Of a DNA stretch of 64,000 bases, positions 1 through 64,000 are shown one piece after another (position 1 is the first letter of the stretch; every line of letters begins with the position of its first letter). The notes beneath the pieces are model-generated. The model ran no database searches and was not told the origin of the DNA. It was given only the letters and a program-made list of their open reading frames with translations. This DNA is from a virus. Lineage: Duplodnaviria; Caudoviricetes. Location of the stretch: IMG/VR virus record IMGVR_UViG_3300010357_001370, positions 1 through 64,000 of that record; one strand, written 5' to 3'. The position numbers were made by a program, and so were the translations under genes.

Positions 1-432
1 CCAACCTTCGTGAGCTCCGAAAAGTTTAGCGCCAACGTAGACTACGTCAGCATCTATCTTCCTTGTCTCCTCGATGAAGTTTGATTGAAGAAGATCATCG
101 GCGTCGAGCGGAATAACATAGTCTGTTGTTGCGATACCTATGCAGAAGTTCCTTGCAGACGGAAGAAGCTTCCGTCCAGAGCATATGGTCTTAATACGTG
201 GATCAAGATTCCCGAGCTCATTTTGTAGAGCCCAGGAATCCTTATCCATAAGGAGAATGATAATTTGTTTAGGCAAGCGAGTCTGATTGAGTACGCTGTG
301 AACCGTTTCCTTGAGAAACTTAGACTGCTTATAGCAAGGTATCACAACCGTAACAGAACTATCTACCGGGGTAGATGGAAGCTCATCAGCCTTCGCTATC
401 TTTATTATGCTGTTTCCTTTAATCCTTACCAT
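1..432 (-). CDS. Glycosyltransferase family 2 (3' end runs off the window; not in ORF track)
   Basis: Manual translation from ATG at 432 (AAGG upstream, overlapping the HAD gene end): MVRIKGNSII...SVTVVIPCYKQSKFLKETVHSVLNQT...SARNFCI...DYVIPLDADD. These are GT-A/GT2 motifs; frame is open to position 1. Confidence 0.85.
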   Translation of the reverse strand, partial: MVRIKGNSIIKIAKADELPSTPVDSSVTVVIPCYKQSKFLKETVHSVLNQTRLPKQIIILLMDKDSWALQNELGNLDPRIKTICSGRKLLPSARNFCIGIATTDYVIPLDADDLLQSNFIEETRKIDADVVYVGAKLFGAHEGW

Positions 433-2392
433 ACGTTGCCTTATTACGTAGCTTAAAGCCTTGCTTCCAGTACGCTGCTTGCTTAGCTAGTTTGTACATC
501 TGCTTATCTGCTAGGATTGTAGAATCTAGCTTAGGTGCTATCGGAATCTGTGTATGCTCAGTAGTCCCTGCGCCTCCGCTATGTCGAACTTCACCGAGAA
601 CATTTGCTTCTACTTCGGTAGGGAACTCTATTAGACGGAAGAATGGACGAAGCCAATTGATGGACTCAAGCGCTGAAAGAGGAAGCCCGCGGAGAATAGG
701 GATAATGTTATCGAAGAATTCTATCGCAGCGGATCGAAGTTCCTCTAATTTTACAATCTCGTCTAAATCCTCTAAAATAGGTTCCCCGTTGAGATATCCG
801 AGAGTAGTACCGTGTGAAGCTGAAAGAACATCCTCAAGAAGTTCTACTCCGCCAGTCTGTAGTAGCGTTGGAATGTCAGCAAATAGCTCATCTCCGTGAT
901 CGCGAACATACGCAAAGAAGTTATCGTGGAGAGATGTTCTTGAGTAGCTGTGCTGCTGCCATAGGTTGAAGTAGTACCCATCGACTGAAACATCGCCGAG
1001 ACAGGACATTACCTTCGTAAAGTTCTGCTGAAGAGAACCAAACCAACCAAGATCTACAATAGCGAGCTTCTCGCCTTTGAATTGAGAGAGATACTTTAAT
1101 GCTTCGTGTTTAGCCTCTTCGGAATTCTTAGTAATCATAGAATAGAGCTGCTGCAAAAGGGTATCGATCCGTAGATCTCCGCCCTCTACAAGATCATCTT
1201 CATTAGTAAATCCGCTAGCTTTGATTTCTCCTATAACAGCTGCAGCGTTCGATATACCATATAGCTTTAGCCACTCTCGTACAGGGCGAGGTTCATGACC
1301 GGAAATCATTCGAGACAGTTTATGCACATCGATATCGAATAAGGCAGGGAGAGTGATAGATGCTCTTGAGATGTAGACATACTCAATAGGAGGAAGCTTT
1401 GTAAAGATTCTTTCGGAAGCTAATTCAGGTGTTCGCAAATGTCGTTCAATAGCTGAATGAAAGAGCGCCCCGTCCCGAGCAAAAAACAGAAGACGGTCGT
1501 AATTCTTTTTCTCTATTTTTGAGAAAAGCCAAATAAGAAAGCCAACGACAAGAGGGCCATACGCCTGCATGCCGATTAGCTCGAGAGGGGTTCGATCTGG
1601 CTTATCTAGCCACATCTTCATTGTAATACCGTCAATGATACTCTGTGCTACAGATGGGGTGAAGGAAAAAGATAGAGGAGCAGAAAACTCGTAGTGCCAC
1701 CCAGTCAATCTACAACAATCAGTGCGGCTATTCGCTGCTGCTGACGCCATAAGCTTATCCGATCTCTCATTGTCGCCTATGTGACAGATCTCGCTCATTG
1801 GGAACTGATCAAGAACCGCAAAGAAGAGCTCACCGTTCATGTACTTGCTCTTACGGTATTCACAAGATACAAAAATCTTATGAATTGCACCTGTATCATA
1901 CCCACAGTTATCTAGGAAGTACTTTAGAGTATCGGCAGAGAGGTACATATCCGAAGTTACAACAATCGGTCGGTTAGTTCTCTGAGCATATTCAAATGCC
2001 TGCTTGATCTCTGGGTCTGCATAGAGGTTTCGAACCTCCATTTCCAGCTCCATTCGCATAAGATCTCTAGCAACAGAGGTAGGGATGACAAGCATTTCTT
2101 GCAGGACGTCGTAGATCTCCTGGAAAGTAACCTCGGTATCCCCTGCTTCTTTTTCCCGCTCATTACGAGCGGTACGCTCGGCTTGGCGACGAGTTGCTGC
2201 AAAAGCAGTTCCAAGGTGAGGGTATGTCTTGGTTAAGTCGTGTGTGCGAAGCTGCAATTCTACAAGCTGAAAGATGGTGAGATGATTTCCGCAGATACGA
2301 TGAACGAGGGTATCGAACATATCGAAGGAAACTACTGCGTTCTTATCGATGAGATCTTGAAGTTCTTTTCGCACGTTTATGATCCTTTTCAA
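419..2392 (-). CDS. HAD-superfamily hydrolase of the type found in polysaccharide loci
   Basis: 657 aa; motif I SFDMFDT, VTSDMY, HIGDN..SD; C-terminal FFARDG and VDLGWFGSLQ region; sits between two GT2 genes. Confidence 0.8.
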   Translation of the reverse strand: MKRIINVRKELQDLIDKNAVVSFDMFDTLVHRICGNHLTIFQLVELQLRTHDLTKTYPHLGTAFAATRRQAERTARNEREKEAGDTEVTFQEIYDVLQEMLVIPTSVARDLMRMELEMEVRNLYADPEIKQAFEYAQRTNRPIVVTSDMYLSADTLKYFLDNCGYDTGAIHKIFVSCEYRKSKYMNGELFFAVLDQFPMSEICHIGDNERSDKLMASAAANSRTDCCRLTGWHYEFSAPLSFSFTPSVAQSIIDGITMKMWLDKPDRTPLELIGMQAYGPLVVGFLIWLFSKIEKKNYDRLLFFARDGALFHSAIERHLRTPELASERIFTKLPPIEYVYISRASITLPALFDIDVHKLSRMISGHEPRPVREWLKLYGISNAAAVIGEIKASGFTNEDDLVEGGDLRIDTLLQQLYSMITKNSEEAKHEALKYLSQFKGEKLAIVDLGWFGSLQQNFTKVMSCLGDVSVDGYYFNLWQQHSYSRTSLHDNFFAYVRDHGDELFADIPTLLQTGGVELLEDVLSASHGTTLGYLNGEPILEDLDEIVKLEELRSAAIEFFDNIIPILRGLPLSALESINWLRPFFRLIEFPTEVEANVLGEVRHSGGAGTTEHTQIPIAPKLDSTILADKQMYKLAKQAAYWKQGFKLRNKATYGKD

Positions 2393-3251
2393 TTATGGTC
2401 TTAAGTTCATGAACCTGATGCTGTAAGTGATGAAGTTGCTGAAAGACTTGATCGATCGGGAAGTTCATTAACGTACCAATTCCCTCACGCATATATTTGT
2501 TTTGGATCGCTTGGCGATAAACCTCTCTCTGGAGTTTTCTATCAATCTCATTGATAGAGTTAGCATCAGGACCAGTAGAGGTTATTCGCTGGTGATAGAA
2601 TGCAAGGTAATTTGGAATCAAAGCGATATCAAAATGCTGCAAGAAGCGGAGGTTAAAGTCCCAGTCACCATAGACACGGAACATCGGATCGTATTGCCCG
2701 ATCGTATACGTTGCTTCCAACTCGTACATGAATTGGATAGGAGCAAAGTTTCGATGGTCATCGAGAAGATCCGAGAAGCGGAGTAACCCGATTTCAGGAA
2801 GAAGCGGAACGTATGGCTGCAAGTGATCCGTAATAACTACGTTGCCATCTATCCGCTCAAATACCATATTCGCTCGACAGATAATCCCCTTAACTGTTGG
2901 TACGAGCTTCTTATATGTTTCAAACTCGCGTACCATAATTGAAAGGAATTCTGGAGACCAGGAATCATCGTCATCATGAATGACCACAAAGTCTGCGTCA
3001 GCTTTCTTAGCTGCATCTAGACCGGTATTGGAAGCTGTCTCCATATGCCCATTACTATGAATAGAAATAACAATTGTTCCGCCTGTAAGCGTCTGGTGCT
3101 CCAACGGTCCGCCGTCGTTGACAATGATGTGTACGTAATTTTTGTATGTCTGATTAGCTACAGAGGCTATTGCCCTTCGCAAAAGCAAAGGCCGATCTTT
3201 AGTGCGAGTTATGATCGCTACTTTCTTAGATCCAGCCATACGACTTCCCAA
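2343..3251 (-). CDS. Glycosyltransferase family 2
   Basis: AIITRTKDR, IIVNDGG, IHDDDDSW (DxD), GDWDFNLR. Confidence 0.88.
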   Translation of the reverse strand: MGSRMAGSKKVAIITRTKDRPLLLRRAIASVANQTYKNYVHIIVNDGGPLEHQTLTGGTIVISIHSNGHMETASNTGLDAAKKADADFVVIHDDDDSWSPEFLSIMVREFETYKKLVPTVKGIICRANMVFERIDGNVVITDHLQPYVPLLPEIGLLRFSDLLDDHRNFAPIQFMYELEATYTIGQYDPMFRVYGDWDFNLRFLQHFDIALIPNYLAFYHQRITSTGPDANSINEIDRKLQREVYRQAIQNKYMREGIGTLMNFPIDQVFQQLHHLQHQVHELKTIIEKDHKRAKRTSRSHR

Positions 3252-3723
3252 AGATATTGATTTTGCTGGTCTTCGGAATTGTAACGGTCACCTTAGCTGC
3301 TTTAGCGAAACCGAGAAGAAAGAATAGTCCATCTCGCTGCCCGGCGTACCCATCTTCCATATCGACACCAAGAAAAACGATTTCCTTAGCCTCGCTTGCA
3401 AGAGCAATACCGGTCATCCATGCAATAGAGCTCGAAAAGACCATCCCATACTTTGATTGTAGAGCATCGATAGAGAAGGTCTCAGCGTTAGGAGCCGCTC
3501 CAAGCGGTCTAGGAAGGACCAGTTTTGATCCGAGTCCAGCATAGTCTACTCCCGCCTTCCACTTCTCGACAGGATGAATTTCGAAAACCTTGTCAACGCG
3601 ATGGCTAGCTAAAACTGGATAAATTGTAGGCACGCACCAAATCTCGTATTCTTTATTTTTCTCGTAATCGCGGATCATCTCGTATCCGCTACCAGCGCCA
3701 ATTATGACGACCTTCTTAGACAT
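3226..3723 (-). CDS. Hypothetical, MptE/DUF115/sialyltransferase-like fold (paralog 1 of 3)
   Basis: VVIIGAG, SSIAWM..IAL...KEIVFLGVDM; aligns by eye with the next two genes. Confidence 0.5.
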   Translation of the reverse strand: MSKKVVIIGAGSGYEMIRDYEKNKEYEIWCVPTIYPVLASHRVDKVFEIHPVEKWKAGVDYAGLGSKLVLPRPLGAAPNAETFSIDALQSKYGMVFSSSIAWMTGIALASEAKEIVFLGVDMEDGYAGQRDGLFFLLGFAKAAKVTVTIPKTSKINIFGKSYGWI

Positions 3724-3739
3724 GTGAACCCCTTCTTGA

Positions 3740-4246
3740 TTAGTTAGTTGAAAATAGTATATCCGTGCGAAGCTGGCTGGTATAGGGTACAGTAATTTTT
3801 ACTCCCTTCGCGCGGGCATATCCGAGTAGATAAAAGAGTCCTGGGCGCTGAATAAGTAATTCAGATTCATGAATCATATTCACACCACATAATACGATCT
3901 CAGTAGCACCAAGGTACAGAGCATATGCTATCATCCAAGCAAACGAACTTGTCAATGTTCCAAATTCATCAACAAGCTCCTTTGTAGGCAGCTGGTATGC
4001 CTCAACAAAGGGCTCTTGAACGTACTGCATAATGAGCTTACGATCGCGGTAAGCTGAATGCGTATTAGATGTCCACCGCGCCGACTCTTGATGCATATCG
4101 AACACAAGAGTAGCAAAGCTAATTGCATTATAGATTCGTGCTACGCACCAAACATTCCAATCTGTATGACGGTAGTGATTAGCGAGGTCTCTACCAGCTG
4201 AGCCGCCTACAATGACGAACCTGGTCCCTAGGAGTTTAGGTTCCAT
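3740..4246 (-). CDS. Hypothetical, MptE/DUF115-like fold (paralog 2 of 3)
   Basis: FVIVGG, SSFAWMIAYALYLGATEIVLCGVNM, QRPGLFYLLGYA. Confidence 0.5.
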   Translation of the reverse strand: MEPKLLGTRFVIVGGSAGRDLANHYRHTDWNVWCVARIYNAISFATLVFDMHQESARWTSNTHSAYRDRKLIMQYVQEPFVEAYQLPTKELVDEFGTLTSSFAWMIAYALYLGATEIVLCGVNMIHESELLIQRPGLFYLLGYARAKGVKITVPYTSQLRTDILFSTN

Positions 4247-4785
4247 ACATCCCCTCGAGCTAGCCCGCTGTAACGGTCTATATCAAGTCGATAGCCTAGC
4301 GCTTTGAGATATCCTAGAGTGTATAGCATTCCATTTCGCTCGTCTAGCCCTTCGTGTTCGAATTCAAGGTTGACTCCTCTAAACGCAAATTCGTTAACTC
4401 CTCTATGAAGAGCATACGCTACCATCCAAGCAAAGGTATTTACAAGTGGGATACCTACAGCCTGTATCTTGTTTATTGGTAGTAGATAGGAGTTGTTTGT
4501 CCAACCCGGAACTCGGTGAGGTACGATAAGCTTGGGCTTTGTGTATGTAGTATTAAGCCTATAGATTGTTGCTTTCTTTCGGCGCCAGGCATCCGGAGAG
4601 TGAATCTCGAAAACTAAATCAATTCGAGCATCGCTTAATAATGTATACGACTGTGGGATTGCCCACACGTTCCATTCATTTGAGTCTATCAGGGGCCTCG
4701 ATCGCTCCCAACCTTCTCCTTTTCCTATAATTAACACTCGCGAATTGCGAAGAGGCGGCTCTTGTTCCATACAGATCCTTATCAA
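4228..4785 (-). CDS. Hypothetical, MptE/DUF115-like fold (paralog 3 of 3); start may be 4770
   Basis: VLIIGKG, NTFAWMVAYALHRGVNEFAFRGVNL, ERNGMLYTLGY. Confidence 0.5.
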   Translation of the reverse strand: MIRICMEQEPPLRNSRVLIIGKGEGWERSRPLIDSNEWNVWAIPQSYTLLSDARIDLVFEIHSPDAWRRKKATIYRLNTTYTKPKLIVPHRVPGWTNNSYLLPINKIQAVGIPLVNTFAWMVAYALHRGVNEFAFRGVNLEFEHEGLDERNGMLYTLGYLKALGYRLDIDRYSGLARGDVWNLNS

Positions 4786-4836
4786 TACTAATATACGTAT
4801 GGTCCATACGTATATTAGTAACTAATATACGTATGG
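4786..4836. repeat. Triple alternating inverted repeat (A-A'-A) of 16-bp ACTAATATACGTATGG
   Basis: Copies at 4787-4802 (+), 4804-4819 (-) and 4821-4836 (+), all exact, in a divergent intergenic region. Confidence 0.95.
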
Positions 4837-4860
4837 CATTTAGTGCCAAGGAGTTAGGGT

Positions 4861-5661
4861 ATGACAATTACCAAGAATGACATCTTGTTAGCCTATGATT
4901 GTGCTAACTGGTTTTTCAAAAACCGCCCAGATAACAAAAAGAAGAAGGCAGAAGAGTACTCCTATAGCAAGCATCATTTAGCAATCCCATTCTACACGAT
5001 GCCATTTGAATTAACAGACCGTAGGTACTTTAATGACTATTCTTCCGGTGCAAACGGATTTACGGCTGTCTACAATGCTGAGATATTTGTAGTGGCGTTT
5101 GATTCGTCTGATAATGCTCGGGATTGGAGGTCTAATTTTAAGTATCAGCAAAAGATTATGCCGTATGCCGAGTCTGCAACATCCAAGGTACGGATGCATG
5201 GAGCGTACGCTGAGGGTTGGATGAGACTTCGTGACGAGATTCATCGAGCATTTACTCGATCTCGTTGCAAGCAAGTTCTTGTCTGTGGATATTCTATGGG
5301 TGGAGGAATGGCTCCAATCTGCGCTCTCGACCTACAGTTCACGTTCCAGCTTGCTGAGGATGCTATCAAATGTATTATTGGAGATGGACCGCGCGTTTTC
5401 AATAAGGCAGGAAAAGTATCTTACAATCGTCGAGTACCTAATACAATTAGACTTAAGTGGGGAAATGATATCGTAACAAAGCTTCCTCCGCCGTGGTTTG
5501 GATTTTATCATATCGGAAAGGAGCTTCACTTTGGGCCCGCAGCGCACTGGTGGAAGTTCTCTTTCTTAGATCACGATCCTGGCCGAGGTGCGTATAACTC
5601 AATTATGTATCGATTGGAAGATGGCCCGGTTGGCCTCGGATGGTTAACAGAGAAGCGCTAA
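4861..5661 (+). CDS. Lipase class 3-like alpha/beta hydrolase
   Basis: VLVCGYSMGG nucleophile elbow (GxSxG), DIVTKLPP, terminal DH; AGGAG SD upstream. Confidence 0.85.
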   Translation: MTITKNDILLAYDCANWFFKNRPDNKKKKAEEYSYSKHHLAIPFYTMPFELTDRRYFNDYSSGANGFTAVYNAEIFVVAFDSSDNARDWRSNFKYQQKIMPYAESATSKVRMHGAYAEGWMRLRDEIHRAFTRSRCKQVLVCGYSMGGGMAPICALDLQFTFQLAEDAIKCIIGDGPRVFNKAGKVSYNRRVPNTIRLKWGNDIVTKLPPPWFGFYHIGKELHFGPAAHWWKFSFLDHDPGRGAYNSIMYRLEDGPVGLGWLTEKR

Positions 5662-5663
5662 TA

Positions 5664-5689
5664 AAAAGCCCCGCTAACGCGGGGCTTTT
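5664..5689. terminator. Bidirectional rho-independent terminator
   Basis: AAAAGCCCCGC-taac-GCGGGGCTTTT between convergent genes. Confidence 0.9.
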
Positions 5690-5690
5690 C

Positions 5691-6722
5691 TTATCTAGGA
5701 ATTATGTCTAAACTTTCGTACAGCTCTCCGTACTCACGCCAAACACCGATACACTTAGAATCGAATTGGCATGCTCTACAAGCAGGTGATTTGATCTTCG
5801 AATACGGTTTGTACTCTCCGTAGTCTGTTCTTTCCCAATTGTTATTGATGAAGTCGACTCCGAGTTTATGCACACTTCCATTATCCCCATCATCTACGTT
5901 GATGACCTTATCTTGAAATGGATAAAGGTAACAACGAGGAATGTAATGCGTACTAATCTTATCCCCATACTTTTCTAACAGTACAAATAACGACTCCGCT
6001 ACATCGGTATACCTGGGAACAATATACGTAGAAGCTGCAGCTCCTACCGGATGAGGAAATGTAAATGTCATAGACATTCCGGGTTGGATTGCTTGAAGCA
6101 TCTCCGCAACATCAAGAAGGTTTCGATAATTGAATTGATTGATTACTGTATTTGTATTAACATAGATTCCCGCATCTACAAGATTTCGAATCCCTGCTAG
6201 AGTCTTTTTCCATGACCCTGGTAGTTGTGTAATTGCATCATGAATAAATGAATTTGCAGAATGGACAGGTATGAACGCGGAGTCAAGATATGGCGCAATC
6301 TCTTTGAAATACTCTGGATCGCCTAGTAATACCCCATTGGTCTGCACGTTGTTAATACATCCCCGAAGTCTAACGTAGTCGAGAAGTTCAGCGAGCTCCG
6401 GTCGAACTGTTGGTTCTCCACCAGTCACTACTATTATAGTTGTATCCGCTGGAGCTTCATCGATAGTCTGTTTAAGTTCTTCAAGAGTCCGATCATTAGA
6501 TGTCTGCTTCTTATCTTCAGTGAAGCAGTGCACACACTTTTCGTTACACGCGTAGCCCATTCGAACTGTGTAGAAGGATGGGTTCTCGTTAATGAGAGCA
6601 TCGACGTTAAAGAGATGACCCGGGTTCCTAGCTTCAAAGAGAGCTATCTTTTGCTCTACTTTAAGACTTGGAAAGCGCTGCTTGATTAGCGCAATCTTAT
6701 CTTGACGGGTCATCATACACAA
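5691..6722 (-). CDS. Radical SAM protein, HxsC-like
   Basis: CNEKCVHC, TGGEPT, C-terminal CRACQFDSKCIG; paralog of the N-half of 8285..10210. Confidence 0.9.
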   Translation of the reverse strand: MCMMTRQDKIALIKQRFPSLKVEQKIALFEARNPGHLFNVDALINENPSFYTVRMGYACNEKCVHCFTEDKKQTSNDRTLEELKQTIDEAPADTTIIVVTGGEPTVRPELAELLDYVRLRGCINNVQTNGVLLGDPEYFKEIAPYLDSAFIPVHSANSFIHDAITQLPGSWKKTLAGIRNLVDAGIYVNTNTVINQFNYRNLLDVAEMLQAIQPGMSMTFTFPHPVGAAASTYIVPRYTDVAESLFVLLEKYGDKISTHYIPRCYLYPFQDKVINVDDGDNGSVHKLGVDFINNNWERTDYGEYKPYSKIKSPACRACQFDSKCIGVWREYGELYESLDIIPR

Positions 6723-6990
6723 TACCGTCGCAAGGGTCTACGTTTGGGGCAGGCGCGTGACAGGTATTCTCTGGAGCTCGGTATGGTACGTTCATCTCAC
6801 CGCTAATAGCGGACGTGAACATATTAAAGCACTCGTAACATAGCACCTCACGAGAACCAACGTCGAGGTTAGGTATAAATTCCCAAACTCCATCTTCTCG
6901 TAAGCGGTCTACTCGAGTTTGGATTCGGATATCGACTCGAAAATCCTTAAATTCTTTACCGCAACGGGTACAGTATGATACTTCATTCAT
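6697..6990 (-). CDS. Small CxxC...CxxC zinc-binding protein, paralog of 48709..48951
   Basis: CTRC...WEFIPNLD...EVLCYECF. Confidence 0.7.
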   Translation of the reverse strand: MNEVSYCTRCGKEFKDFRVDIRIQTRVDRLREDGVWEFIPNLDVGSREVLCYECFNMFTSAISGEMNVPYRAPENTCHAPAPNVDPCDGIVYDDPSR

Positions 6991-8281
6991 CTCGCGCCAC
7001 CTTAATCTTATTATCTTCTAATGTAAGTGTGATTCCCGACGTCAGCAACTTAGATCGGATATTTTCCTTGATAAAGAAGATTTGATCATATACAGAGATA
7101 GGCGTTCCTTTCTCAATGAAAACCTGAAGAATTTCTTCAAGATGCTCAACTACGAAGCGATAGAAATCCCTATGCTGATCACAAACAATCCGGGTATCGA
7201 TTCCATATGTGCCGTACTTTGATTTGTAGAAAGCTTCACAGCCGTGATCACAAATATAATCTGCGTAACAAGTATCGCAACCAACCTCTTTGTAGACCCT
7301 GCTCTTCATAATATTGTACTCTACGGCTTTCTTAATTTGATGAAGGCCAGCAAAGTCGTAATCAAGAGCATGCTGAACATAAGCTTCGGGGAACTTCTTT
7401 GAGTACCTATCACAATAATCCATCTCACCATCAGGCTCGACTGCGATCATATGAGTGCCGGCGCCGCACCATTTTGTACCACACCCGGACTTAGATTCAT
7501 TTCCATGGTACGTTATGATGTCGATTAGAGACTTTACAAGAAGTTCATGGGTATGGTACTCCTGAGTCTTCTTACGCTGAATGAAGCGCTCAAGCTCGGG
7601 TTTCCAGACCTTCTCGAACATCTCTTTACCTGTAAGCTCAATCTCACTATTCTCTCCGGGGTTGATCATATCCTCGGCGTAGTTAATCTTATAGCCTCGA
7701 ACAACCCCGGTATTAGTTTCATGTAGACCGAGGTTCTCAAGGTACTGCTGAGTAGCTTGCATATTCTCTACATTCGTCTTACTTGCTACAATAAGAAAAC
7801 CGAACTGCGTTTTGTTACGCTTAAGGATATCAAACTTCTTTTCAAAGATATCCTGCTTAATTGTCGTAGTTCGAGCGTTATTGCCACCGTCTATCCCGTC
7901 GAAAGATAACCCAACACTAACTTCAAACTTCGTTAGCATCGCTGCGAAATCATCATCTAGTAGAGTGGCGTTTGTCTGGCAGCCGAGAGCATACTGAATC
8001 CCTCTCGTTTGAAAGAGTGCTACAGTGTATGTGAGCATCTCATAAAAACGTTTCTTACCAAGTAGCAGAACCTCTCCACCATGAAAAACTAGTTGAAGAG
8101 GAATCTTATCGCGACCGTTAATGTACCGTTGCTCAGCAATCTGGTTGATAATCTTTTTATACAGCTCAAAATCAATTAGCTCGCCTTTATGCTCTCCCTT
8201 GTTCTGCATGAAGCAGTATTTACAATTGAGGTTACAATCGCGAGTCATTCGAAAAATAATCAGGTCTGTAAATCGAAACAT
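6983..8281 (-). CDS. Radical SAM/SPASM maturase (anSME/HxsB-like)
   Basis: CNLNCKYC, FHGGE, SPASM cysteines CG..WCGAG...C and C-terminal CDTC..DYICDHGC. Confidence 0.92.
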   Translation of the reverse strand: MFRFTDLIIFRMTRDCNLNCKYCFMQNKGEHKGELIDFELYKKIINQIAEQRYINGRDKIPLQLVFHGGEVLLLGKKRFYEMLTYTVALFQTRGIQYALGCQTNATLLDDDFAAMLTKFEVSVGLSFDGIDGGNNARTTTIKQDIFEKKFDILKRNKTQFGFLIVASKTNVENMQATQQYLENLGLHETNTGVVRGYKINYAEDMINPGENSEIELTGKEMFEKVWKPELERFIQRKKTQEYHTHELLVKSLIDIITYHGNESKSGCGTKWCGAGTHMIAVEPDGEMDYCDRYSKKFPEAYVQHALDYDFAGLHQIKKAVEYNIMKSRVYKEVGCDTCYADYICDHGCEAFYKSKYGTYGIDTRIVCDQHRDFYRFVVEHLEEILQVFIEKGTPISVYDQIFFIKENIRSKLLTSGITLTLEDNKIKVARDE

Positions 8282-8284
8282 CCA

Positions 8285-10210
8285 TTACCTCTCGAATCCG
8301 TTCATTCCATACGTACCAAACATCTTAATTTCGTTTAAGGGAATCGCACCACATCGATCCTGCAGTGCACATGTACGACAAGCTTCAAAGTATGACTTAA
8401 TTCGATAATGCGGAATCTTATCTGAAATCTCAGATCGATTAGACTCCTCAATCTTATGCATTCCTAGATTTGGGAAGCCTGTGAATTTGTTTTCGATATA
8501 ATCTGAGTACCCGCCTGCAACGCAGTACGGAATATCCAGAATAACAAAACGTTGCAGAGTCTCTGGAAATTGAGGATGGTTGTTTAGCACATCCTGTATG
8601 TACGGTCCCATATCCTTAATTGGGAGGAACCAGTCTTTAGTATAGCTATAATCGAGTTTAGAGATAAACGTGAGTCCTATGTACATTTCCTGGAGCAAGG
8701 GACCTGCAAGGTCTATATACAGTTGAAGGATCTTATTGATCTCTGTCTTATTAAACTGATTAAGTAATGTGTACCCTACAATCGGTATTCCGTAGCTAAC
8801 GCAGTTTCGAATCCCCGCAATCGTGTCTTCAAAAGCGTTACCTGGAGTAGGCGAATACTGCACTGCTTTATTATGTACATCGGCCGAGATACCATACAAT
8901 GGGATTCGTATAGCAGTTACTCCTGCAGCTTTTAAGTTCTGTACTAGCTGAGCGTTCTTAAGAGTTCGGCCGTGCGTGGACAGCTGAATAATCTGAACTC
9001 CGCTGTTTCTCAAATGAGTAACTAATCGAGTAATGTAAGAAGCTTCTCCAGGGTCTCCGCCAGAAATCTCTATTCTACGGATTCCTTGCTTAATAAAGTG
9101 ATTAGCTTCTTCTATTGCGGTTGTAAATCTATCTTGATCCGAAATGTCGGGATGTTGACCATTGCAAAATGTGCAGCTATTCATACACTGAGTACCGGGG
9201 CCATCTAGAATGATAGATCCCCAGTCCTGGTTGACCATCTCTTCTTCAGGTTCCGAGCATTCGCAAGCTTCTGGTTCGATACAAGCTTTTTCCTCGAGTA
9301 TAGGAAAGAGGTCGAATCGCTTACCATGAATCTCGACGTACTCTTTCCATACCCCTGCACAGCGGTTGTTGAATACGCACTGAGCACATCTGGGTCCCTT
9401 CCTCTTTTCGCTTATCATAGATAGCGAGTAGTCTTGAGTGATTCCATTTTGATCGAAATACTGGTTGTTGGTATTGGCGGGATCTATCCCTGCACGATGC
9501 TCTTCAACAATATGCTCATCGAAGTTGTATGCTACCTCATTCTGATAAGGAAACAGATAGCACATCGGAATAGCCTCCGTACGAATAAGAGAGGCATACT
9601 TGGCAAGAATCGAATGAATAACCGACTTAATCTCTGTGTACCGAGGAACTACTACATCCGCATTGTGATACGCATTTCCATTGGGGTGAGGGTACGTTAG
9701 ATTCATCGCAATGCCTGGGGCTAGACTCTGAATGAAATCGTAAGTTTCTAAGAGGTAAGGAATATTCAATTTAGAAATAACGGTTTGCGTAGCTACGTCA
9801 ACCCGTAGCTTTAGGAGATTCTTGAAACCCTGAATAGTCTGTTCGTACATTGACGGTACGCGGACAATAGAAGTATGCACATCTGGTAAATGAGAATGAA
9901 TAGCAATGAGTACCCCATCTAGGTACTTAGCAGCTTGCTGAGCAAAGTCCCAATCAGCAAAACGAGCCCCGTTCGTCTGCAGAGAGACTTGGTGCCCGGT
10001 CTCTTTTGCATACTGAATAAGCTGCAGAAAGTCTGCTCGGATAGTCGCTTCACCGCCAGTGAAGCCTACCGTATCTCCTCGGGGCACGCTGCGAATGATA
10101 GCCTTGATTTCCTCTGTAGTAAGATCCTTTGTATCTTTCTTATCTGTAATAACGCAGTGCACACAGTTATTATTGCACGTAAAGCCTACTTTGAGATCGA
10201 AATAGCCCAT
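8285..10210 (-). CDS. Tandem two-domain radical SAM protein (HxsC-like)
   Basis: Two CxxxCxxC motifs (CNNNCVHC and CMNSCTFC), TGGEA and SGGDP, and two CxxC-x5-C-G tails. Confidence 0.9.
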   Translation of the reverse strand: MGYFDLKVGFTCNNNCVHCVITDKKDTKDLTTEEIKAIIRSVPRGDTVGFTGGEATIRADFLQLIQYAKETGHQVSLQTNGARFADWDFAQQAAKYLDGVLIAIHSHLPDVHTSIVRVPSMYEQTIQGFKNLLKLRVDVATQTVISKLNIPYLLETYDFIQSLAPGIAMNLTYPHPNGNAYHNADVVVPRYTEIKSVIHSILAKYASLIRTEAIPMCYLFPYQNEVAYNFDEHIVEEHRAGIDPANTNNQYFDQNGITQDYSLSMISEKRKGPRCAQCVFNNRCAGVWKEYVEIHGKRFDLFPILEEKACIEPEACECSEPEEEMVNQDWGSIILDGPGTQCMNSCTFCNGQHPDISDQDRFTTAIEEANHFIKQGIRRIEISGGDPGEASYITRLVTHLRNSGVQIIQLSTHGRTLKNAQLVQNLKAAGVTAIRIPLYGISADVHNKAVQYSPTPGNAFEDTIAGIRNCVSYGIPIVGYTLLNQFNKTEINKILQLYIDLAGPLLQEMYIGLTFISKLDYSYTKDWFLPIKDMGPYIQDVLNNHPQFPETLQRFVILDIPYCVAGGYSDYIENKFTGFPNLGMHKIEESNRSEISDKIPHYRIKSYFEACRTCALQDRCGAIPLNEIKMFGTYGMNGFER

Positions 10211-10397
10211 GTAGAAGTCTCCTTACATTTACGGCGCGAGTCGCGAAGCAAGATTCTCAATCATCTCTTGCTGCTCCTGGATAGCCCTTACTAATTTGGT
10301 GTGATCTAGACATATATGTCCTTCCTGATAAGGCTCTCACGCCTAGGGATTTATCCCCAACCTATATAGATACTACCTATAATATAACCTCTAGTAC

Positions 10398-10583
10398 TTA
10401 GCTGCGATGAGTATTTGCAGTGAAGTAGCCTACAGATTCTTTACCACAGCCGGAACACTTAAGTACCTGAATCTTTTCGTCTACATAAACCTCTACGTAG
10501 CTATGACCCCCACCAGCTGTACATCGATCTTCCTCATTTATAACCGGGTCGTACTTGCTGTCGATGATTTCGTCATCTATCAT
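10398..10583 (-). CDS. Small hypothetical zinc-ribbon-like protein
   Basis: C....H...CxxC pattern; GAGGAG SD upstream. Confidence 0.6.
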   Translation of the reverse strand: MIDDEIIDSKYDPVINEEDRCTAGGGHSYVEVYVDEKIQVLKCSGCGKESVGYFTANTHRS

Positions 10584-10611
10584 AATTAGCTCCTCGTTTA
10601 GTTAGTTACAA

Positions 10612-10640
10612 TAAAAAAGGGCCTCATTGCTGAGGCCCTT
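10612..10640 (-). terminator. Rho-independent terminator after the major capsid gene
   Basis: AAGGGCCTCA/TGAGGCCCTT stem followed by a U-tract on the minus strand. Confidence 0.9.
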
Positions 10641-10661
10641 TGGTTACTGTGCGATATCGAC

Positions 10662-12350
10662 TTAGACTACGATGTTGTCGTAGGCATTCGCACCGGAGAC
10701 AGTGCGGATGTTGTCGATCTGGATGCGACCGATATACCTCTTGTTGAGGATTGCCCAGTCGCCGTAGGTAGCGAGAGCAGCTTCCTTGTAGAAGTTCTTT
10801 CGCTGGATGATTCCGGTCGAGAAGAACGGCACGAGGGTACCGAAGGCGATAGAAACATCTGCCTCGTTCTCATCGTTCTTCCAGATGCAGAGGAGCTGGT
10901 TGTCCGGTACAACCGAGGACGGAACCTTGAATACCGGGATGCCATAGATCTCGCCGACCTGGTGGCCACCAACGCGAGGCTGTGCGCCCTTGGTTGTGAA
11001 GCCGCTGTTGAGGCGGAGGTAGGACACGGCTGCAGGACCACCAACGATCCTGGAAACGCCACCACGGAGGATGTCGTTGAACATCGTGTCGCCAACGCGC
11101 TCAATTGCCTGCGAGAAGGTCTGAGCAGTGTGGAGGTAGCTATCATCGGTGGTGTCACCAGATGCAGCGTTGAAGTGAATCGTGTACTTAGCCGGGTTAA
11201 GAGCCGCAGCCTGGTAAGCGATCTTGACGGCGCGGAAGTCCAGGGCCTTCTTGATTTCCTGGCCGGCATAGTCGACTAGGAGCTCCTCAGCGGAAACGCC
11301 GAAGGAGGTATCAAGAACAAGCTCGGTGAGCTGGGACCAGGTAACGCCGATAGAAGTCGGGCGAGGCCTGAACCAGTAATCCGTCATGATTAGCTCGACT
11401 TCGCCGAGGTAATCACCCATGAAGTCGCCTTCAGAGTTAAAGCGAGCGTAGCACTTCTTAACCTTGGAAGCATCGGCACCGGACAGCTTGTAGACGCCAG
11501 GGGCGACTGCAGCGATCGTGAGGTCGAGGCCGGCCTTGACGAGCCACTCACCAGAATTGGAGAGGTTAGCACCGATCTTGGCCTGAACGGCGATTGGGTC
11601 GCGCTCACCAGCGTCACCAAAGAGAGCGGCGTAGCCGTCGAGGTAACCGAGGTTAGCGAACTCAGCCTGTGCACCAGCCTCAGGGGCGGTGACGTTCTTC
11701 TGGCCGAAGAAAACGTAAGTACCAGCGCTAGAAACTGTAACGTTGGTCTTGGCGATCATAACAGTGTCGCCGTCAGCGAGGGAACCGACTACACCGTTTG
11801 CAAGCTCGTGTACGTAACGATCTTCGGTCGTCTCATACATAGCGCGGCGGTAGTCTGGGTTCTGGAGCTCAGCCTGTCCGTTGATGTTCCACGGATCGTT
11901 AGCATCTGCATCGGAGTCAAGGCCCTTAACACCGAAGGTTCGGTTGTTCATGTCATTGCCCCACTGCGTATTGGTATACACAGGGCGGATGTACTTGATA
12001 GAATCCTTAGCGGACTCCATGGCGAACTCAGTAAAGATCTTGTTACGGATCGTGTTCGGGTATGCGAGGCGGACGAGGCGGAGCATGTTCTCCGGGGACA
12101 GGCCCTGGAAGCCCTGGCTCATCTGGGTCTCAGTAAGACGGCTCATGAAACGAGCCTGGTTCTCTAGATGGATTGCGAGGTTACGAGCATCAGACTCCTG
12201 AAGATTCTTGATGTTCTTTCCGACCTCGGGAATGCGTGCCCACTTCTCTACGAGCTTGTCAGCGCGGAAATTGCGCTCCTCTCTATAGAGCTTGTCGGTC
12301 ACATTGTCCCTGACAGTCGGAGTACCAGCCATTCGGGAAGTTACACCCAT
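10662..12350 (-). CDS. gp23: Major capsid protein, T4 gp23-like
   Basis: 562 aa; N-terminal LVEKW...LENQ propeptide pattern, RP.PTSIGVTWSQ..E, E.EIKKALD; strongly C-ending codons; follows protease/scaffold; strong terminator. Confidence 0.85.
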   Translation of the reverse strand: MGVTSRMAGTPTVRDNVTDKLYREERNFRADKLVEKWARIPEVGKNIKNLQESDARNLAIHLENQARFMSRLTETQMSQGFQGLSPENMLRLVRLAYPNTIRNKIFTEFAMESAKDSIKYIRPVYTNTQWGNDMNNRTFGVKGLDSDADANDPWNINGQAELQNPDYRRAMYETTEDRYVHELANGVVGSLADGDTVMIAKTNVTVSSAGTYVFFGQKNVTAPEAGAQAEFANLGYLDGYAALFGDAGERDPIAVQAKIGANLSNSGEWLVKAGLDLTIAAVAPGVYKLSGADASKVKKCYARFNSEGDFMGDYLGEVELIMTDYWFRPRPTSIGVTWSQLTELVLDTSFGVSAEELLVDYAGQEIKKALDFRAVKIAYQAAALNPAKYTIHFNAASGDTTDDSYLHTAQTFSQAIERVGDTMFNDILRGGVSRIVGGPAAVSYLRLNSGFTTKGAQPRVGGHQVGEIYGIPVFKVPSSVVPDNQLLCIWKNDENEADVSIAFGTLVPFFSTGIIQRKNFYKEAALATYGDWAILNKRYIGRIQIDNIRTVSGANAYDNIVV

Positions 12351-12575
12351 GATTGTTCTCCTTGTTGGGTTGCGTAAATGTGTCTATAGAGGAATCTAGG
12401 TTTTAAGTACCACGCTCTCGCGCGTCACACCGCTTTGTAGCATCTAAAGCTAATCAGGTCCGTCATATCAGATCGGTCATTCGGGGCAGGTTTATCCCCT
12501 TGGGCATATATGTGTGTACCCTAATTCTCTCACATTTTAATTAGTGGCACCTCTTGTAGAGGTGTAATAATAGAG

Positions 12576-13517
12576 TTATTGGACTGGCTTTTGTAAAAGA
12601 TTGTTAAAAGCTTGTCCAATCGGTCCGTTCTTAGGCGCACGAGCTAGTGCTTGAACAAAGGCTTGCGCGGCTTGGGGGTTAGCATCTAAAGCCTTCTTTA
12701 GATCATCCGGGCTATTCACAGCCGTAGGTGCGCCTGCAACAGCTTGAGGGGAGCTATTTTGCTGAGTAGCTCCTGTCACATTCTTTAACTGGTCTACAGA
12801 TGGCATATCTGGAATATTGATTCCTAGGTTTCCTGCTACCTGTACGAGCTTTTGCAAGATCTGCTGGCCTTTCTGGTCTTTTGCAAGAGCAGCTGGATCA
12901 CTATATTTGCCTAAGAACTTTGTTACGGCTTGTTTGAACTCTACAGTCTGATCCGAAGCGTCAGCTTCATATAGAGATTGAAGCCTCTTATATTCAGGAT
13001 GCTTAAAAATTCCTTCAGCTGTACGCTGCTGCATATTTACGTCTGGCTGCGCAGGTGTTGTAGGAGTCGCCTGCTGAGTGGGCTGAGTAGGCTCCGGTTG
13101 GTTAGCGAAGGTCTGCAGAGCCTGTAAAGCAGCTGTGAAGACTTCAATAGGCTCAGTTAGATCATTCATAAGATCTGAAGGACTGGCACTATTAGCCTGA
13201 CCTACTTGCGCGAATTGCGCTTCTAAATCTGCGGCTTGGCCAGCTTTCTGAAATTGCTGCTCGAGGTTCTGCGGTTGAGTCGGAATCGGAGCTGTTGCAG
13301 CTTTTTGTTGAACTGCTTGCTGTCCAGCTTTAACTGCTTGCTGAATTCCTTGAGGAACAACCTTTTTTGCAGTATTTACAGCTGCAGTTTTAAGTTGCTG
13401 CCCAATATTCTGGGCAGCTCCTCTCATAAAAGTACCGACAGTTCCAGCTTCCTCGATCGAATCGAGCTCGGGGAATTGGGAATGTAGGCTCTCTACTATC
13501 TTAACTGCGTTATCCAT
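12576..13517 (-). CDS. Gln/Ala/Pro-rich hypothetical, putative head/internal protein
   Basis: Located between protease and capsid genes; N-terminal LHSQFPEL shared with 15175..15768. Confidence 0.55.
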   Translation of the reverse strand: MDNAVKIVESLHSQFPELDSIEEAGTVGTFMRGAAQNIGQQLKTAAVNTAKKVVPQGIQQAVKAGQQAVQQKAATAPIPTQPQNLEQQFQKAGQAADLEAQFAQVGQANSASPSDLMNDLTEPIEVFTAALQALQTFANQPEPTQPTQQATPTTPAQPDVNMQQRTAEGIFKHPEYKRLQSLYEADASDQTVEFKQAVTKFLGKYSDPAALAKDQKGQQILQKLVQVAGNLGINIPDMPSVDQLKNVTGATQQNSSPQAVAGAPTAVNSPDDLKKALDANPQAAQAFVQALARAPKNGPIGQAFNNLLQKPVQ

Positions 13518-15175
13518 TATGATGCCGTTCCTAGCTTAAATGATGTAATCTTTGGGAGATCCTTAGCAGCTGCCTTTAAGGAAGCAAAGTCCTTAAGCTG
13601 GCGCCACTGACCATTTGCCATGTAGAAAAGCTTACCCGCTGAAGCAAGGCCTTTTTCGATAGCGTCTGGTCTATTCTCGCTTTCTACAGCCTGAAGAGTC
13701 TTTAGAACGTTAACGCAGGTGGTGCTAACCATTTTCTTAGCATCTTCACCTTCAAATCCTACAGTATTCTTAAGTTGCTTGTTTCTAATAGCCTTGGAAA
13801 TAGCTCCGACGCCAGATAGCCCCAGTAGCGCTGCGAATCCCGCTACAGCTGCAATAGCAATGCCGAGAGCAGGATCACTCTCCGCAACCTGCATAATTTC
13901 ACCTGTACCGGTAGCTGCTGCTAGCTGAGGTTGAAACTGAGGATCATCGGGATCGTGTCCTCCAGCTGGGAGTGACGACGAGGCCGTAGGAGTTAGCTGA
14001 GCAGGAGGGATAGATGGAATAGCTGTAACAAGCGTTGCAGGATCTACCCCAACGGTAGTAGCTACGTCTAAGGGTTCGATTCCTTCCATTCCGATTGGAG
14101 TAGGTTCTGGAAGCTCTCCTATAGGAGCTGTCGGAAGTTCTCCTCCTGGCATGGTTTGATTAAGCTTCCCAATTTGCTGATCTAACATTGTGCTAAAGTC
14201 TGGTGATCCATCCGGGAGGGTCGGGGTAGCTGCTGGAGTAGGGGCTGATTGAGCTCCTTGAGCCTGAAGTCTATCCCACTCTGCGGTAGGTAGAGGAGTA
14301 CCAGCGGTAGCCTGGGCTACAGGAGCCGGAGTTGGGGCTGCTGGAGTTGGAGAAGCAACCGGAGGCGCTGGCAGGCTAGCAACTACACTTTGCGCATCTC
14401 TACCGAATAGATTCTGCTGTGCAAAGGACTGAGCTTGTGCCGGAGTGTACCCTTTTGCCATCGCAGCTTGATAGATTTGATTGAATTTAGCATCTAGCGC
14501 TGCCTGAAGAGAAGCTGTACTCTCATCTTCAAAGAGCCTCGGAACATGAATAATGGCGCTAGCAGCTACTGCTGATTCTGCTAATGCTAACCCGTTTTGC
14601 TTAGCCCATTGTCGGATATTTGCACCGTACTGCTCACTCCCAGCAAGTTTACGTAAGAAATCTAATGCAGCTGCGTTGTTATTTTTTGCAGCAGCTAAAA
14701 GATCTCCCCAGGACATCTGCTTGGAGCCTGTCGGAGTCTGCTGAGTCTGAGGTGAAAGCTGCTTATTTGCCCAGTTGTTTAGCTTATTGCCAGTTACTTG
14801 ACCGATCTTAGCTCCGCCCATACGACCGCCAACCCCACCGGCTACGGCCCCTACTCCGCCAAGAGCGGATCCGAGAGCAGCGCCACCAATTCCACCGGCT
14901 ACGCTACCTACCATTGGTAGTGCCTTAGCGACAGCCTGTGCACCCTTAGCGAGCCATTGCGGTGCGGCTTCCATAAGCTTAGATGCTGCACGAATAAATT
15001 CTGCGTCATTTTCTAGAAGAAGATGAACTTCATCTATTTGAGTGCGCATTTCGGGAATACGGTATAGAGCTCTGATAGTTTTATCGGAGCTTTCATTCAA
15101 AAGGTATGCGGTACGAAGAAGGGCTTGCTTATGAGATACCCCGTTCCCTTCTAGAAACATTCGAAGTTCTGTCAT
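13517..15175 (-). CDS. Ala/Pro/Gly-rich hypothetical with glycine zipper and hydrophobic segment, putative ejected head protein
   Basis: GGIGGAALGSALGGVGAVAGG, long PA/PT low-complexity tract, LGIAIAAVAGFAALLGLSGVGA hydrophobic stretch. Confidence 0.55.
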   Translation of the reverse strand: MTELRMFLEGNGVSHKQALLRTAYLLNESSDKTIRALYRIPEMRTQIDEVHLLLENDAEFIRAASKLMEAAPQWLAKGAQAVAKALPMVGSVAGGIGGAALGSALGGVGAVAGGVGGRMGGAKIGQVTGNKLNNWANKQLSPQTQQTPTGSKQMSWGDLLAAAKNNNAAALDFLRKLAGSEQYGANIRQWAKQNGLALAESAVAASAIIHVPRLFEDESTASLQAALDAKFNQIYQAAMAKGYTPAQAQSFAQQNLFGRDAQSVVASLPAPPVASPTPAAPTPAPVAQATAGTPLPTAEWDRLQAQGAQSAPTPAATPTLPDGSPDFSTMLDQQIGKLNQTMPGGELPTAPIGELPEPTPIGMEGIEPLDVATTVGVDPATLVTAIPSIPPAQLTPTASSSLPAGGHDPDDPQFQPQLAAATGTGEIMQVAESDPALGIAIAAVAGFAALLGLSGVGAISKAIRNKQLKNTVGFEGEDAKKMVSTTCVNVLKTLQAVESENRPDAIEKGLASAGKLFYMANGQWRQLKDFASLKAAAKDLPKITSFKLGTAS

Positions 15176-15768
15176 TATGCTACTCCTGCGGCATCTTCAG
15201 CTGGGGTATCCTGAGGATCTTGCTTAGCTTCAGGGGGGAGATCTCGAGCTTTCCAGTCCGGGAATACCTGTGCTCCGAGTTTATTGAGTTTATCGAGATT
15301 TACCCACTTCCACTTAGAGTAATCAAGGCCACCTTCTGCTTTCCAGAGCTGGCCGATCGTTCCTTTAACTGCAGCAGGAGCTGTTCCATCATTAACCTGA
15401 GCAATGAGCTTACGAACAAGATCATCGAAATAATTTTTGGTATCTTCGAGGTTCTGAATGTCTAACGGTCCACCTTCTTGAGGTTCCTCGACTGTTGAAG
15501 AGGTCGGGGATTTAGCTACCGTAGCACCGGGATTCTCGAAGGCTTGAATCAGCGAAGTAATCATTTCATCGGAAATACCAGTAACGCCTGCCGCAAAATT
15601 CGTAGCGGCGCTACCGATTCCACGGCCGATCGCCTTTGCTCCTCGGCCTATGTTACCGATGCCGCGACCTATAGAACTAGCAAGTCCTTCATCTAATTCT
15701 AGGCTTTCCTCAAGTTCTGGAAAAGCAGAGTGTAGCTGCTCAAGCAGAGTTTCTACAGGTTGCGACAT
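15175..15768 (-). CDS. Hypothetical, putative head/internal protein
   Basis: N-terminal LHSAFPEL, GRGIG repeats. Confidence 0.55.
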   Translation of the reverse strand: MSQPVETLLEQLHSAFPELEESLELDEGLASSIGRGIGNIGRGAKAIGRGIGSAATNFAAGVTGISDEMITSLIQAFENPGATVAKSPTSSTVEEPQEGGPLDIQNLEDTKNYFDDLVRKLIAQVNDGTAPAAVKGTIGQLWKAEGGLDYSKWKWVNLDKLNKLGAQVFPDWKARDLPPEAKQDPQDTPAEDAAGVA

Positions 15769-15824
15769 TGCGGTTACTCCTCATCTAGTTCAAGTTTTCT
15801 ATAATATGTGAACGCTTAAAATAA

Positions 15825-17801
15825 TTACTGCGCCCAGCTCTTATTGCGTTCGAGAACACCCTTTTCTTCACCGAAATGCATACCGGCTTCCTCGAGAGCC
15901 TTTAGACGCTCGCTGCGAGGAATAGCTGTAGACTCTGGAAGTCTAGAAGCAGCAACCGCTCGTGCGCTCTCATCAATCATCGGCTGAATCTTAAGGAAGG
16001 AAGAATAAGCTTCACGGTAGGTCTTCTGAGTACGGATCTGGTGCTCGTATGGCAAAATAGACTCACCATAGCGTGAAAGCAGGTCTGTCCAGTAATTCTC
16101 AACTGCGAGACCGCCGCCTTCCTTGAAGTTTAGACGACCGCGAACATCCTCGCGCTCTGCAAACTTCGGCTGAAGTTTAGGAGTGCTGGCTTCCAGGATT
16201 TCCTTCTTGTAATTCTCAAATTCCTCAGCAAGAGCAGCTTTAGAAGCGTCAGTCTCCTGAAGGGACTTCTGAAGACGAGCAACCTGAGCGGTGAGGGACT
16301 CAATTAAAGCCTTAGCCTCAGTCATAAGAGTCTCGTACCCAAGCTTTTCTTTTCCGATAGATTCAACAAGACTCTTACGATCTGTTGCAACCTTTTCGGC
16401 TACGCGGACGCGCTCTTCGAGAGACTTCTTCTCCTGAACAAGGCGAGCAGCAGTGGAAGCAGCTTCAGTAAGCTTCTTCTCAAGAATAGCGCCAGAAGCC
16501 TGAGCTTCTTTAAGCTGATTCTCGATAGCCTTCGTTTCCTCGTTGTAAGCAAACAGCTGTCGACGTCGCTGAGCTTCTAGGAAAGCCACGCGGCTAGCTA
16601 GACCCTCGACAACCTTCGGCGTCGGGCGTGCTGCGAGCTCGGCCTGAGCAGCTGTGAGACCTTCACGAAGCTTCTGATTGTTCTCCTTCATAGCGAGAGC
16701 AATCTTCTCCCAATCCTTAGCCTCAGCTGCGGCGACCTTGACTTCCTCTGCGAGAAGAGCAACGCCTACCTTGAGCTTCTCGGTATTATCGATACCGAAA
16801 GTCTCTTGAACTTTCTGAGCTTCAGTGAGTAGCTTCTCAAGCTCAGCCTTTTCCTGGAGGATTCTCTCCTCCACCATCGCGCGAAGATCAGGGGCGGCAC
16901 CTTCGTTGAAGAAGCCGAGGATATCAGTAAGCTCGGCAAGGCGGGCCTGAGGGCTCTCCATCTTTCCGGCATCCTCAATGTACCTGCTGACATCGCGTCG
17001 GAACTTCTTTTCCTCCTGGGAACTGATCGGCGATGCCTTTACAGTGCCTTCAGTGAGGACAGTGTCATTCTGATCCATGCGATTCTCCTTTATTCTAACA
17101 CTTTCGTGTTGTACCTGCGTAAGATTTGGTTTGCGTTCACCAGTACCGCCTTTAGTGATTTCCTGTGGACTATACTCTACATTTAGTGCATCTCCAGCTT
17201 CACCGAAGACATCCTGAGAAGGATTAAGTACGATGTCGGCGCATCGTTCAAGAACGTAAGATTCTGGGTCTACTGTTTCGCGGTCAGCCATTAGCTCACC
17301 GAAGCCAGAAGACGAGAATCCAATACGCCCACCCTTGCTGATAATATCCTTAGCGAGAGCTCCGTAATCACCGACAAAAGTACCGACAGCCCAAACTAGC
17401 TTGTTTGCGTCGTCGATCTCCATGTCGAGCCACACGATAGCCGCATTCTTAAATTCTCCGTCAGAATCCTCCGGCGGGTGGTCAGCGAGACCGACGCGGC
17501 CTTTCCATTCGTGCTGCTGATTCTGAATAACGTTTTCCCAGAGCTTACGAACATATTTGCGCTTATTCTGATTAGGCTTTTGATCGTTAATACGAGAGAT
17601 AGGGAATCGATAGAGATCAATCTCTTCCCCGCCTTCTGTCTTCTCAGTTAGCTTCTGGAAGCCAGGAATATCACTTACGCGACTAATAGCTTCCTTATAT
17701 CGTTCGCGAAGTTCCGGAGTGCTATTGACGTGTTCGCAGTACTTTGCCGCTACAGAATACGTCTCAATAAATCGCTGTAGTGGTTTTCCTACTCTCTCCA
17801 T
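15825..17801 (-). CDS. gp21: Prohead core protease (gp21-like) fused to a coiled-coil scaffold
   Basis: GLADHP and IGFSSSGFGE correspond to gp21 His and Ser motifs; D.VLNPS; C-terminal ~400 aa are E/K/A-rich heptads. Confidence 0.8.
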   Translation of the reverse strand: MERVGKPLQRFIETYSVAAKYCEHVNSTPELRERYKEAISRVSDIPGFQKLTEKTEGGEEIDLYRFPISRINDQKPNQNKRKYVRKLWENVIQNQQHEWKGRVGLADHPPEDSDGEFKNAAIVWLDMEIDDANKLVWAVGTFVGDYGALAKDIISKGGRIGFSSSGFGELMADRETVDPESYVLERCADIVLNPSQDVFGEAGDALNVEYSPQEITKGGTGERKPNLTQVQHESVRIKENRMDQNDTVLTEGTVKASPISSQEEKKFRRDVSRYIEDAGKMESPQARLAELTDILGFFNEGAAPDLRAMVEERILQEKAELEKLLTEAQKVQETFGIDNTEKLKVGVALLAEEVKVAAAEAKDWEKIALAMKENNQKLREGLTAAQAELAARPTPKVVEGLASRVAFLEAQRRRQLFAYNEETKAIENQLKEAQASGAILEKKLTEAASTAARLVQEKKSLEERVRVAEKVATDRKSLVESIGKEKLGYETLMTEAKALIESLTAQVARLQKSLQETDASKAALAEEFENYKKEILEASTPKLQPKFAEREDVRGRLNFKEGGGLAVENYWTDLLSRYGESILPYEHQIRTQKTYREAYSSFLKIQPMIDESARAVAASRLPESTAIPRSERLKALEEAGMHFGEEKGVLERNKSWAQ

Positions 17802-17883
17802 GCGAAACTCCTTCTTCTATCTTGTTGTAGAAATAGCTCGTACTTATAGTTAGTATCCGCCAAGAAGAAAATATGAAACACAT

Positions 17884-17909
17884 AAAAAAGCCATCCTTCT
17901 AAGGATGGC
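17884..17909 (-). terminator. Rho-independent terminator
   Basis: GCCATCCTT/AAGGATGGC stem plus U6. Confidence 0.8.
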
Positions 17910-17929
17910 CTGCTGTCGTAGTCGTTGGG

Positions 17930-18130
17930 TTATTTCAAGTTATGCTCGAACTCCAATACTCGCTTTGTAAGCTCTAATGATCGTCTCATTAAGTTAAACT
18001 CAACTGAGTAATTGCATCCCTCCATGATCGCGGACATTTCATCCAGTCTTTCCGGATTGTTCAAAAGATTCCGAAACTCAGGGTACAGCTCCCTATCGCG
18101 ATCAAGTACCTCATGAATGGTTCGAGCCAT
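17930..18130 (-). CDS. Hypothetical protein
   Basis: 66-aa ORF in the operon direction. Confidence 0.55.
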   Translation of the reverse strand: MARTIHEVLDRDRELYPEFRNLLNNPERLDEMSAIMEGCNYSVEFNLMRRSLELTKRVLEFEHNLK

Positions 18131-18183
18131 GACGTGTTACAAACTCCTTTATACCGCTACTTGGCGGTGACCTTAATATACCA

Positions 18184-19734
18184 CTAGTTCTTAGGATAGG
18201 GACTTATTCGCAAACTGAGCTGCTCCTGGACTAGCGCAGCGTTAAACGCTTCATAGCGAGCAACAATTTCTTTAATCTCGGCAGGAGGAACTGCGATTTC
18301 CTTGATTGGTCTACCGATGTAGTAGCCTTGAGCAAAATCCATTCCTAACCGTAAACAAGTTTCAAATTCTGGCTTGGTTTCAATACCTTCTGCAAGAACT
18401 AAGGTACCTAGTCCACGAGCGAACGATACCGTATTTTCGTATACTTGCTGCTTATCGATATTTGTAGCTATCCCCTCAATCAGCTCGTGAGAGATCTTTA
18501 CGATGTCCGGTTTAGAATTGAGAAGAGCTAAGTGATTCGAATACCCAGTACCGAAGTCGTCTAAGGCGATCAGTGCATTTAGCTTTGCAATCGTCTTATC
18601 TAGCAACGACATTACTTCAGGGAAAACTTCGCCGCGTTCGATAATCTCTATAACGAACTTGATATTATCGAATACCCCTTGAGCTATGGGTTCGTCGTAT
18701 ATCCTCTTCTTGATGCTCTCCGGAGCCAGATTGATGAATAATCTAGATTGCTCGGCATTCAAGTTTCTAAAGGATTGAATAGCTGTTAGCGTCATCAAAA
18801 ACTCTAGCTGCGTATATACCCCAAGAATTTCAGCATCGTCTAGAAGCTCAGCGATGTTCCTAAACGCAGGGTTTGTTGGTCGTGTTAAGGCTTCATACCC
18901 ATACAGCTCACCATCGTTACAGGAGATGATGGGTTGGAATACAGTTGTAATTTGTGCATTCTCGATCACCTCATAAACGTGATGTCGGCGCTTAACAATA
19001 ACTTGATAGTCTAGATACCTTGGCAGATCAAAGAGAACAGCAGACGCCCCTTCATTTTGGCCTGCTTCTAAAGAAGCAAACTTAGCATACGTAGTTAACA
19101 GCTCCACATCTGTTGTATGCTCGATCGGTGCGATGCCTATCGAAACTTCAAACGTTCCTCGAATACTCCCTTCTGTATCTAGCTCGTATGTTTTTTCTGC
19201 TAAAACTTCTGCAAGATGCTGGAACTTCTGTTGAATGTCCTCAGCAGACCTGGGGAATTTTGTTATTGCAAGAAACTCGGCATCAGAAAATTGGTAGATA
19301 TCTTGAATATAATTCTTAAAAACATCCTGGACAGCGAGAGCTCCAGCTCGTATATAAGAATTACTGATAGCTAACCCGTATCGTTCTAGATACTGATAGT
19401 ATTCTTTGAGGCGAATGAATATATATGCTGATGCTCCTCGAACTACTGTTTGAGGAATTTCTGTTTTTAGAGGTAGGCTTGTTACGGAATCGTGCACGTA
19501 CCAAAATCGTGCCTTAGATGACGATTGTGCGAGTAAAACTAATAGCCCAATTAAGACAGCTAAGGCAACCGGAGACAATACCATATGGTAAATCTCTCCC
19601 CAATTTGCGTTTGGGGACAGGGTGAACACAATGATATCTCGAATTGCTCCAAATGTCAAAAGCCCAGAAAGTAAGATAGCTGCAGCTACCGTAGTGCAAG
19701 TGCCTATCTTACTATAGAGTGTGTTCTTTTTCAT
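18184..19734 (-). CDS. Membrane-anchored degenerate-GGDEF/EAL c-di-GMP phosphodiesterase
   Basis: Two N-terminal hydrophobic helices; SDAEF in place of GGDEF; YEALTR, FINL, IEIIE, DDFGTGYS, K, AEGIE, QGY. Confidence 0.9.
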   Translation of the reverse strand: MKKNTLYSKIGTCTTVAAAILLSGLLTFGAIRDIIVFTLSPNANWGEIYHMVLSPVALAVLIGLLVLLAQSSSKARFWYVHDSVTSLPLKTEIPQTVVRGASAYIFIRLKEYYQYLERYGLAISNSYIRAGALAVQDVFKNYIQDIYQFSDAEFLAITKFPRSAEDIQQKFQHLAEVLAEKTYELDTEGSIRGTFEVSIGIAPIEHTTDVELLTTYAKFASLEAGQNEGASAVLFDLPRYLDYQVIVKRRHHVYEVIENAQITTVFQPIISCNDGELYGYEALTRPTNPAFRNIAELLDDAEILGVYTQLEFLMTLTAIQSFRNLNAEQSRLFINLAPESIKKRIYDEPIAQGVFDNIKFVIEIIERGEVFPEVMSLLDKTIAKLNALIALDDFGTGYSNHLALLNSKPDIVKISHELIEGIATNIDKQQVYENTVSFARGLGTLVLAEGIETKPEFETCLRLGMDFAQGYYIGRPIKEIAVPPAEIKEIVARYEAFNAALVQEQLSLRISPYPKN

Positions 19735-19775
19735 GTCCCTTCCCTACCCAAATTAGTCTGGGAAGGGCTGGGAGT

Positions 19776-20354
19776 TTAGTGGGAATTCTCGAGCTTTTCG
19801 AGAGATGCAAATGTATACCGTAACTGGAATTTAGCATCTGCTAAGGCATTATGCGCTCCGGCTACTTCAGCATAATCCGCCGGGTCGACGTTAGCGAAGG
19901 ATACCATTGTTCGAAGGTCTACGTAGTCCCTATAGCCCCATGGGGTAGGGATGTTGCACAGGTCGAAAGCTCGATTGATGATTGGGAAATCAAACGAAGC
20001 ATGACACCATACTCGAAACTTTTCCACTTCACCAGGGCGGTGAATTCCGGTTCGAGTGGACGGAAAGTGGGAGAATAGCCAAGTACGAAAAGTGTTCAGA
20101 GCTTGGTCAATATCTACAGGAACCGGATCTACTAGGCTTCGACGAACATCTTCAGCTTGCTTCAACCACCACATAACGGTGCTACCTGAGATAGTCATCC
20201 CGCGCTTCTGACACGAGTCTGCGTCTACGTTGATAGAAAACTCATCGATAGGCTTTCGCAGCCGACGATCGAAAGCGATCGCTCCAATCTGAGTAATTGC
20301 CGCTGGAACTTTATTATCCAGAGTCTCGAGGTCAAGCATAATATCTAGAGTCAT
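19776..20354 (-). CDS. DEDDh 3'-5' exonuclease (RNase AS/ExoVIII-like)
   Basis: IMLDLETL, SFDFPII, HNALADA. Confidence 0.85.
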   Translation of the reverse strand: MTLDIMLDLETLDNKVPAAITQIGAIAFDRRLRKPIDEFSINVDADSCQKRGMTISGSTVMWWLKQAEDVRRSLVDPVPVDIDQALNTFRTWLFSHFPSTRTGIHRPGEVEKFRVWCHASFDFPIINRAFDLCNIPTPWGYRDYVDLRTMVSFANVDPADYAEVAGAHNALADAKFQLRYTFASLEKLENSH

Positions 20355-20569
20355 ATTCCTATCTTTCTGGCTTTTAGCATAGCCTGCTTATCAGCTTTAC
20401 GTCTCTTTTTAGTTTCAAGATGAGGAAGAATTACGGCTCTTTCCCACCACCCGTCCCATTCTCCGCCAGGGCCCTCTTCTTGAAGACGAATAAAGAAGAC
20501 CTTGGGACGGTGCCACCATACATAGCCTCTAGTAAAATCCCAGAGAAGTTTAATTGTAGCTAATTTCAA
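20351..20569 (-). CDS. Hypothetical protein
   Basis: Overlapping start/stop with neighbours. Confidence 0.6.
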   Translation of the reverse strand: MKLATIKLLWDFTRGYVWWHRPKVFFIRLQEEGPGGEWDGWWERAVILPHLETKKRRKADKQAMLKARKIGI

Positions 20570-20934
20570 AATAACTCCGATTCGTCTGGCAGGAATTCTT
20601 CGTCAGGAGTGTAGCGAGCTACCTCAACATCTCTATCTACTACGACTTGATTTTTTGTAAACGTAGCTACCCCAACATCGTTGCGGGCAGTAGACTTTGA
20701 TCCTTTCTTAATTCGGTAACCATGCTCACTCCATTCTTGAAATGTATGAGGGGTACCGGCATCGAATTTTTTTTCTTTCTTTTTCTTTTTAGGAACTGGC
20801 TCTTCTACGTCTACGTATTCCTTAGCTAATATATTCCGAATCTCTTCCCAGAGCTCGCTCCAACACGGGCCATGAGGAGGCCAGTCCTGAAGTTCAGCAG
20901 CTATCTGCTTAGCTACGCGCTCATGCTTCGTCAT
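20566..20934 (-). CDS. Hypothetical protein with ArdC-N-like motif
   Basis: TFQEWSEHGYRIKKGSK. Confidence 0.5.
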   Translation of the reverse strand: MTKHERVAKQIAAELQDWPPHGPCWSELWEEIRNILAKEYVDVEEPVPKKKKKEKKFDAGTPHTFQEWSEHGYRIKKGSKSTARNDVGVATFTKNQVVVDRDVEVARYTPDEEFLPDESELF

Positions 20935-21241
20935 CTTCTATAAACTCCCAGACTACAGAGGTTATTCGATCTCCATTTTTCTTCCAAATAGGAGCCGGCT
21001 CGTCGGGAGAGAGTGGAATATAGTAGACATCGTCATCTGTTAAGAAGCCATGCTTACCAGAGAAAATATGGTATACGTAAGTCTTTCCATCCTGTTCAAA
21101 TGGCTCTTCAGTATACTCTCCTTCAAACGGGCCACCAACGTCTTCAAACCAGTAAAGAACGCGCTGGCCGTTCTTTGGATACCGGTCGCGCGCTCTGATC
21201 CAGACTCTACCTGGAATATCTGGTCGTATGTGCGAACGCAC
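20921..21241 (-). CDS. Hypothetical protein
   Basis: Translationally coupled in the operon. Confidence 0.6.
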   Translation of the reverse strand: MRSHIRPDIPGRVWIRARDRYPKNGQRVLYWFEDVGGPFEGEYTEEPFEQDGKTYVYHIFSGKHGFLTDDDVYYIPLSPDEPAPIWKKNGDRITSVVWEFIEDDEA

Positions 21242-21729
21242 TATCTGCCACCGATCTTCTCGATCTCGCCCCAGCCTTCCTTATCGATGGCCTTGAGAGC
21301 GTCCATGAAGCCGGAGTACTGACGCATCATAATGCTGTCGTCGATCGTAGTCTTAGCGCGATCGACTCCGTTCTTGAGATCCTTATTGACTCGGTCCTGG
21401 CAGAGCTGGAAGTTCTTCGAATCCATCATGACGACAAGCTTAGTCGAAGCGCCCTGCTCTCGTGCGATCTTGAGTAGCTTATTACGTGTGCCAGCGTTCG
21501 TGGACGTAGCGTCCCAAACGACGTCCTTACCCTGGTTGAGTAGGTACTCGGTCATCGCGAAGCAGGTATCAGCGACCTGATGATTCTTCGACTGATCGGA
21601 GATGTCCCCGGTCCAGATCTTGCGGAGGGTATCCATGTTGACTCGGATATATCCAGCCTCTTCCATTTCGGAGGCGTAGCGGGACTTTCCCGAACCAGAG
21701 ATATCGAGGGTAGCGATAAGCTTAGCCAT
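21241..21729 (-). CDS. P-loop kinase (AAA_33/polynucleotide kinase-like)
   Basis: SGSGKS Walker A, VNMDTLR, VVWDAT...R. Confidence 0.8.
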   Translation of the reverse strand: MAKLIATLDISGSGKSRYASEMEEAGYIRVNMDTLRKIWTGDISDQSKNHQVADTCFAMTEYLLNQGKDVVWDATSTNAGTRNKLLKIAREQGASTKLVVMMDSKNFQLCQDRVNKDLKNGVDRAKTTIDDSIMMRQYSGFMDALKAIDKEGWGEIEKIGGR

Positions 21730-21739
21730 TTGAGGCTCC

Positions 21740-22156
21740 TTACTGAATGCTTAGAATGAAATTGCGAAGAGCGATCTTGTCGCGTCCCAATTCTTCCCAG
21801 ACGTCGTTAATCTGAGATGTGGGAAAGAGCTTGATGGTCATATCAGGAAAAGCTTCCTGAAGGATCATAAGCATGTTGGTGCCGCCGACCGTATTGTTGC
21901 TATGAATGAGGATGCGCTTGACAGTAGGAAGCTGGAGCTTCTCGTCCCGAATAGCCTTTGCCATCCCCGTGCCGTTTAATCCCGAACCAAGGTCATGATC
22001 CAGCATCAACGTATCTGCTACGATCTCACCCTTGCGGATAGATGCGAGGAAGCTCTCGGCAGTGTACGATGAATCGTAGTCGTTACCAATAAGCTTCGTG
22101 AAGAGCGAGAACCTAGTAACATCATCATCGAGGATTAGGATCTGGTGCTTCATCAT
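21740..22156 (-). CDS. Cyclic-phosphate-processing receiver-like domain protein
   Basis: ILILDDD, LMLDHDLG, IHSNN..G. Confidence 0.7.
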   Translation of the reverse strand: MMKHQILILDDDVTRFSLFTKLIGNDYDSSYTAESFLASIRKGEIVADTLMLDHDLGSGLNGTGMAKAIRDEKLQLPTVKRILIHSNNTVGGTNMLMILQEAFPDMTIKLFPTSQINDVWEELGRDKIALRNFILSIQ

Positions 22157-22186
22157 ACCTATAATATCAAAATGCCTCTCAGAGAG

Positions 22187-22762
22187 TTAGACTGAGTACA
22201 CATGAACATTTTGAATCTTGTTTTTCTTACAATGAGAGTCAATTACTTGCTTATGCACCGGGTCATCATCTATCAGAAAAACGTGATCGAAGACTTGACC
22301 ATCTATTAACTGAAGAATGATTTGAAGCTTCCGTTCGCTGTCTGTCATGCTACTAGGAAAAGGATACTTCGGGTCATGAATGGCAAATATAAGATCTGGG
22401 TCGATTGTGATATCTATCCCTTGTTTAGCTAAGAATCTTGGCAAGGCTTCTTCAACAGCTAGCTCGCTTGAACGAGCAGTTAGAATACCTATCTCAGCTT
22501 CACCGACTGCGTCACGAAGTATATCGAGGCCTGGACCGGGCTTTGCGCTCAAGAAGGATTTGGTAACTTCCTCTACGGATGTGAACTCTACGAAGTCTAA
22601 TTTGAAAGCTTGCGTTCGACCAGCTTTCTTCCAATCCCTGTATTCGTCAGTCGGCAGGCGATATACCACTTCATCAGTATCCGGATCACGAAGAAGTATT
22701 CGTGCATCAGTGACGAGGAGGGTATCGTCTAGATCAAACAGTACAAGGGTCGAACGCAGCAT
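22187..22762 (-). CDS. HAD-family phosphatase (phage type)
   Basis: LFDLDDTL, ILTAR, LIDDD. Confidence 0.75.
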   Translation of the reverse strand: MLRSTLVLFDLDDTLLVTDARILLRDPDTDEVVYRLPTDEYRDWKKAGRTQAFKLDFVEFTSVEEVTKSFLSAKPGPGLDILRDAVGEAEIGILTARSSELAVEEALPRFLAKQGIDITIDPDLIFAIHDPKYPFPSSMTDSERKLQIILQLIDGQVFDHVFLIDDDPVHKQVIDSHCKKNKIQNVHVYSV

Positions 22763-22767
22763 GACAT

Positions 22768-23226
22768 TTACATCTCCAGTATTTCGCGAGTCTTAAGAGT
22801 TACGTCGTACTCAAACCAAACATCAGGAGAAGCAGACGCTACCTTGTCCCGGAGTTCTTTTATTTCAGATGGAGAACGAGGCTGTCCATCCTCAATAAAA
22901 GCTACTCTGCAGTTAGGTATCGTTTCTTTAAGAGCATTCATTATAACAGATGCTACAGCAGTACGACCTGTTCCTAGTGCGCCAGATATCTCAATCTGAA
23001 CCTTCTTCACGTCTCTACCTACCTTTGGAGGAACTGGCGGAGGAGCTGGTTTACCATATTCCTCTTTAAGCACACAAACTGTCGGGCGCTTTACCAACTC
23101 CTCACATATAGTAGGTCCCCATCCGAAAAAACGTTGTTTGACTTTCGGATGGGTGCACTCCTCGCCGTTCCTGAGGTACGTGCAGTTCACACTTTTCATT
23201 ATTTTACTCCAGCTTGCCTTGCCCAA
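22768..23226 (-). CDS. Hypothetical protein
   Basis: ORF in operon; Cys-containing N-terminus and a P-loop-like GALGTGRT. Confidence 0.55.
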   Translation of the reverse strand: MGKASWSKIMKSVNCTYLRNGEECTHPKVKQRFFGWGPTICEELVKRPTVCVLKEEYGKPAPPPVPPKVGRDVKKVQIEISGALGTGRTAVASVIMNALKETIPNCRVAFIEDGQPRSPSEIKELRDKVASASPDVWFEYDVTLKTREILEM

Positions 23227-24032
23227 TCTCTCTGCTTGATGACAATACCGCGAGTAGGGTAAAGCCCAGACGCAGCAGATAGCGGGCAGAACTGCTTAAA
23301 GCCGCAGAAGGGACAGAACTCGCACATACGATTCAAATTAGCTTCTGGTGCCCAGGTGCTACTCTCAATAGTCGTAATCTTATCTGCGAAAGATCTTCGA
23401 ACGTCATCGAGAGTCTGCTTAGTGAATTTAATTGCCTTGAAGACCTTAAGAGGGTCTTCCTTGTCCTGATCAGCAAGAGCGAAATAGATGTTAACAGCAA
23501 CCTTGTTGACGAGCTCGTCTTCAGGAATTCCGTACTGCTTGTGAAGTGCCCAGGCATAGAGCATCATCTGATCTACATAGTACGATGTGTTTGAACTCTT
23601 ACCGGTCTTATAGTCTATAATATGGAAGGAACCGTCTGGCTTCTCGAGGAGAACGTCAAGCTTCCCGGTGAAGTTATTCCCATCAAGTTCAAATCTAAAT
23701 TCAATTTCCTTATGTACCTTGCCACCGGCAAAGATCACAGGAGCCATTACCTCGTCGTAAAACTTTAGGAATCGCTTAATAGGAATTTCGAGAGAGAACT
23801 CTTCGGGAAGAGTAAATTGCTTCTCTACTTCAAGGCGACGCTGCTCAATGTAGTCTGGTGACCACGAGGGATCGTAGTGCTCTGCAAACTGGTGGAAGGC
23901 ATTTCCCTTTCGAGTCAGAACGTTCTGAACCGTGTCTTCGGCGTAGTAGCCTCTCTTGTACTGCAGGGAGTACTTCAATCGACAAGATTCGAAAGTACCG
24001 ACTCTTGATGATGAATACGTTGCTTTTGCCAT
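23199..24032 (-). CDS. PD-(D/E)XK nuclease, RecB/Cas4-like
   Basis: N-terminal C..KY, GNAFH, E, GKLDVL, IIDYKTG, C-terminal CEFCPFC...C. Confidence 0.88.
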   Translation of the reverse strand: MAKATYSSSRVGTFESCRLKYSLQYKRGYYAEDTVQNVLTRKGNAFHQFAEHYDPSWSPDYIEQRRLEVEKQFTLPEEFSLEIPIKRFLKFYDEVMAPVIFAGGKVHKEIEFRFELDGNNFTGKLDVLLEKPDGSFHIIDYKTGKSSNTSYYVDQMMLYAWALHKQYGIPEDELVNKVAVNIYFALADQDKEDPLKVFKAIKFTKQTLDDVRRSFADKITTIESSTWAPEANLNRMCEFCPFCGFKQFCPLSAASGLYPTRGIVIKQRDWARQAGVK

Positions 24033-24080
24033 GTGATATCCTTTAATGGGTGAGTAATAAATATAATATACAATACGATT

Positions 24081-25229
24081 CTATAGCTTAGAGAGGATGT
24101 AGGGAATATCGACTTCTCGATCGAGCCTCGAGATACTATCTCCCATCAAGTCTTCTCCAAGGCTATTAAGAAAGAGTGGAGGAGGAAGAACGATCAAGTC
24201 GGTTTCTGAAGTTGCATATTTCTTTATAGCTATAAGGATATCTTCAATTGTGAGTAACCCTGCGCATATAATATTGCCACCGTACGTAGCATTATCTATA
24301 AAATGAACAGTGTTAGAGGCTGCTTGAATAGATACCGTTGATTCTATTTTATCTTTAATCATCTGGAAAGCTGCGCGGGATGTTAGCCAAAGAACATTTC
24401 CTACCCAATAGGAATCAGACAGCTCCTGAATAGTAGCTTCGGAAAGGCTATATCGAGTAGTTTCTAACGTTCCTATTTCTCTGAATTGGCATTCGGGATG
24501 CTCTTCAGCCTTCTTAGTAAGAAACGAGTGTAGCTCCCTATGATCTAGGGTTGAAGCATACCGAAAAAATTCTGAGTCGGGTGAGTACTTTGTATAGCCA
24601 GGATACCAGAATACGAGTCGATTAACTTGTCGAGCAATTATTTGTTCTATCGTATTAGCAAGATCTTCATACCCGACTAGGTTAGGTAGCGCAACGGTAG
24701 ATGTGTCTACTGAAATACCCGCGCTATTAAGCTTATCGAAAGATTCGATCGCAGTCTTAAAAAGACCCGAACTCGTTGTTCCTAGTATTCTGAGCCAGTG
24801 CTTCTCAGTAAAGGATGGGATAGAGATCGATACGTCGATCGGAGTGTACCTAGCTAATAAAGTTATGATATCGTCCGTGAGGGGACTTCCATTTGTTGTG
24901 ATTGCTATTCGGATTTGAGAGGGTAAACAGCGCCGTATCTCCCGAAGGATTGTTGCTAGCTCAGGATGAAGAAGAGCTTCTCCCTCCGAGACGGTGCCAG
25001 GGAACATGTTGCTTAGGCTCAACGAGGCACTCTCAGTCTTAAGGCAGCTGTTCTTTACAAAATACAACTCTCGATAAAATTCTTCAAGAGATAGAAAGCC
25101 TGGCCTCTCTGTATGAAACGGATTCTGCTTATTAGAACAAAAGAAGCAAGAGGTGTTACAGACTGCTGATATTGGAATCCCTGAATCTCTATGACCTGTT
25201 AATTTAGAAAGAATGAAGGGTGTGACCAT
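24081..25229 (-). CDS. Radical SAM protein with DUF512-like C-terminus
   Basis: CNTSCFFC; YGGNIICAGLLT resembles the DUF512 motif. Confidence 0.75.
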   Translation of the reverse strand: MVTPFILSKLTGHRDSGIPISAVCNTSCFFCSNKQNPFHTERPGFLSLEEFYRELYFVKNSCLKTESASLSLSNMFPGTVSEGEALLHPELATILREIRRCLPSQIRIAITTNGSPLTDDIITLLARYTPIDVSISIPSFTEKHWLRILGTTSSGLFKTAIESFDKLNSAGISVDTSTVALPNLVGYEDLANTIEQIIARQVNRLVFWYPGYTKYSPDSEFFRYASTLDHRELHSFLTKKAEEHPECQFREIGTLETTRYSLSEATIQELSDSYWVGNVLWLTSRAAFQMIKDKIESTVSIQAASNTVHFIDNATYGGNIICAGLLTIEDILIAIKKYATSETDLIVLPPPLFLNSLGEDLMGDSISRLDREVDIPYILSKL

Positions 25230-25240
25230 ATGTACAATAT

Positions 25241-25262
25241 AAAAGGCGGTCTTTCGACCGCC
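25241..25262 (-). terminator. Rho-independent terminator
   Basis: GGCGGTC/GACCGCC stem plus U4. Confidence 0.7.
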
Positions 25263-25267
25263 TTACT

Positions 25268-25561
25268 TTAGATGTACATACATGCTCTGTTGTAGACTTC
25301 TTCCCAGCCACCCATTGCTTGGGCTTTTGCATCTGTGCAATAACCCTCTTCGCGAGCCTCGTCTGCAAAACCAAGAACATCGTCATAGTTGTGCTCGGCA
25401 GCATGACCTAGCATGTCCCAATCAAGCTTCGGGATACGTCTTCGTGCCGGTTTAGGCAATCCGGCAATATCACCCTGATCTTCAATCTCGTCTGCCTCAA
25501 TGAGATGACTTAGAGCTCTATCGATTCCATCCAGGGCTTCAAGTAACTTTTTATAGCTCAT
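25268..25561 (-). CDS. Hypothetical protein
   Basis: 97-aa ORF, N-terminal LLEA. Confidence 0.6.
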   Translation of the reverse strand: MSYKKLLEALDGIDRALSHLIEADEIEDQGDIAGLPKPARRRIPKLDWDMLGHAAEHNYDDVLGFADEAREEGYCTDAKAQAMGGWEEVYNRACMYI

Positions 25562-25669
25562 CGTTGTTACGCCAATTCGCGAGTATCGCCATTGACTAAA
25601 GCAGCGAGATCGTCGCCACCACTTATATCATCCTGAACAGATTCCCGAATGCGATCCAGAGAAAGGCTA

Positions 25670-26824
25670 TCATCCGTTTCTGTTAGGCCTTCCAGCCGGA
25701 AATAAGAAGTTTTCAACAACTCGGCCACTCATCAAGAGAGCAGCTACATCTCCAGCATCGGCTCCTGGCTCCTGCTTAGATACAAGCTCCTTCATTCGGG
25801 CAATACCGGCAGAAGCTTCGTCTTCGTTAGCCTCGGATAGAAGGGCGGAAGCAACAGCCCCGGCTCCTAGGCGCTCGTTAATTTCAGAATCGAGAACGTG
25901 GGACTCAACGAGATCGCGCCAGCCAGACATATCTGCAACATCCTGCTTAACGTACGGGCTGACGAGCATGTCAGCTTCCTGGAGCTTTGAAGGCTTCTTC
26001 TGAGCGGACTCAACTACCTTCTTATAGACCTTCTCTTCGTTATTACGAGTAAAAACTTCAGGGGTGGACGGCTTACGCTGGTAGCCTTCCTTAATCATAC
26101 TGAAATCGAGAACACCTTCCTGAAGTGGCTGTTCCTGGTGCTCAGCTTCCCATCGCTCTTTCATAACGTCAAGTAGCTCCTGGCCCTTAGCCTTTAAGAT
26201 TGCGCTCTCACGAGTTCTACGAGAAGAGCTCTCTTCAAGTTCTCCATCAGCCCAGTTGTACTTACCAACTCGATGGCCGCCGCAGGCGTAACACTCTACT
26301 ACGCCATCCTCATCGCAAGTTACATCAGAGCTTCCACAGGAAGGACAAACATCTGTACCTTCCTTTATATGATGAACACTCTCGTACATTCCCTCTTCTG
26401 GAAGCTCAGCTGCTCCAGCTTCAAGTCCAGTCATTGCACCAGTAGGAGCTGGAGGCGGCATACCAGCAGCCGCGGCAGCACCGACGGCATCGGGGCTCAT
26501 CGGAGCTCCAGGCATTGCACCGACATCAGCCCCACCTGGAACCGCGTCATCCTGACGACCAACGCGCACCTTAGAGAGCGGAAGGCTATCAAGGAAGCGA
26601 ACGACTGAGTCTATTGCAACCGGGTTAGATGGAGAATCGATATACTGCTGTAGCGCAGGAACGAGCATGGTTCGAAGCTGATTGGGAATGACGCGGGCAA
26701 TCTCGCCACCAAAAGAGTTGGCATCATTCGCAGCTTCATTCGCCGTCTGAATTACCTCAGTCAGCATCTCCTTAATAGAGAAAAGCTTCTCGTATAGCTT
26801 GTCAATGTTTGGCTTGGTTGCCAT
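25670..26824 (-). CDS. Acidic hypothetical protein with zinc ribbon, putative head protein; may extend to 25567 via +1 frameshift
   Basis: CPSC...CYAC; many xxE-S/A/G sites; AGGAG SD and ACTAAC upstream. Confidence 0.65.
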   Translation of the reverse strand: MATKPNIDKLYEKLFSIKEMLTEVIQTANEAANDANSFGGEIARVIPNQLRTMLVPALQQYIDSPSNPVAIDSVVRFLDSLPLSKVRVGRQDDAVPGGADVGAMPGAPMSPDAVGAAAAAGMPPPAPTGAMTGLEAGAAELPEEGMYESVHHIKEGTDVCPSCGSSDVTCDEDGVVECYACGGHRVGKYNWADGELEESSSRRTRESAILKAKGQELLDVMKERWEAEHQEQPLQEGVLDFSMIKEGYQRKPSTPEVFTRNNEEKVYKKVVESAQKKPSKLQEADMLVSPYVKQDVADMSGWRDLVESHVLDSEINERLGAGAVASALLSEANEDEASAGIARMKELVSKQEPGADAGDVAALLMSGRVVENFLFPAGRPNRNG

Positions 26825-26873
26825 AAATCACTCCTATTTCCGTTGTGGATCCGTATCTAGTTAGTGAGAATCG

Positions 26874-27182
26874 TTATTGATGGTGGTGTAACCCAGAACC
26901 GATAACGACACCATCGATAAATCTTTGCTGTCTCGATGCTTGTTCGTTCTGAGCAATCTCATCAATAGCCTCTCGAGGATCAACATCAGATTCCGCAAGA
27001 TCTTTCCAAAACTCAATTGAATCACAAGGAGGGGTGCAAACCTCCACAAACTGTGAAAGATTGCACCCATACTCTTCGAGGAGGTATTCGCGGCATTCAT
27101 CGAAAAACGCAGCGTTTTTTGTGTCTTCCCGTATCTGATCCCAAAATTGATCTGGCTCAGACTTGTAATAACTGTTAACCAT
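26874..27182 (-). CDS. Hypothetical protein
   Basis: 102-aa ORF. Confidence 0.6.
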   Translation of the reverse strand: MVNSYYKSEPDQFWDQIREDTKNAAFFDECREYLLEEYGCNLSQFVEVCTPPCDSIEFWKDLAESDVDPREAIDEIAQNEQASRQQRFIDGVVIGSGLHHHQ

Positions 27183-27188
27183 GCGTAA

Positions 27189-27563
27189 TTAGTCTGAATC
27201 TTCTACAACATTGGCAATTGCGCTATCAATCTTCTTCTGCAGCACATCTGTTAATACGTTATGCTTTTCGTCGTAGATTTCTCCAACCAGCTTCTTGAAG
27301 AACGTCGACGCAGCGATATACGTATCGACATTAGTTTCAATTGTTCCGTCTGCTCCGAGCTGATCGTTCACATAGCGAACTCCTACAGTCCCTAGAAACG
27401 GAACTTGAAGTAAGTTCAGCTTAGTAGGATCTCTGGTAATTTGCTCTATCCATCGGATCAGTGTGAACTCCCAGACCTCGCGAATAACGTCGCGCTGAAT
27501 GCCGGAGAGGGCAGAAATCTCTTCTAGCGTATGCTTAGTCTCTTCATCTAGTTTAAGGAACAT
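27189..27563 (-). CDS. Possible HU/IHF-like DNA-binding protein
   Basis: Two N-terminal helices followed by LQVPFLGTVGV, resembling HU IxGFGxF. Confidence 0.4.
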   Translation of the reverse strand: MFLKLDEETKHTLEEISALSGIQRDVIREVWEFTLIRWIEQITRDPTKLNLLQVPFLGTVGVRYVNDQLGADGTIETNVDTYIAASTFFKKLVGEIYDEKHNVLTDVLQKKIDSAIANVVEDSD

Positions 27564-27566
27564 ATG

Positions 27567-29225
27567 TTATCGTACCCTTTCCTTCGACGGCTCAGCCGTA
27601 CTGTAACTGATAATATACTCACGAGTGTAATTGGGATACAGCTTTCCATCTTCCTTCTTTGAAATAAGGGAATTACCGGACGAGCCCTTAATCTCTAGCA
27701 GTCTGTTTGTGAAGGTGGTAGCAAGGCTAGGAGCAATACCGGCCCCGGCTGCAGCCATCGCCGGTTCAGCAAGAGCACCGGTAGTGGTGCTGTTTTCAAA
27801 TAAACCGTTTACAAAGTTGACAAACATATCCTTAACAGCTTCTGTAGTTTTACCAAATCGATATGTCTTAGCCTCAGCTACCTGGGTAGGCGGAGTCGTT
27901 GACGTTCTTGGAAGATCCACTACCTTGTGTTGCTGATCTCCGACGGAGACGATCGCGGGTGCAGGACGAACCGGTACGGCACGTTCTGATTCGGGAAAGG
28001 TAGCGTCCTTATGGACGACCTCCTCTACAACCACTGGCTCCTCTACGGGAGCGATTGCAGCAGGAACTAAAACGGGTTGAGCAACTGGCTGCTCAATATG
28101 CGGAGGTACTGGTTTCCGGATTGGAACCGAGCCTACAGTAGTTCGTTCATCTGGAACAATAGTCGTCGGCTTCTTTTTCTCTTCTGCAGGTGCCGGCGTT
28201 GGGGGAACCTTATCACTAGAGAGAACGTTCTTTACGTCCATCTTCCAATCCATCCAACGCTGAGCTACTCGTCCTGCAAAGGATAGTCTACGAACTGCCA
28301 TTTCCTTTCTCTTCTTACCCTGAGCAACTGCGAGAAGCTCCTCGGCCTTATGCTGAGACATTTCATCCAGGAAGTGCTTTAGGTGCTTCTGATCAATAGG
28401 AATAGATGGTGATGAAGAGATAATGCCGACCTCTATGAGAACAGAGATCACTAAGAGTAGCCCCAGCATTAGGGAGCTTTCAGTTAAGCTTGGAATCAAC
28501 CAAACGAGACCGGACGCCATCAGCTTAAACATACTGACTGACGTAGTCTGTGCTGCTGCAGATTCTGCTGCCTGAATTCGAAGCTCAGCTTCGTGAGCTT
28601 GCTCATTAGTTAGCTGAGCTTGAAGAGTAACAGACTGTGCCTGAATCTTAGCAATAGAATCAGAAAGAGACTTAGCAGCGGTTGTGAAATCCGGCGGTAG
28701 AGTCTTAAGGCGATCTGTATTTGTTTGAATCAACGTGGCGTACGAGTCTAACGTAGCCTGATAGCTCTTCTGAGCCTTTTGGCTAGCTTCAATCTGAATT
28801 GCTACGGCAGAAACACTCTGAGCTTCAATTCCTCGATTGATTACCGTTAGAGTGAAGCCGTAAGAGGCCATGATAGACACGAGAGCGAGTACAGTGTACA
28901 GAGAATATGCACGAACAGCCTGAGACTTGAGCTTAAGTCGCCAGAGCGTGTTGCCTCGGACGATTGAGAAAATCTTAAAGAACTCAAACGTGATGGCGAC
29001 TGCTACTAGAACAGTCTGCTCTAGCGGCTGAGATGAAAGGCGGTAAAACATGTTCACGGATAGTAGAATAGATACTACCGAGAAGCCGATAAATGCCAGG
29101 TACTTAAAAGCGACAAAGAGGGTCGAAACTGAGAAGAATCGACTCACCAGGTCTCTTAAGCCTAACAATATAGAAGAAATGGTGACTTTTTGCGTGCTCG
29201 GCACGCTGGTGTCTGTTGTGGACAT
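27567..29225 (-). CDS. Multi-pass membrane protein with coiled coil and Pro-rich tail
   Basis: Three N-terminal hydrophobic helices, Q/A heptads, a further TM (LMLGLLLVISVLIEVGII). Confidence 0.7.
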   Translation of the reverse strand: MSTTDTSVPSTQKVTISSILLGLRDLVSRFFSVSTLFVAFKYLAFIGFSVVSILLSVNMFYRLSSQPLEQTVLVAVAITFEFFKIFSIVRGNTLWRLKLKSQAVRAYSLYTVLALVSIMASYGFTLTVINRGIEAQSVSAVAIQIEASQKAQKSYQATLDSYATLIQTNTDRLKTLPPDFTTAAKSLSDSIAKIQAQSVTLQAQLTNEQAHEAELRIQAAESAAAQTTSVSMFKLMASGLVWLIPSLTESSLMLGLLLVISVLIEVGIISSSPSIPIDQKHLKHFLDEMSQHKAEELLAVAQGKKRKEMAVRRLSFAGRVAQRWMDWKMDVKNVLSSDKVPPTPAPAEEKKKPTTIVPDERTTVGSVPIRKPVPPHIEQPVAQPVLVPAAIAPVEEPVVVEEVVHKDATFPESERAVPVRPAPAIVSVGDQQHKVVDLPRTSTTPPTQVAEAKTYRFGKTTEAVKDMFVNFVNGLFENSTTTGALAEPAMAAAGAGIAPSLATTFTNRLLEIKGSSGNSLISKKEDGKLYPNYTREYIISYSTAEPSKERVR

Positions 29226-29316
29226 ACATCCTCTCCAATTGTTAAGAGCAGAGCTCTTCTTTAATATACAAGTACATCTGGTGCTACTTGTACTAATTTA
29301 GTGAATGAGGTACTAG

Positions 29317-29742
29317 ATGGCAGAATCCGCACAACTCGTGACCGGCTTTGCAGAGGGAAACCTTGAACAGTGGTCCGGGATGCTTAAAACACAGGTCCCA
29401 CGAATTTACTCCCTTCTGTTTAACACGGTAGATCCTCTTATCTGCGCCTCTTTGATTGAATTAGTCGGCAGTAACACTAGGTTTCGAAAGAAGTCGGGTA
29501 TTATATCTCCAGAACTGTCAGGACAGGCTGTTCGATCCTTTCAGGTTCGGCTAACGTACCGGGTTCCAGACTTTATTGGATTCACGGGATCCGACGAGGC
29601 CATCAATCAGGATAAACTATATATCCTTCGACGACTACAAAAGATTCCTGGAATCTCCTTTTCTGATACTGCTGTAACTATTCAGCCTAAAGATGGATCT
29701 ATCGTAGTCTCCTTTACAGTTCCAGTGGGGTACATGCAATGA
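29317..29742 (+). CDS. Hypothetical (probable structural) protein
   Basis: GAGG SD; ACTAAT upstream; coupled to the next gene. Confidence 0.6.
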   Translation: MAESAQLVTGFAEGNLEQWSGMLKTQVPRIYSLLFNTVDPLICASLIELVGSNTRFRKKSGIISPELSGQAVRSFQVRLTYRVPDFIGFTGSDEAINQDKLYILRRLQKIPGISFSDTAVTIQPKDGSIVVSFTVPVGYMQ

Positions 29743-30938
29743 ATGAGGTAATGACTAAGTATGAGATCCTCAAATCTTACAAAAACGCAAATCATCCTGA
29801 GAGCATTCGAGACACATGGGTGGCCTTGGGCGGCGCAATCATTACGCCAACGTCTCGAACCTATATCAAGGACATGGTTTACCGCGTTGACCTCACTACT
29901 ACATCTGGGGATGTTCCCGTTGACGCAGTTCTCCACGGCGCACTTATTCTCTGTGAGGCGAGCCTATATAACTCGAATCCACTTACGTGGGAAGCTGCAA
30001 TCGTCGAAGACGACGAAGAGGGCTTTCTATCATTCGTCAATGGCATTATATCCCCTCATTTTAGACTCCTCCTCACAGCAGAGGAGTTTGATGCGATTAC
30101 TGCGCCGCAGAATCCGGCATTTGTCCCATATTCAGAAGTTACAACCTCATCGATCCTTATTCCCGACGATGAGCTCGAAGCGATCCTCGTCGAGGTAGGC
30201 GTTCCATTTGTTCTTCTTGAAGAGCTTGAATTCCCTCGCAACAAGATCTGCAATGACATCATCAAGCCTGCTATGCAGGAGTATTTCAAGTTCTTCCCGA
30301 TTGTTAGACGCGAAACAAAGTACAGCACCATTGCTCAGGCTGGTCAGGTGTTTGAAGTCCCTCTACCTATGAATGCCTATGGCGCTGTTCGCGTATACGT
30401 TAACCAGGGCACTACGAACGAAGCAGGAGCTGCAGCTGGCAACCCGATGCATTTCTTTGCTTCTGAAATCGCTTGGTGGGGCGGTGGTTCAAATAACAAC
30501 TGGTCGCCTATACGATACGGAAGCGGACGTGCTCCAGGCTTCTCTAACCTCCAAGGCTTCAATACTATGGCCCTCGATCGAGCAGCTCGTCAGGGTATCC
30601 TGAATTATGCTACCCGAGCTGAGTTCCATATTGAACGAAAGGGCGATAAGAAGGTTCTAGTTGGGTATGCTAATAGAACTGGCTCACTAGAGATACATTG
30701 GGCACTGGCATCTAATGACTGGGCAGATGTAGAATACGCGAGACAGCCAGAGCTTCGTAAACTCTGTACCGCTCGCGTATTACGTGCACTCGGAATGCTT
30801 CGAGGACAAGTGAAGTCAGATATACCGGGGCAGATCAACTACGACATGTTCATCCAGCGAGCTAAGGAGCTCGAGGATGAAGTAATGGCTTTCTGGAAAG
30901 AAATCCCCCGTGTCGCGGTTATTCGCGGTTCGATGTAA
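29739..30938 (+). CDS. Neck/head-completion protein, T4 gp13-like
   Basis: I...LG.P.V..E..-like N-terminal segment, QEYFKFF, C-terminal PGQINYDMFIQRAKELEDE. Confidence 0.55.
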   Translation: MNEVMTKYEILKSYKNANHPESIRDTWVALGGAIITPTSRTYIKDMVYRVDLTTTSGDVPVDAVLHGALILCEASLYNSNPLTWEAAIVEDDEEGFLSFVNGIISPHFRLLLTAEEFDAITAPQNPAFVPYSEVTTSSILIPDDELEAILVEVGVPFVLLEELEFPRNKICNDIIKPAMQEYFKFFPIVRRETKYSTIAQAGQVFEVPLPMNAYGAVRVYVNQGTTNEAGAAAGNPMHFFASEIAWWGGGSNNNWSPIRYGSGRAPGFSNLQGFNTMALDRAARQGILNYATRAEFHIERKGDKKVLVGYANRTGSLEIHWALASNDWADVEYARQPELRKLCTARVLRALGMLRGQVKSDIPGQINYDMFIQRAKELEDEVMAFWKEIPRVAVIRGSM

Positions 30939-31557
30939 GCCCGATGGAACGAGCAAACATATCCAGATTAGAATACAGATCTTCTATAGTGCCGTCGTTC
31001 AAGATTTCCGTCTCAGCATCTAACGTGAGAATCTCTTGCTCGGAGGGATGAGGATCAATTGTCGTTTCAACCTCTGGGCGACGGATGCGCAGGATATGAA
31101 TAGGAGTATTCATTTCCAGTCCGAACTCCTGAAGCGCGGATACCTCGTACTGAAATCGAAGATCAGATACAACGAAGTTCTTTCCCGGGTAGTTTCCTGC
31201 ATAGCGAAGAAGAGATTTTACGTACGTCCTGCGACCAGTTAACATAGCGTAACCGGGAGAACGATCTACTAGAAGCATGGACCATTCAGTGCCTAGAAGC
31301 TGCGCGGCTAGCCGGGGACTGATGCCCCAATAGGGATCCTCTTTTTCCTTTTCCGGGGAATCCCAGATTGAATGATCCCATCCATAGATATCCTCAAGAG
31401 CTTTCTTGAGAGGATCTGCGAAATGATATAGCGTCAGAAACGAGCTTCTCTCAAAGCCTTCTTCATTACCTTCTGCAGAAACCTTAAAGGATGTTGTAAG
31501 GTATGAGGCTGCGGTATCCTTACCAGACCGCTTAACTCCGGTTACTGCTACTATCAT
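30919..31557 (-). CDS. Deoxynucleoside monophosphate kinase (T4 gp1-like)
   Basis: TGVKRSGKDT, FADPLK, QLLGTE, SDLRF, HPSE. Confidence 0.9.
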   Translation of the reverse strand: MIVAVTGVKRSGKDTAASYLTTSFKVSAEGNEEGFERSSFLTLYHFADPLKKALEDIYGWDHSIWDSPEKEKEDPYWGISPRLAAQLLGTEWSMLLVDRSPGYAMLTGRRTYVKSLLRYAGNYPGKNFVVSDLRFQYEVSALQEFGLEMNTPIHILRIRRPEVETTIDPHPSEQEILTLDAETEILNDGTIEDLYSNLDMFARSIGLTSNRE

Positions 31558-32123
31558 TTGTCCGCCTTTGAAGTTGACTCTGTAGGAATATCTTTCTTTG
31601 GAAAGACATCTCCCAGAGTCGTTCGAATCCCGTCACAATGCTCCTCGGAAAGCTTATACCTAGGCTTATCGAGAACAAGCTGAGACTGCTCAGCTATTGA
31701 TCTAAGCAGCTCTTTGAGTTCAGTTATCTCATCCTGCTGCTTCTTATATACCTCGTCTGATCCACTCTCAACTACGAACTCTTCCTTCATAAAGGTATCG
31801 AGATCCACTGCGGAGGCTCGCTTCTGCCACTTCTTGACCTCGGTACGAGTCATAGTGGAGAAGTTGGAAACTAGCTCCTTTAGAAGAGAGTAGATGCTGC
31901 GATTCTGAGTAATTAACGAAGAAATAGTGGAGCTGAGAGTGCGTTCTAAGTCTGCGTCGTCGTGTGGGAGATGCCAAGATATACCGGACGTGGTATGCCC
32001 GACCTGGCCTCTCTGAGTATGGTATACTGTATGTTCGAATTTGATGTCCTGGCCGTGTTTCTCGATTTCTTTAAGTTCGAGGTACTCACCAAGCGGGATC
32101 TGAATAGTCTGAGATACATCCAT
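31554..32123 (-). CDS. Hypothetical protein
   Basis: AGGAG SD that lies within a hairpin. Confidence 0.65.
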   Translation of the reverse strand: MDVSQTIQIPLGEYLELKEIEKHGQDIKFEHTVYHTQRGQVGHTTSGISWHLPHDDADLERTLSSTISSLITQNRSIYSLLKELVSNFSTMTRTEVKKWQKRASAVDLDTFMKEEFVVESGSDEVYKKQQDEITELKELLRSIAEQSQLVLDKPRYKLSEEHCDGIRTTLGDVFPKKDIPTESTSKADK

Positions 32124-32129
32124 TTGAAG

Positions 32130-32171
32130 CTCCTTCTCCGCTTAGTATACATATGATACTCGGAGAAGGAG
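32130..32171 (-). promoter_or_regulatory. SD-sequestering hairpin upstream of 31554..32123
   Basis: CTCCTTCTCCG / CGGAGAAGGAG perfect 11-bp arms; the 3' arm contains the SD. Confidence 0.75.
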
Positions 32172-32179
32172 TAGTTCAC

Positions 32180-32782
32180 TTACGGAGCAGGTACTTTTGC
32201 TCCGGCCTGCATCTCGTCCCAGTTCTTTTGAGAATATTGAGTTTCGCGAGTATCGTAAATAGTAGGTCGATTACTTTCGGTTGGGAAGATAACAACATCT
32301 GCTTGAGCAGTGTTATTACCACCAAAGTTCGCTACAATCCACTCTGCGAAATCTTCCTTGGTCATTCCAGCATACTCACCTAAGTCCTGTACAAAAGTTC
32401 TGTAGAGCTTTGCTACAAGTTCTTCGAAACTGTCTGGACCTCGACTTGGATCTTTTTGACGCTCAGTTACGCTTTTCTTTGCTCGAATCAAAAGCTGTTC
32501 TAAAGAGATAGGGGCCTGGTTCTGAACACGAACCATTATTTCCTTGGGATCGTATGTACTGGGGCGATCTTCTCGCTCTGTTCGGAAAGTTTTGGCTGCT
32601 AGCGGCGGTGTAGTAAATTCAGCAGAGATGCCCTCATTGCCTTTTTCAACGAGACGATTAACGGCTTCCTCTAACTGAGAAAGAACGCGCTCAATAGCCT
32701 TGATGTTCTTCATAATACCGTCCTCATCACAATTAGTACTAATTGTTACATGATATACTTCCTTCAAAATGCGGAAGGCCAC
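32180..32782 (-). CDS. Hypothetical protein (likely start 32713)
   Basis: GAGGA SD before MKNIKAIE; promoter-like palindrome at 32729-32746. Confidence 0.6.
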   Translation of the reverse strand: MAFRILKEVYHVTISTNCDEDGIMKNIKAIERVLSQLEEAVNRLVEKGNEGISAEFTTPPLAAKTFRTEREDRPSTYDPKEIMVRVQNQAPISLEQLLIRAKKSVTERQKDPSRGPDSFEELVAKLYRTFVQDLGEYAGMTKEDFAEWIVANFGGNNTAQADVVIFPTESNRPTIYDTRETQYSQKNWDEMQAGAKVPAP

Positions 32783-33085
32783 ATCAAAATAGGCTGCACA
32801 TCAAATCTAGAGCAGCGAATTCAAGCTCTACAAGTAGGAAACTCCTCTAACCTAAAGCTTCTCTATATTATAGAGTTGCCGGATGAGGAGTCCTATTCAT
32901 TCGAACAGCATACTCACGGGTTCTGTCGCATGTATCACCTACAAGGTGAATGGTTTAAGCCTGAAGTGCTCGAGCATCTTCAGCGGCATCCTTGGTATCG
33001 GGAATATATGATCCCAGCTAACAAAATAGAGAATAAACAGCCGAAGTCTCCACAGACACAATCGGCCGTAACACAAACCCCTTAG
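32750..33085 (+). CDS. GIY-YIG superfamily T5orf172-domain protein
   Basis: IYFLQ...IKIGCT...RI..LQ.GN...E...H...GEWF. Confidence 0.85.
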   Translation: MIYFLQNAEGHIKIGCTSNLEQRIQALQVGNSSNLKLLYIIELPDEESYSFEQHTHGFCRMYHLQGEWFKPEVLEHLQRHPWYREYMIPANKIENKQPKSPQTQSAVTQTP

Positions 33086-33521
33086 GCTTGCGACCGGGAG
33101 ATGGACGCTTCACGATGTACATTATCGGTCCCATAACCGCAACAGCGTGCTCTGGATCGGGGCTGCTAGCGTGAGCGAAGTTCTCTCTACTTAACACGTA
33201 CGCAATACACCTAGCCCGAGGATGAAACTTTCCGTTCTTAATCAGATACTCACCTGCGTACTGCCTTCCGATCACGTGGTCCTCTGATAGTTGCGAAAAT
33301 GTACACTCCCCCGAATTATATGCATCTAAGGCCGCTTTGGATATTATTGCATATTCCGGGCCATACTGCTCTGTAAGCGGGTGTGGCATAACCTTCATTC
33401 CGAAGATATGCTCTCCAACCATTCTACCTAAAACTTGAACAAAGTCCTTTCCAGCTTTCTCTTCAAGATACATCGGAAGGAATACCTGTACGTAGTTGTT
33501 CATCGCTAAAGTTGTATCCAT
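33018..33521 (-). CDS. Hypothetical protein
   Basis: AGGAG SD and an upstream sigma70-type promoter. Confidence 0.6.
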   Translation of the reverse strand: MDTTLAMNNYVQVFLPMYLEEKAGKDFVQVLGRMVGEHIFGMKVMPHPLTEQYGPEYAIISKAALDAYNSGECTFSQLSEDHVIGRQYAGEYLIKNGKFHPRARCIAYVLSRENFAHASSPDPEHAVAVMGPIMYIVKRPSPGRKPKGFVLRPIVSVETSAVYSLFC

Positions 33522-33573
33522 TTGGGTCTCCTAAGTGCCTATTGTATCTACGGATGTAATATAGGAGTCAAAT

Positions 33574-33600
33574 AAAAAAGGCACCCGAAGGTGCCCTTTT
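33574..33600 (-). terminator. Rho-independent terminator
   Basis: GGCACC-ttcg-GGTGCC with U-tract. Confidence 0.85.
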
Positions 33601-33618
33601 CTGCGAGGACTGTATCGA

Positions 33619-34098
33619 TTACTCGACCGAGATGTCGACCGTCTTCGGCTTGCGCTCCTCGGCGAGAGGAACGGTGATGCTAAGCATTCCGTCCTTCATC
33701 TTCGCCTGAGCCTTGCTCAGATCGAATTTCGAAGGCATCTGGATTGCCTTCTTGAAGGCCGAAGATCGGATGCCGTGGTAAACGCACTCGCAGTCGTCCC
33801 CGCAGTCACAGCCAGGGCCGCACTCGCAAGAGTCTTCAGTCTTCCCGTCCCCCTTGCTTTCGATAATCAGGCGACCATCATCTGCGTGGATAGCGATATC
33901 AGCCTGGCCGTATCCTGCGAGTGCAAGATCAATCCGAGCTGACCCATCCTTGAGAGCGTAGATGTTATGAGGAGGGAAGGACGTGGTAGTCGAAACCGTG
34001 GTGAAGAGGCGATTGAAATCCCTCCACGCGTCTCGACCGAGCAGGGACTCGAAGAAATCCGAGTCAAAAAGGAAACCGAAATCGTTGCGGCGTGCCAT
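33619..34098 (-). CDS. Small heat-shock protein Hsp20 (IbpA-like)
   Basis: FPPHNI, LALAGY, HGIRSSAF, A.MKDGMLSI; Cys-rich insert CECGPGCDCGDDC. Confidence 0.92.
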   Translation of the reverse strand: MARRNDFGFLFDSDFFESLLGRDAWRDFNRLFTTVSTTTSFPPHNIYALKDGSARIDLALAGYGQADIAIHADDGRLIIESKGDGKTEDSCECGPGCDCGDDCECVYHGIRSSAFKKAIQMPSKFDLSKAQAKMKDGMLSITVPLAEERKPKTVDISVE

Positions 34099-34204
34099 AA
34101 AGCACCTCCTACAGAAAATATGCGCCCCGCATACGCGGCGGCGAGTTATCCCCTATTCGGGGCACAACTCAAACATAGAAAGGACTGATCGTCCTCTAAT
34201 ATAA

Positions 34205-34753
34205 TTAGTGTCTGTTCAAATAGCCAGAAACGATACCAGAAATCTCAGCTACAAGATTCTCCTGAGTGCCAGTTAGCTTTCGATTATCCCGAAGATACTC
34301 GACTACCTCTTTTGTCTGCTTCGCATATTTAGTGGCCCACTCTACATCCGCCTCATCGAGATCTGCGATATTAGAAAGCCTATCGGCGAGCTTGATAACG
34401 AGCCCCCAGGAACTGATACCCGCAAACTTCCGCTTTAGGTATTCTGTCTTACCGAGCCTTTTCAATTCGTCTTCATCGGATGTGAGCTCAAAGACTAGTG
34501 CGGTTACGTTGGGGCCAAAGAGCCTGAGGAGCTCTTCATATGTAGCATCTGTATTCTCGATAGTGTCGTGCAGGTACGCTGCCGCTACCAGATCGTCAAG
34601 TTTGTGAGAATCTGGCTTAGCTCGCTTCACAGTTGCAGCTACCGTCTCTGGATGAGTGATATACGGAGCCCCGCCGCGGCGGTTTACACCAGCGTGCTTT
34701 TTAGTTGCATACTCTAAGGCGTCTGCGGACCTGCTATCTATTAGATGCTGCAT
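34205..34753 (-). CDS. HD-domain (p)ppGpp hydrolase-like (SpoT/Mesh1)
   Basis: H....R..G.PYI.HP, LHDTIEN, KLADRLSN. Confidence 0.85.
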   Translation of the reverse strand: MQHLIDSRSADALEYATKKHAGVNRRGGAPYITHPETVAATVKRAKPDSHKLDDLVAAAYLHDTIENTDATYEELLRLFGPNVTALVFELTSDEDELKRLGKTEYLKRKFAGISSWGLVIKLADRLSNIADLDEADVEWATKYAKQTKEVVEYLRDNRKLTGTQENLVAEISGIVSGYLNRH

Positions 34754-34755
34754 AG

Positions 34756-35343
34756 TTAATTGGTCATCGATATCTCAAGGTCTTCAGCTACCTCGGGAAT
34801 GGTAAGAAGCTTCTCTAGAGTAGATGCTGTGTCCTTATGGAGGATGAATACCCCGCGCCCTTCAGTCCACGCATTCCCCATCTTAGCGGTATCGTCTATC
34901 AAGATCCATTTTTCCTCCTCTGGGATAGCCTCGTACCCAAAGGCCTTAAGAGCGCAATCGAGCTTAGTTCGTCCTGGAGACTTGATGATAGTTTTGGGAA
35001 AGTACTCGAGATGCTTTCGTATCCAGGTTCGCTTCTGGTCCGCCCAACCGTATCCATGCGGAACGCCGGTAAGGATCGATGGCCCGAGAGGCGCTAACGC
35101 ATCCCAAAGCTCTTTCCCGTCCGGCATCCAATGCAGCCTGGCATAGAAGTCGCCTACGCCAGCTACAGCCTTCCATATTCGGCCGAGAGACCGGCCGAAG
35201 TCTACTATGCTTGTTCCGGTTAGCTCCTTGACTCCGCGTTCGAAATCAACGATCACACCGTCCATATCAAGAAATATTCTGTACATTATCCGTTTCCTCT
35301 TCAGAAGCAACGATGTCGAAGCAGGTATCCATACCTTCGGCAA
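34756..35343 (-). CDS. HAD 5'(3')-deoxyribonucleotidase-like
   Basis: IFLDMDGVIVDF, ILTG, LIDD. Confidence 0.85.
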   Translation of the reverse strand: MPKVWIPASTSLLLKRKRIMYRIFLDMDGVIVDFERGVKELTGTSIVDFGRSLGRIWKAVAGVGDFYARLHWMPDGKELWDALAPLGPSILTGVPHGYGWADQKRTWIRKHLEYFPKTIIKSPGRTKLDCALKAFGYEAIPEEEKWILIDDTAKMGNAWTEGRGVFILHKDTASTLEKLLTIPEVAEDLEISMTN

Positions 35344-35491
35344 AGCCTACGTCCTTACCTTCTCGATATGATTTATCCCGAACTCGTTGAAAAATGCTGG
35401 TGATCTTTTGTTCGTAAAGCTGTCGTTCGTTTCCGCTAAGATTCGCCCTGTCAAACAGTTCGACAATAGTCCGAGGGAGAGCCATATTCAC
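35267..35491 (-). CDS. Hypothetical protein
   Basis: GAGG SD; 74 aa. Confidence 0.5.
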   Translation of the reverse strand: MNMALPRTIVELFDRANLSGNERQLYEQKITSIFQRVRDKSYREGKDVGFAEGMDTCFDIVASEEETDNVQNIS

Positions 35492-35556
35492 ACCTCCGAG
35501 GAAACGGCAGGGGCGAGTTTCCCCGCCCCTACTGGATGAGATATTCAGTTAGTCGA

Positions 35557-36426
35557 TTAGACGCCGAACACGTTTGCGACCTGCTTCTGCAGAGCGAGGG
35601 ATCTGTGGAATTTGCGCACGCTGTGCGTTGCGACATTGGTCGCGATCTGCATGAGTGCGTAAGCGCTGAGCTGCGGACTGGCTTTGACTCCGACGATTTT
35701 ACCGTCAGCGTCATAGTCGAGCGTAAGCAGGCCCTGGCTGATTGCCGCGGCGAGCTCGGCGGCTTTCTGCGAGAAGGTCTCTAGCATGAGAATCTGGAGG
35801 TAGATGTCGGCGGGCTCGGAATTGAGCATCCTGTATGAGGCCTTGAAGCCCTCGATCGTCTTTTCCATGTTGGAGAGGAACCCGTCGGCGACGATGCGGT
35901 AGTCCGGATCAACGTTGTGCTTGAAGGAGACCTGCTGAACGATGTTCCCGATCACGATACCGTTCGCGCAGACGAAGCGAAAGCCGCCGTAGTAGAAGTC
36001 GAGCTTCGAACTGCGGTCATAGCTGTTGCGAGCGATGATGGTCGGGACGTAGAGGTCCTTAGGGCCGCCGTCGAGCGCGGTGTTGTCCGAGCCGTCGGGC
36101 ACGAACGAGTAGTCGGGGAAGCGGAACTCTCGGAAGAATCGATTGCCGTGAGCAGCGACGGCCGTGTGTCCGATATCGTACCGGATGCCCTGCTTCGTGA
36201 GCATCGTCTCGACGAAGTCGTTGGCGCGCTTGTGCGTGGTGACGATGTACTTGGGGCTGACGCTCGAGAGGTACTCTCCGGTGTCTCCTCGATAGATAGC
36301 ATCGATGCCGGTGTCCTGGCCGTTCGTGAGATGCAGCCTTTCGCGTTTAACATCGAAATCGAATTTGCGATCGTCCTTATAGTCTCTTGCTCCGGAAAGG
36401 AGCTTCAGACGAGATACCTTAGCCAT
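35557..36426 (-). CDS. DUF932-like phage/plasmid protein
   Basis: VSPKY, NSYDRS, GGFRFVCANG, FKH. Confidence 0.8.
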   Translation of the reverse strand: MAKVSRLKLLSGARDYKDDRKFDFDVKRERLHLTNGQDTGIDAIYRGDTGEYLSSVSPKYIVTTHKRANDFVETMLTKQGIRYDIGHTAVAAHGNRFFREFRFPDYSFVPDGSDNTALDGGPKDLYVPTIIARNSYDRSSKLDFYYGGFRFVCANGIVIGNIVQQVSFKHNVDPDYRIVADGFLSNMEKTIEGFKASYRMLNSEPADIYLQILMLETFSQKAAELAAAISQGLLTLDYDADGKIVGVKASPQLSAYALMQIATNVATHSVRKFHRSLALQKQVANVFGV

Positions 36427-36481
36427 GTGAGGCCTCCTTGCCCCTCTAGTAGAGGCTGGTGTGCATCGTTGTTGGTCACCT

Positions 36482-36511
36482 ATAATATCAACCGAGATAT
36501 GCGAAAGTCAA
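36482..36511 (-). promoter_or_regulatory. Sigma70-type early promoter
   Basis: TTGACT-N18-TATTAT, with a T-rich UP element. Confidence 0.8.
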
Positions 36512-36513
36512 AG

Positions 36514-36537
36514 AAAAAGGCCCCCGAAAAGAGGGCC
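36514..36537 (-). terminator. Rho-independent terminator
   Basis: GGCCC/GGGCC stem plus U5. Confidence 0.65.
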
Positions 36538-36543
36538 CTGTAT

Positions 36544-37191
36544 TTACGCAGCAGTCTTGCGAGGTTTCCGCATCTTAACCGGAGGTTCGACTGGCGGCGC
36601 GGCCGTGCTCTTCTCGGGCCACGGAATCCCCTTATCGCCGACTTTACTCGCGATATGCGCGAGGTGATCGAAATCGACATGCGCCTCGTTACGAGGATTG
36701 AAGAAGAACCACTTGTGTTCGAAGTCCATATTCTTCTTGATGATCGCGTGAATCAGAAGCCACTCCTGCTCGACGTTCGCGAGAACGATTCGGTAGGTCG
36801 AGTTGCGATCTTCGAAGTTTACACTGCGGAGATTTGCCTTGCCAGCGACAGCGCGATTGAAGAGCTCCAGCATAGGGCGGACAACGTCGAGAGGAACGAG
36901 TCTCTTTGCGTGGCGCTGCTTGTGCAGGCGAGCAAGAGCGTTCTTCATTCTGCGGTCTTTCTTCGCAGCGAGCTCTGCAGCCCTCTGCTCGGCCGTCTTG
37001 CGCTCGATCTTGACCTTCTCTATCTGCTCCGGAGTAGCGTTCGGATCTTTCGGAATCCTCTGGCCTTTCTCATCCAGCACGTAGCGCTGGTAGATCTTGC
37101 CGGACGGAGCGGTGTATTTTTCGGTGAGCCAAGCACTAAGTTTCTTGGGCATATCAACCCCCTGATTAACGTCTGTAGTATCGTCTTGCAT
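36544..37191 (-). CDS. Basic hypothetical protein (start may be MPKKLS)
   Basis: C-ending codon bias; own promoter. Confidence 0.7.
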   Translation of the reverse strand: MQDDTTDVNQGVDMPKKLSAWLTEKYTAPSGKIYQRYVLDEKGQRIPKDPNATPEQIEKVKIERKTAEQRAAELAAKKDRRMKNALARLHKQRHAKRLVPLDVVRPMLELFNRAVAGKANLRSVNFEDRNSTYRIVLANVEQEWLLIHAIIKKNMDFEHKWFFFNPRNEAHVDFDHLAHIASKVGDKGIPWPEKSTAAPPVEPPVKMRKPRKTAA

Positions 37192-37193
37192 AG

Positions 37194-37223
37194 ATTATAT
37201 CGACCTTCCTCTTAGAGAGTCAA
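37194..37223 (-). promoter_or_regulatory. Sigma70-type early promoter
   Basis: TTGACT-N18-TATAAT. Confidence 0.8.
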
Positions 37224-37238
37224 AAAATAAAGGACTTT

Positions 37239-37292
37239 CTAATTCCTTGTAGAATAAGGAATTAGCTAAGTCCTTGTAGAATAAGGAATTAC
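37239..37292. repeat. Tandem duplication of a 27-bp hairpin
   Basis: CTAATTCCTTGTAGAATAAGGAATTAG then CTAAGTCCTTGTAGAATAAGGAATTAC (2 mismatches). Confidence 0.9.
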
Positions 37293-37636
37293 AGATCCCC
37301 GTCGTCTTCGAAGTTTATCTGGCGAAGTAGCTCTGTAAACGTATTCATCTTCTCTGTGAGGGCTTCTCGAAGTGTCGGGGACTGGAGAATAGCATCAACT
37401 AGAATACTCGTATCCCCGCTAAGCATTTCAGAGAGACTGCGTAGGTGCTCGATCCCCATAACATCAACCAGGATGTCTAAATCTTCTTCTGCCTGATCTT
37501 CAGAGTTGGCTCCATTGTTAATGATGAGTCCGATAAGGACGTTCACTATTTCTGAAGGAACGGTAGGTTTATCAAAACTGGAAACGTCTCCAGTTCCCTC
37601 ATCTTCAAAATCACTCATCCGTATCCTCCTCATCAT
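37289..37636 (-). CDS. Acidic GDVSSF-motif protein 1 (likely start MSDFEDE)
   Basis: MSDFEDEGTGDVSSFDKP. Confidence 0.7.
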   Translation of the reverse strand: MMRRIRMSDFEDEGTGDVSSFDKPTVPSEIVNVLIGLIINNGANSEDQAEEDLDILVDVMGIEHLRSLSEMLSGDTSILVDAILQSPTLREALTEKMNTFTELLRQINFEDDGDL

Positions 37637-37934
37637 AGTATTTTTCGATTACGTATTTCAAAGCACCTACATGCCGTGAGATCTCTGACGATACATATTG
37701 CTTAAAGTCTTCGGATTTCATCAAACTATCAATCCACTCATCCGGATCCTTGAAAGTCTCCCACATTGTCCGAATCTCGCTCTCGTCAAATGTATTAAAG
37801 AGTTCGTCACTCTCATTATCCGGATGCCAACCACCAAAGATAAGATCCGTTAGAAGAGAGATTTCTTCTTCGTGAATACCAGGCTTCTGAAAGCTAGATA
37901 CATCTCCAATATCTTCATTATTAAAGTCGGACAT
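37611..37934 (-). CDS. Acidic GDVSSF-motif protein 2
   Basis: MSDFNNEDIGDVSSFQKP. Confidence 0.7.
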   Translation of the reverse strand: MSDFNNEDIGDVSSFQKPGIHEEEISLLTDLIFGGWHPDNESDELFNTFDESEIRTMWETFKDPDEWIDSLMKSEDFKQYVSSEISRHVGALKYVIEKYYDEEDTDE

Positions 37935-38266
37935 TATTCCTCCAACGGTTCGTCATCATCACCCTCTTCTTGTAAACTAATAATTGTCCCTGCTATTGCT
38001 TCTATTAAGCTATCTAAAAACGATACAAGTTCTGGGGACTGTAATAAATCGTCTACAATTCGCTCGGATGTTCGTGAGTGTATCGCCTGTATAATAATTT
38101 CTCGTTGCTCTTTTGTATAATCATAAGCAAGGCAAGATCGAAGTATCTCTGGATCTATATTAAGATAGATATCCTGAATTGTACTAAGAAGATTTTTAGA
38201 AATCTCTGCATCTATACGCGGAGCGTCAAATGACGAAACGTCGCCAGTATCCTCTAGGTCACTCAT
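37934..38266 (-). CDS. Acidic GDVSSF-motif protein 3
   Basis: MSDLEDTGDVSSFDAP. Confidence 0.7.
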   Translation of the reverse strand: MSDLEDTGDVSSFDAPRIDAEISKNLLSTIQDIYLNIDPEILRSCLAYDYTKEQREIIIQAIHSRTSERIVDDLLQSPELVSFLDSLIEAIAGTIISLQEEGDDDEPLEE

Positions 38267-38571
38267 AACCCGTCCTCCTCTAATGAGAACTCCATAGCGG
38301 TACAGATGAGGTCTATCAATCCGTCTAGAATCTGCTCTGCTGCGCCGTTTGTCATTAGCTCATCAATAACATCCTGCCGATTGGTATCCAATAGGGCTAC
38401 TATTCGCTCTTGCTTATCGGCGTAGGTAGACTGTATAGCATCGAAAAATACGTACGGGTCCTGACCTATGAATAAGTCATCTATCAAGGATTTGGTAAGG
38501 TCCGTAGCTTCCGGATTCTTAGATTGTTGAAGATCTGAGATATCCCCTTCAGCCTCAAATTCATCGCTCAT
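38263..38571 (-). CDS. Acidic GDVSSF-motif protein 4
   Basis: MSDEFEAEGDISDLQQS. Confidence 0.7.
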   Translation of the reverse strand: MSDEFEAEGDISDLQQSKNPEATDLTKSLIDDLFIGQDPYVFFDAIQSTYADKQERIVALLDTNRQDVIDELMTNGAAEQILDGLIDLICTAMEFSLEEDGL

Positions 38572-39599
38572 TATTTGTCTCCTTTAATGGAGTGCTTTTT
38601 AACTGGCTTCGATGTCAAATTGCGAACATCATACTCAGATACGTGATCCATATAGTGATGAATCTCTTCAAGTGTCATCTCATCGAAGTCTCGTGTAGTC
38701 GGACAAAGAGCTAAAGTTAGCAAGTTGTCCTGATTCTCATAATGATCCTTGATAAACTTGAGCCCTTCGAGCCCACCTCGATCCTGATCGAACAGTACAT
38801 GAAGCTTTTTGTCTTTTAGAATGCGAGTATGATACGGACTGAGGCGCACCATCGAAGGGCTGATTACGTTCTTGTACCCTGCGCGAAGTAGAGCCATAGC
38901 ATCTGTGACGCCCTCTACCATAATCAACTCATCATTCTCTTCTACTGTTTTGAAATTGAATAGATAGGACCAGGAGAATGGATTGTAGAACTTGTACATG
39001 TTCTTAAGAGACTTCTCATTCTTTTTATAGTGTAGGATTCGGAAAACGATTCCTCGGCACACACCGTTAGAATCGAACGATGGACAGCTAACTGCATGCC
39101 CGCTTCCATAGAGACGTTCCGCAGTCCTAATCTGGTCATACATAGAATGAAAAGCCTGTTGGACATAGATTGGATTATACTTCTTTGCTAATTGAGGAAA
39201 GAAATAGAAATCATTTTCGAACAGAAAGTCAGAAACGTACTCCCCAGGAGCCGAGATCGGCGGAAGCCAGAGACTGTTATCTCCGAGTTGATATTCTACA
39301 ATTTGAGCATCTGTAATGCCGCGGCTATACCAAAACTCTCTACCCGTTTTAGACATCATAAGATGTAGGTGATGCGCGATGTCCGTAAAAATAGCATTGA
39401 GCTCAGCCTGTACTCCATCAGGGTTAGCTACCAGAGGCTCTCCGACTAGTTCAAGAATCTTATTTCTGAATTCTATGTCGAAGAGCTGGTTTAGGTGTTC
39501 TAAGAAGATCTTAGGATCTACTTTATACATTTTCTCTAGGAGGCTTTTCTCCTCCACTCCGATGTATGTAAAGTAAATCAGATCATTCAAAATATTCAT
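38571..39599 (-). CDS. DnaG-like primase core/Toprim protein lacking a recognisable zinc-binding domain
   Basis: SRGIT...YQLG, GIVFR, LIMVEGVTDAMAL, LFDQDRGG, DFDE. Confidence 0.75.
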   Translation of the reverse strand: MNILNDLIYFTYIGVEEKSLLEKMYKVDPKIFLEHLNQLFDIEFRNKILELVGEPLVANPDGVQAELNAIFTDIAHHLHLMMSKTGREFWYSRGITDAQIVEYQLGDNSLWLPPISAPGEYVSDFLFENDFYFFPQLAKKYNPIYVQQAFHSMYDQIRTAERLYGSGHAVSCPSFDSNGVCRGIVFRILHYKKNEKSLKNMYKFYNPFSWSYLFNFKTVEENDELIMVEGVTDAMALLRAGYKNVISPSMVRLSPYHTRILKDKKLHVLFDQDRGGLEGLKFIKDHYENQDNLLTLALCPTTRDFDEMTLEEIHHYMDHVSEYDVRNLTSKPVKKHSIKGDK

Positions 39600-39617
39600 T
39601 TTACGTCCTTTTCCATT

Positions 39618-41654
39618 TTATGCGCGATTGCGAAGGAACTCTCGAACTTCCTTCTTTACGAACGGCGTGATATCCTCTTCAGCGTCCATTATTTCTTTTG
39701 CTTCCTCTACGTTGATACAAGTAGATATAGCACCAGATACTTCTCCATCTTCAGCTAATTCGTCGGAGTCATATCCAATCTGAATAACTTCTTCAAGAAG
39801 ATATTCGAGAACATCCTCGTCAATACCACCCTTAGCAATGCTGCCATTATAGAAGATATTACTAAAAAGGGATATAGCAGGACCGCCAGTCGGGCCCCAA
39901 CCATCTCTGGTACGCAGCAGCTTTCGAACATCCTCTCGAGTAATCTTCTTATGCGGAGAACCGACAGCGTCCGGAAACCTTTCAGGATCTGGGTCCTTAC
40001 CACACCACCAAGCTTCGAAAGCTCCGCTTCCATACGGGATAAGAGTCATTGCCCGGGTATTGATTTCATTAAATTCTTCATCAAATATCTGTAAAGCGGT
40101 TACGTAATTTGGAGCTTTAAGAATTTCTAGTACAGCCGGAGGAGCTGCTGGCTCTGGATAGTTGCTAACATCTCCCTGCTCTTCTTCTTCATTATCTTCA
40201 ATTCCGATATTCTTAGCTGGGCTGTCTGTACTGATATACCCAGACACCGGGTTCGTGTAGTACGGCTTCTCCGTAATATACCCCGATTCCGGATCTATGT
40301 CGATATCTGATTCTTCGAATCGATATTCTCGAAGAGCAGTTTCAATAAGATATGCCTGAGCTTTCTTATTACCACCTCTAGCAGCTTCGAGGAGCTCGTC
40401 CTCTCCATCCTCAGAGAAAAACTCTTCAAGGGCCTTTTGGATGATACCGTTAGCATCAATACCTTCTAGACTGCCTGAGCGATTTTTACGAGTTTGAGGA
40501 ATACCAGCTTCAACAAGATCCTGATTATCTTCTCCGTTTGGATCGGCCCCCGATACAGCCCAGCGAACTAGGGCTTCAAATGCATCAGCATCAAAGCCTC
40601 TTGAAATACTTCCATTATAGAATACATTGAAGAATAGACTGCTAAGACTGTCCGGGTCTGTTTCCTCAAGAGTGCGGATATCCTGTAATGTAATTCTACG
40701 CTGCGGAGACGGAACTAGAATATCTGGGTCCTGCGAGGAGCCCGTCCACCAACTTTCAAATGCTCCGTTTCCAGTAGGAACGTAAATCTCATCAGTCTCT
40801 TCATCCCAGAGCTCTCTGTTTTCATACGCAGCGTCGAGTCTCTTCAAAGCTTCTACGTAACTAGCAGCTCCACCGATTCCCCCAGCTACCTTATTTAGAA
40901 ATTGAGGCTCCTCGAAGCTAGAAACATCACCTTCAGTTTCCTCTTCATCCTTGAGGTTTGCTTCGTGCCATCTCTTTCTCTTTTCCTGAGGCTGGAAAGT
41001 CTCTAGCTCACGACGCTTGTTCTTTTGGGATAGCTCGGCCCACTTTTGTTTAATACCTTCTATACCCTGAGCGACCATTCTGCCAGGAGGAAGTTGTCGA
41101 TCTCCGTTCATCGACCCATCAAGTATCTCACTAAGGTATTCTCCGTAATCGAGGTTGCGAAATGCTACAGCCTGTCTAACAATTTCTTCCAGAGCATCTT
41201 CGGTTAAACCGGTATCGATGCTGTGGTTATAGAACATGTTAGATAGGAAGCTGAAGACTTCTTCGGGTTCATCCTTAGCAAGGTTCTTAATATCCTGGCC
41301 TGTAATCTGCTTGTGCGGACTAGGAAAGGCATCATCAATATGTCTACCGTACCCAGAAGAGCCCGTCCACCACCCTTCAAAAGCGCCAGCGCCAAAAGGA
41401 ATACCGCCGTCGACGATAACTTCCGGGTCTGAGTTGTACATGTCCTTGAAGATCTTCCAAGCGTCGTAGTAACTTGATTGGTTTGTAAGTAGTTGGGAGA
41501 ACTTAGCTCGGCTAGGCTCCTCGAATTTAGAAGACATGTCGAAGCCCTCAGCCTCGGGCTCCTCTTCTATCATATCTTCAACTACCGGGTCCTCTTTGAT
41601 ATACCCAGAAACCGGGTCTATTTCATTAGCTTCTCGCCACGTCTTTGGCTCCAT
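39618..41654 (-). CDS. Acidic protein with three copies of a novel domain; putative head-cargo polyprotein
   Basis: Three GAFE.WW.G...SP...IT..D....SN.FYN.SI units, each preceded by a GDVSSF-like motif. Confidence 0.75.
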   Translation of the reverse strand: MEPKTWREANEIDPVSGYIKEDPVVEDMIEEEPEAEGFDMSSKFEEPSRAKFSQLLTNQSSYYDAWKIFKDMYNSDPEVIVDGGIPFGAGAFEGWWTGSSGYGRHIDDAFPSPHKQITGQDIKNLAKDEPEEVFSFLSNMFYNHSIDTGLTEDALEEIVRQAVAFRNLDYGEYLSEILDGSMNGDRQLPPGRMVAQGIEGIKQKWAELSQKNKRRELETFQPQEKRKRWHEANLKDEEETEGDVSSFEEPQFLNKVAGGIGGAASYVEALKRLDAAYENRELWDEETDEIYVPTGNGAFESWWTGSSQDPDILVPSPQRRITLQDIRTLEETDPDSLSSLFFNVFYNGSISRGFDADAFEALVRWAVSGADPNGEDNQDLVEAGIPQTRKNRSGSLEGIDANGIIQKALEEFFSEDGEDELLEAARGGNKKAQAYLIETALREYRFEESDIDIDPESGYITEKPYYTNPVSGYISTDSPAKNIGIEDNEEEEQGDVSNYPEPAAPPAVLEILKAPNYVTALQIFDEEFNEINTRAMTLIPYGSGAFEAWWCGKDPDPERFPDAVGSPHKKITREDVRKLLRTRDGWGPTGGPAISLFSNIFYNGSIAKGGIDEDVLEYLLEEVIQIGYDSDELAEDGEVSGAISTCINVEEAKEIMDAEEDITPFVKKEVREFLRNRA

Positions 41655-41656
41655 TG

Positions 41657-43417
41657 TTATACTCTCCTTCTATGAGACTTTACATCTGCTATAGCTTTCT
41701 TAATTAGGGCTTCCTGCTTAGCAGGGTCTTCAGCTATGCTCGCGACAATCTTACGTTCTTTAACTGCTTGTGGAGTATTATTTTGAGAAAGGATTAGATC
41801 TTTAACATCCTGGCTCATCTGGGCTGCAAAGGGGCCATCTAGAAAGTCTACCATGTCCTTTTGGAATCCTAGTAATCTACGAATTGATGGTTTCTTTTCC
41901 GGGCTGCGCATGATTGCTTTACAGATAGCTTCCATTATAGTAGGGTCTAGCTCGCTTAGAGAGTGATTGTAAAATATGTTTGAGAATAATCCGAAGATCT
42001 CAAATGGTTCCTCTTTTTCTAGCTTCTCGATATCTTGAACCGTAATTTGTCCAAACGGAGATGGCCATTCATTAGCTCCCTGATCGTCTAAACCTAGCCA
42101 CCAGCGTTCAAATTGCCCGTATCCGCTAGGTATAACAGGAGCATATGTATCCTGATCCGGATCAAGAGAGTTATTGATTTCCATAAGCTCTTCAAACTTG
42201 TCATCAAAAAGCTTCCAGGCATCAAAATATGTAGGGCTCGATGCTATCTGCTCAGGCAGGATAGTTCTGCTCGGGCGATCAAACGACTCGACGTTACCCG
42301 TATCCTCTTCTTCGTCTACGCTCTCGTGAATACGTTTAAGTATGTAGTTTTTTGGATAATCAGGATGAGGAACTAAGGCCTCTACATTAAGAAGAGTATT
42401 GAAAATCTCTTCGCCCTTAGCTTGCGGAAGTTGTCTGATCTCTCCGGTTTGCGTATTGATAAGGTTGATAACGGTGACTAGATCACCATAACGACGCACT
42501 TGATCAGGCTCTAATAACCATCCGGGTTCTCGTAAAACGTCAATTACATCTCGAAATAGTGCAGGAAGTTTTGCAGGTAATAAATTGAGCGGAAATGGCT
42601 TGAGTGCTCTTACCTTACGCATATCTGATACAGGCTCGTCTTCTTCATTCACGGCTTCCGAAATATTCTCCTTCTTAAGACGATATGAATAACCTTGTAA
42701 TCGCGAGCTTTCTCCTTGATTCCATTTGAGTACTTTGATCTCGTCATTAAGGTACCGGAATAAACGAGCTGGACGCTTAGTAATTTTTTCCTTAGAGGTA
42801 CAGAGCCCGCTTCGTGTACACGTCTTAAGTACCAAGTAATCTACTGTCCAGTTACCTTCAGAACGCCAATAAACGATAAGTTCATTACTAGGTTCACGGA
42901 GAATATCTAATACATGGAGAAGCTGTTGTCGAAGTTCTGGATCTAGGTTTGGAGAGACTCTATTGAACGGGTACGGCTGGAGATCGGGTGGAATCTCAGA
43001 CGGGCCTTCTTCCTCATCTGTACTTTCTTGAATCGGTTTTTTGGCTAACTCGTATGTCTCTGCGTACTCATCCCAGTGTAAAAGGTGAGCATCGGTCAAG
43101 AAGTTCATAATCTCATTAGCACCCTGCCAATCGGAGACTCTGAGAATCGCGCTATCGGGTTCGATATCGATACTAGCCACATCGTAGTAAACGAGTTTGC
43201 CCTTAGGTGCATACGGGGAGAGCACTCCGGCTCCACGAGCTAGAATATCTAACGTGCGCATAAGGAGCTTTCGGAGTTCCGGATACCGAGGTTCATCACG
43301 ACCAAAGGTTTCCGGAACTCGATTATACGGATATGGAACGAGATCAAAAGGTACCTCGCTCGATACCTCCTCGTCCTCCATATCGTCCAATTGCTTCATG
43401 TCTCCCCCGAGTATCAA
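41657..43417 (-). CDS. Acidic modular protein: three PYP(F/Y)N modules plus one FExWW domain
   Basis: DLVPYPYNRVP / DLQPYPFNRVS / LKPFPLNLLP, then GNVESFDRP and GQFERWWLG...SNIFYNHSL. Confidence 0.75.
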   Translation of the reverse strand: MILGGDMKQLDDMEDEEVSSEVPFDLVPYPYNRVPETFGRDEPRYPELRKLLMRTLDILARGAGVLSPYAPKGKLVYYDVASIDIEPDSAILRVSDWQGANEIMNFLTDAHLLHWDEYAETYELAKKPIQESTDEEEGPSEIPPDLQPYPFNRVSPNLDPELRQQLLHVLDILREPSNELIVYWRSEGNWTVDYLVLKTCTRSGLCTSKEKITKRPARLFRYLNDEIKVLKWNQGESSRLQGYSYRLKKENISEAVNEEDEPVSDMRKVRALKPFPLNLLPAKLPALFRDVIDVLREPGWLLEPDQVRRYGDLVTVINLINTQTGEIRQLPQAKGEEIFNTLLNVEALVPHPDYPKNYILKRIHESVDEEEDTGNVESFDRPSRTILPEQIASSPTYFDAWKLFDDKFEELMEINNSLDPDQDTYAPVIPSGYGQFERWWLGLDDQGANEWPSPFGQITVQDIEKLEKEEPFEIFGLFSNIFYNHSLSELDPTIMEAICKAIMRSPEKKPSIRRLLGFQKDMVDFLDGPFAAQMSQDVKDLILSQNNTPQAVKERKIVASIAEDPAKQEALIKKAIADVKSHRRRV

Positions 43418-43423
43418 TCTATT

Positions 43424-43435
43424 GACTAATTAGTC
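43424..43435. promoter_or_regulatory. Palindromic candidate bidirectional late promoter GACTAATTAGTC
   Basis: 12-bp palindrome in a divergent intergenic region; contains ACTAAT on both strands. Confidence 0.55.
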
Positions 43436-43595
43436 GCATAGTACGCCATCCTTCAATATACCGAAAGTGTTTGTAGAGACTAACCTTTCTACAGTTCCCC
43501 ACATCCTCAGTAACTGAGGTTCTTAGGCGGTATATAAAAACATCTTTATCATAAAAATAAGAAGAATAGGCGCACCAAGATTAAGAGGAGATTCG

Positions 43596-44012
43596 ATGAC
43601 GTCTGCTGAGCATACCAAGTTTCGTTCTACTAAGATTTGGAAAGAGTTTCGAAAAAGTATTATACAAACCCGAGGAGCAATTTGTGAATGCTGTGGAACA
43701 AGGTATTCCGGAAAGAGAACCAAGCAGCTTCAAATACATCATAAAGATCCGGTCAATTATACAGATTTGAACCCTGAGAAGTTCGTTATTTTAGATTCCA
43801 GTTGCCATGATCTTATTGAAAGAATGTCCACTAAATTAAAGGGTTCGCGGTCAGGGGATATCCCCCACTTGGAGAATTGGATTAGACTTCTCTATACTTT
43901 TCTACCGTATGAAACTCAAAGGATAGTGGTTGAGAAATATGATGATTATCTATCAAGCAAGATGCCTGACGAGTGGAAAGATTTATGTAGGACAAACGAA
44001 AACGAGCCTTGA
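43596..44012 (+). CDS. HNH endonuclease
   Basis: CECCG, LQIHHKD, CHDLI; GAGGAG SD. Confidence 0.8.
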   Translation: MTSAEHTKFRSTKIWKEFRKSIIQTRGAICECCGTRYSGKRTKQLQIHHKDPVNYTDLNPEKFVILDSSCHDLIERMSTKLKGSRSGDIPHLENWIRLLYTFLPYETQRIVVEKYDDYLSSKMPDEWKDLCRTNENEP

Positions 44013-44730
44013 AGAACGTAGGTGCAGGCACGAATATAATGCATTTTCAAAGAATATGCAAACCTACTTTTATAGAGCGTTAAGAAAGTATGGAAAAGAT
44101 GATTTCGAATGGTCTATAATTTATGAGGCAAGCGAATTAGAGGATTTAGATGTACTCGAAATTCAATTTATAGAGAGTCTAAATACGCTTGTACCTAATG
44201 GATATAATCTTACGAAGGGCGGCGACGGTGGAGACACTTTTTCTAGACTTTCTTCTGAAGAACAAGATCAAAAACGAAGGAAAATGAGTTTAGCTAGTAC
44301 AGGACGTCGCGCTATTACTACGTTAGGTAGACAAAGATTAAGAGAGAATATGTTAAAAAATAATCCGATGAAGAGAGAAGAGGTTCGAAGAAAGGTAAGT
44401 GAACATCATGCTGATGTATCTGGAGAAAATAATCCCATGTATGGAAAAACACATACGGATGAAGTAAAAAAGAAGCTTTCGATTTTAGCAACCGGAAGAG
44501 TACCATCAGATGATGTTCGAGCGCTTTGGTCTCGACAACGCTCAGGAGCAGGTAATCCAAAAGCACATCCAATTCGATGTGTAGAGACGGGAGAAGTATT
44601 TTCTCACATCAAAGAAGCTCTTTCGAGGTATGGGCAAATTAGTATTTCAAGAGCAATACGAGAAAAGAAAACTGCTGGTGGTTATCACTGGGAGAGAATC
44701 ACAAAAGAAGAATACGAGAGTATACTATAA
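43930..44730 (+). CDS. GIY-YIG homing endonuclease with NUMOD3/NUMOD1 motifs
   Basis: IIYQ...GKIYVGQT, E..FI, NGYN...GG, NPMYGKTHTDEVKKKLS, CVETGEVF...GGYHW. Confidence 0.9.
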   Translation: MRNMMIIYQARCLTSGKIYVGQTKTSLEERRCRHEYNAFSKNMQTYFYRALRKYGKDDFEWSIIYEASELEDLDVLEIQFIESLNTLVPNGYNLTKGGDGGDTFSRLSSEEQDQKRRKMSLASTGRRAITTLGRQRLRENMLKNNPMKREEVRRKVSEHHADVSGENNPMYGKTHTDEVKKKLSILATGRVPSDDVRALWSRQRSGAGNPKAHPIRCVETGEVFSHIKEALSRYGQISISRAIREKKTAGGYHWERITKEEYESIL

Positions 44731-44742
44731 TAGGAGTAAATT

Positions 44743-44973
44743 ATGCATGCAGACTATAAATGTGAATGCGGAGAGCTGCTTGAAGTTACGTTCTCTATAA
44801 AGGATGGGCCGCCGAAGGAAGTTAATTGTCCAAAGTGCAAGAAAGCCATGCAGCGCGAGTGGAAGTCTGCAATTCATATTCCTCTAGACTTCGCGGACGA
44901 TCTCACTACGAGCATTAGTCAGCGCATGTTTCATGCAAAGCGCCCTACAGGAAAAGACAAGGTCTACTACTAA
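44743..44973 (+). CDS. FmdB-family zinc ribbon protein
   Basis: YKCECG...CPKC..M.R. Confidence 0.8.
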   Translation: MHADYKCECGELLEVTFSIKDGPPKEVNCPKCKKAMQREWKSAIHIPLDFADDLTTSISQRMFHAKRPTGKDKVYY

Positions 44974-44997
44974 CTAAGGTAAGAAGGTGCCTGAATA

Positions 44998-47334
44998 ATG
45001 GATTCAACACGACTGCGCGAAGGCGTAACTACATATCTAAGCTCTGCCTTTCCTCAATCTCAGATAGCGCGACAAGGCTTTATGGGTCGTCTATCGTCTC
45101 TTTGGGGATGGAGAGCTAGCTCTGCTCAAGATTCTCAGACAAAGTTATCAAAGAAGGCCGGCGTTCAGTTTGTTCGTGTTGATCCGAACAATAAGTCAAT
45201 GCGGGAGCTTGATGCCAAACTAGGAGCGCTTTTCCAGAACGTTCCTCTTTCCGACCGACTTGAAAAGCTCTTCGAAGCATGGCTTCGCGATAGTACGAAT
45301 GGATACGATGATCTTCGAGATCGTCAGAAGCGTATTAACGAGCTCAACTTCATGTACTATAATGATCCGTTTATTAGCCGCGTCGTTCAGCTTGTAGCTG
45401 ATGAAGCCACGCAGCTCGATGTTCAGGATCGTCTCCTTTCCGTAGAGAGCCCTGACCCGCGAATGGCTGAGCGAATCTATCAGCTCCTCGATATGTGGGG
45501 CATCAATCAGCAGCGCATCCATGGCATGTGCTTCGATTTGGAGCTTTGCGGTGAAGGTTTCTGGGCTAATAAGATTACAGCGAACGGCGTTGAGAAGATC
45601 ATTCCTCTTCAGGTAGGGCAGATCCTCGAACGCCTTGAGTTCAATCCTACAAAGGTAGCTGAGGAGATCAGAGCACGCCAGGGATCGATCATGACAATGA
45701 TCAATCGCGATGCTAAGCTCCAGATGCTCTTACAGTCCTTCGAAGAGCTGCAGGTCACAGAAAACTTCGCAGAGATGTTCGAGACAAAGCTTTTTGGTTA
45801 CGTTATCGATAACGAAACAGTTGTCCCGCCGTGGACGGTTACGCACTTCCGTCTAAATGCCGATCACTCAGAATTTTATCCATATGGACGCCCGCACCTC
45901 CTAGCAGCCCTAGCACCATTCAAGCAAGCTGCTTCGACAATGACGCTCCAGTCTCTTGCACGTATCCTCTCCTTCCCCGTAACGCTCTATAAGGTTAAGA
46001 CGGCACAGGGAATGGATACTGCAATGGTCTGGGACCACGTCAACAGCGTTCGAGAGCAGTATGACAACATCGGTGTTAATCCCGTTGCCGGTCAGTCTGA
46101 GGTCTACTCAGTTAACACCAAGATTTGGATTCCAGATGGTCTACTCGAAGTAGATGTCAAGGAGTCTAAGGCCGATATCGACTTCGTAGGCGACCTCGAA
46201 ATGTACATCGATCGTATCTGTATCGCGTCTGGTGTACCGAAAGGTTATCTCGTCCAGGAGTGGGGCGGGTTTGGTGCTAGCGCAGTTTCCTTAACTGAGC
46301 AGTTCAAGCCGTTCGCTCGCCACGTCTATACCATTCAGGCTTCCTTCCTCGAAGGTCTAGCTGATTTGATTCGCCTACACTTCGTTATTACTGGTGAGTT
46401 TGATTACACTACACCGTTTACACTCTCTATGCGCTTCCCGGCCGAAGAAATGTCCGAAGATAAGCGCAATGCTCGTCAAGGATCTATAGATCTCGCTAAA
46501 GATGTCATGGAGCTTATCGGTACTGCAATGGGTGTAAGTGATGAAGAGCCTCTACCGCCAGATGTCGTTAAGGATATCATGGCCAAATACACCTTCCTTG
46601 ATCCTACTGACGTCCTTAAGTGGACAAAGCAAGTAGGTGATCAGGTTCTTATTGCTAAGTCCCGCAGCGGGGACGACGACGAAGAAGGCGGAGGTGGTTC
46701 TTCCAGCGGAGGCGGCTCCAGTGGCGGCGGCGGAGGCCTCGATGAGCTAGAAGATATGCTCGGCACCGAAGGTGGCGAGGATATCGGCGGAGGCGATGAA
46801 GGTGGTGGGGAAACTACAGAAGAGAGTATGCGCCGTTCCCGCCGATTCGCCTTGAACAGAATTCGAGAAGCTCGCTTTAAGGAACTTCGAATGCGCTACC
46901 GGGAAGTAAAGGATGATCTATACTTTAAGATACTCCGACAGAACAATATTACAGAGTTTACGCGTAACAAGCGCCACGTTATGCTAGCTAAAAATATTCA
47001 TTATTCTCAGGAACCGATGTTTGAGACGCTGAATGCTTGGAGAGAGTATCAGAAGACGGGCAAGGGTCCTGCTAAGATGAAGACACTTCACGAAACGCTA
47101 GTAGCTATGAAATTAGAAGATGCTACGCCGAACGCCGGAGATATGAAGTTTGAAAATATCAAGGCAGACATGTCCAAGGAGCGCGCACATCTCGAAGAAG
47201 ACGTTCCGGGCCCGAGGAATGAGAGTTGGACCGAACATCTAACAGAAGATCTCAGCGACGGGTTTAATGACGTTGAGTCTCAGGAGGCCGCAGTAGATGA
47301 TAGCGGGGATTTAGTACAAGAAGGGGATAGATAA
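44998..47334 (+). CDS. gp20: Portal protein, T4 gp20-like, with long C-terminal extension
   Basis: Y....P.ISR....VADEA, G..YL..A..P.KQ, LYKV..A, ASGVPKGYL, S.TEQ.KPFAR.V..IQ; Gly/acidic linker near the C-terminus. Confidence 0.85.
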   Translation: MDSTRLREGVTTYLSSAFPQSQIARQGFMGRLSSLWGWRASSAQDSQTKLSKKAGVQFVRVDPNNKSMRELDAKLGALFQNVPLSDRLEKLFEAWLRDSTNGYDDLRDRQKRINELNFMYYNDPFISRVVQLVADEATQLDVQDRLLSVESPDPRMAERIYQLLDMWGINQQRIHGMCFDLELCGEGFWANKITANGVEKIIPLQVGQILERLEFNPTKVAEEIRARQGSIMTMINRDAKLQMLLQSFEELQVTENFAEMFETKLFGYVIDNETVVPPWTVTHFRLNADHSEFYPYGRPHLLAALAPFKQAASTMTLQSLARILSFPVTLYKVKTAQGMDTAMVWDHVNSVREQYDNIGVNPVAGQSEVYSVNTKIWIPDGLLEVDVKESKADIDFVGDLEMYIDRICIASGVPKGYLVQEWGGFGASAVSLTEQFKPFARHVYTIQASFLEGLADLIRLHFVITGEFDYTTPFTLSMRFPAEEMSEDKRNARQGSIDLAKDVMELIGTAMGVSDEEPLPPDVVKDIMAKYTFLDPTDVLKWTKQVGDQVLIAKSRSGDDDEEGGGGSSSGGGSSGGGGGLDELEDMLGTEGGEDIGGGDEGGGETTEESMRRSRRFALNRIREARFKELRMRYREVKDDLYFKILRQNNITEFTRNKRHVMLAKNIHYSQEPMFETLNAWREYQKTGKGPAKMKTLHETLVAMKLEDATPNAGDMKFENIKADMSKERAHLEEDVPGPRNESWTEHLTEDLSDGFNDVESQEAAVDDSGDLVQEGDR

Positions 47335-48671
47335 TGGCTATTTCAACTGCTATTCAGACCAGCGGCGCAACTATACAATTTGGAACAGTCAGCGGTTCCG
47401 CATTTACTGCTGGTAATATTAGAATTAAGGGATCAGCTACCGTAGACGGTCAGCTAGATATCAATTCTTCTGCTGCACTCGCTGTGACTGCTTCCGTACT
47501 GGCCGTCACAGCTTCTGGAGCGGTAGGCATCACATCCTCTAAGCCTATTCAAGCAGCGTCGTCCGCGGTGATTGGTGGCTCCGGCGGAGTTCTCCCCGCT
47601 ACGTCCGGATCGCTTTCTGCAGGAGGTGGACTCCTCGTTAAAGATGAGACATCTGGTAAGAATTGGTTCCTCCACGTACACGCAGATCGTATTAGGTTGT
47701 TCGACGGGGTATCGACAGAGCTAGTCTTTACCACTCCGGCTGATTCCATAGCCCAGGCTACCAATGCTCTCGCCTGCTCAGGTAACGCCGCAACCGCTAC
47801 TCTTGCTGCAGCAGCTACAAAACTTGCAACAGCTCGAACGATTGGTGGGGTCAGCTTTGATGGGACAGCAAACATCAATCTCCCTGGCGTTAACACATCC
47901 GGTAATCAGAATACCTCAGGAAATGCCGCTACTGCGACACTAGCTGCTACAGCTACTACAGCAACAAATGCTCTTGCATGTTCCGGTAATGCCGCTACTG
48001 CGACACTAGCTGCTACAGCTACTACAGCAACAAATGCTCTTGCATGTTCCGGTAATGCCGCTACTGCGACACTAGCTGCTACAGCTACGATTAGCTACAA
48101 TAATAGATCAGCAGCTAACTACCAGATCTTATTTGGCTCCGGTGTCGGGCTATATGCTTCAGACCTTGTAACAATGAATCCCAGCACAGGAACAATCACA
48201 ACTACAAATATTAGCGGAGCAGGCCGAGGAGGAATAATTTCCGGCTTCAGTAAAGTCTATAATGCTGTTTGGAATGATTATGCCGACTATATTTCTCTTG
48301 AAGGGCCAATTCCAATAATTCCAGGCCGGGTCTATTCGTACAACGGGCACTTTCATCAGATAGCCTCGTCGTATGCTGAGATGGGAGTAATCGGTATCTG
48401 TTCCGATACTTTCAGCTTTGTTGCAGGTCATAAAGAAGATGAATTCCAAGTACCAATTGCAGTCTGCGGATTCGTCTTAGCTTACGTTGATAAAGTCTAT
48501 CCGTCAGGGACTCCACTCACGTCAGCCACCGACGGTGGGCTAACCGAGATGACTCTAGAAACCAAAATGAAGTTCCCGGAGCGTTTGCTAGCTACTTTTT
48601 ATAAAGAAGAGAGAAGCACCGCTTGGTACGGAATAGAGGTTAATGGACGGCACTGGGTTCAAGTTCGCTAA
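47334..48671 (+). CDS. Tail fibre/spike-like protein with GNAATAT repeats
   Basis: GNAATAT(K/L)LA repeats, ARTIGGVSFDGTANI, C-terminal NAVWNDYA domain. Confidence 0.7.
   Translation: MAISTAIQTSGATIQFGTVSGSAFTAGNIRIKGSATVDGQLDINSSAALAVTASVLAVTASGAVGITSSKPIQAASSAVIGGSGGVLPATSGSLSAGGGLLVKDETSGKNWFLHVHADRIRLFDGVSTELVFTTPADSIAQATNALACSGNAATATLAAAATKLATARTIGGVSFDGTANINLPGVNTSGNQNTSGNAATATLAATATTATNALACSGNAATATLAATATTATNALACSGNAATATLAATATISYNNRSAANYQILFGSGVGLYASDLVTMNPSTGTITTTNISGAGRGGIISGFSKVYNAVWNDYADYISLEGPIPIIPGRVYSYNGHFHQIASSYAEMGVIGICSDTFSFVAGHKEDEFQVPIAVCGFVLAYVDKVYPSGTPLTSATDGGLTEMTLETKMKFPERLLATFYKEERSTAWYGIEVNGRHWVQVR
47922..48088 (+). repeat. Perfect 66-bp tandem repeat, 2.5 copies (NAATATLAATATTATNALACSG)
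   Basis: Units start at 47922, 47988 and 48054 and are identical at nucleotide level. Confidence 0.95.
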
Positions 48672-48708
48672 TTTTTCCGTATATTATAAGTCTCTATAAG
48701 GAGTTGCT

Positions 48709-48951
48709 ATGGACCTGCGACACAATATTACTATATGCACTCGATGCAAGAAGCCCCTAACAGGCTTGAAGTACTACATCTCGTTAAAGATGGACGCACT
48801 AAAAGAAAAGGAAAGCGGGGCTTGGGAAACAATACCCACTCTCGACCTAACTACAAATGAGGTGGTTTGTGACACTTGCTTTGAAACATTCTCGCAAGCC
48901 ATAATTGCAGGTATGTCGCAGGAGAAGGCCGATGAGTCTTCAGCGTCCTGA
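48709..48951 (+). CDS. Small CxxC...CxxC zinc-binding protein, paralog of 6697..6990
   Basis: CTRC...WETIPTLD...EVVCDTCF; AGGAG SD. Confidence 0.75.
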   Translation: MDLRHNITICTRCKKPLTGLKYYISLKMDALKEKESGAWETIPTLDLTTNEVVCDTCFETFSQAIIAGMSQEKADESSAS

Positions 48952-50101
48952 GGAACTGGGGATAACTCAGTTCGAACTTGTAGTAACCGAAAACTGCAAT
49001 TCGAAGTGTACATACTGCTTCGATAACTATTTCGCCGGACAGCGCATTAACACAAAGGATCCTACTCGTTGGATGCAACCGGAGCTTATTCCAGACCTGA
49101 TCAAGTTTATGGATAAGACCTGCGCTGATCCAAAGCAGGAAAAGCGTCTCAACATTCACTATATCGGCGGCGAACCTCTCATGAATTTTGAATTTATGAA
49201 AGCAAGTGTCCCGGCATTCAGAGAGCACTTTGGCCCACGCGTAACGTTTTCTATCAACACAAATATCCTACTCATCACAGATGAGATTCTAGAGATGTTT
49301 GTAAAGTACAACTTCAATATCACGACATCTATCGATGGAGGCCGAGAGTCCCATAACGCTCACCGAGGAAACTGGGAGAAGGTAATTGAGAACCTGATAC
49401 GTATCAAAGCAGCTTTTCTTGATGCTAAGGGTCCGGGAGCCGATGTAGCTGCCATCGGAGCAGTGTTTGTTGTTAGTGCCGATCGATCCGATTATGTCGT
49501 CGAGGATTATAGAACTCTTTCCAAGTTCTGCAATTGTCGTATTAACCTTAATGCCGAGGATCCGCTCTGGACCGACCAAAAGGTAGACGATGTCTGCAAC
49601 GCAATTCGTACAATCGCCGCTACTACACCAGATTTCTTTTCAGGAGATCTCGTCGGTGGATTTGAGCCTAAGTATTGGACAGCAATAGAGGGCAATGGAA
49701 GTCCATTCTTCTGTCACACGCCGATACATAATGTAACAATCAATCCGATGGGTAAGCTATTTTTCTGCCACAGACTTACTCCAAAGTCCTATGAATTTAC
49801 TCCAGAGTTTTCGGAATTCTATGGTGATATTTACCAGGGATATTATAACACCGACTACTACACCAGCATGATAGAATGTCGTGTTGGGGGATCTAACATG
49901 TTCGAGGATTGTAAAACATGTAAATACGTTAATATGTGTCGGCAGAATTGCCGTGCAGTACACATTGCTAACGGCGGTAAAGTTAATAAAATCATGTGTA
50001 AGTATATTCAAACGTACTTCGATCTTCTAGAACAACACTACGGTCGGGCACTAAATAGGAAGCCTAATAGAGGAGATCTCAATGCCAACCTGTGCACCTA
50101 A
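48932..50101 (+). CDS. Radical SAM/SPASM maturase
   Basis: CNSKCTYC, IGGEP, SIDG, FCHR, CKTC....MCRQNC; start taken at 48932 (AGGAG SD). Confidence 0.92.
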   Translation: MSLQRPEELGITQFELVVTENCNSKCTYCFDNYFAGQRINTKDPTRWMQPELIPDLIKFMDKTCADPKQEKRLNIHYIGGEPLMNFEFMKASVPAFREHFGPRVTFSINTNILLITDEILEMFVKYNFNITTSIDGGRESHNAHRGNWEKVIENLIRIKAAFLDAKGPGADVAAIGAVFVVSADRSDYVVEDYRTLSKFCNCRINLNAEDPLWTDQKVDDVCNAIRTIAATTPDFFSGDLVGGFEPKYWTAIEGNGSPFFCHTPIHNVTINPMGKLFFCHRLTPKSYEFTPEFSEFYGDIYQGYYNTDYYTSMIECRVGGSNMFEDCKTCKYVNMCRQNCRAVHIANGGKVNKIMCKYIQTYFDLLEQHYGRALNRKPNRGDLNANLCT

Positions 50102-51032
50102 CTATTTAAACGTCGGATATAAGGAATATTTTAACGCCACCGGAGCAAATTGTCAGCAGTACACAAATGGTGGCGGAAACGCTTGTGTTCAATATTGCCC
50201 TGCGAACGCAACTACCTACAACAGATACGGAAATGCTTATACTCCAGCCTGTACAGAGGCTCGCTGCGCTCAATCATATATAAACGCCTTTGACGATTGC
50301 GCGCAGTACTACAACTATTCAAACTATCTGAATTATACGCGAAACGTTTCTGGAGCCGGAGCGTATTCTCTTGGACTTAATACTACACTTATCGATAGTG
50401 TTACGACTGTAGACGCTACTGCTATCAGCGCAATTAAGCATATGCGAGATAAGCTAGTAGAGCTCGTTAACAATAAGCCCCAGCAATCTACAGTTCCTGA
50501 AACCGGGCTTACTGCAGTCTCTGATGCTACTTTTGACGACGGCAACCCGTCGACGATAGAGAAAACTGCCGCAGCCCAGTACAATGCTCTTCAATCTAAG
50601 TTTGCCGCTCTCCGGAATGCCATCAATACCGGGGTAGCCGTTAGTTCAACTCAAGTCGCACCCGGGGATACTCTTACTAAGAACCACCTAACAGCTTTGA
50701 AAACAGATCTAACAAACTTAGCGGCTGCCTGTTATCAGACATACGCTAATCAGCAAGTAGGTGCAGGGTACGCTAACGCCAACAGTGCATATACTCGCGC
50801 TGTTTATGGCGCTTCGGTTGCGTACACAAATGCATACTGCGCAGAGTATATCTGTACCAACACGGGCTCCGGCTGCGGGCAATACAATTACTCGGATTAT
50901 TCCAATTGTACGAATACATTGAGTTGCGGCAACTGCCGAAATTCGGGTCACTATAACTATAGTAATTACTCGAATCATGCAAATCATTCAAATCATTCGA
51001 ATTATTCAAATGTTTGCAGAAGAGATTACTAA
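50082..51032 (+). CDS. Cys/Tyr/Asn-rich putative rSAM substrate A with C-terminal NHS/NYS repeats
   Basis: ~15 Y-x-N and 4 H-x-N motifs; ends NYSNYSNHANHSNHSNYSNVCRRDY; GAGGAG SD. Confidence 0.8.
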   Translation: MPTCAPNYLNVGYKEYFNATGANCQQYTNGGGNACVQYCPANATTYNRYGNAYTPACTEARCAQSYINAFDDCAQYYNYSNYLNYTRNVSGAGAYSLGLNTTLIDSVTTVDATAISAIKHMRDKLVELVNNKPQQSTVPETGLTAVSDATFDDGNPSTIEKTAAAQYNALQSKFAALRNAINTGVAVSSTQVAPGDTLTKNHLTALKTDLTNLAAACYQTYANQQVGAGYANANSAYTRAVYGASVAYTNAYCAEYICTNTGSGCGQYNYSDYSNCTNTLSCGNCRNSGHYNYSNYSNHANHSNHSNYSNVCRRDY

Positions 51033-51046
51033 AGAGGTAGTGAGAT

Positions 51047-52042
51047 ATGCCATCCTGTGCACCAAACTATGCTAACGTAGGCTACAAAGAATACTTTAAT
51101 GCCGCGGCTCCGGGAGTACAATACTCGAATTATGCAAATCTGTGTATACAGACATACTGTGCAGACTCTCGTGTAGCCTACTACGGTAACACAGGAGCTG
51201 GTGGCGGAGGTATATGTAACCAAGGTGTATGCTATCAAACCTGTACGAACTTCAATCAGTACGGTACCACGTACCCAGCAAATAAAGATGACTGCTCTCA
51301 GTATTCTAATTATAGTAACTGTACAAATTATGCCCGAAACGGTGGCGGAGCGGGCACAGTTCTTCCTGCACTCAGCCTCGATCAGTCTGTCATTGATGGA
51401 ATAACAGACATACCAACGTCAATTACAGCTGTAACCCATCTTCGAGATAAGTTAGCAACCTTAATTAGCCTTAAGCTAAGACAGGACACGGTCGACGACG
51501 CGATGCCTTCGACGATCAGCGATGCTACGTTTAATGATAGTAACTCAGCTACTGCTGAAATAACTCTAGCTACTCAGTATAATGCTCTGAAAACTAAAAT
51601 GGACGCTTTTTGGAATGCATTAAAGGCTGGAGGAACTACTCTCACTACTCCTAGCTCGGATGCGGTAAAATCTTCTGGAGATACCCTTTTTAAGAATAGT
51701 ATACTGGCTCTTAAAACGGATCTGGTGACTATAGCAAATGCATGCTCGCAGACATACGCTAACTATCAGAATGGTTACGCAGCTGTTCTTGCTGATACCT
51801 ATACGAATAGCGTCGCTACATATACTAGAACGACAGTGTATAGAGATGCGTTCTGTAGCCAGTTAGTTTGCACAAACACAGGTGGCGGTTGCGGCCAGTA
51901 CAATTATTCGAATTATAATAATTGTACAAATACTGTCTGGCACAACCGATACATGAATACTCAGGATTGTTGGAATTACGCTAATCACAGTAACCATTCG
52001 AACCATTCAAATTATCGCGATACCTGTAGACGAGATAACTAA
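51047..52042 (+). CDS. Cys/Tyr/Asn-rich putative rSAM substrate B, paralog of A
   Basis: Shared N-terminus MPxCAPNYxNVGYKEYFNA; ends NYANHSNHSNHSNYRDTCRRDN. Confidence 0.8.
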   Translation: MPSCAPNYANVGYKEYFNAAAPGVQYSNYANLCIQTYCADSRVAYYGNTGAGGGGICNQGVCYQTCTNFNQYGTTYPANKDDCSQYSNYSNCTNYARNGGGAGTVLPALSLDQSVIDGITDIPTSITAVTHLRDKLATLISLKLRQDTVDDAMPSTISDATFNDSNSATAEITLATQYNALKTKMDAFWNALKAGGTTLTTPSSDAVKSSGDTLFKNSILALKTDLVTIANACSQTYANYQNGYAAVLADTYTNSVATYTRTTVYRDAFCSQLVCTNTGGGCGQYNYSNYNNCTNTVWHNRYMNTQDCWNYANHSNHSNHSNYRDTCRRDN

Positions 52043-52058
52043 CTAAGAGGAGAATAGC

Positions 52059-52757
52059 ATGACTTGTGAACTACAGTGGGATATTAAAGCTCAGGCTTTT
52101 AAGGGTATAGCCCAATTTACATATGCAGAGGACCCATCTAATCTTCCATTTGACGAACACGGATTCTACTATGGCGTTAAGTATGGATTTGATGGAGTAG
52201 TTACCGAGCGGTATTACGCTCTTCAACCCGGGGATATCTTCGTGAACGAGGATGCAGAAGATCCGGACCGTATCACTACCTTTAAGAGTATCACTAGGCG
52301 TACAGTGACTCCTACCGATTTCTACATATCCTATAGGTCCCGACCCTTTACTTATCTAGATAATCATCCAGAGATTCAGGTGGATAGCAGGCTTCTCGCT
52401 GCAGCAAACGGTCTCGGAATTCGGTATAACGCAGAATCGAAGGAAACTCTCGTATACTATGTACATGCTGTAGATCCTCGATGTCGGATGTTGATTGAGG
52501 GAACAGACGATGCGGCTTATCTGCGAGAAGATGCGGATTTCTTAAAGTTTACTCAAGAGCAAGCCGCTGCATTAACAGAATTCAAGTCTGCCGCAGGCGT
52601 TTCGTTCCACGGATTTGGAATAACCCATCTTGCAGAGATTATTATTGTTCCAGGTATTTATCGATATGTAGCTTTTTGGAACAACGATATTCTAAAGGAT
52701 TATCTTAATTTCTGGGAGGGAGAGTATGCACTTCCTGGTCAGATTTTCAACGTGTAA
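52059..52757 (+). CDS. Hypothetical protein in the rSAM operon
   Basis: GAGGAG SD; Tyr-rich, predicted beta-strands. Confidence 0.7.
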   Translation: MTCELQWDIKAQAFKGIAQFTYAEDPSNLPFDEHGFYYGVKYGFDGVVTERYYALQPGDIFVNEDAEDPDRITTFKSITRRTVTPTDFYISYRSRPFTYLDNHPEIQVDSRLLAAANGLGIRYNAESKETLVYYVHAVDPRCRMLIEGTDDAAYLREDADFLKFTQEQAAALTEFKSAAGVSFHGFGITHLAEIIIVPGIYRYVAFWNNDILKDYLNFWEGEYALPGQIFNV

Positions 52758-52766
52758 GGAGTCGAA

Positions 52767-54128
52767 ATGTTCCAGTTTAATAATCAACTCGTCTTAAAGG
52801 TAACGAAGGGTTGCAATCTTCGTTGTGAGTACTGCTATGTAATGAATAAGGACCTTCATGAAGGTCAGTTTATAGATTTTGAGCTCTATAAAAAAATTAT
52901 TGATGCTGTTGTTCTAGATAGACTTAAGTCTACTCAAGGTAAGAATGAAGACTTTAATTTAACCTTTCATGGTGGCGAGCCTACCACTATTAACAAAACT
53001 AGATTTTTCCAGATGTGTGAGTATGCCCGGGATAAGTTTTTCAAAGCCGGGCTTCATTTGTCGCTATCTATTCAAACAAACCTCACCCTCATCGATGAGG
53101 AGTGGTGCCAGCTTTTTAACCGCTTTAATGTAGCTGTCGGAGCTAGTTGGGACGGAACTGGACCGGCTAACGAAGCTCGTACAGACAAGTCTGAAGACTT
53201 CTATCATGAGAAGACTCAGATGTTTAAGAAGTATAATGTTCAGCACGGGTTTCTACTCGTAGTAAATCGGCATAGTGTAGACTATATCCCAGAGTCGCTA
53301 GAGATCCTAAAAAACAAATTCCATAAAAACCAAGGTCGACTCAACTACGTAGAGGATGTGATTACTCCCTTTGGGCAACCGAGTAGTATAGAAGTACCTG
53401 GAAAGGAATTTTTTGAAAAGGTGACAAAAGCCCAGGTAGATCAGTTCATCGCTACCGGCCAGTGTTTTGATGGTAATATTACAAATAGCATAGAAAAGTT
53501 TATGATTGACTACCTGACGAATGTAGGTAGCTTGTACCCGGAAAACGGTAACTGCTACGTCAAGTATTGCGGCTCTGGAATCAACGTATTGGAAATGGAC
53601 CCTGACGGTTCCGTTCTCTTTTGCGGCCGATACGGGGATGCTTATGAAGATGCCATTCTCATGCACGGGCTTGATGAAGACTTTCTCTCTATGAAGCAAA
53701 TACTAAAACATCTAGAGTTTCAGAAAGCTAAGATTGCAGCAATGAAGCGATCTCATTGCGACGACTGCAAAGCTCAGAATATTTGTGACCACGGTTGCAT
53801 GGCATATCACTATACGAAGCCGCAGGCGGACGGAACCCACAAGTGGGGTATTCGAAATGATCTAACGTGCGCTATGTTTAAGCCTCTATATGATTATATG
53901 TTTGAGCATGCTAACGATATTTTTGAGTCATATTTTAAGAACGACGTCGTCCCAGCCGGACAGACTCAACTTAGCCTACCAAAGTCTTCTAATTTCTATC
54001 CAGAGCTAAGTGTTTCTAAGATTCAAGATAGACTCCAGAAGTACGGGATAACAGTCGAAATTCGGGATTCGCGAATTATATTTAATGCACAGCGCCAGGG
54101 GTCATATGACCATACGGCTCATTGTTAG
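52767..54128 (+). CDS. Radical SAM/SPASM maturase, paralog of 6983..8281
   Basis: CNLRCEYC, FHGGEP, CYVKYCGSG, CDDC....ICDHGC. Confidence 0.92.
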   Translation: MFQFNNQLVLKVTKGCNLRCEYCYVMNKDLHEGQFIDFELYKKIIDAVVLDRLKSTQGKNEDFNLTFHGGEPTTINKTRFFQMCEYARDKFFKAGLHLSLSIQTNLTLIDEEWCQLFNRFNVAVGASWDGTGPANEARTDKSEDFYHEKTQMFKKYNVQHGFLLVVNRHSVDYIPESLEILKNKFHKNQGRLNYVEDVITPFGQPSSIEVPGKEFFEKVTKAQVDQFIATGQCFDGNITNSIEKFMIDYLTNVGSLYPENGNCYVKYCGSGINVLEMDPDGSVLFCGRYGDAYEDAILMHGLDEDFLSMKQILKHLEFQKAKIAAMKRSHCDDCKAQNICDHGCMAYHYTKPQADGTHKWGIRNDLTCAMFKPLYDYMFEHANDIFESYFKNDVVPAGQTQLSLPKSSNFYPELSVSKIQDRLQKYGITVEIRDSRIIFNAQRQGSYDHTAHC

Positions 54129-54136
54129 GAGACTCA

Positions 54137-55159
54137 ATGTCGAACGTCATTCTTACTCATGCATGCAATAAAGGTTGTTCATACTGCTTTGCTCGTGAAA
54201 CTCGCGACTCTCACGTAACTGTTGGAGCATGTGCAGACGATGTGCATATGTCAATGGAGATGTTTTCATCTATCCTTGACAAGCACGTAGCCAATCTGCC
54301 TCCGGGTCGAGCAGGTCAGGTTAAGCTTCTCGGTGGTGAGCCAACTCAGCATCCTAAATTCGACGAGATCCTTGCGCTCTGCTATGAGAGGAATATTGAA
54401 GTAACTCTGATCTCTAATTTTCTCTTCTCTAAGGAGAAGCGAGATATTATTCTAAAGTATCTTGAAGCGCGCCCCATGCATTTTCTTATCAACTCTACGG
54501 AGCTTGATCAGAAGAACCGTATGGAGATCTTCAAGGAAAACTATAATGAGATATATAAGTTTCTATATGCACGAAATGCTGAAGACAATATGTCGTGCGG
54601 GCTGACGCTTGATCAGGATGTAGGAATTGAATATTACATAAACTATATTGATTACTTGAAGGATAACCTCATCGCAATTGAGCATATGCGAGTAAGCTTA
54701 TCCTTCCCTGGCGATACGGATAAGAAGAATCAGTTTTTCTTTATTAACAATACTAAGCTTGGCGATAGCTTGGTGTTCATTACAAAGAAGCTTCTAGATG
54801 CTAATATCCCAGCTAACCTCGATTGTATTAACTTCCCGTGTATGTACGAGTCTAAAGAAGAGTCTAAGTTTGTAAAGAAATTCTTAGCTGGATCAGATAA
54901 GTATATCTGCGGAACCGGTCCCGGCCCTACGGACTATATGCCCGACGGAACAGCCATCTATTGCTATCCAAATGCTAACACCGTAGTAGACGCTACTAGA
55001 CTAAAGTCCGATACCGCAGTTCAGGAATCTCTTCGTATGAAATACCAGATTGCTAGAGCTACTCTAGTACTACCCGATGCCTGTCAGGAATGTAATGCTA
55101 GAAAGGCTGGGCAGTGCGACGGCCCCTGCTTAGGTTTCTTTAGTTATGATAAGATCTGA
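54137..55159 (+). CDS. Radical SAM protein
   Basis: CNKGCSYC, LLGGEP, C-terminal CQEC......CDGPC; AGGAG SD before 54137. Confidence 0.9.
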   Translation: MSNVILTHACNKGCSYCFARETRDSHVTVGACADDVHMSMEMFSSILDKHVANLPPGRAGQVKLLGGEPTQHPKFDEILALCYERNIEVTLISNFLFSKEKRDIILKYLEARPMHFLINSTELDQKNRMEIFKENYNEIYKFLYARNAEDNMSCGLTLDQDVGIEYYINYIDYLKDNLIAIEHMRVSLSFPGDTDKKNQFFFINNTKLGDSLVFITKKLLDANIPANLDCINFPCMYESKEESKFVKKFLAGSDKYICGTGPGPTDYMPDGTAIYCYPNANTVVDATRLKSDTAVQESLRMKYQIARATLVLPDACQECNARKAGQCDGPCLGFFSYDKI

Positions 55160-56267
55160 TGTTAATTTAACATATGTTACACTTCTGGTTACAGAGAACT
55201 GCAATCAGAAGTGTACGTACTGTTATGATAACTTTTTTGCAGGCGAGCGTGTTAACAGTGATAAGCCAGATGCCTGGCTATCTGTAGATATGCTTCCGAG
55301 TATTGTATCTTTTGTAGACAGCCACAGAGACAAATCTAAACCTATCCGATTTCATTATATCGGTGGCGAACCTCTTTTGAATTTCGAATTTGTCAAAACC
55401 AGCGCTAAGCAGCTGTTCTTACATTACGGTCCGTCTACAAAATTCTATATCAATACTAATCTTACTATCCTAACAGACGAGATGATTGATACTTTTGTAA
55501 AGTACCACTTTACAGTTACCACGTCGATAGATGGTCGTAGAGAGGCTCACAATAGGTATAGAGCAAATTGGGATCTCGTAATTCAAAATCTGATCCGACT
55601 AACAACGCGGTATATAGAAGCTTTCGGGCCTGATCATAATAGTATCCGGTCTAACTGCGTAGTTAGCGCTGCTAACGTGTCGACTCTATTAGAAGATTTT
55701 TTAGCAATCAATCGTTTTTGTCCATTACAGCATCTAGACTTCAATGCAGAGGACCCGGACTGGACTCCAAACAAGCTAGAGGAATTAAAGAGAGTTATTC
55801 AAACTATTGCAAGGTTAGTCCCGAGCTTCTTAAACGAGAACGGGGTGTATCAATCCGCAGTTAAGGCTCAAACAGATTCTAAGTATTGCTGTAACCCTCA
55901 TAGAACAGTAACAATAGGTCCCAGGGGTCGTCTTTACTTTTGCCACCGCCTCGTTCCTAAGTCCTATGTATTCACTCCCGGTTTCACAGAGTACTACGGA
56001 GATATATATGCCGACTACTCTAATACAGAGTATTTCGAACGAATGGATACGTACGAGAAAAATATAGGTCCCGAGTGTGCCGCTTGTAAATATCTTAAGT
56101 ACTGCAAAGGTGGCTGCAGAGCCTTAGATTGTAGTCCGAATCCGTTACCGAAAGGTATTGGGGTTCACCCAGATTGTACGTACCAGGGTATCATCTACGA
56201 CATATACGAAGAACTTAATAGTAAGTCTCTTAGTTCAGAATCCTTACCGTCTTCACCGGCGCCATAG
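55146..56267 (+). CDS. Radical SAM/SPASM maturase, paralog of 48932..50101
   Basis: CNQKCTYC, HYIGGEPLLNFEF, FCHRLVPKSY, CAAC...YCKGGC. Confidence 0.92.
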   Translation: MIRSDVNLTYVTLLVTENCNQKCTYCYDNFFAGERVNSDKPDAWLSVDMLPSIVSFVDSHRDKSKPIRFHYIGGEPLLNFEFVKTSAKQLFLHYGPSTKFYINTNLTILTDEMIDTFVKYHFTVTTSIDGRREAHNRYRANWDLVIQNLIRLTTRYIEAFGPDHNSIRSNCVVSAANVSTLLEDFLAINRFCPLQHLDFNAEDPDWTPNKLEELKRVIQTIARLVPSFLNENGVYQSAVKAQTDSKYCCNPHRTVTIGPRGRLYFCHRLVPKSYVFTPGFTEYYGDIYADYSNTEYFERMDTYEKNIGPECAACKYLKYCKGGCRALDCSPNPLPKGIGVHPDCTYQGIIYDIYEELNSKSLSSESLPSSPAP

Positions 56268-57091
56268 CAGAATTTGCAACCTGCTGTAAATTCTCTATTC
56301 CAGATTTGATGAGCTATATCGCGAGTGCGTTCTGTACCTAGCATTTCAAGCACCGGGGTACTGAACGCATTCCCTATGTAAGTGCCATCTTCGCGTAGCG
56401 GCTGGCATACACAAAGCGAAACTTCTCCGGTAGTTAAGACAGATACTTGAAACGGGGAACAGTGTTCGAGTTTTGGAACAGTAGACCAATCCCGGATTGC
56501 GGGGTCTTGTAGAGACGGAAGACCTAGTCTTTCAAGGTAGTTCTCAAAGTCATATTCCGGGTCGATCAGCCATTTCATAAAGCCTTCAGAGTAGACATCG
56601 ATAGTTGTACCAGACTGCATTTCCGGTACAACAGCAGGACCCATATTAGGATGATAGACGCGCTTAGCCTGCACCTGTGTTGGAGCGATAGCTTGGAGAC
56701 GTCTATAGTTTTCGAGAGTAAGGTCAAGAAGAGACTGAGGGATTGCATAATCGCTAAAGTCAACCGCTACGTATTGAATTTTAGTTAGCGTGCGGAGGTT
56801 TTCATCTGTCAATTCTGTAGCTAAGTTAGTTGCGATATAGATGAGGTGAAACCCTGCCGTGGCGAGACGATCTACAATCTCAAAGAAGTTCGGATTCATT
56901 AAAGACTCGCCTGCGGGAATAAAGAAGATACCTAGTCGATCCTTATCGTGTTGATTCAGAACAATAAAGCGTTCGATATCGGGAACGGTCATTATGTGGG
57001 TACCGTGCTGAGCTACTCCGGGGATAATGCAGCAATGCGGACATCTCTTTTGACAGATACCATATACGGCGTGAAGGTTTATATTGATCAT
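56195..57091 (-). CDS. Short radical SAM protein with SPASM/twitch-like tail
   Basis: CQKRCPHC, PAGES, C...GEVSLC..., IGN, CKFC. Confidence 0.8.
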   Translation of the reverse strand: MININLHAVYGICQKRCPHCCIIPGVAQHGTHIMTVPDIERFIVLNQHDKDRLGIFFIPAGESLMNPNFFEIVDRLATAGFHLIYIATNLATELTDENLRTLTKIQYVAVDFSDYAIPQSLLDLTLENYRRLQAIAPTQVQAKRVYHPNMGPAVVPEMQSGTTIDVYSEGFMKWLIDPEYDFENYLERLGLPSLQDPAIRDWSTVPKLEHCSPFQVSVLTTGEVSLCVCQPLREDGTYIGNAFSTPVLEMLGTERTRDIAHQIWNREFTAGCKFCYGAGEDGKDSELRDLLLSSSYMS

Positions 57092-58009
57092 TTATGCCTC
57101 TACGAGATTACGAAGTAGCTCTTGAAACGTCGGATCATCCTCACGTCCACAGCCTTTGCAACCTTTACAGGGAGCGAGCTTCCGGTTGTAGACGACGTCG
57201 TATGCGCGCTTAGACTGTTCAGTTTTGAAGAGATCGAACAGCGGAGTAGTGAATGCGTTCCCTGCATTAAGCTCCTCATGTCCCAGCGGCATCAGTCCGC
57301 AGTACGCTACCATTCCGGTCGGGAGAACTACCACTTGGCTCGGAATACAAGTAGCGTCAGTTACATCGGTGCTGGTAAATATCATCTCTCGATTATTTAC
57401 TATCGTAGGGTCGCTCGGATGAATATCGATCTGTTTGAGGTAGCGAAAATAATCGAACTTCGGCATTATATATTTGACCATGTCCCGAGAGAATATCTCC
57501 ACCGGTTCCGGTTGTAAGTTTATGCGGGAAGCTATGCGATCAGGAAGGACATACGAGTCTCTCGGATGGTACACCTTCTTTAGATGCACGTTGCTATTCT
57601 TAGCGATTCCTACTAAACGCTCCCAGTTGCTCGCTACTAGATCAGATTGCCATCGGGGAACCCGATATGAGCTAATATCTACTGCGATGTCTTTAATTTT
57701 ACTAAGAGTTTGGAGCTGTTCGTCGGTGAGATTAAGTGCAAGGTTAGTCGACATATGAAGGAGATTGAAGCCCGCTTCGTCTAGTGCATCTATAATTTTG
57801 AAGATATCCTTATTGATGAGAGGCTCTCCCATAGGAATTATGAGAATGAGAAACTTATCAGCGTGAGCTTTGTTCAGTCGAATGAATGCCTCAATATCGG
57901 ATAGCGTAATGTACTGAGGCTCTGCATATTCTCGCATGTATGGGATAACACAGTGACAGCAAGGACGCTGGCATGCTCCGTATGTTAGATACAGATTAAC
58001 TCGAATCAT
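57092..58009 (-). CDS. Short radical SAM protein, paralog of 56195..57091
   Basis: CQRPCCHC, PMGEP, C..SQV.VL.TG.V..C, GNAF, CKGC. Confidence 0.8.
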   Translation of the reverse strand: MIRVNLYLTYGACQRPCCHCVIPYMREYAEPQYITLSDIEAFIRLNKAHADKFLILIIPMGEPLINKDIFKIIDALDEAGFNLLHMSTNLALNLTDEQLQTLSKIKDIAVDISSYRVPRWQSDLVASNWERLVGIAKNSNVHLKKVYHPRDSYVLPDRIASRINLQPEPVEIFSRDMVKYIMPKFDYFRYLKQIDIHPSDPTIVNNREMIFTSTDVTDATCIPSQVVVLPTGMVAYCGLMPLGHEELNAGNAFTTPLFDLFKTEQSKRAYDVVYNRKLAPCKGCKGCGREDDPTFQELLRNLVEA

Positions 58010-58039
58010 ATAATATTAGTACTATACTACTCCGCACAC

Positions 58040-58066
58040 AAAAAGAGAGCGGCTTGCGCCGCTCTC
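58040..58066 (-). terminator. Rho-independent terminator
   Basis: GAGAGCGGC/GCCGCTCTC stem plus U5. Confidence 0.85.
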
Positions 58067-58086
58067 AGATGTCGATCCGTTTTGGG

Positions 58087-58440
58087 TTACTGGACGAACC
58101 AGTTGAAAACCAGAGCTCCGAGCCCCCAAGCCATCAGGTAGGCGAGGGTCTTGGCAGTCAGGCCGTAGAAGAGGTTGAGGAAGGGATGCTCCTCTTTCTC
58201 TTCCATCTTCGGGGACCTGGCCATCAGAACACCGACGATGTACAGAAGGCCGAACGCCTGCCAGAACGTGATCTGGAACCCGATGTCGGGAAGGTACATC
58301 GCCCAGAGCGAGGTGATGACCTTGGCTCCGAGGAGATCGACGGGCACTGCGAATAGCGCCACGAAGGCGATGGCTATCGGCACTCCGATGAGAACGCCTA
58401 TCAGGGTGGATAGGGCAGACGCGTTGGATTTATCGGTCAC
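58087..58440 (-). CDS. Small membrane protein
   Basis: Several hydrophobic helices; AGGAG SD. Confidence 0.75.
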   Translation of the reverse strand: MTDKSNASALSTLIGVLIGVPIAIAFVALFAVPVDLLGAKVITSLWAMYLPDIGFQITFWQAFGLLYIVGVLMARSPKMEEKEEHPFLNLFYGLTAKTLAYLMAWGLGALVFNWFVQ

Positions 58441-58461
58441 TAGAAGTTCTCCTTTTGAAGG

Positions 58462-58665
58462 TTACTGAATTTCCCAGGGGAAAGAAGGCATCTCGTCTTT
58501 CTCATACGCAGCGTGGAACGTTGCCTTGAGATCGTTGAGGGTGACCCTCTTTTCGAAGAAGGCGTGAAGCCAGTGCGCCATGCGCTCGTTGACTTCAGGA
58601 TCCGCATCGTGAATGCGCTCGGAGAGGACGTTCTCCTCTTCGGTCATCTCGTACGCTTCGTCCAT
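58462..58665 (-). CDS. Hypothetical protein
   Basis: AGGAG SD; C-ending codons. Confidence 0.65.
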   Translation of the reverse strand: MDEAYEMTEEENVLSERIHDADPEVNERMAHWLHAFFEKRVTLNDLKATFHAAYEKDEMPSFPWEIQ

Positions 58666-58675
58666 AGATACTCCT

Positions 58676-58831
58676 TTAGAACCGAGGTACGTACTTATAC
58701 ATCCCGTTGTGACGCATCTTACGGTATACGTCGCAAACGATCGTCCCGCGCTGACTAGTCATAGGATAGACTCTTACCATATCGACGCCCTCGTCGACGA
58801 GTTCCCATTTTTGGTGTTTGAATAGGCTCAC
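58676..58831 (-). CDS. 51-aa hypothetical protein (not in ORF track)
   Basis: GGAG SD plus GTG start; MSLFKHQKWELVDEG...YKYVPRF; first gene after the promoter at 58852-58881. Confidence 0.65.
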   Translation of the reverse strand: MSLFKHQKWELVDEGVDMVRVYPMTSQRGTIVCDVYRKMRHNGMYKYVPRF

Positions 58832-58851
58832 GATAGCTCCCTTGTGCATGT

Positions 58852-58881
58852 ATCATATCAGAGTTCTCCATCGGGAGTCAA
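58852..58881 (-). promoter_or_regulatory. Sigma70-type early promoter
   Basis: TTGACT-N18-TATGAT, with a T-rich UP element. Confidence 0.8.
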
Positions 58882-58898
58882 ATAAAAAAGGATCCGTG

Positions 58899-59018
58899 TT
58901 AGTCGTAGTCAGTTTCGTCGTAAGATGCCGCGATGACGAAGGACTCTAGGAACTCCATGATGCGCTCCTCTACGATCTTGATGCGAGCCTGTTCGGGAAC
59001 GACGTGGAAGTCGACATG
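58899..59018 (-). pseudogene. Headless 3' gene fragment
   Basis: HVDFHVVPEQARIKIVEERIMEFLESFVIAASYDETDYD* with early-gene codon bias; no upstream start before the in-frame TGA at 59042-59040. Confidence 0.5.
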
Positions 59019-59517
59019 GACAGAGGAGAGAAGAGCTGCTCAAGCGGAACGGGCTCGAGCTCTCTGGGTCGATCCGGAACATAGAGCGCGTGTATTAGCT
59101 ACTCGTTCCGCCACTTGCGAAGCCCGTCTTGAAGCTCTTCCCCTCGATGAAAAAGAGAAGCGGCTAAAAGATAGAGAGAGATCAGCTCGGTGGAAGCGCG
59201 GGGACCCTATTCCAGAGGACAGTTATATCTATAAAAAGCCTCCTGAGTTTAGTCAAAAAGTCTCCGCAGCTCTAAAGGGTCGTCCTAAAACTGTGGAACA
59301 TAAACAACATCTTTCAGAAGCCCGAAGAGCTAACCCGCGAGAATATTCTGATGCTGAACGACAAAGTAAATCTGCTAAAATGACTGGCCGTACTTGGATA
59401 CATTTTGAAAAGACATCTAAGATGTGTACTCAAGAAAATCTGCCAGACTATCTTGCTGAAGGCTGGCAGATTGGTCGAGCTCCTAAATATCCCACTTCAA
59501 AAGGTAACGAGGGTTAA
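58933..59517 (+). pseudogene. NUMOD3-type homing endonuclease remnant without nuclease domain
   Basis: KVSAALKGRPKTVEHKQHLSEARR, MTGRTWIH...YLAEGWQIGR; the N-terminal ~28 codons are antisense to another gene fragment. Confidence 0.55.
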
Positions 59518-60571
59518 TATATTTCATCGAAATGCTCGGATTGTCCTTAGCACGAAGAACGATACCCTCACGAACCTTGTCCGTGATGATGAATGTCCCC
59601 TCGGAGAGCTTTGCGACATCCTCCAACGTCTTGAGAGGAGGAACGTCGATGACCCATGGAACCATCTGGAACAGCTCGCAGTTGTCATCCTGGGTGAACG
59701 TGTCATCGAAGACGTGGCTGAGCTCATCGAGTACGAAGGCGATCTCGCTATTATCGAGACGCGTAGCGGTGTCGAGGTTCTGGACGGTGAAAACGAACAG
59801 CTTCACCTCAGTGAGGCCGATTCGGTTGCTCTGAATGCCAGGACCAGCCACCTCACCCTGAATGGCGAAGTTGGTCATCCTGCCAGTAGCAGCGTACTTA
59901 CGCATGCGCTTCTCGATGTTGTACTTGCGAGCCATCTTCCAGAAGATGTTGCTCTCAGTATCCTTCAGCTCCTGGTTGCGGCTGCAAACTCCGAACTCTC
60001 CGTTGAAGAGGAAGTAGGTGCCGCTCGACCCGTCCATCTTGACAGTGACGTCGAACTCATGCTCAGCGAGCATCTTCTCGAGAACGTCCTGCTCGAACCC
60101 CTGAGCCCTCAGCTCATCAGTCTTCTCGATGAAGCCCGGGAATGGACCCTTGGTGTCGCCACCGATCTGAGCAGTCTCCGGAATCTCGTACTTGACGACT
60201 CCGAGAGCGTCAGTAACGTCGGCACCTTCGAGAAAACGATTTGCATCGATAGCATTCTGAGGAGGGTACTTAAGCACGTCTGCAAAGTCTTCCAGAGGCA
60301 TACTGAGACCCTGGCTTACCTGGCCGCGGAGCTTGATAGTCTTGACACGGTAGTTGTAGGGTGCCATGAACTCGAAAATCGGAAGCTTCGGAAGAACCGA
60401 ATCAACCTCGAAGTAGACGCGCCTATCGCCAGGCTGCGGATTGGTATCTTTGTTGGTGACGCAGACCCAACCCATCGACTCGAACGTGATCTTAACAATG
60501 CTGTCAGCGTTCGGGATAGGCTCGACCGTCTTAATAGTCCTGATTGTTGCTAACTTACGCTTAATATCCAT
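59483..60571 (-). CDS. RNA ligase, DRB0094/Rnl2-like
   Basis: N-terminal OB-like region (PIPNAD, VYFEVDSVLP, IKLRGQVSQGL), KMDGSS, QGEVAGPGIQ, EGIV, K.IN..YLLK. Confidence 0.9.
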   Translation of the reverse strand: MDIKRKLATIRTIKTVEPIPNADSIVKITFESMGWVCVTNKDTNPQPGDRRVYFEVDSVLPKLPIFEFMAPYNYRVKTIKLRGQVSQGLSMPLEDFADVLKYPPQNAIDANRFLEGADVTDALGVVKYEIPETAQIGGDTKGPFPGFIEKTDELRAQGFEQDVLEKMLAEHEFDVTVKMDGSSGTYFLFNGEFGVCSRNQELKDTESNIFWKMARKYNIEKRMRKYAATGRMTNFAIQGEVAGPGIQSNRIGLTEVKLFVFTVQNLDTATRLDNSEIAFVLDELSHVFDDTFTQDDNCELFQMVPWVIDVPPLKTLEDVAKLSEGTFIITDKVREGIVLRAKDNPSISMKYINPRYLLKWDI

Positions 60572-60610
60572 ATACCTTCCTTTTCCACCAGAGAGCCTAC
60601 GCTCTCGTTA

Positions 60611-60640
60611 ATAATATCAGAACGACTCTCTTGAAAGCAA
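60611..60640 (-). promoter_or_regulatory. Sigma70-type promoter for the RNA ligase
   Basis: TTGCTT-N18-TATTAT. Confidence 0.65.
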
Positions 60641-60678
60641 AGCGAGGATGTATATTAGATATACTATAAGGAAGCAGC

Positions 60679-61254
60679 ATGGTAGTACTTGACATAGATC
60701 AGGACTTTATGTTTAACTGTCCCTCTCAAACTAAGCGAATTGAAGACTATGTACGCCTATATTATCTTCGTGAAATCTTAGATCGCTTTAACGTAGGTAA
60801 GGGAACTCCGTATCGACTCTTTATTGATCACGATGAAGTTCTTTGGGATTGCCGCCAGCAAAACTATAGAAATATTGAACTTATACATGTTGATCGTCAT
60901 GATGATATCCCGCTAGGTCCAAAGGCTATTAAGCATGATCAAGAGACAGGAAATAAACCTCATCTAGGTAATTGGATCTCTCATCTTATTGATGATGGTC
61001 GCTGCTCATATGTAGAGTGGATAGGACAGCATACTAAAGGAACGTACGAGATGGAGAGATTGGAAACTCCCTTTAATCACACTCCGTTTACGCTTTGTCA
61101 GTCTACTCTAGCCTCGACGCAATTTTCTAAGCCAATCGACTTAGTTTATTATACTGTAAGCCCGGGGTTCAGTCCTACGAATATAGATGTACTTGAATTT
61201 ATATCGATCTTCTCTGGGTATAAGTTGGAACCGGGGTCTCAACTCTTTCTATAA
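60679..61254 (+). CDS. UPF0489/arginase-like fold protein
   Basis: LDIDQDF, DHDEV, HVDRHDD, GNWI, SPGF. Confidence 0.65.
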   Translation: MVVLDIDQDFMFNCPSQTKRIEDYVRLYYLREILDRFNVGKGTPYRLFIDHDEVLWDCRQQNYRNIELIHVDRHDDIPLGPKAIKHDQETGNKPHLGNWISHLIDDGRCSYVEWIGQHTKGTYEMERLETPFNHTPFTLCQSTLASTQFSKPIDLVYYTVSPGFSPTNIDVLEFISIFSGYKLEPGSQLFL

Positions 61255-61258
61255 AAAT

Positions 61259-61282
61259 AAACCCGCCGAAGTTGGCGGGTTT
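61259..61282. terminator. Bidirectional terminator
   Basis: AAACCCGCC/GGCGGGTTT between convergent genes. Confidence 0.85.
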
Positions 61283-61285
61283 CTT

Positions 61286-62035
61286 TTAAGTATATAGACA
61301 ATGTAGGTTGTTATAGAGGACATGGTAGTGTCTGTCCCCCACTAAAGCGGATCGATCAATATGGAAATGCCCGCAGTACCAGCCTTTGAACTTCAACCCG
61401 TTCTTAACGTATTCACCTAAGAAGCGAACCGCTGTATCATTCTTCTTAAGCTCGTAGTACCTATCTTCCTCCGGATCGAGATGACCGAAAGGAAGGGTAT
61501 GCTGAAATGTATTGATCGCTTCCTGAGGACAGGTATGGCTGATTACATAATCGACTTCATTGCCAATCCTTTGGAGGTTCTCAGTACCTCGCATAAAGTC
61601 GCCCTGGGTAGGATTCTCTTCTTCCCACCAGCTGATGCGATTCTGCCGACGAGCCTTATCAATAGATACCGCTCCCCCGAAATTGAAGAATGTTTTACCC
61701 TCGATAGTGAAAATATGTCCATGTTGGAGAATATAGATCTTATCGGATACCTTGTAAGCTTTTCCTCCATAGAGGTCAACTAAAGGTAGCTGATAGATAC
61801 GTTCGTAGTTTTCATGGTTACCAAGTACGGCGAGAGTGATCCATGGCTTATCGTTGAACCACTTCGTCCAGTACATTTCTTCCTCATTCGTTGGATTCAG
61901 GCTCCATATGAGTCCGAAATCGCCGAGAATGATAACGTGCGAAGGGTACTCTCCGTCGCAGACGGACTTGACATTGTGATTATTTAGTTTACGCACATCA
62001 ATCGGACAGTGCGTATCGCCTGAGAGAACGATCAT
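61286..62035 (-). CDS. Calcineurin-like metallophosphoesterase
   Basis: GDTH, GDFG, GNHENY, SHTCP, GHFH. Confidence 0.92.
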   Translation of the reverse strand: MIVLSGDTHCPIDVRKLNNHNVKSVCDGEYPSHVIILGDFGLIWSLNPTNEEEMYWTKWFNDKPWITLAVLGNHENYERIYQLPLVDLYGGKAYKVSDKIYILQHGHIFTIEGKTFFNFGGAVSIDKARRQNRISWWEEENPTQGDFMRGTENLQRIGNEVDYVISHTCPQEAINTFQHTLPFGHLDPEEDRYYELKKNDTAVRFLGEYVKNGLKFKGWYCGHFHIDRSALVGDRHYHVLYNNLHCLYT

Positions 62036-62045
62036 ATAGTAGTCC

Positions 62046-62339
62046 TTATTCTATTGTTTGCCTAGTCAGAGGAAAGCCTGGTGTTCCAAATTCTTGTAGG
62101 TTCATCCATGCCGTCCATATCAAGCAGGCTTCGTTATCACAAAAGGCTGCCTGTTTCACTTGCATTGATACCGCGACGCGGTCCAGTGCTTCAAGTATTT
62201 CACCATCTGAAAGAAGTAGGCCGACGTACTCATATCCAATCGGTCCTTCGTGCTTCTTCGTCCACGTCATCATCGCTTGTTCGAGTGATTCACGTGTGAG
62301 GGTGAGAGTGTCTGGAGAGATATTCTTAGGTGCAGTCAA
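62046..62339 (-). CDS. Hypothetical protein
   Basis: GGAGG SD upstream. Confidence 0.55.
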   Translation of the reverse strand: MTAPKNISPDTLTLTRESLEQAMMTWTKKHEGPIGYEYVGLLLSDGEILEALDRVAVSMQVKQAAFCDNEACLIWTAWMNLQEFGTPGFPLTRQTIE

Positions 62340-62447
62340 GACTCCGCCCTCCTTGTCTCTAATATACTTAGTATACTTGAGGATGGGAGAGCGGGTATAA
62401 TAGGAGAGGGGCGGATCGCCCCTCTACCTACGTAGTTCGTTTTGTTA

Positions 62448-62648
62448 TCAGCCCCTGCGAGCGTGTAGTCTGAGGTACGCTTCCTGAAGCGTGATGCCAG
62501 TCTCCTGGTGGAGCTTGGCAGCGATCGTGGAGCGTGCCACAGTCGGACGATCGGCCTTGACGTTCCAGGTCTTGCGACCGGCATCGAAGGCCATCGGAGC
62601 GTTCTCTCCGGCGAGCGGGTTGGAGAGGGTTACGAGATACTTCTTCAT
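62448..62648 (-). CDS. Hypothetical protein
   Basis: AGGAG SD; C-ending codons. Confidence 0.65.
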   Translation of the reverse strand: MKKYLVTLSNPLAGENAPMAFDAGRKTWNVKADRPTVARSTIAAKLHQETGITLQEAYLRLHARRG

Positions 62649-63034
62649 TCGGACTCCTTGTCTTCATCATGGAACTGTTCGAAGAAGGCCTTGATCTTCT
62701 CGTTGTCTTCTGCCGATGCACGGCTCTGGAAGAGGGGACGGAAGTCCTTCATTGAACGTTTTTCGATCTCGGGATCGGTGATCAGGACGTCACCCTTGAT
62801 GACCATCTCGACCTTGAATCCGGTCTGAGTATCGATGTTGACGAGTCGAATGAACTTGTCGATCGCCTCGTCGGTCCAGCTCTTGGGAGCCTCGACCAGG
62901 AACTTCTTCACCGTCACGTACGTCCAGATCGGGTAGTACGTAGTGGCGGTTGAGCCCCAGGAGTTGTAGCCGTAGCTGGCGGTACTCTGACCAGTGCTAG
63001 TGCCGTTCCAGCCATCCCAGTATGTGCTGGACAT
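62645..63034 (-). CDS. Hypothetical protein
   Basis: Coupled to neighbours; S/T/Y/G-rich N-terminus. Confidence 0.65.
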   Translation of the reverse strand: MSSTYWDGWNGTSTGQSTASYGYNSWGSTATTYYPIWTYVTVKKFLVEAPKSWTDEAIDKFIRLVNIDTQTGFKVEMVIKGDVLITDPEIEKRSMKDFRPLFQSRASAEDNEKIKAFFEQFHDEDKESE

Positions 63035-63035
63035 A

Positions 63036-63284
63036 CTAGATCCCCAGCGGGTTGTCGGACGTGTTGTACTTCATCCGGAAGGTGCGGTAGTCGAGACCGA
63101 CCTCTTCCAGGGTTTCGCGGCCGAGCTTGCCGTTGACGACGACGGTGCCGTCATCGCGGATCGAGTGGTCCTTCGCGTTGTACGCGCCGTACTTCTTCGA
63201 GTACGTCTTGTTGTACTCGTCGATCATGTACTGGGTCCAGACCTTGCGAATGAGCTTGTGGGTTACCTTAGCATTGTACGCCAT
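63036..63284 (-). CDS. Hypothetical protein
   Basis: AGGAG SD. Confidence 0.65.
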   Translation of the reverse strand: MAYNAKVTHKLIRKVWTQYMIDEYNKTYSKKYGAYNAKDHSIRDDGTVVVNGKLGRETLEEVGLDYRTFRMKYNTSDNPLGI

Positions 63285-63327
63285 GTAACTCTCCTATTGA
63301 GAAAATCACCCCTCGTACGAGGAAGTG

Positions 63328-63561
63328 TTAGATGACTGCGAGGCCCTCGCGCTTGAGGGTGCCGTTGTAGATGAAGTATTGGATGTTGGAGGGGGTGGAG
63401 GTGCGCTTCTTTTCCGCGGTGAGAATGCTCTTCTCATCGCCCTGGCTCTTGAGAGCGGCGATGTAGTCGTCGAGCGCCTTCTGAGCGGTGTCTTTGTCCC
63501 AGTTCTGATTGCCGTACTTCTGGATGACATCCAGGGCGATGTTGGACTGAGCTTTCGGCAT
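63328..63561 (-). CDS. Hypothetical protein
   Basis: AGGAGG SD. Confidence 0.65.
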   Translation of the reverse strand: MPKAQSNIALDVIQKYGNQNWDKDTAQKALDDYIAALKSQGDEKSILTAEKKRTSTPSNIQYFIYNGTLKREGLAVI

Positions 63562-63580
63562 GTGAGCCTCCTAGCAGAGG

Positions 63581-63607
63581 AAAATAGCCGCCCCATGCGG
63601 GGCGGCT
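63581..63607 (-). terminator. Rho-independent terminator
   Basis: AGCCGCCCC/GGGGCGGCT stem plus U-tract. Confidence 0.75.
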
Positions 63608-63620
63608 TTAGTTCTGTTAC

Positions 63621-64000
63621 TTACGCCTTGCGGATCCTGACGTCGGTGAAGTCGACATCGAACTCCTTGGCGAACTGGTACTTGGCCTTGCCGGCGGTCA
63701 TGTTCGAGTAGTACTCGACGCAGTCCGGATCGTAGGCGGAGCGGCACTCCCAGTTCCCGGTAGCCGGAGCCTTCTTCTCGGCCGAGGCAGCCTTGGGCTC
63801 GTCCTTGGCGTAGCTGTAGTCGTCGGTGCTGTACTTGTCCTTGATCTCCTCACCGTTCGGGATCTCAGAGACGACCTCGTACTCGCACACGCGCATCTTC
63901 TGGTTGTTGTAGTCGACGGGGACCGCGACCACGTTCTTGGGGTTGACCTTGCAGACCACGGTGCGGGCACCGCCGAAGGAGGCGAGGTAGCCGTAGGAGC
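63621..64000 (-). CDS. rIIB: rIIB-like protein, C-terminal part (5' end outside the window)
   Basis: SYGYLASFGGARTVVCKVNPKNVVAVPVDYNNQKMRVCEYEVV matches the rIIB C-terminal signature. Confidence 0.8.
   Translation of the reverse strand, partial: SYGYLASFGGARTVVCKVNPKNVVAVPVDYNNQKMRVCEYEVVSEIPNGEEIKDKYSTDDYSYAKDEPKAASAEKKAPATGNWECRSAYDPDCVEYYSNMTAGKAKYQFAKEFDVDFTDVRIRKA

Follow-up and report, generated by a model that had tools for sequence, protein, structure and literature searches.

Organisation of the locus

The window analysed here is the 64,000-nucleotide stretch IMGVR_UViG_3300010357_001370:1-64000 of an uncultured giant phage, and all positions are counted from its first letter. The metagenomic origin is anaerobic digester and activated sludge, in several studies. 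The module of interest comprises the genes at 48709-58009 together with a distal set at 5.7-10.2 kb (Table 1). The whole virus record of 74.9 kb contains 12 matches to the radical SAM (rSAM) family PF04055.

Table 1. Genes of the module and the two genes upstream of it, with positions in the window.
Feature	Position	Strand	Remarks
Probable T4-type portal protein, 778 aa	44998..47334	+	First gene of plus-strand operon; ESM Atlas features
Tail fibre protein, 445 aa, SGNAATA-type repeats	47334..48671	+	phrog_6722; start overlaps portal stop
Zinc-ribbon partner 1, 80 aa, CxxC...CxxC	48709..48951	+	Overlaps rSAM-1 start
rSAM-1, PapB-like radical SAM/SPASM, 389 aa	48932..50101	+	PF04055, E = 2.4e-13
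Substrate A, 316 aa	50082..51032	+	Cys/Tyr/Asn-rich arrays around helical core
Substrate B, 331 aa, paralogue of A	51047..52042	+	46% identity to A
Unknown protein, 232 aa	52059..52757	+	Restricted to the window's lineage
rSAM-2, anSME-like radical SAM/SPASM ('SPASM-III'), 453 aa	52767..54128	+	TIGR04085 SPASM, E = 3.4e-10
rSAM-3, 340 aa, CX2CX7CX3C SPASM-like C-terminus	54137..55159	+	PF04055, E = 1.8e-10
rSAM-4, second PapB-like radical SAM/SPASM, 373 aa	55146..56267	+	PapB 114 bits
rSAM-5, 298 aa, twitch-like half-SPASM	56195..57091	-	PF04055 25 bits, SPASM 18 bits
rSAM-6, 305 aa, paralogue of rSAM-5	57092..58009	-	CX3CX2C intact, half (twitch-like) SPASM
Double HxsC-like radical SAM protein, 641 aa	8285..10210	-	Two PF04055 domains
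Second SPASM-III enzyme, 432 aa, rSAM-2 paralogue	6983..8281	-	Full SPASM signature
Zinc-ribbon partner 2, 97 aa	6697..6990	-	Overlaps SPASM-III gene end and HxsC-like gene start
HxsC-like radical SAM protein, 343 aa	5691..6722	-	PF04055, E = 1.1e-23

The gene order at 47334-58009 (zinc-finger gene, rSAMs, two paralogous proteins and an unknown gene) is as the first-pass annotation described it. From the portal gene through rSAM-4, neighbouring genes overlap or sit 8-38 nt apart, and the minus-strand genes for rSAM-5 and rSAM-6 converge on this plus-strand module. The start given for rSAM-1 is the most likely one, matching the 389-aa length of its relatives; the coding start of rSAM-3 is taken as 54137, the listed ORF opening at 54122. 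Three further rSAM genes had been reported at 5.7-10.2 kb. They are indeed there, with four rSAM domains between them, and a second zinc-ribbon gene can be added to the set.

A portal gene followed by a tail-fibre gene had also been placed upstream. The fibre is well supported, with a match to phrog_6722 (tail fiber, E = 1.6e-20) and to eight other fibre PHROGs. The preceding protein had no match in Pfam or PHROGs, and its identification comes from ESM Atlas feature similarity only (score 0.97, with Portal_T4 clusters accounting for 29 of 30 matches), by which it is probably a T4-type portal. It has an orthologue with 89% identity in L003, a relative with a single substrate gene. In both the window and L009 the module is directly preceded by fibre-type genes; in L005 such genes lie some 4 kb upstream.

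The substrate proteins

Substrates A and B belong to a family of 36 members which, judged by sequence, is new and previously unannotated. Searches of Pfam, NCBIfam and PHROG families with substrate A gave no match, and no isolate phage was found to carry a relative. Family members are 130-370 residues long and share just 25-35% identity between lineages. Substrate B is orthologous to the only substrate of L003, and the tree indicates that duplication of the substrate arose independently at least four times. The proteins have an acidic to neutral pI (4.1-6.6), and no hydrophobic N-terminus. The 232-residue protein encoded after them has homologues in L001 and L003 only, and matched no family in Pfam, NCBIfam or PHROG.

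The predicted architecture of the family is a helical-bundle core of about 140 residues with arrays that are predicted to be disordered. In substrate A the core spans residues ~90-228, and the Cys/Tyr/Asn-rich arrays on either side of it end in (Y/H)-S-N repeats; the predicted model has a pLDDT of 76 in the core and below 50 in the flanks. A fold search with the core returned generic helical bundles and nothing informative.

The arrays are rich in triads of the form [YH]-x-N. Substrate A has 19 of these, against 4.7 +/- 1.9 in shuffled sequence, and substrate B has 17, against 3.5 +/- 1.7. Counted more broadly as aromatic-x-Asn/Asp, triads are some four times more frequent than chance in both. 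Across the 36 members 707 are observed and 278 expected (2.5-fold, with z > 2 in 35 of 36), and individual proteins have up to ~40 candidate motifs. Orientation matters, in that reversed triads are depleted. Just two residues never vary among the 36 members; in substrate A they are Y221 and N223, which form a Y-x-N triad. Array triads often take the form C-x3-(Y/H)-x-(N/D). Cysteine itself is not conserved (0-19 per member), and C-x3-[DEN] is not enriched. The aromatic-x-Asn/Asp triads may be the sites of modification, with a chance that we put just short of even.

Read in another register, the (Y/H)-S-N repeats become N-(Y/H)-S, and sugar-nucleotide genes adjoin the module in three lineages; the substrates might then be N-glycosylated on arrays of N-x-S/T sequons instead of being cross-linked. 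However, N-x-S/T is at most weakly enriched in the two substrates, in B not at all (p = 0.44), and across the family it reaches 1.2-fold, in 7 of 36 members, compared with 2.5-fold in 35 of 36 for aromatic-x-N/D. No oligosaccharyltransferase gene was seen, and glycosylation would leave four conserved rSAM families unexplained. We regard it as extremely improbable.

The enzymes and their association with the substrates

All nine rSAM genes, six proximal and three distal, encode the CX3CX2C motif. The full SPASM cysteine signature (CX9-15GX4C + CX2CX5-7CX3C) is present in rSAM-1, -2, -3 and -4 and in the product of 6983-8281, while rSAM-5 and rSAM-6 have the half, twitch-like signature. The latter two are 38% identical; rSAM-5, which is below the Pfam cutoffs for both PF04055 and SPASM, occurs solely in the window's lineage.

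rSAM-1 and rSAM-4 are sisters in the tree (43% identity), and their top matches are PapB, CcpM and QhpD, with HxsB also among them; for rSAM-1 this is the NCBIfam ranking. PapB (NF047865, cutoff 340 bits) scored 113 bits for rSAM-1 and 114 for rSAM-4. Assignment as a PapB-type ranthipeptide enzyme was rejected in view of these scores, the unenriched C-x3-[DEN] and the presence of members with 0-2 Cys near a PapB-like enzyme. rSAM-2 matched anSME at 115 bits and AmcB, DynA, YhhB and XyeB at 81-89 bits, none at cutoff. Its nearest solved structure is also an anSME (4k36). ChlB (9gm3) is among the nearest solved structures to the module enzymes, and for rSAM-3 no solved relative was found. The second SPASM-III enzyme is 33% identical to rSAM-2 and 40% identical to L006 3852-5138. 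An anSME role was likewise rejected: scores against TIGR03942 (cutoff 349 bits) were 115 and 98 bits, no sulfatase gene is present, and the C-A-P-N-Y near the start of both substrates is without the Arg of (C/S)-x-(P/A)-x-R.

For two distal enzymes the highest-scoring named families are of HxsC type. The product of 5691-6722 scored 88 bits against HxsC (TIGR03977, cutoff 267.9). That of 8285-10210, which has an orthologue of 42% identity in L006, scored 172 bits against HxsC4 (cutoff 500) and 153 bits, summed over two domains, against HxsC (cutoff 268). These enzymes additionally resemble MoaA, NirJ and AhbD. Scores against HxsB (TIGR03978, cutoff 370 bits) were 78.7 for rSAM-1, 76.2 for rSAM-4 and 57 for rSAM-2. 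Of the models that the first-pass annotation proposed to search, TIGR04085 (SPASM) matched rSAM-2, and HxsC and HxsB stayed below cutoff.

None of the enzymes reaches the curated cutoff of a functionally named family, and therefore their chemistry cannot be read from homology. Their best matches are peptide- or protein-modifying SPASM families (PapB, CcpM, QhpD, anSME, AmcB, DynA, YhhB, XyeB and HxsB/C), and characterised SPASM-type enzymes act on peptides or proteins. Alignments to families that bear an RRE begin at about model position 80-100, from which we conclude that the enzymes have no N-terminal RRE domain.

The zinc-ribbon gene is present in every module found. Partner 1 has four cysteines that never vary among 10 homologues, which come from 7 loci, and the zinc-ribbon HMM recognises partner 2 at 83 bits (E = 3e-24). 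Partner 1 belongs to no NCBIfam or PADLOC family, and three zinc-ribbon proteins gave no NCBIfam match, HxsD included, at E <= 10.

Substrate, zinc ribbon, SPASM-III and rSAM-3 occur together in the window group and in L005, L006, L009, L170, L172 and L173. L007, L168 and L169 have the first three, as far as these short contigs extend. The HxsC-like and PapB-like enzymes join the conserved set wherever contig flanks allow, and the number of PapB-like genes equals the number of substrate genes in all 8 contigs compared. L003 has one substrate; it has lost substrate A and, jointly with it, the non-adjacent rSAM-4/5/6. In L005, L006 and L170 the HxsC-like gene directly adjoins the PapB-like gene and the substrate, and for this reason the distal set of the window is placed in the same system. 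In L170, PapB-like enzymes are kept beside substrates with just 2 Cys, which argues against a simple Cys-thioether role.

That the Tyr/His-x-Asn proteins and the rSAM genes belong to a single dedicated module, as proposed earlier, is thus borne out by their co-occurrence in every lineage found. The occurrence of homologous rSAM clusters elsewhere without such proteins was to count against it, and here the outcome is divided. No full module turned up without a substrate, whereas relatives of rSAM-3 (~30% identity), which has orthologues in every module, stand alone in more than 70 phage contigs, so that this family is not exclusive to the system.

These solitary relatives of rSAM-3 fit a reading in which the enzymes act on DNA bases, a sugar or a cofactor, and the Tyr/Asn-rich proteins are unmodified, fibre-associated and merely syntenic. 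Phages are known to employ rSAM enzymes in DNA hypermodification (PMC8989533). The resemblance of the HxsC-like enzymes to MoaA, NirJ and AhbD, and the Kdo-type sugar genes downstream of the module in L005, L009 and L170, point the same way. Against this, linkage is kept across deep divergence of the substrates, PapB-like copy number follows substrate copy number, and substrate A and three non-adjacent enzymes were lost jointly. Moreover, four enzymes are SPASM-type, and the motif grammar of the substrates fits known rSAM targets. We therefore consider another target unlikely, and that the module enzymes modify the substrate proteins quite probable. That the whole is a phage-borne maturation module acting on the Tyr/His-x-Asn family is favoured with somewhat less assurance.

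Proposed function and comparison with known systems

The conserved set of rSAM enzymes and zinc ribbon around the substrate suggests that the enzymes chemically staple a phage protein. The conserved machinery consists of an HxsC-like rSAM, a PapB-like rSAM/SPASM enzyme with as many copies as there are substrate genes, an anSME-like rSAM/SPASM enzyme translationally coupled to the four-Cys zinc ribbon, and a fourth SPASM-type enzyme, rSAM-3. The two twitch-type rSAMs, and the duplicates of several parts at 5.7-10.2 kb, are extras of the window phage only. We propose that the module is co-expressed with the portal and tail-fibre genes and that the host is anaerobic. The enzymes, having no N-terminal RRE, would dock on either the folded core or the zinc-ribbon partner, and each would take a hydrogen atom by means of the 5'-deoxyadenosyl radical, placing many intramolecular cross-links in both flanks. 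At the triads the likeliest products would be triceptide-like cyclophanes of the aromatic-to-C-beta type, and Cys-rich members may in addition acquire Cys-to-Asn/Asp thioethers. Both chemistries have precedents: rSAM/SPASM enzymes make aromatic-to-C-beta links on three-residue motifs (PMC11499958), and the rSAM/SPASM enzyme CrpC makes thioethers on the whole protein CrpA (PMC13692751).

No protease, leader-peptidase, transporter, exporter or immunity gene was found in any module locus examined. We infer from the lack of protease and exporter genes that the product is the whole stapled protein. The same lack weighs against a RiPP-like bioactive or metal-binding protein freed at lysis, whether to poison competitors or to carry metal or redox equivalents. 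Such a product would suit the RiPP-like machinery, the Cys/His/Tyr-rich flanks could bind metals, and the tandem duplications resemble multiplication of RiPP precursors; but the conserved 140-residue folded core is unlike a leader peptide, some members manage with 0-2 Cys, and the module adjoins tail-fibre genes. A lysis-released product is thus very unlikely. The stapled protein would most likely end up in the virion, serving on or close to the tail fibre as an adhesin or a rigid accessory. No PHROG structural family matched the substrate and the fold search was uninformative, so this assignment derives solely from gene position, and we rate the chance of a place in the virion or fibre at somewhat under even. 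The complete picture, a fibre accessory or adhesin with two arms stapled by dozens of rSAM-made C-C and perhaps C-S links, through four rSAM chemistries and a zinc-ribbon chaperone, is more speculative and on balance doubtful.

In bacteria, rSAM enzymes are known to mature ribosomal peptides, and whole-protein substrates (QhpC, CrpA and HxsA) are just emerging. A phage that devotes about 10 kb and six to nine rSAM genes to maturing its own protein would be new, possibly giving a new route to harden or diversify a host-binding structure. If the complete picture holds, no virus before this one would have had an enzymatically cross-linked, RiPP-like structural protein, and the protein would far exceed every known triceptide-type substrate in size and in density of modification. 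For enzymology there are four uncharacterised rSAM families, a new zinc-ribbon partner and up to ~40 candidate sites per substrate. Since substrate and full enzyme set are defined, the idea is directly testable by co-expression. Literature searches found no published account of such a system in any virus, in agreement with the first-pass annotation, which knew of no such system.

The triceptide systems compared are those of XyeB, GrrM/OscB, FxsB, YhhB, HaaB, HtkB and ChlB (PMC11499958). Like their precursors, the phage substrate is crowded with aromatic1-X2-X3 motifs (Tyr, His, Phe, Trp), and it is adjoined by SPASM enzymes without an N-terminal RRE. Triceptides are short leader-plus-core peptides matured by one enzyme family, whereas the phage substrates have 130-370 residues, a folded core and ~40 motifs at most, with four enzyme families and no protease or exporter gene. 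Scores against the XyeB, GrrM, FxsB and YhhB models range over 42-84 bits; the best for these 3-CyFE maturases (YhhB 84, XyeB 81, GrrM 71 and FxsB 60) compare with cutoffs of 310-450. The thioether systems QhpD/QhpC, PapB/PapA and CrpC/CrpA use rSAM/SPASM enzymes to cross-link Cys to Asp/Glu-type side chains of Cys-rich polypeptides, whole proteins included (PMC13692751); those of PapB/PapA are ranthipeptides. PapB, CcpM and QhpD lead the matches of rSAM-1 and rSAM-4, but these fall far below cutoff, and the phage substrates have unconserved Cys and no enrichment of C-x3-D/E.

The third comparison is with HXS (HxsA/B/C/D; TIGR03976-03979). The first-pass annotation mentioned HxsB/HxsC pairs beside His-Xaa-Ser proteins; HXS has since moved beyond annotation and is now a characterised antiphage defence (Li et al., Nat Commun 2026; PMC13128918). 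Its effector HxsA is matured by HxsB, HxsC and HxsD, of which HxsD binds one rSAM, and the matured protein stops phage DNA entry (PMC13128918). This gives a rival reading, superinfection exclusion, in which the matured repeat protein sits in the envelope of the infected cell and blocks DNA entry or infection by competing phages. HxsC and HxsC4 are the best NCBIfam matches of two phage enzymes, and HxsB is among those of rSAM-1 and rSAM-4. The architecture is parallel too: several rSAMs and a small partner mature a whole repeat protein of ~200-300 residues (200-330 in the parallel drawn with the phage) and no short peptide, and the phage zinc ribbon, a possible functional analogue of HxsD, has its translation coupled to that of an rSAM. 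However, HXS is found on Pseudomonadota chromosomes with two rSAM families, whereas the module is on a phage with four conserved; the phage partner is a four-Cys zinc ribbon without an HxsD match, and enzyme scores are far under the equivalog cutoffs. HxsA (TIGR03979) did not match substrates A, B, P0015 or P0029, which had no NCBIfam match even at E <= 10. The repeats are aromatic-x-N/D rather than H-x-S, the pI is unlike that of the basic, DNA-binding HxsA repeats, and there is neither a hydrophobic N-terminus nor a peptidoglycan-binding domain. In addition the genes share an operon with portal and fibre genes and do not lie in an early region. Exclusion of this kind is therefore improbable, and a maturation module serving the phage's own protein remains the preferred reading; the likeness nevertheless hints at an evolutionary link between HXS defence and phage-borne modules, and may be a clue to the origin of HXS.

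Gene organisation of the module

The full IMG/VR record is 74,926 bp long, and the window is its first 64 kb. At the 29% completeness that CheckV assigns to the record, the whole genome would measure roughly 250 kb. PF04055, the radical SAM domain, is matched 12 times in the record. The first-pass annotation had described a series of rSAM genes around two paralogous proteins, and this is confirmed by the gene order and the intact motifs shown in the table. From the portal gene through to rSAM-4, neighbouring genes on the plus strand overlap or lie 8-38 nt apart, and the CX3CX2C motif is intact in every rSAM of the module. Two pairs of the enzymes are paralogues, namely rSAM-1/rSAM-4 (43% identity) and rSAM-5/rSAM-6 (38% identity). 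The distal set abuts a major head gene (phrog_138).

Features of the rSAM module and of neighbouring regions (window positions)
Feature	Position	Strand	Remarks
Double HxsC-like	8285-10210		distal cluster, listed first
SPASM-III	6983-8281		distal cluster, listed second
Zinc ribbon	6697-6990		distal cluster, listed third
HxsC-like	5691-6722		distal cluster, listed fourth
Extra rSAM, 382 aa	24081-25229	-	outside the module; weak MoaA/NrdG-type matches only
GIY-YIG homing endonuclease	43930-44730	+	upstream of portal gene; phrog_314, E = 9e-42
76-aa protein	44743-44973	+	CxC...CxxC Cys pairs; directly upstream of portal gene
Probable T4-type portal, 778 aa	44998-47334	+	ESM Atlas feature similarity only, score 0.97
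Tail fibre	47334-48671	+	phrog_6722, E = 1.6e-20
Zinc ribbon, 80 aa	48709-48951	+	CxxC...CxxC
rSAM-1	48932-50101	+	CX3CX2C, complete SPASM Cys signature
Substrate A	50082-51032	+	
Substrate B	51047-52042	+	paralogue, 46% identity to A
Unknown 232-aa protein	between substrate B and rSAM-2	+	
rSAM-2	52767-54128	+	CX3CX2C, complete SPASM Cys signature
rSAM-3	54137-55159	+	CX3CX2C, complete SPASM Cys signature
rSAM-4	55146-56267	+	CX3CX2C, complete SPASM Cys signature
rSAM-5, rSAM-6	56195-58009	-	converging; CX3CX2C, half (twitch-like) SPASM signature
RNA ligase	59483-60571	-	PHA02142 OB-fold domain; adjoins module

Searches of Pfam and PHROGs gave zero matches for the 778-aa probable portal protein. 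Fibre-type genes are located directly upstream of the module in the window and in L009 (a 201-kb contig), and about 4 kb upstream in L005 (a 179-kb IMG/VR contig). The 76-aa protein is conserved in the relative L003, and its orthologues in L001 (a further relative) and L003 have a faint Zn_ribbon_8 match. The RNA ligase occupies the same place in both. The 3' ends of rSAM-4 and rSAM-5 overlap by 73 nt (56195-56267), and a similar overlap of 64 nt is kept in L001. There are no tRNA genes in the window, which thus offers no clue of that kind to the host, and promoter and terminator scans gave signals at chance level.

The putative substrate family

The Tyr/His-x-Asn motif proposed for the two substrates holds up. 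Substrate A contains 19 [YH]-x-N triads, compared with 4.7 ± 1.9 in shuffled sequences, and substrate B contains 17, compared with 3.5 ± 1.7. The enrichment is also present within each terminal segment, and there is none in the central 120 residues. In the alternative register, N-x-S/T, the signal is weak (p = 0.011 for A and 0.44 for B). Neither protein contains a hydrophobic segment, and both are close to neutral.

Only nine close clusters, all metagenomic, emerged when 5.8 billion proteins were searched with a word index. A profile run against 1.84 billion cluster representatives gave 32 matches, one of them a false positive. Searches of Pfam, NCBIfam, PHROGs and PADLOC with the substrates, the zinc ribbons and the 232-aa protein gave zero matches, as did a scan of IMG/VR with substrate A as the lone query. 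Within the family alignment, no conserved stretch was suitable for such a scan. The family members have in common an N-terminal sequence of the type M-A-Y-S-E-Y-F-N, arrays with units of the form C-x3-(Y/H)-x-(N/D)-(Y/H)-x-(N/D), and a conserved core of about 140 residues, after which comes a Y-(A/S)-N region at the C-terminus. As judged from their sequences, substrates A and B belong to a new protein family.

The triad is a feature of the whole family. In 36 members, aromatic-x-[ND] was observed 707 times against 278 expected, with z > 2 in 35 of the 36. Depletion is seen for the reverse orientation and for the x-x spacing, and enrichment is 3.2-fold for C-x3-aromatic and only 1.2-fold for N-x-S/T. 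The number of Cys per protein ranges from 0 to 19. The sole invariant residues in the alignment of the 36 sequences are Y221 and N223 of substrate A, which form a Y-x-N triad.

Structure prediction from the same alignment gives a helical bundle for the core (pLDDT 76, pTM 0.70), with flanks below 50; AlphaFold2 run on full-length substrate A with a 9-sequence alignment gave a pLDDT of 34. The predicted core has no Foldseek match in PDB or BFVD at E <= 0.001. VIA-align returned generic or de novo helical bundles, the best having Z = 10.2, which is below the meaningful level for helical folds, and all ESM Atlas scores were <= 0.87. One of the ESM Atlas matches, at 0.83, is to a viral cluster that carries a CxxX-repeat rSAM-target family, and is treated only as a lead.

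Conservation and co-variation across lineages

Genomic contexts were fetched, and their proteins classified using HMMs built from the window and the first relatives found.

Composition of the module in the window and related contigs
Contig	Components
Window, L001, L002	two substrates, six adjacent rSAMs
L003, L004	one substrate; rSAM-1, -2 and -3 only
L005	HxsC-like, PapB-like, substrate, zinc ribbon, SPASM-III, rSAM-3
L006	order of L005, with a copy of the window's distal set in front
L009	components as in L005
L170, L171	order of L005; substrate with only 2 Cys
L172 (phage-like contig, MAG labelled Gammaproteobacteria)	two substrates, two PapB-like, zinc ribbon, SPASM-III, rSAM-3
L173 (contig, MAG labelled Omnitrophota)	substrate, zinc ribbon, SPASM-III, rSAM-3
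L007, L168, L169 (short contigs)	substrate(s), zinc ribbon, start of SPASM-III

Wherever the flanks permit counting, the set is complete, with all four rSAM families, the zinc ribbon and the substrate. The parts that make up the window's distal cluster are those that directly adjoin the substrate in relatives, and this supports the earlier guess that the distal and main clusters form one pathway. The zinc ribbon has four invariant Cys and in most cases overlaps or abuts a SPASM-III gene, and the two genes vary together in copy number (window 2/2; L003 and L005 1/1; L006 and L009 2/3).

The number of PapB-like enzymes (rSAM-1 and rSAM-4 in the window) equals the number of substrates in all eight contigs long enough to count. 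According to the substrate tree, tandem duplication has happened independently at least four times (window A/B, L172, L168 and L169). The A/B duplication is older than the split of the window, L001 and L003, and L003 has therefore lost A. It also has no rSAM-4, -5 or -6, none of which is adjacent to A. This one event points to rSAM-4, -5 and -6 as the candidate enzymes for substrate A. The idea that the PapB-like enzyme disappears with a Cys-poor substrate is ruled out by L170, where it is retained beside the 2-Cys substrate, so that its chemistry is not assignable in that way. Overall, the link between the enzymes and their putative substrates is well supported by comparative genomics.

By the first-pass annotation, homologous rSAM clusters in genomes that have no Tyr/His-x-Asn proteins would count against its reading. 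The full module was never found apart from the substrate, but relatives of rSAM-3 (about 30% identity) are found as a single gene next to fibre-like paralogues in more than 70 IMG/VR contigs that have no such protein. Two or three fibre-like paralogues of about 370 aa precede the lone gene in these contigs (L011-L087; for example L043:5049-12694 and L066:5531-12685), and a 346-aa gene plus a methyltransferase-like gene come after it. Other phages have different multi-rSAM clusters around hyper-Cys proteins. In the large phage contigs L146 (9995-20222), L139 and L154, 5-7 rSAM genes surround a hyper-Cys protein (in L146 at 13776-14564, 262 aa with 33 Cys), and no member of the Tyr-x-Asn family was found. 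In L010 (IMGVR_UViG_3300037086_000474, 1-21000), 15 small paralogous genes form an array with an rSAM-3-like gene (9998-10993) inside it, and each of the 15 products starts MK(I/L)RxGF(V/I)SNSS(S/T)SSF. This array may be another system of an rSAM and tagged substrates.

Among GenBank phages, the module region has no megablast match, and substrate B and rSAM-3 have no tblastn match; rSAM-2 and the HxsC-like protein match only relatives of <= 26% identity over most of their length. No GenBank isolate phage has the substrate or a close enzyme homologue.

The DNA occurs in anaerobic digester and activated sludge metagenomes from several studies, which fits the oxygen-sensitive chemistry of rSAM enzymes, and a diverged relative occurs in soil metagenomes. 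The soil relative is about 97% identical to the window except for diverged patches. These replaced or strongly diverged patches lie exactly in the fibre repeats, the substrate A core and rSAM-4 (47477-48036, 50398-50553, 55297-55422, 55580-55881 and 59015-59532). Two activated-sludge metatranscriptome runs contain short, 100% identical contigs that cover parts of the zinc ribbon, rSAM-1, the 232-aa gene, rSAM-2 and rSAM-4, and none that covers the substrate genes; since DNA carry-over is possible, they show neither expression nor its absence.

In three lineages, Kdo-type sugar-nucleotide genes follow directly after the rSAM module (L005:14099-20783, L009:15064-17756 and L170:12669-14346). All three have DAHP_synth_1 and an aminotransferase, L005 and L009 a CTP-transferase, and L005 a carbamoyltransferase. 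The 75-kb record that contains the window, which CheckV estimates to hold about 29% of the genome, has no Kdo-type gene.

Enzyme resemblances and known systems

rSAM-1 and rSAM-4 score highest against PapB (113-114 bits), followed by CcpM, QhpD and HxsB. rSAM-2 and its distal paralogue score highest against anSME (115 and 98 bits), followed by the cyclophane and ether formers AmcB, DynA, YhhB, XyeB and DarE (65-89 bits). The HxsC-like distal enzymes have HxsC4 and HxsC as top scores, and rSAM-3, -5 and -6 give weak, generic matches only. The HMM check against named rSAM families that had been proposed placed no module enzyme near any curated cutoff. PADLOC matches of the enzymes to viperin reflect generic similarity of the rSAM core. 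The closest solved structures are 8vpo, CteB, anSME and ChlB. Alignments to families that bear an RRE start at about model position 80-100, and thus the phage enzymes have no RRE domain. Recognition of the substrate may depend on its folded core or on the zinc ribbon.

Our literature searches turned up no description of triceptides in phages, nor of a phage structural protein matured by rSAM enzymes. For CrpC/CrpA, it has been reported that the target of thioether formation by a SPASM enzyme can be an entire protein (PMC13692751). We infer that the module would cross-link its substrates, and that the product would be located in the virion. The motif grammar of the phage substrate matches that of triceptides, whose synthases cross-link aromatic1-X2-X3 motifs (PMC11499958), but the substrate size, the lack of a leader and of a protease, and the enzyme families are all different. 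The closest known system is HXS, in which matured HxsA blocks the entry of phage DNA (PMC13128918). In outline the phage module is similar: it combines several rSAMs with a small partner, and its proposed target is a whole protein. However, every HXS membership test placed it outside that system, and its target is acidic to near-neutral, with no export signal. The phage module would fall within an already known theme, the rSAM maturation of a repeat-bearing protein.

Follow-up and report, generated by a model that had tools for sequence, protein, structure and literature searches.

A phage-encoded radical-SAM gene cluster and its candidate whole-protein substrates

Nearly all that is known of radical-SAM (rSAM) cross-linking comes from short peptides of bacteria; to our knowledge, whole-protein substrates are few (QhpC, HxsA and CrpA), and none of them is viral. 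QhpC is itself a protein-sized substrate, of whose system only the maturase family, QhpD, was matched in the present analysis.

Triceptides are defined by a motif of the type aromatic-X-X3, and their three-residue cyclophanes are the work of the rSAM/SPASM enzymes XyeB/XncB, YhhB, HaaB, HtkB, ChlB and OscB/GrrM (PMC11499958); protein-sized precedents are provided by HxsA, which is matured by HxsB and HxsC together with HxsD in the HXS antiphage system (PMC13128918), and by CrpA (PMC13692751). As to phages, the only published rSAM module that was found is that of the Thermus phages Cumys and phiMa, composed of an rSAM, a DUF483 protein and an unknown protein, for which the authors suggest a role in DNA modification (PMC11437467); no published description of the phage system reported here was found in the literature.

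An rSAM gene cluster around two paralogous proteins

The window (the whole stretch of 64,000 nucleotides that was analysed, from a large uncultured phage) carries two intact open reading frames, coding for the proteins A and B, which the initial annotation had proposed as rSAM substrates. Members of the same family were recovered in nine independent contexts, namely the window's own clade (L003-L008), L009, L013, L014, L010, L011, L019, L027 and L030; in agreement with that proposal, system genes adjoin the substrate gene in all nine, and among the homologs recovered none was devoid of neighbouring system genes (rSAMs and/or the Zn-ribbon). With moderate confidence we conclude that the phage encodes a multi-enzyme rSAM maturation system and that A and B are its substrates, each as a whole protein; the features in the window are the following.

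5691-6722, minus strand: HxsC-like rSAM of a second, distant cluster; L009 and L014 have the ortholog within the substrate cluster
6697-6990, minus strand: another Zn-ribbon protein (97 aa), paralogous to 48709-48951
6983-8281, minus strand: rSAM type II paralog, 33% identical to 52767-54128 and 40% to the L009 enzyme
8285-10210, minus strand: two-domain HxsC-like rSAM protein, N-terminal half 47% identical to the in-cluster enzymes of L009/L014
24081-25229, minus strand: isolated rSAM gene; in L013 its ortholog, 37% identical, is the last gene of the substrate operon
48709-48951, plus strand: Zn-ribbon protein (CxxC...CxxC), 80 aa, in every lineage and usually directly upstream of the SPASM rSAM
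48905-50101, plus strand: rSAM type I, PapB/CcpM/QhpD-like, without N-terminal RRE
50082-51032, plus strand: protein A, 316 aa, 19 [Y/H]xN triads, 15 Cys; N-arm, residues 1-91; three-helix core, residues 92-219 (nt 50355-50738); C-arm, residues 220-316
50973-51011, plus strand: tandem repeat of 39 nt, period 9, 4.3 copies, encoding the N-H-[SA] run at the C-terminus of A
51047-52042, plus strand: protein B, 331 aa, 17 [Y/H]xN triads (20 with F/W), 15 Cys
52059-52757, plus strand: 232-aa protein, conserved within the clade of the window (L007, 59% identity) but not beyond it
52767-54128, plus strand: rSAM type II, full-length SPASM, without RRE
54122-55159, plus strand: rSAM type III, no close named family; conserved (40-55% identity) wherever a lineage offers enough context
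55146-56267, plus strand: rSAM type I paralog, 43% identical to 48905-50101
56195-57091, minus strand: short rSAM with SPASM/twitch-like C-terminus, one of a convergent pair
57092-58009, minus strand: short rSAM with SPASM/twitch-like C-terminus, paralog of 56195-57091 (38% identity)

The gene order around A and B is Zn-ribbon, rSAM-I, A, B, 232-aa protein, rSAM-II and rSAM-III, and 10 rSAM genes are present in this phage record; the enzymes at 5.7-10.2 kb and 24 kb are assigned to the same system because their orthologs are found in-cluster in L009, L014 and L013. The true start of the rSAM-I gene is likely 48932 rather than 48905, since the orthologs are 389 aa long; its last 20 nt are shared with the start of A, and B, which has a good Shine-Dalgarno, lies 14 nt past the stop codon of A. 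A and B belong to a tightly packed run of plus-strand genes shared with portal-like and tail-fibre-like genes, the upstream gene 47334-48671 matching tail-fibre PHROGs (E 1.6e-20). The Zn-ribbon protein 48709-48951 is possibly a partner or recognition subunit. A, B, the Zn-ribbons and the 232-aa protein are all without match in Pfam, PHROGs, NCBIfam and PADLOC, and the L009 protein found at the position of the 232-aa protein bears no similarity to it; PDB searches with the 232-aa, 778-aa, fibre-like and head proteins returned nothing useful. Sites found in a promoter/terminator scan were no commoner than chance, and no tRNA was found in the window that could give a clue to the host.

As in triceptides, the motif of A and B is of the aromatic-X-X3 type, here [Y/H]-x-N and frequently repeated in tandem; the adjacent genes code for rSAM/SPASM enzymes that lack an RRE, and the type II enzyme has YhhB, XyeB, AmcB and ChlB among its matches. 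Unlike triceptide precursors, which are short leader-core peptides, A and B are proteins of 316-331 aa, that is, 3-6 times longer than the known precursors, with a confidently folded core of 128 residues and 17-20 triads distributed on both of its sides; at least five rSAM orthogroups are involved here, as opposed to one, the system is phage-encoded, Cys is part of the repeat unit, and no enzyme reaches the family cut-off, anSME scoring higher.

Cys-rich proteins encoded beside SPASM rSAMs are likewise a trait of the QhpD/QhpC, CrpC/CrpA (PMC13692751) and PapB-type ranthipeptide systems, and the type I enzymes match PapB, CcpM and QhpD best. Judged by their sequences, A and B would resemble thioether substrates, being Cys-rich (15 Cys each) and having a regular spacing between Cys and acceptor; they differ from those systems in that their main motif is aromatic-x-Asn and not Cys-x3-Asp, and in that a phage and several enzymes are concerned. 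With the Cumys/phiMa module the locus shares a phage-encoded rSAM with conserved partner genes; that module contains a single rSAM, a repeat protein is absent from its authors' discussion, and DUF483 was not detected among the proteins scanned.

Motif grammar and architecture of the protein family

A and B are paralogs (46% identity, E 3e-72), and the shared elements listed in the initial annotation are all present, namely the N-terminus MP[TS]CAPNY.NVGYKEYFNA, the segments SDATF.D.N, QYNAL, LKTDL and CTNTG.GCGQYNYS, and a C-terminal N-[YH]-[SA] run ending with CRRD[YN]; its motif counts (15 YxN and 4 HxN in A, 14 YxN and 3 HxN in B) proved exact. Composition alone does not account for the frequency of YxN, a possibility that had been named as a refutation: in composition-preserving shuffles (n=5000) the expected values are 4.0+-1.8 for A and 3.0+-1.6 for B, and none of the 5000 shuffles matched the observed counts (z 7-8). 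The enrichment is specific for the register, NY being weakly enriched and YxxN, NxY and the NxxC motif of NxxcB not at all in the same shuffle test; among all ORFs of the window, A and B are the only outliers (z 7.1 and 8.2, the next best being 4.0). The triads are for the most part dispersed and not produced by slippage, since the sole DNA-level tandem repeat found in the A/B region, at 50973-51011, spans just 39 nt. The N-glycosylation sequon N-x-S/T was considered as the primary signal and rejected as the driver, since its enrichment is limited to A (13 vs 7, p 0.01; in B, 8 vs 7.2 expected).

The family is rare, with about 37 clusters among 1.8 billion representatives. Searches by tblastn of 50,697 phage records with A and with the 778-aa protein gave no match, a search for related loci in the viral collection returned just the already known one, and two degenerate DNA patterns found nothing in viral_contigs; a degenerate-pattern scan of metagenomes yielded 31 stretches, three of which are true family members. 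From a conserved N-terminus the members continue into an arm that varies in length, then a core of three helices (~130 aa), an invariant YxN and finally a C-terminal arm, the arms being built of units of the approximate type C-x3-[Y/H]-x-N-[Y/H]-x-N. Family-wide, 522 [YH]xN triads are observed against 140 expected (z 32), Cys stands four residues before an aromatic residue 138 times against 37 expected (z 19), and Cys six residues before Asn/Asp is enriched as well (z 15.5); the enrichment of triads holds in nearly every member (z 2.5-8.5). Across 36 members no columns are invariant except two of a single YxN, its Tyr and its Asn (Y221 and N223 in A). Within the clade, the triad aromatic is conserved in 81% of its cells in the alignment, the triad Asn in 81% and Cys in 88%, as compared with 48% for the middle residue of the triad and 52% for the other arm positions; selection on the Tyr/His, Asn and Cys positions of the arms is evident from this alignment.

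A three-part build had been proposed for A and B, and the predicted structure of A bears it out: AlphaFold, run with 36 family members, places a three-helix core at residues 92-219 (pLDDT 83-94) between two arms with pLDDT <50, which are left unmodelled (a run with nine close sequences gave pLDDT 36 and was unusable). The additional suggestion that the middle segment resembles fibre or baseplate motifs did not find support, given that Foldseek (PDB, BFVD) and a wide VIA-align search return generic helical bundles only, and that sequence searches of PDB, Pfam and PHROG are without match, the PDB search with the family profile having yielded nothing useful. The best fold match of the core is a designed filament (Z 10.5), and a match to TssK (~Z 6) does not rise above the noise level of helical models. 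Two weak rows were also listed, one named 'SCIFF' in BFVD (E 0.25) and one in the ESM-Atlas with a Cxxx-repeat rSAM-target family (score 0.81).

The N-arm of member P0015, with about eight near-identical 11-residue units of the type C-S-T-S-[HY]-S-N-S-N-N-A, recalls multi-core precursors, and the enzymes resemble RiPP maturases; large leader domains do exist in RiPPs, as in Nif11 and NHLP. The helical domain might accordingly be seen as a large leader, the arms being cut into small cyclophane/thioether peptides directed against host or competitors. We consider this rather improbable: no protease or exporter gene is present in any recovered cluster, the N-terminus is conserved from residue 1, as is the core, triads flank the core on both sides with the most conserved one abutting it, and the arms of A and B are not repeats of a single unit. 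We accordingly lean towards the opinion of the initial annotation that A and B are not short RiPP precursors, and favour a protein that stays intact.

Enzyme kinship and conserved linkage

In NCBIfam every top match of the rSAMs is a maturase of peptides or proteins (PapB, CcpM, QhpD, anSME, AmcB, DynA, YhhB, XyeB and HxsC); among solved structures in the PDB, anSME, CteB and ChlB, a triceptide synthase, come closest. The type II enzyme 52767-54128 is closest to the anaerobic sulfatase maturase, followed by PapB and the cyclophane synthases AmcB, DynA, YhhB, XyeB and ChlB; its NCBIfam bits (anSME 115, AmcB 89, YhhB 84, XyeB 81, GrrM 71) are far below the cut-offs of the triceptide-enzyme families (310-450 bits). 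The type I enzymes reach none of the thioether-maturase cut-offs (PapB 113-114 vs 340 bits, CcpM 94-96 vs 500, QhpD 76-85 vs 453). For the two HxsC-like proteins, the top matches are HxsC4 and HxsC (172 and 153 bits for 8285-10210, 95 and 88 bits for 5691-6722), with cut-offs of 500 and 268; HxsB matches the SPASM enzymes weakly (44-79 bits vs 370). Since no enzyme attains the curated cut-off of any family, the chemistry is not readable from homology. In each rSAM the CxxxCxxC motif starts at most ~30 residues from the N-terminus, and no N-terminal RRE is present. One observation that counts against the maturation model is that the type II enzyme scores best with anSME, which oxidises Cys/Ser and forms no rings.

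In most contexts the gene order is rSAM-I, substrate, Zn-ribbon, rSAM-II, rSAM-III, the typical neighbours of the substrate gene being a PapB-like rSAM, a small Zn-ribbon and an anSME-like SPASM rSAM, with HxsC-like rSAMs usually present too; on one contig of 1.8 kb the Zn-ribbon is the sole system gene visible beside the substrate. The A/B-type gene is strictly linked to five rSAM orthogroups, and the linkage holds across members with <30% mutual identity. Adjacency to structural genes is not conserved, the L013 module being located among DNA-metabolism and small genes.

In L009 and L014, genes for KDO-8-P synthase, aminotransferase, cytidylyltransferase and carbamoyltransferase are interleaved with some rSAMs, and so some of these may act on non-protein substrates. 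It could be extended from this that the rSAMs act on sugars, nucleotides or DNA (DNA modification is what has been proposed for the Thermus phage module; PMC11437467) and that A and B are unmodified low-complexity proteins, whose arms bind metal, adhere or self-assemble; His, Cys and Tyr bind metals well, and Asn/Tyr-rich low-complexity arms could indeed serve an unmodified role, a point against the modification model. This appears very unlikely in view of the nine contexts in which, despite such divergence, the same rSAM genes enclose the substrate gene, of the maturase families nearest to the enzymes, and of the constant distances between residues (Asn at +2 and Cys at -4 from the aromatic), which are what cross-linking enzymes read.

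The initial annotation had also taken the C-terminal repeat for a Ser-to-Asn version of that of HxsA. In favour of this, HxsA is matured by rSAMs and has His repeats of period 3 (PMC13128918), and HxsC-like rSAMs do belong to the system; as a statement of kinship it fails, as no NCBIfam or Pfam HxsA match for A and B, nor HxsD match for the Zn-ribbons and other small neighbours, was obtained at E<=10, and the likeness can be retained as an analogy only. Both systems combine a full-length protein with period-3 His repeats, two kinds of rSAM and a small partner; they differ in the repeat, [Y/H]-x-N (N-[HY]-[SA]) in A and B and H-x-S in HxsA, in the gene order, in the many more enzymes present here, and in being phage-borne rather than part of a bacterial defence island. 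HXS stops the entry of phage DNA (PMC13128918), and by analogy the matured protein might act in the infected cell, for example in superinfection exclusion by blocking the entry of competitor phage DNA, and not be part of the virion. With this would agree the in-cluster HxsC-like enzymes of L009 and L014, the small partner protein and SPASM enzyme alongside, loosely like HxsD and HxsB, and the position of the L013 module away from structural genes; we nevertheless judge it unlikely, considering the failed homology search and the unmet Hxs cut-offs (268-500 bits), the lack of a recognisable peptidoglycan-binding domain and of a signal peptide obvious by eye, arms that are Asn/Tyr/Cys-rich and not basic, and a gene order unlike HxsD-B-C-A.

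A proposed model of whole-protein maturation

In the related phages seen, the family sits among genes of the rSAM system, and therefore the phage probably puts rings into a whole protein. In the scheme that we infer, which extends to the occurrence of the modification, the types of bond, the roles of the enzymes and the function of the mature protein, the folded three-helix core would serve as a handle, in the role of the leader peptide of RiPPs, a role suggested by the fact that no rSAM has an N-terminal RRE domain; it may be recognised directly or via the small Zn-ribbon protein. The RRE-less type II SPASM enzymes (anSME/XyeB/YhhB/ChlB-like) would abstract a beta-hydrogen and most likely join the ring of Tyr/His to the C-beta of the Asn two residues on, the type I enzymes (PapB/CcpM/QhpD-like) would tie cysteines into thioethers, and the HxsC-like, type III and remaining rSAMs would carry out further steps of unspecified kind. 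Going by the motifs, the chemistry of the product would probably comprise triceptide-type cyclophanes together with Cys thioethers, the product being an intact protein of ~320 aa with arms made rigid, polycyclic and protease-resistant. That a large-phage lineage uses at least five rSAM classes to install dozens of cyclophane and thioether rings in both arms of such a protein is quite conceivable, and is put forward here tentatively; as for the mature A and B, a virion or fibre accessory is the leading guess, held more tentatively still.

If this is true, poly-cyclophanes would for the first time be found in a protein and not a peptide, and a virus would for the first time be seen to encode RiPP-style maturation of a late protein, possibly one associated with the virion, with a folded helical domain in place of the leader. 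Because a clear substrate grammar under strong selection comes together with a constant enzyme set, the system is directly testable, five unassigned rSAM orthogroups being available with a candidate substrate given in advance; the system bears on how RRE-less rSAMs find a folded protein, on how cyclophane and thioether chemistries may be combined on one chain, and on what benefit a phage may draw from a rigid, protease-proof appendage.

Proteins A and B and the wider family of putative substrates

The two proposed substrates of the radical-SAM enzymes (rSAMs) are paralogs sharing 46% identity:

50082-51032, + strand, protein A, 316 aa, intact ORF
51047-52042, + strand, protein B, 331 aa, intact ORF

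All the motifs quoted for A and B in the initial annotation were found in the ORF sequences, and its counts are exact (15 YxN and 4 HxN in A; 14 YxN and 3 HxN in B); in the shuffling check, 4.0 ± 1.8 and 3.0 ± 1.6 YxN, respectively, were expected, and the observed value was reached in 0/5000 shuffles. The register is specific, in that enrichment is seen for an aromatic followed by Asn two positions on; in the same motif test neither the +3 spacing nor the reverse order (Asn before aromatic) showed enrichment in the two proteins. Among the ~80 ORFs of the window the YxN excess is unique to A (z 7.1) and B (z 8.2), and tandem repetition of the DNA in this region amounts to 39 nt only.

When A was modelled by AlphaFold with nine sequences, the pLDDT was 36; in the rerun with 36 sequences, residues 92-219 form three long helices (pLDDT 83-94), residues 1-91 and 220-316 having pLDDT below 50, and the three-part architecture described earlier is thus recovered as a confident helical core between two low-pLDDT arms. 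The fibre or baseplate likeness claimed for the middle segment was not borne out, since Foldseek against PDB and BFVD and exhaustive VIA-align gave generic helical bundles only; the best fold match, a designed filament, has a Z of 10.5, a value of the kind that helical models reach by chance.

Only nine clusters emerged when 5.8 billion proteins were searched by word index; scanning 1.8 billion representatives in full with HMMER and the nine-cluster profile gave 32 at E<=0.001. The conserved N-terminus reads M-[AP]-Y-S-E-Y-F-N in most members and MP[TS]C..NY..GYKEYFN in the window clade; the N-arm is highly variable in length, the central region is conserved, and directly C-terminal to it lies a YxN whose Tyr and Asn are the sole invariant columns of the 36 sequences, the C-arm usually ending in H-T-N-H-x-N-Y. 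The [YH]xN triad is enriched in almost all members (z 2.5-8.5); in the pooled family, 522 triads were observed against 140 expected (z 32), [YH]xD is enriched as well (z 7), and a Cys at -4 from the aromatic was counted 138 times where 37 would be expected (z 19), the spacing of triads and Cys thus giving a repeat unit of approximately C-x-[ST]-[ST]-[YH]-x-N-[YH]-x-N. This unit is seen most clearly in the N-arm of the family member P0015 (L009 10001-10924), where ~8 near-identical 11-residue units, C-S-T-S-[HY]-S-N-S-N-N-A, are far more regular than those of A and B. Retention within the window clade is 81% of cells each for the triad aromatic and the Asn, 88% for Cys, 48% for the middle residue of the triad and 52% for the remaining arm positions. 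Two members, P0030 and P0034, carry apparently non-helical inserts of ~80-110 residues in loops between the core helices; these loops therefore tolerate extra domains.

The rSAM enzymes and their linkage to the proposed substrates

Orthogroups of the window, defined by BLAST
48905-50101 and 55146-56267, type I, PapB-like rSAM
48709-48951 and 6697-6990, Zn-ribbon (small CxxC...CxxC protein)
52767-54128 and 6983-8281, type II, SPASM rSAM
54122-55159, type III rSAM
5691-6722 and 8285-10210 (double-domain), HxsC-like rSAM
24081-25229, a further rSAM type

The window encodes ten rSAM genes with eleven clear domains; the last two groups are remote from A and B and elsewhere sit within substrate clusters (HxsC-like in contigs L009 and L014, the 24081-25229 type in L013), so that the ten genes look like one system. 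Beyond the window, at 70726-70908 (-) of the record, a 100-aa frame gives a twelfth, weak Radical_SAM-like match (E 2.9e-4).

Every best NCBIfam match is a peptide or protein maturase, none reaching the curated cut-off: type I scores best with PapB (113 bits), CcpM (94) and QhpD (85); type II with anSME (115, full length), PapB (101), AmcB (89), DynA (86), YhhB (84) and XyeB (81); the double-domain protein with HxsC4 (172) and HxsC (153). Among solved structures, those of anSME, CteB and the triceptide synthase ChlB come closest. In each rSAM the CxxxCxxC begins at most ~30 residues from the N-terminus, which leaves no RiPP recognition domain (RRE); this would fit enzymes that recognise the folded core or that rely on the Zn-ribbon as a partner.

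In close relatives the gene order is a 778-aa protein, a fibre-like gene, the Zn-ribbon, an rSAM, one or two substrate genes, a 231-234-aa gene and two to five further rSAMs, the smallest module (L007) having one substrate and three rSAMs; the 232-aa protein is restricted to the window clade. Distant members (<30% identity to A) have the same neighbours: at least eight rSAMs in L009 (179 kb), two substrates in tandem and then five rSAMs in L013 (90 kb), and eight rSAM-related genes in L014, one with a SPASM domain match only (Pfam); the short contigs L010, L011, L019, L027 and L030 are consistent with this pattern. A and B could alternatively be multi-core RiPP precursors; neither peptidase nor exporter was found in any family cluster examined.

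In two distant lineages (L009 14099-20783, L014 14427-15197) sugar genes, namely KDO-8-phosphate synthase, aminotransferase, cytidylyltransferase and a split carbamoyltransferase, are interleaved with extra rSAMs of the system; the pathway may have a sugar branch made up of these genes, or sugars may be substrates of some of the rSAMs. A TnpB/Cas12f-like gene of IS605 OrfB type (L007 12180-13457) lies a few kb from the module.

The phage setting

The window comprises nucleotides 1-64,000 of a 74.9-kb IMG/VR record whose CheckV completeness of 29% marks it as a fragment of a large phage; PHROG matches include primase, exonuclease and RNA ligase genes, as well as:

10662-12350, - strand, weak major-head match
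15825-17801, prohead-protease-like gene
47334-48671, tail-fibre-like gene, clear match (E 1.6e-20)

The 778-aa protein upstream has a weak, sub-threshold T4 portal match (E 0.0014). The RNA ligase (59483-60571, -; phrog_968, E 3e-66) adjoins the module in close relatives too, and 18184-19734 (-) likely encodes a c-di-GMP phosphodiesterase, its EAL domain match being strong (E 1.8e-41) and its GGDEF match weak and below threshold. The head-like gene 10662-12350 (-) directly adjoins the second rSAM cluster gene 8285-10210 (-); its product is unlikely to be a second substrate, as it has 2 Cys only and lacks triad enrichment (z 1.7).

Proposed modification of A and B

That the rSAMs modify A and B is proposed as the best explanation of these sequences, because of the strict linkage, the spacing-specific selected motifs and the kinds of enzymes; one rival reading is that A and B are unmodified, the neighbouring rSAMs working on other substrates. 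The aromatic-x-Asn unit is the triceptide motif (PMC11499958), and the regular Cys together with PapB/QhpD-like enzymes suggest putative thioethers. HxsA (PMC13128918) and CrpA (PMC13692751) are precedents for rSAM substrates of protein size, and the matured proteins might instead be Hxs-like effectors. The sole find of a literature search for phage rSAM or RiPP-like systems was a three-gene rSAM/DUF483 module of Thermus phages, with a suggested DNA role, which differs from the A/B system (PMC11437467). The genes from the portal-like one to the fourth rSAM form a tightly packed, one-strand run, which hints at late co-expression and at a role of the mature protein in the virion; the L013 module, however, sits among DNA-metabolism genes.
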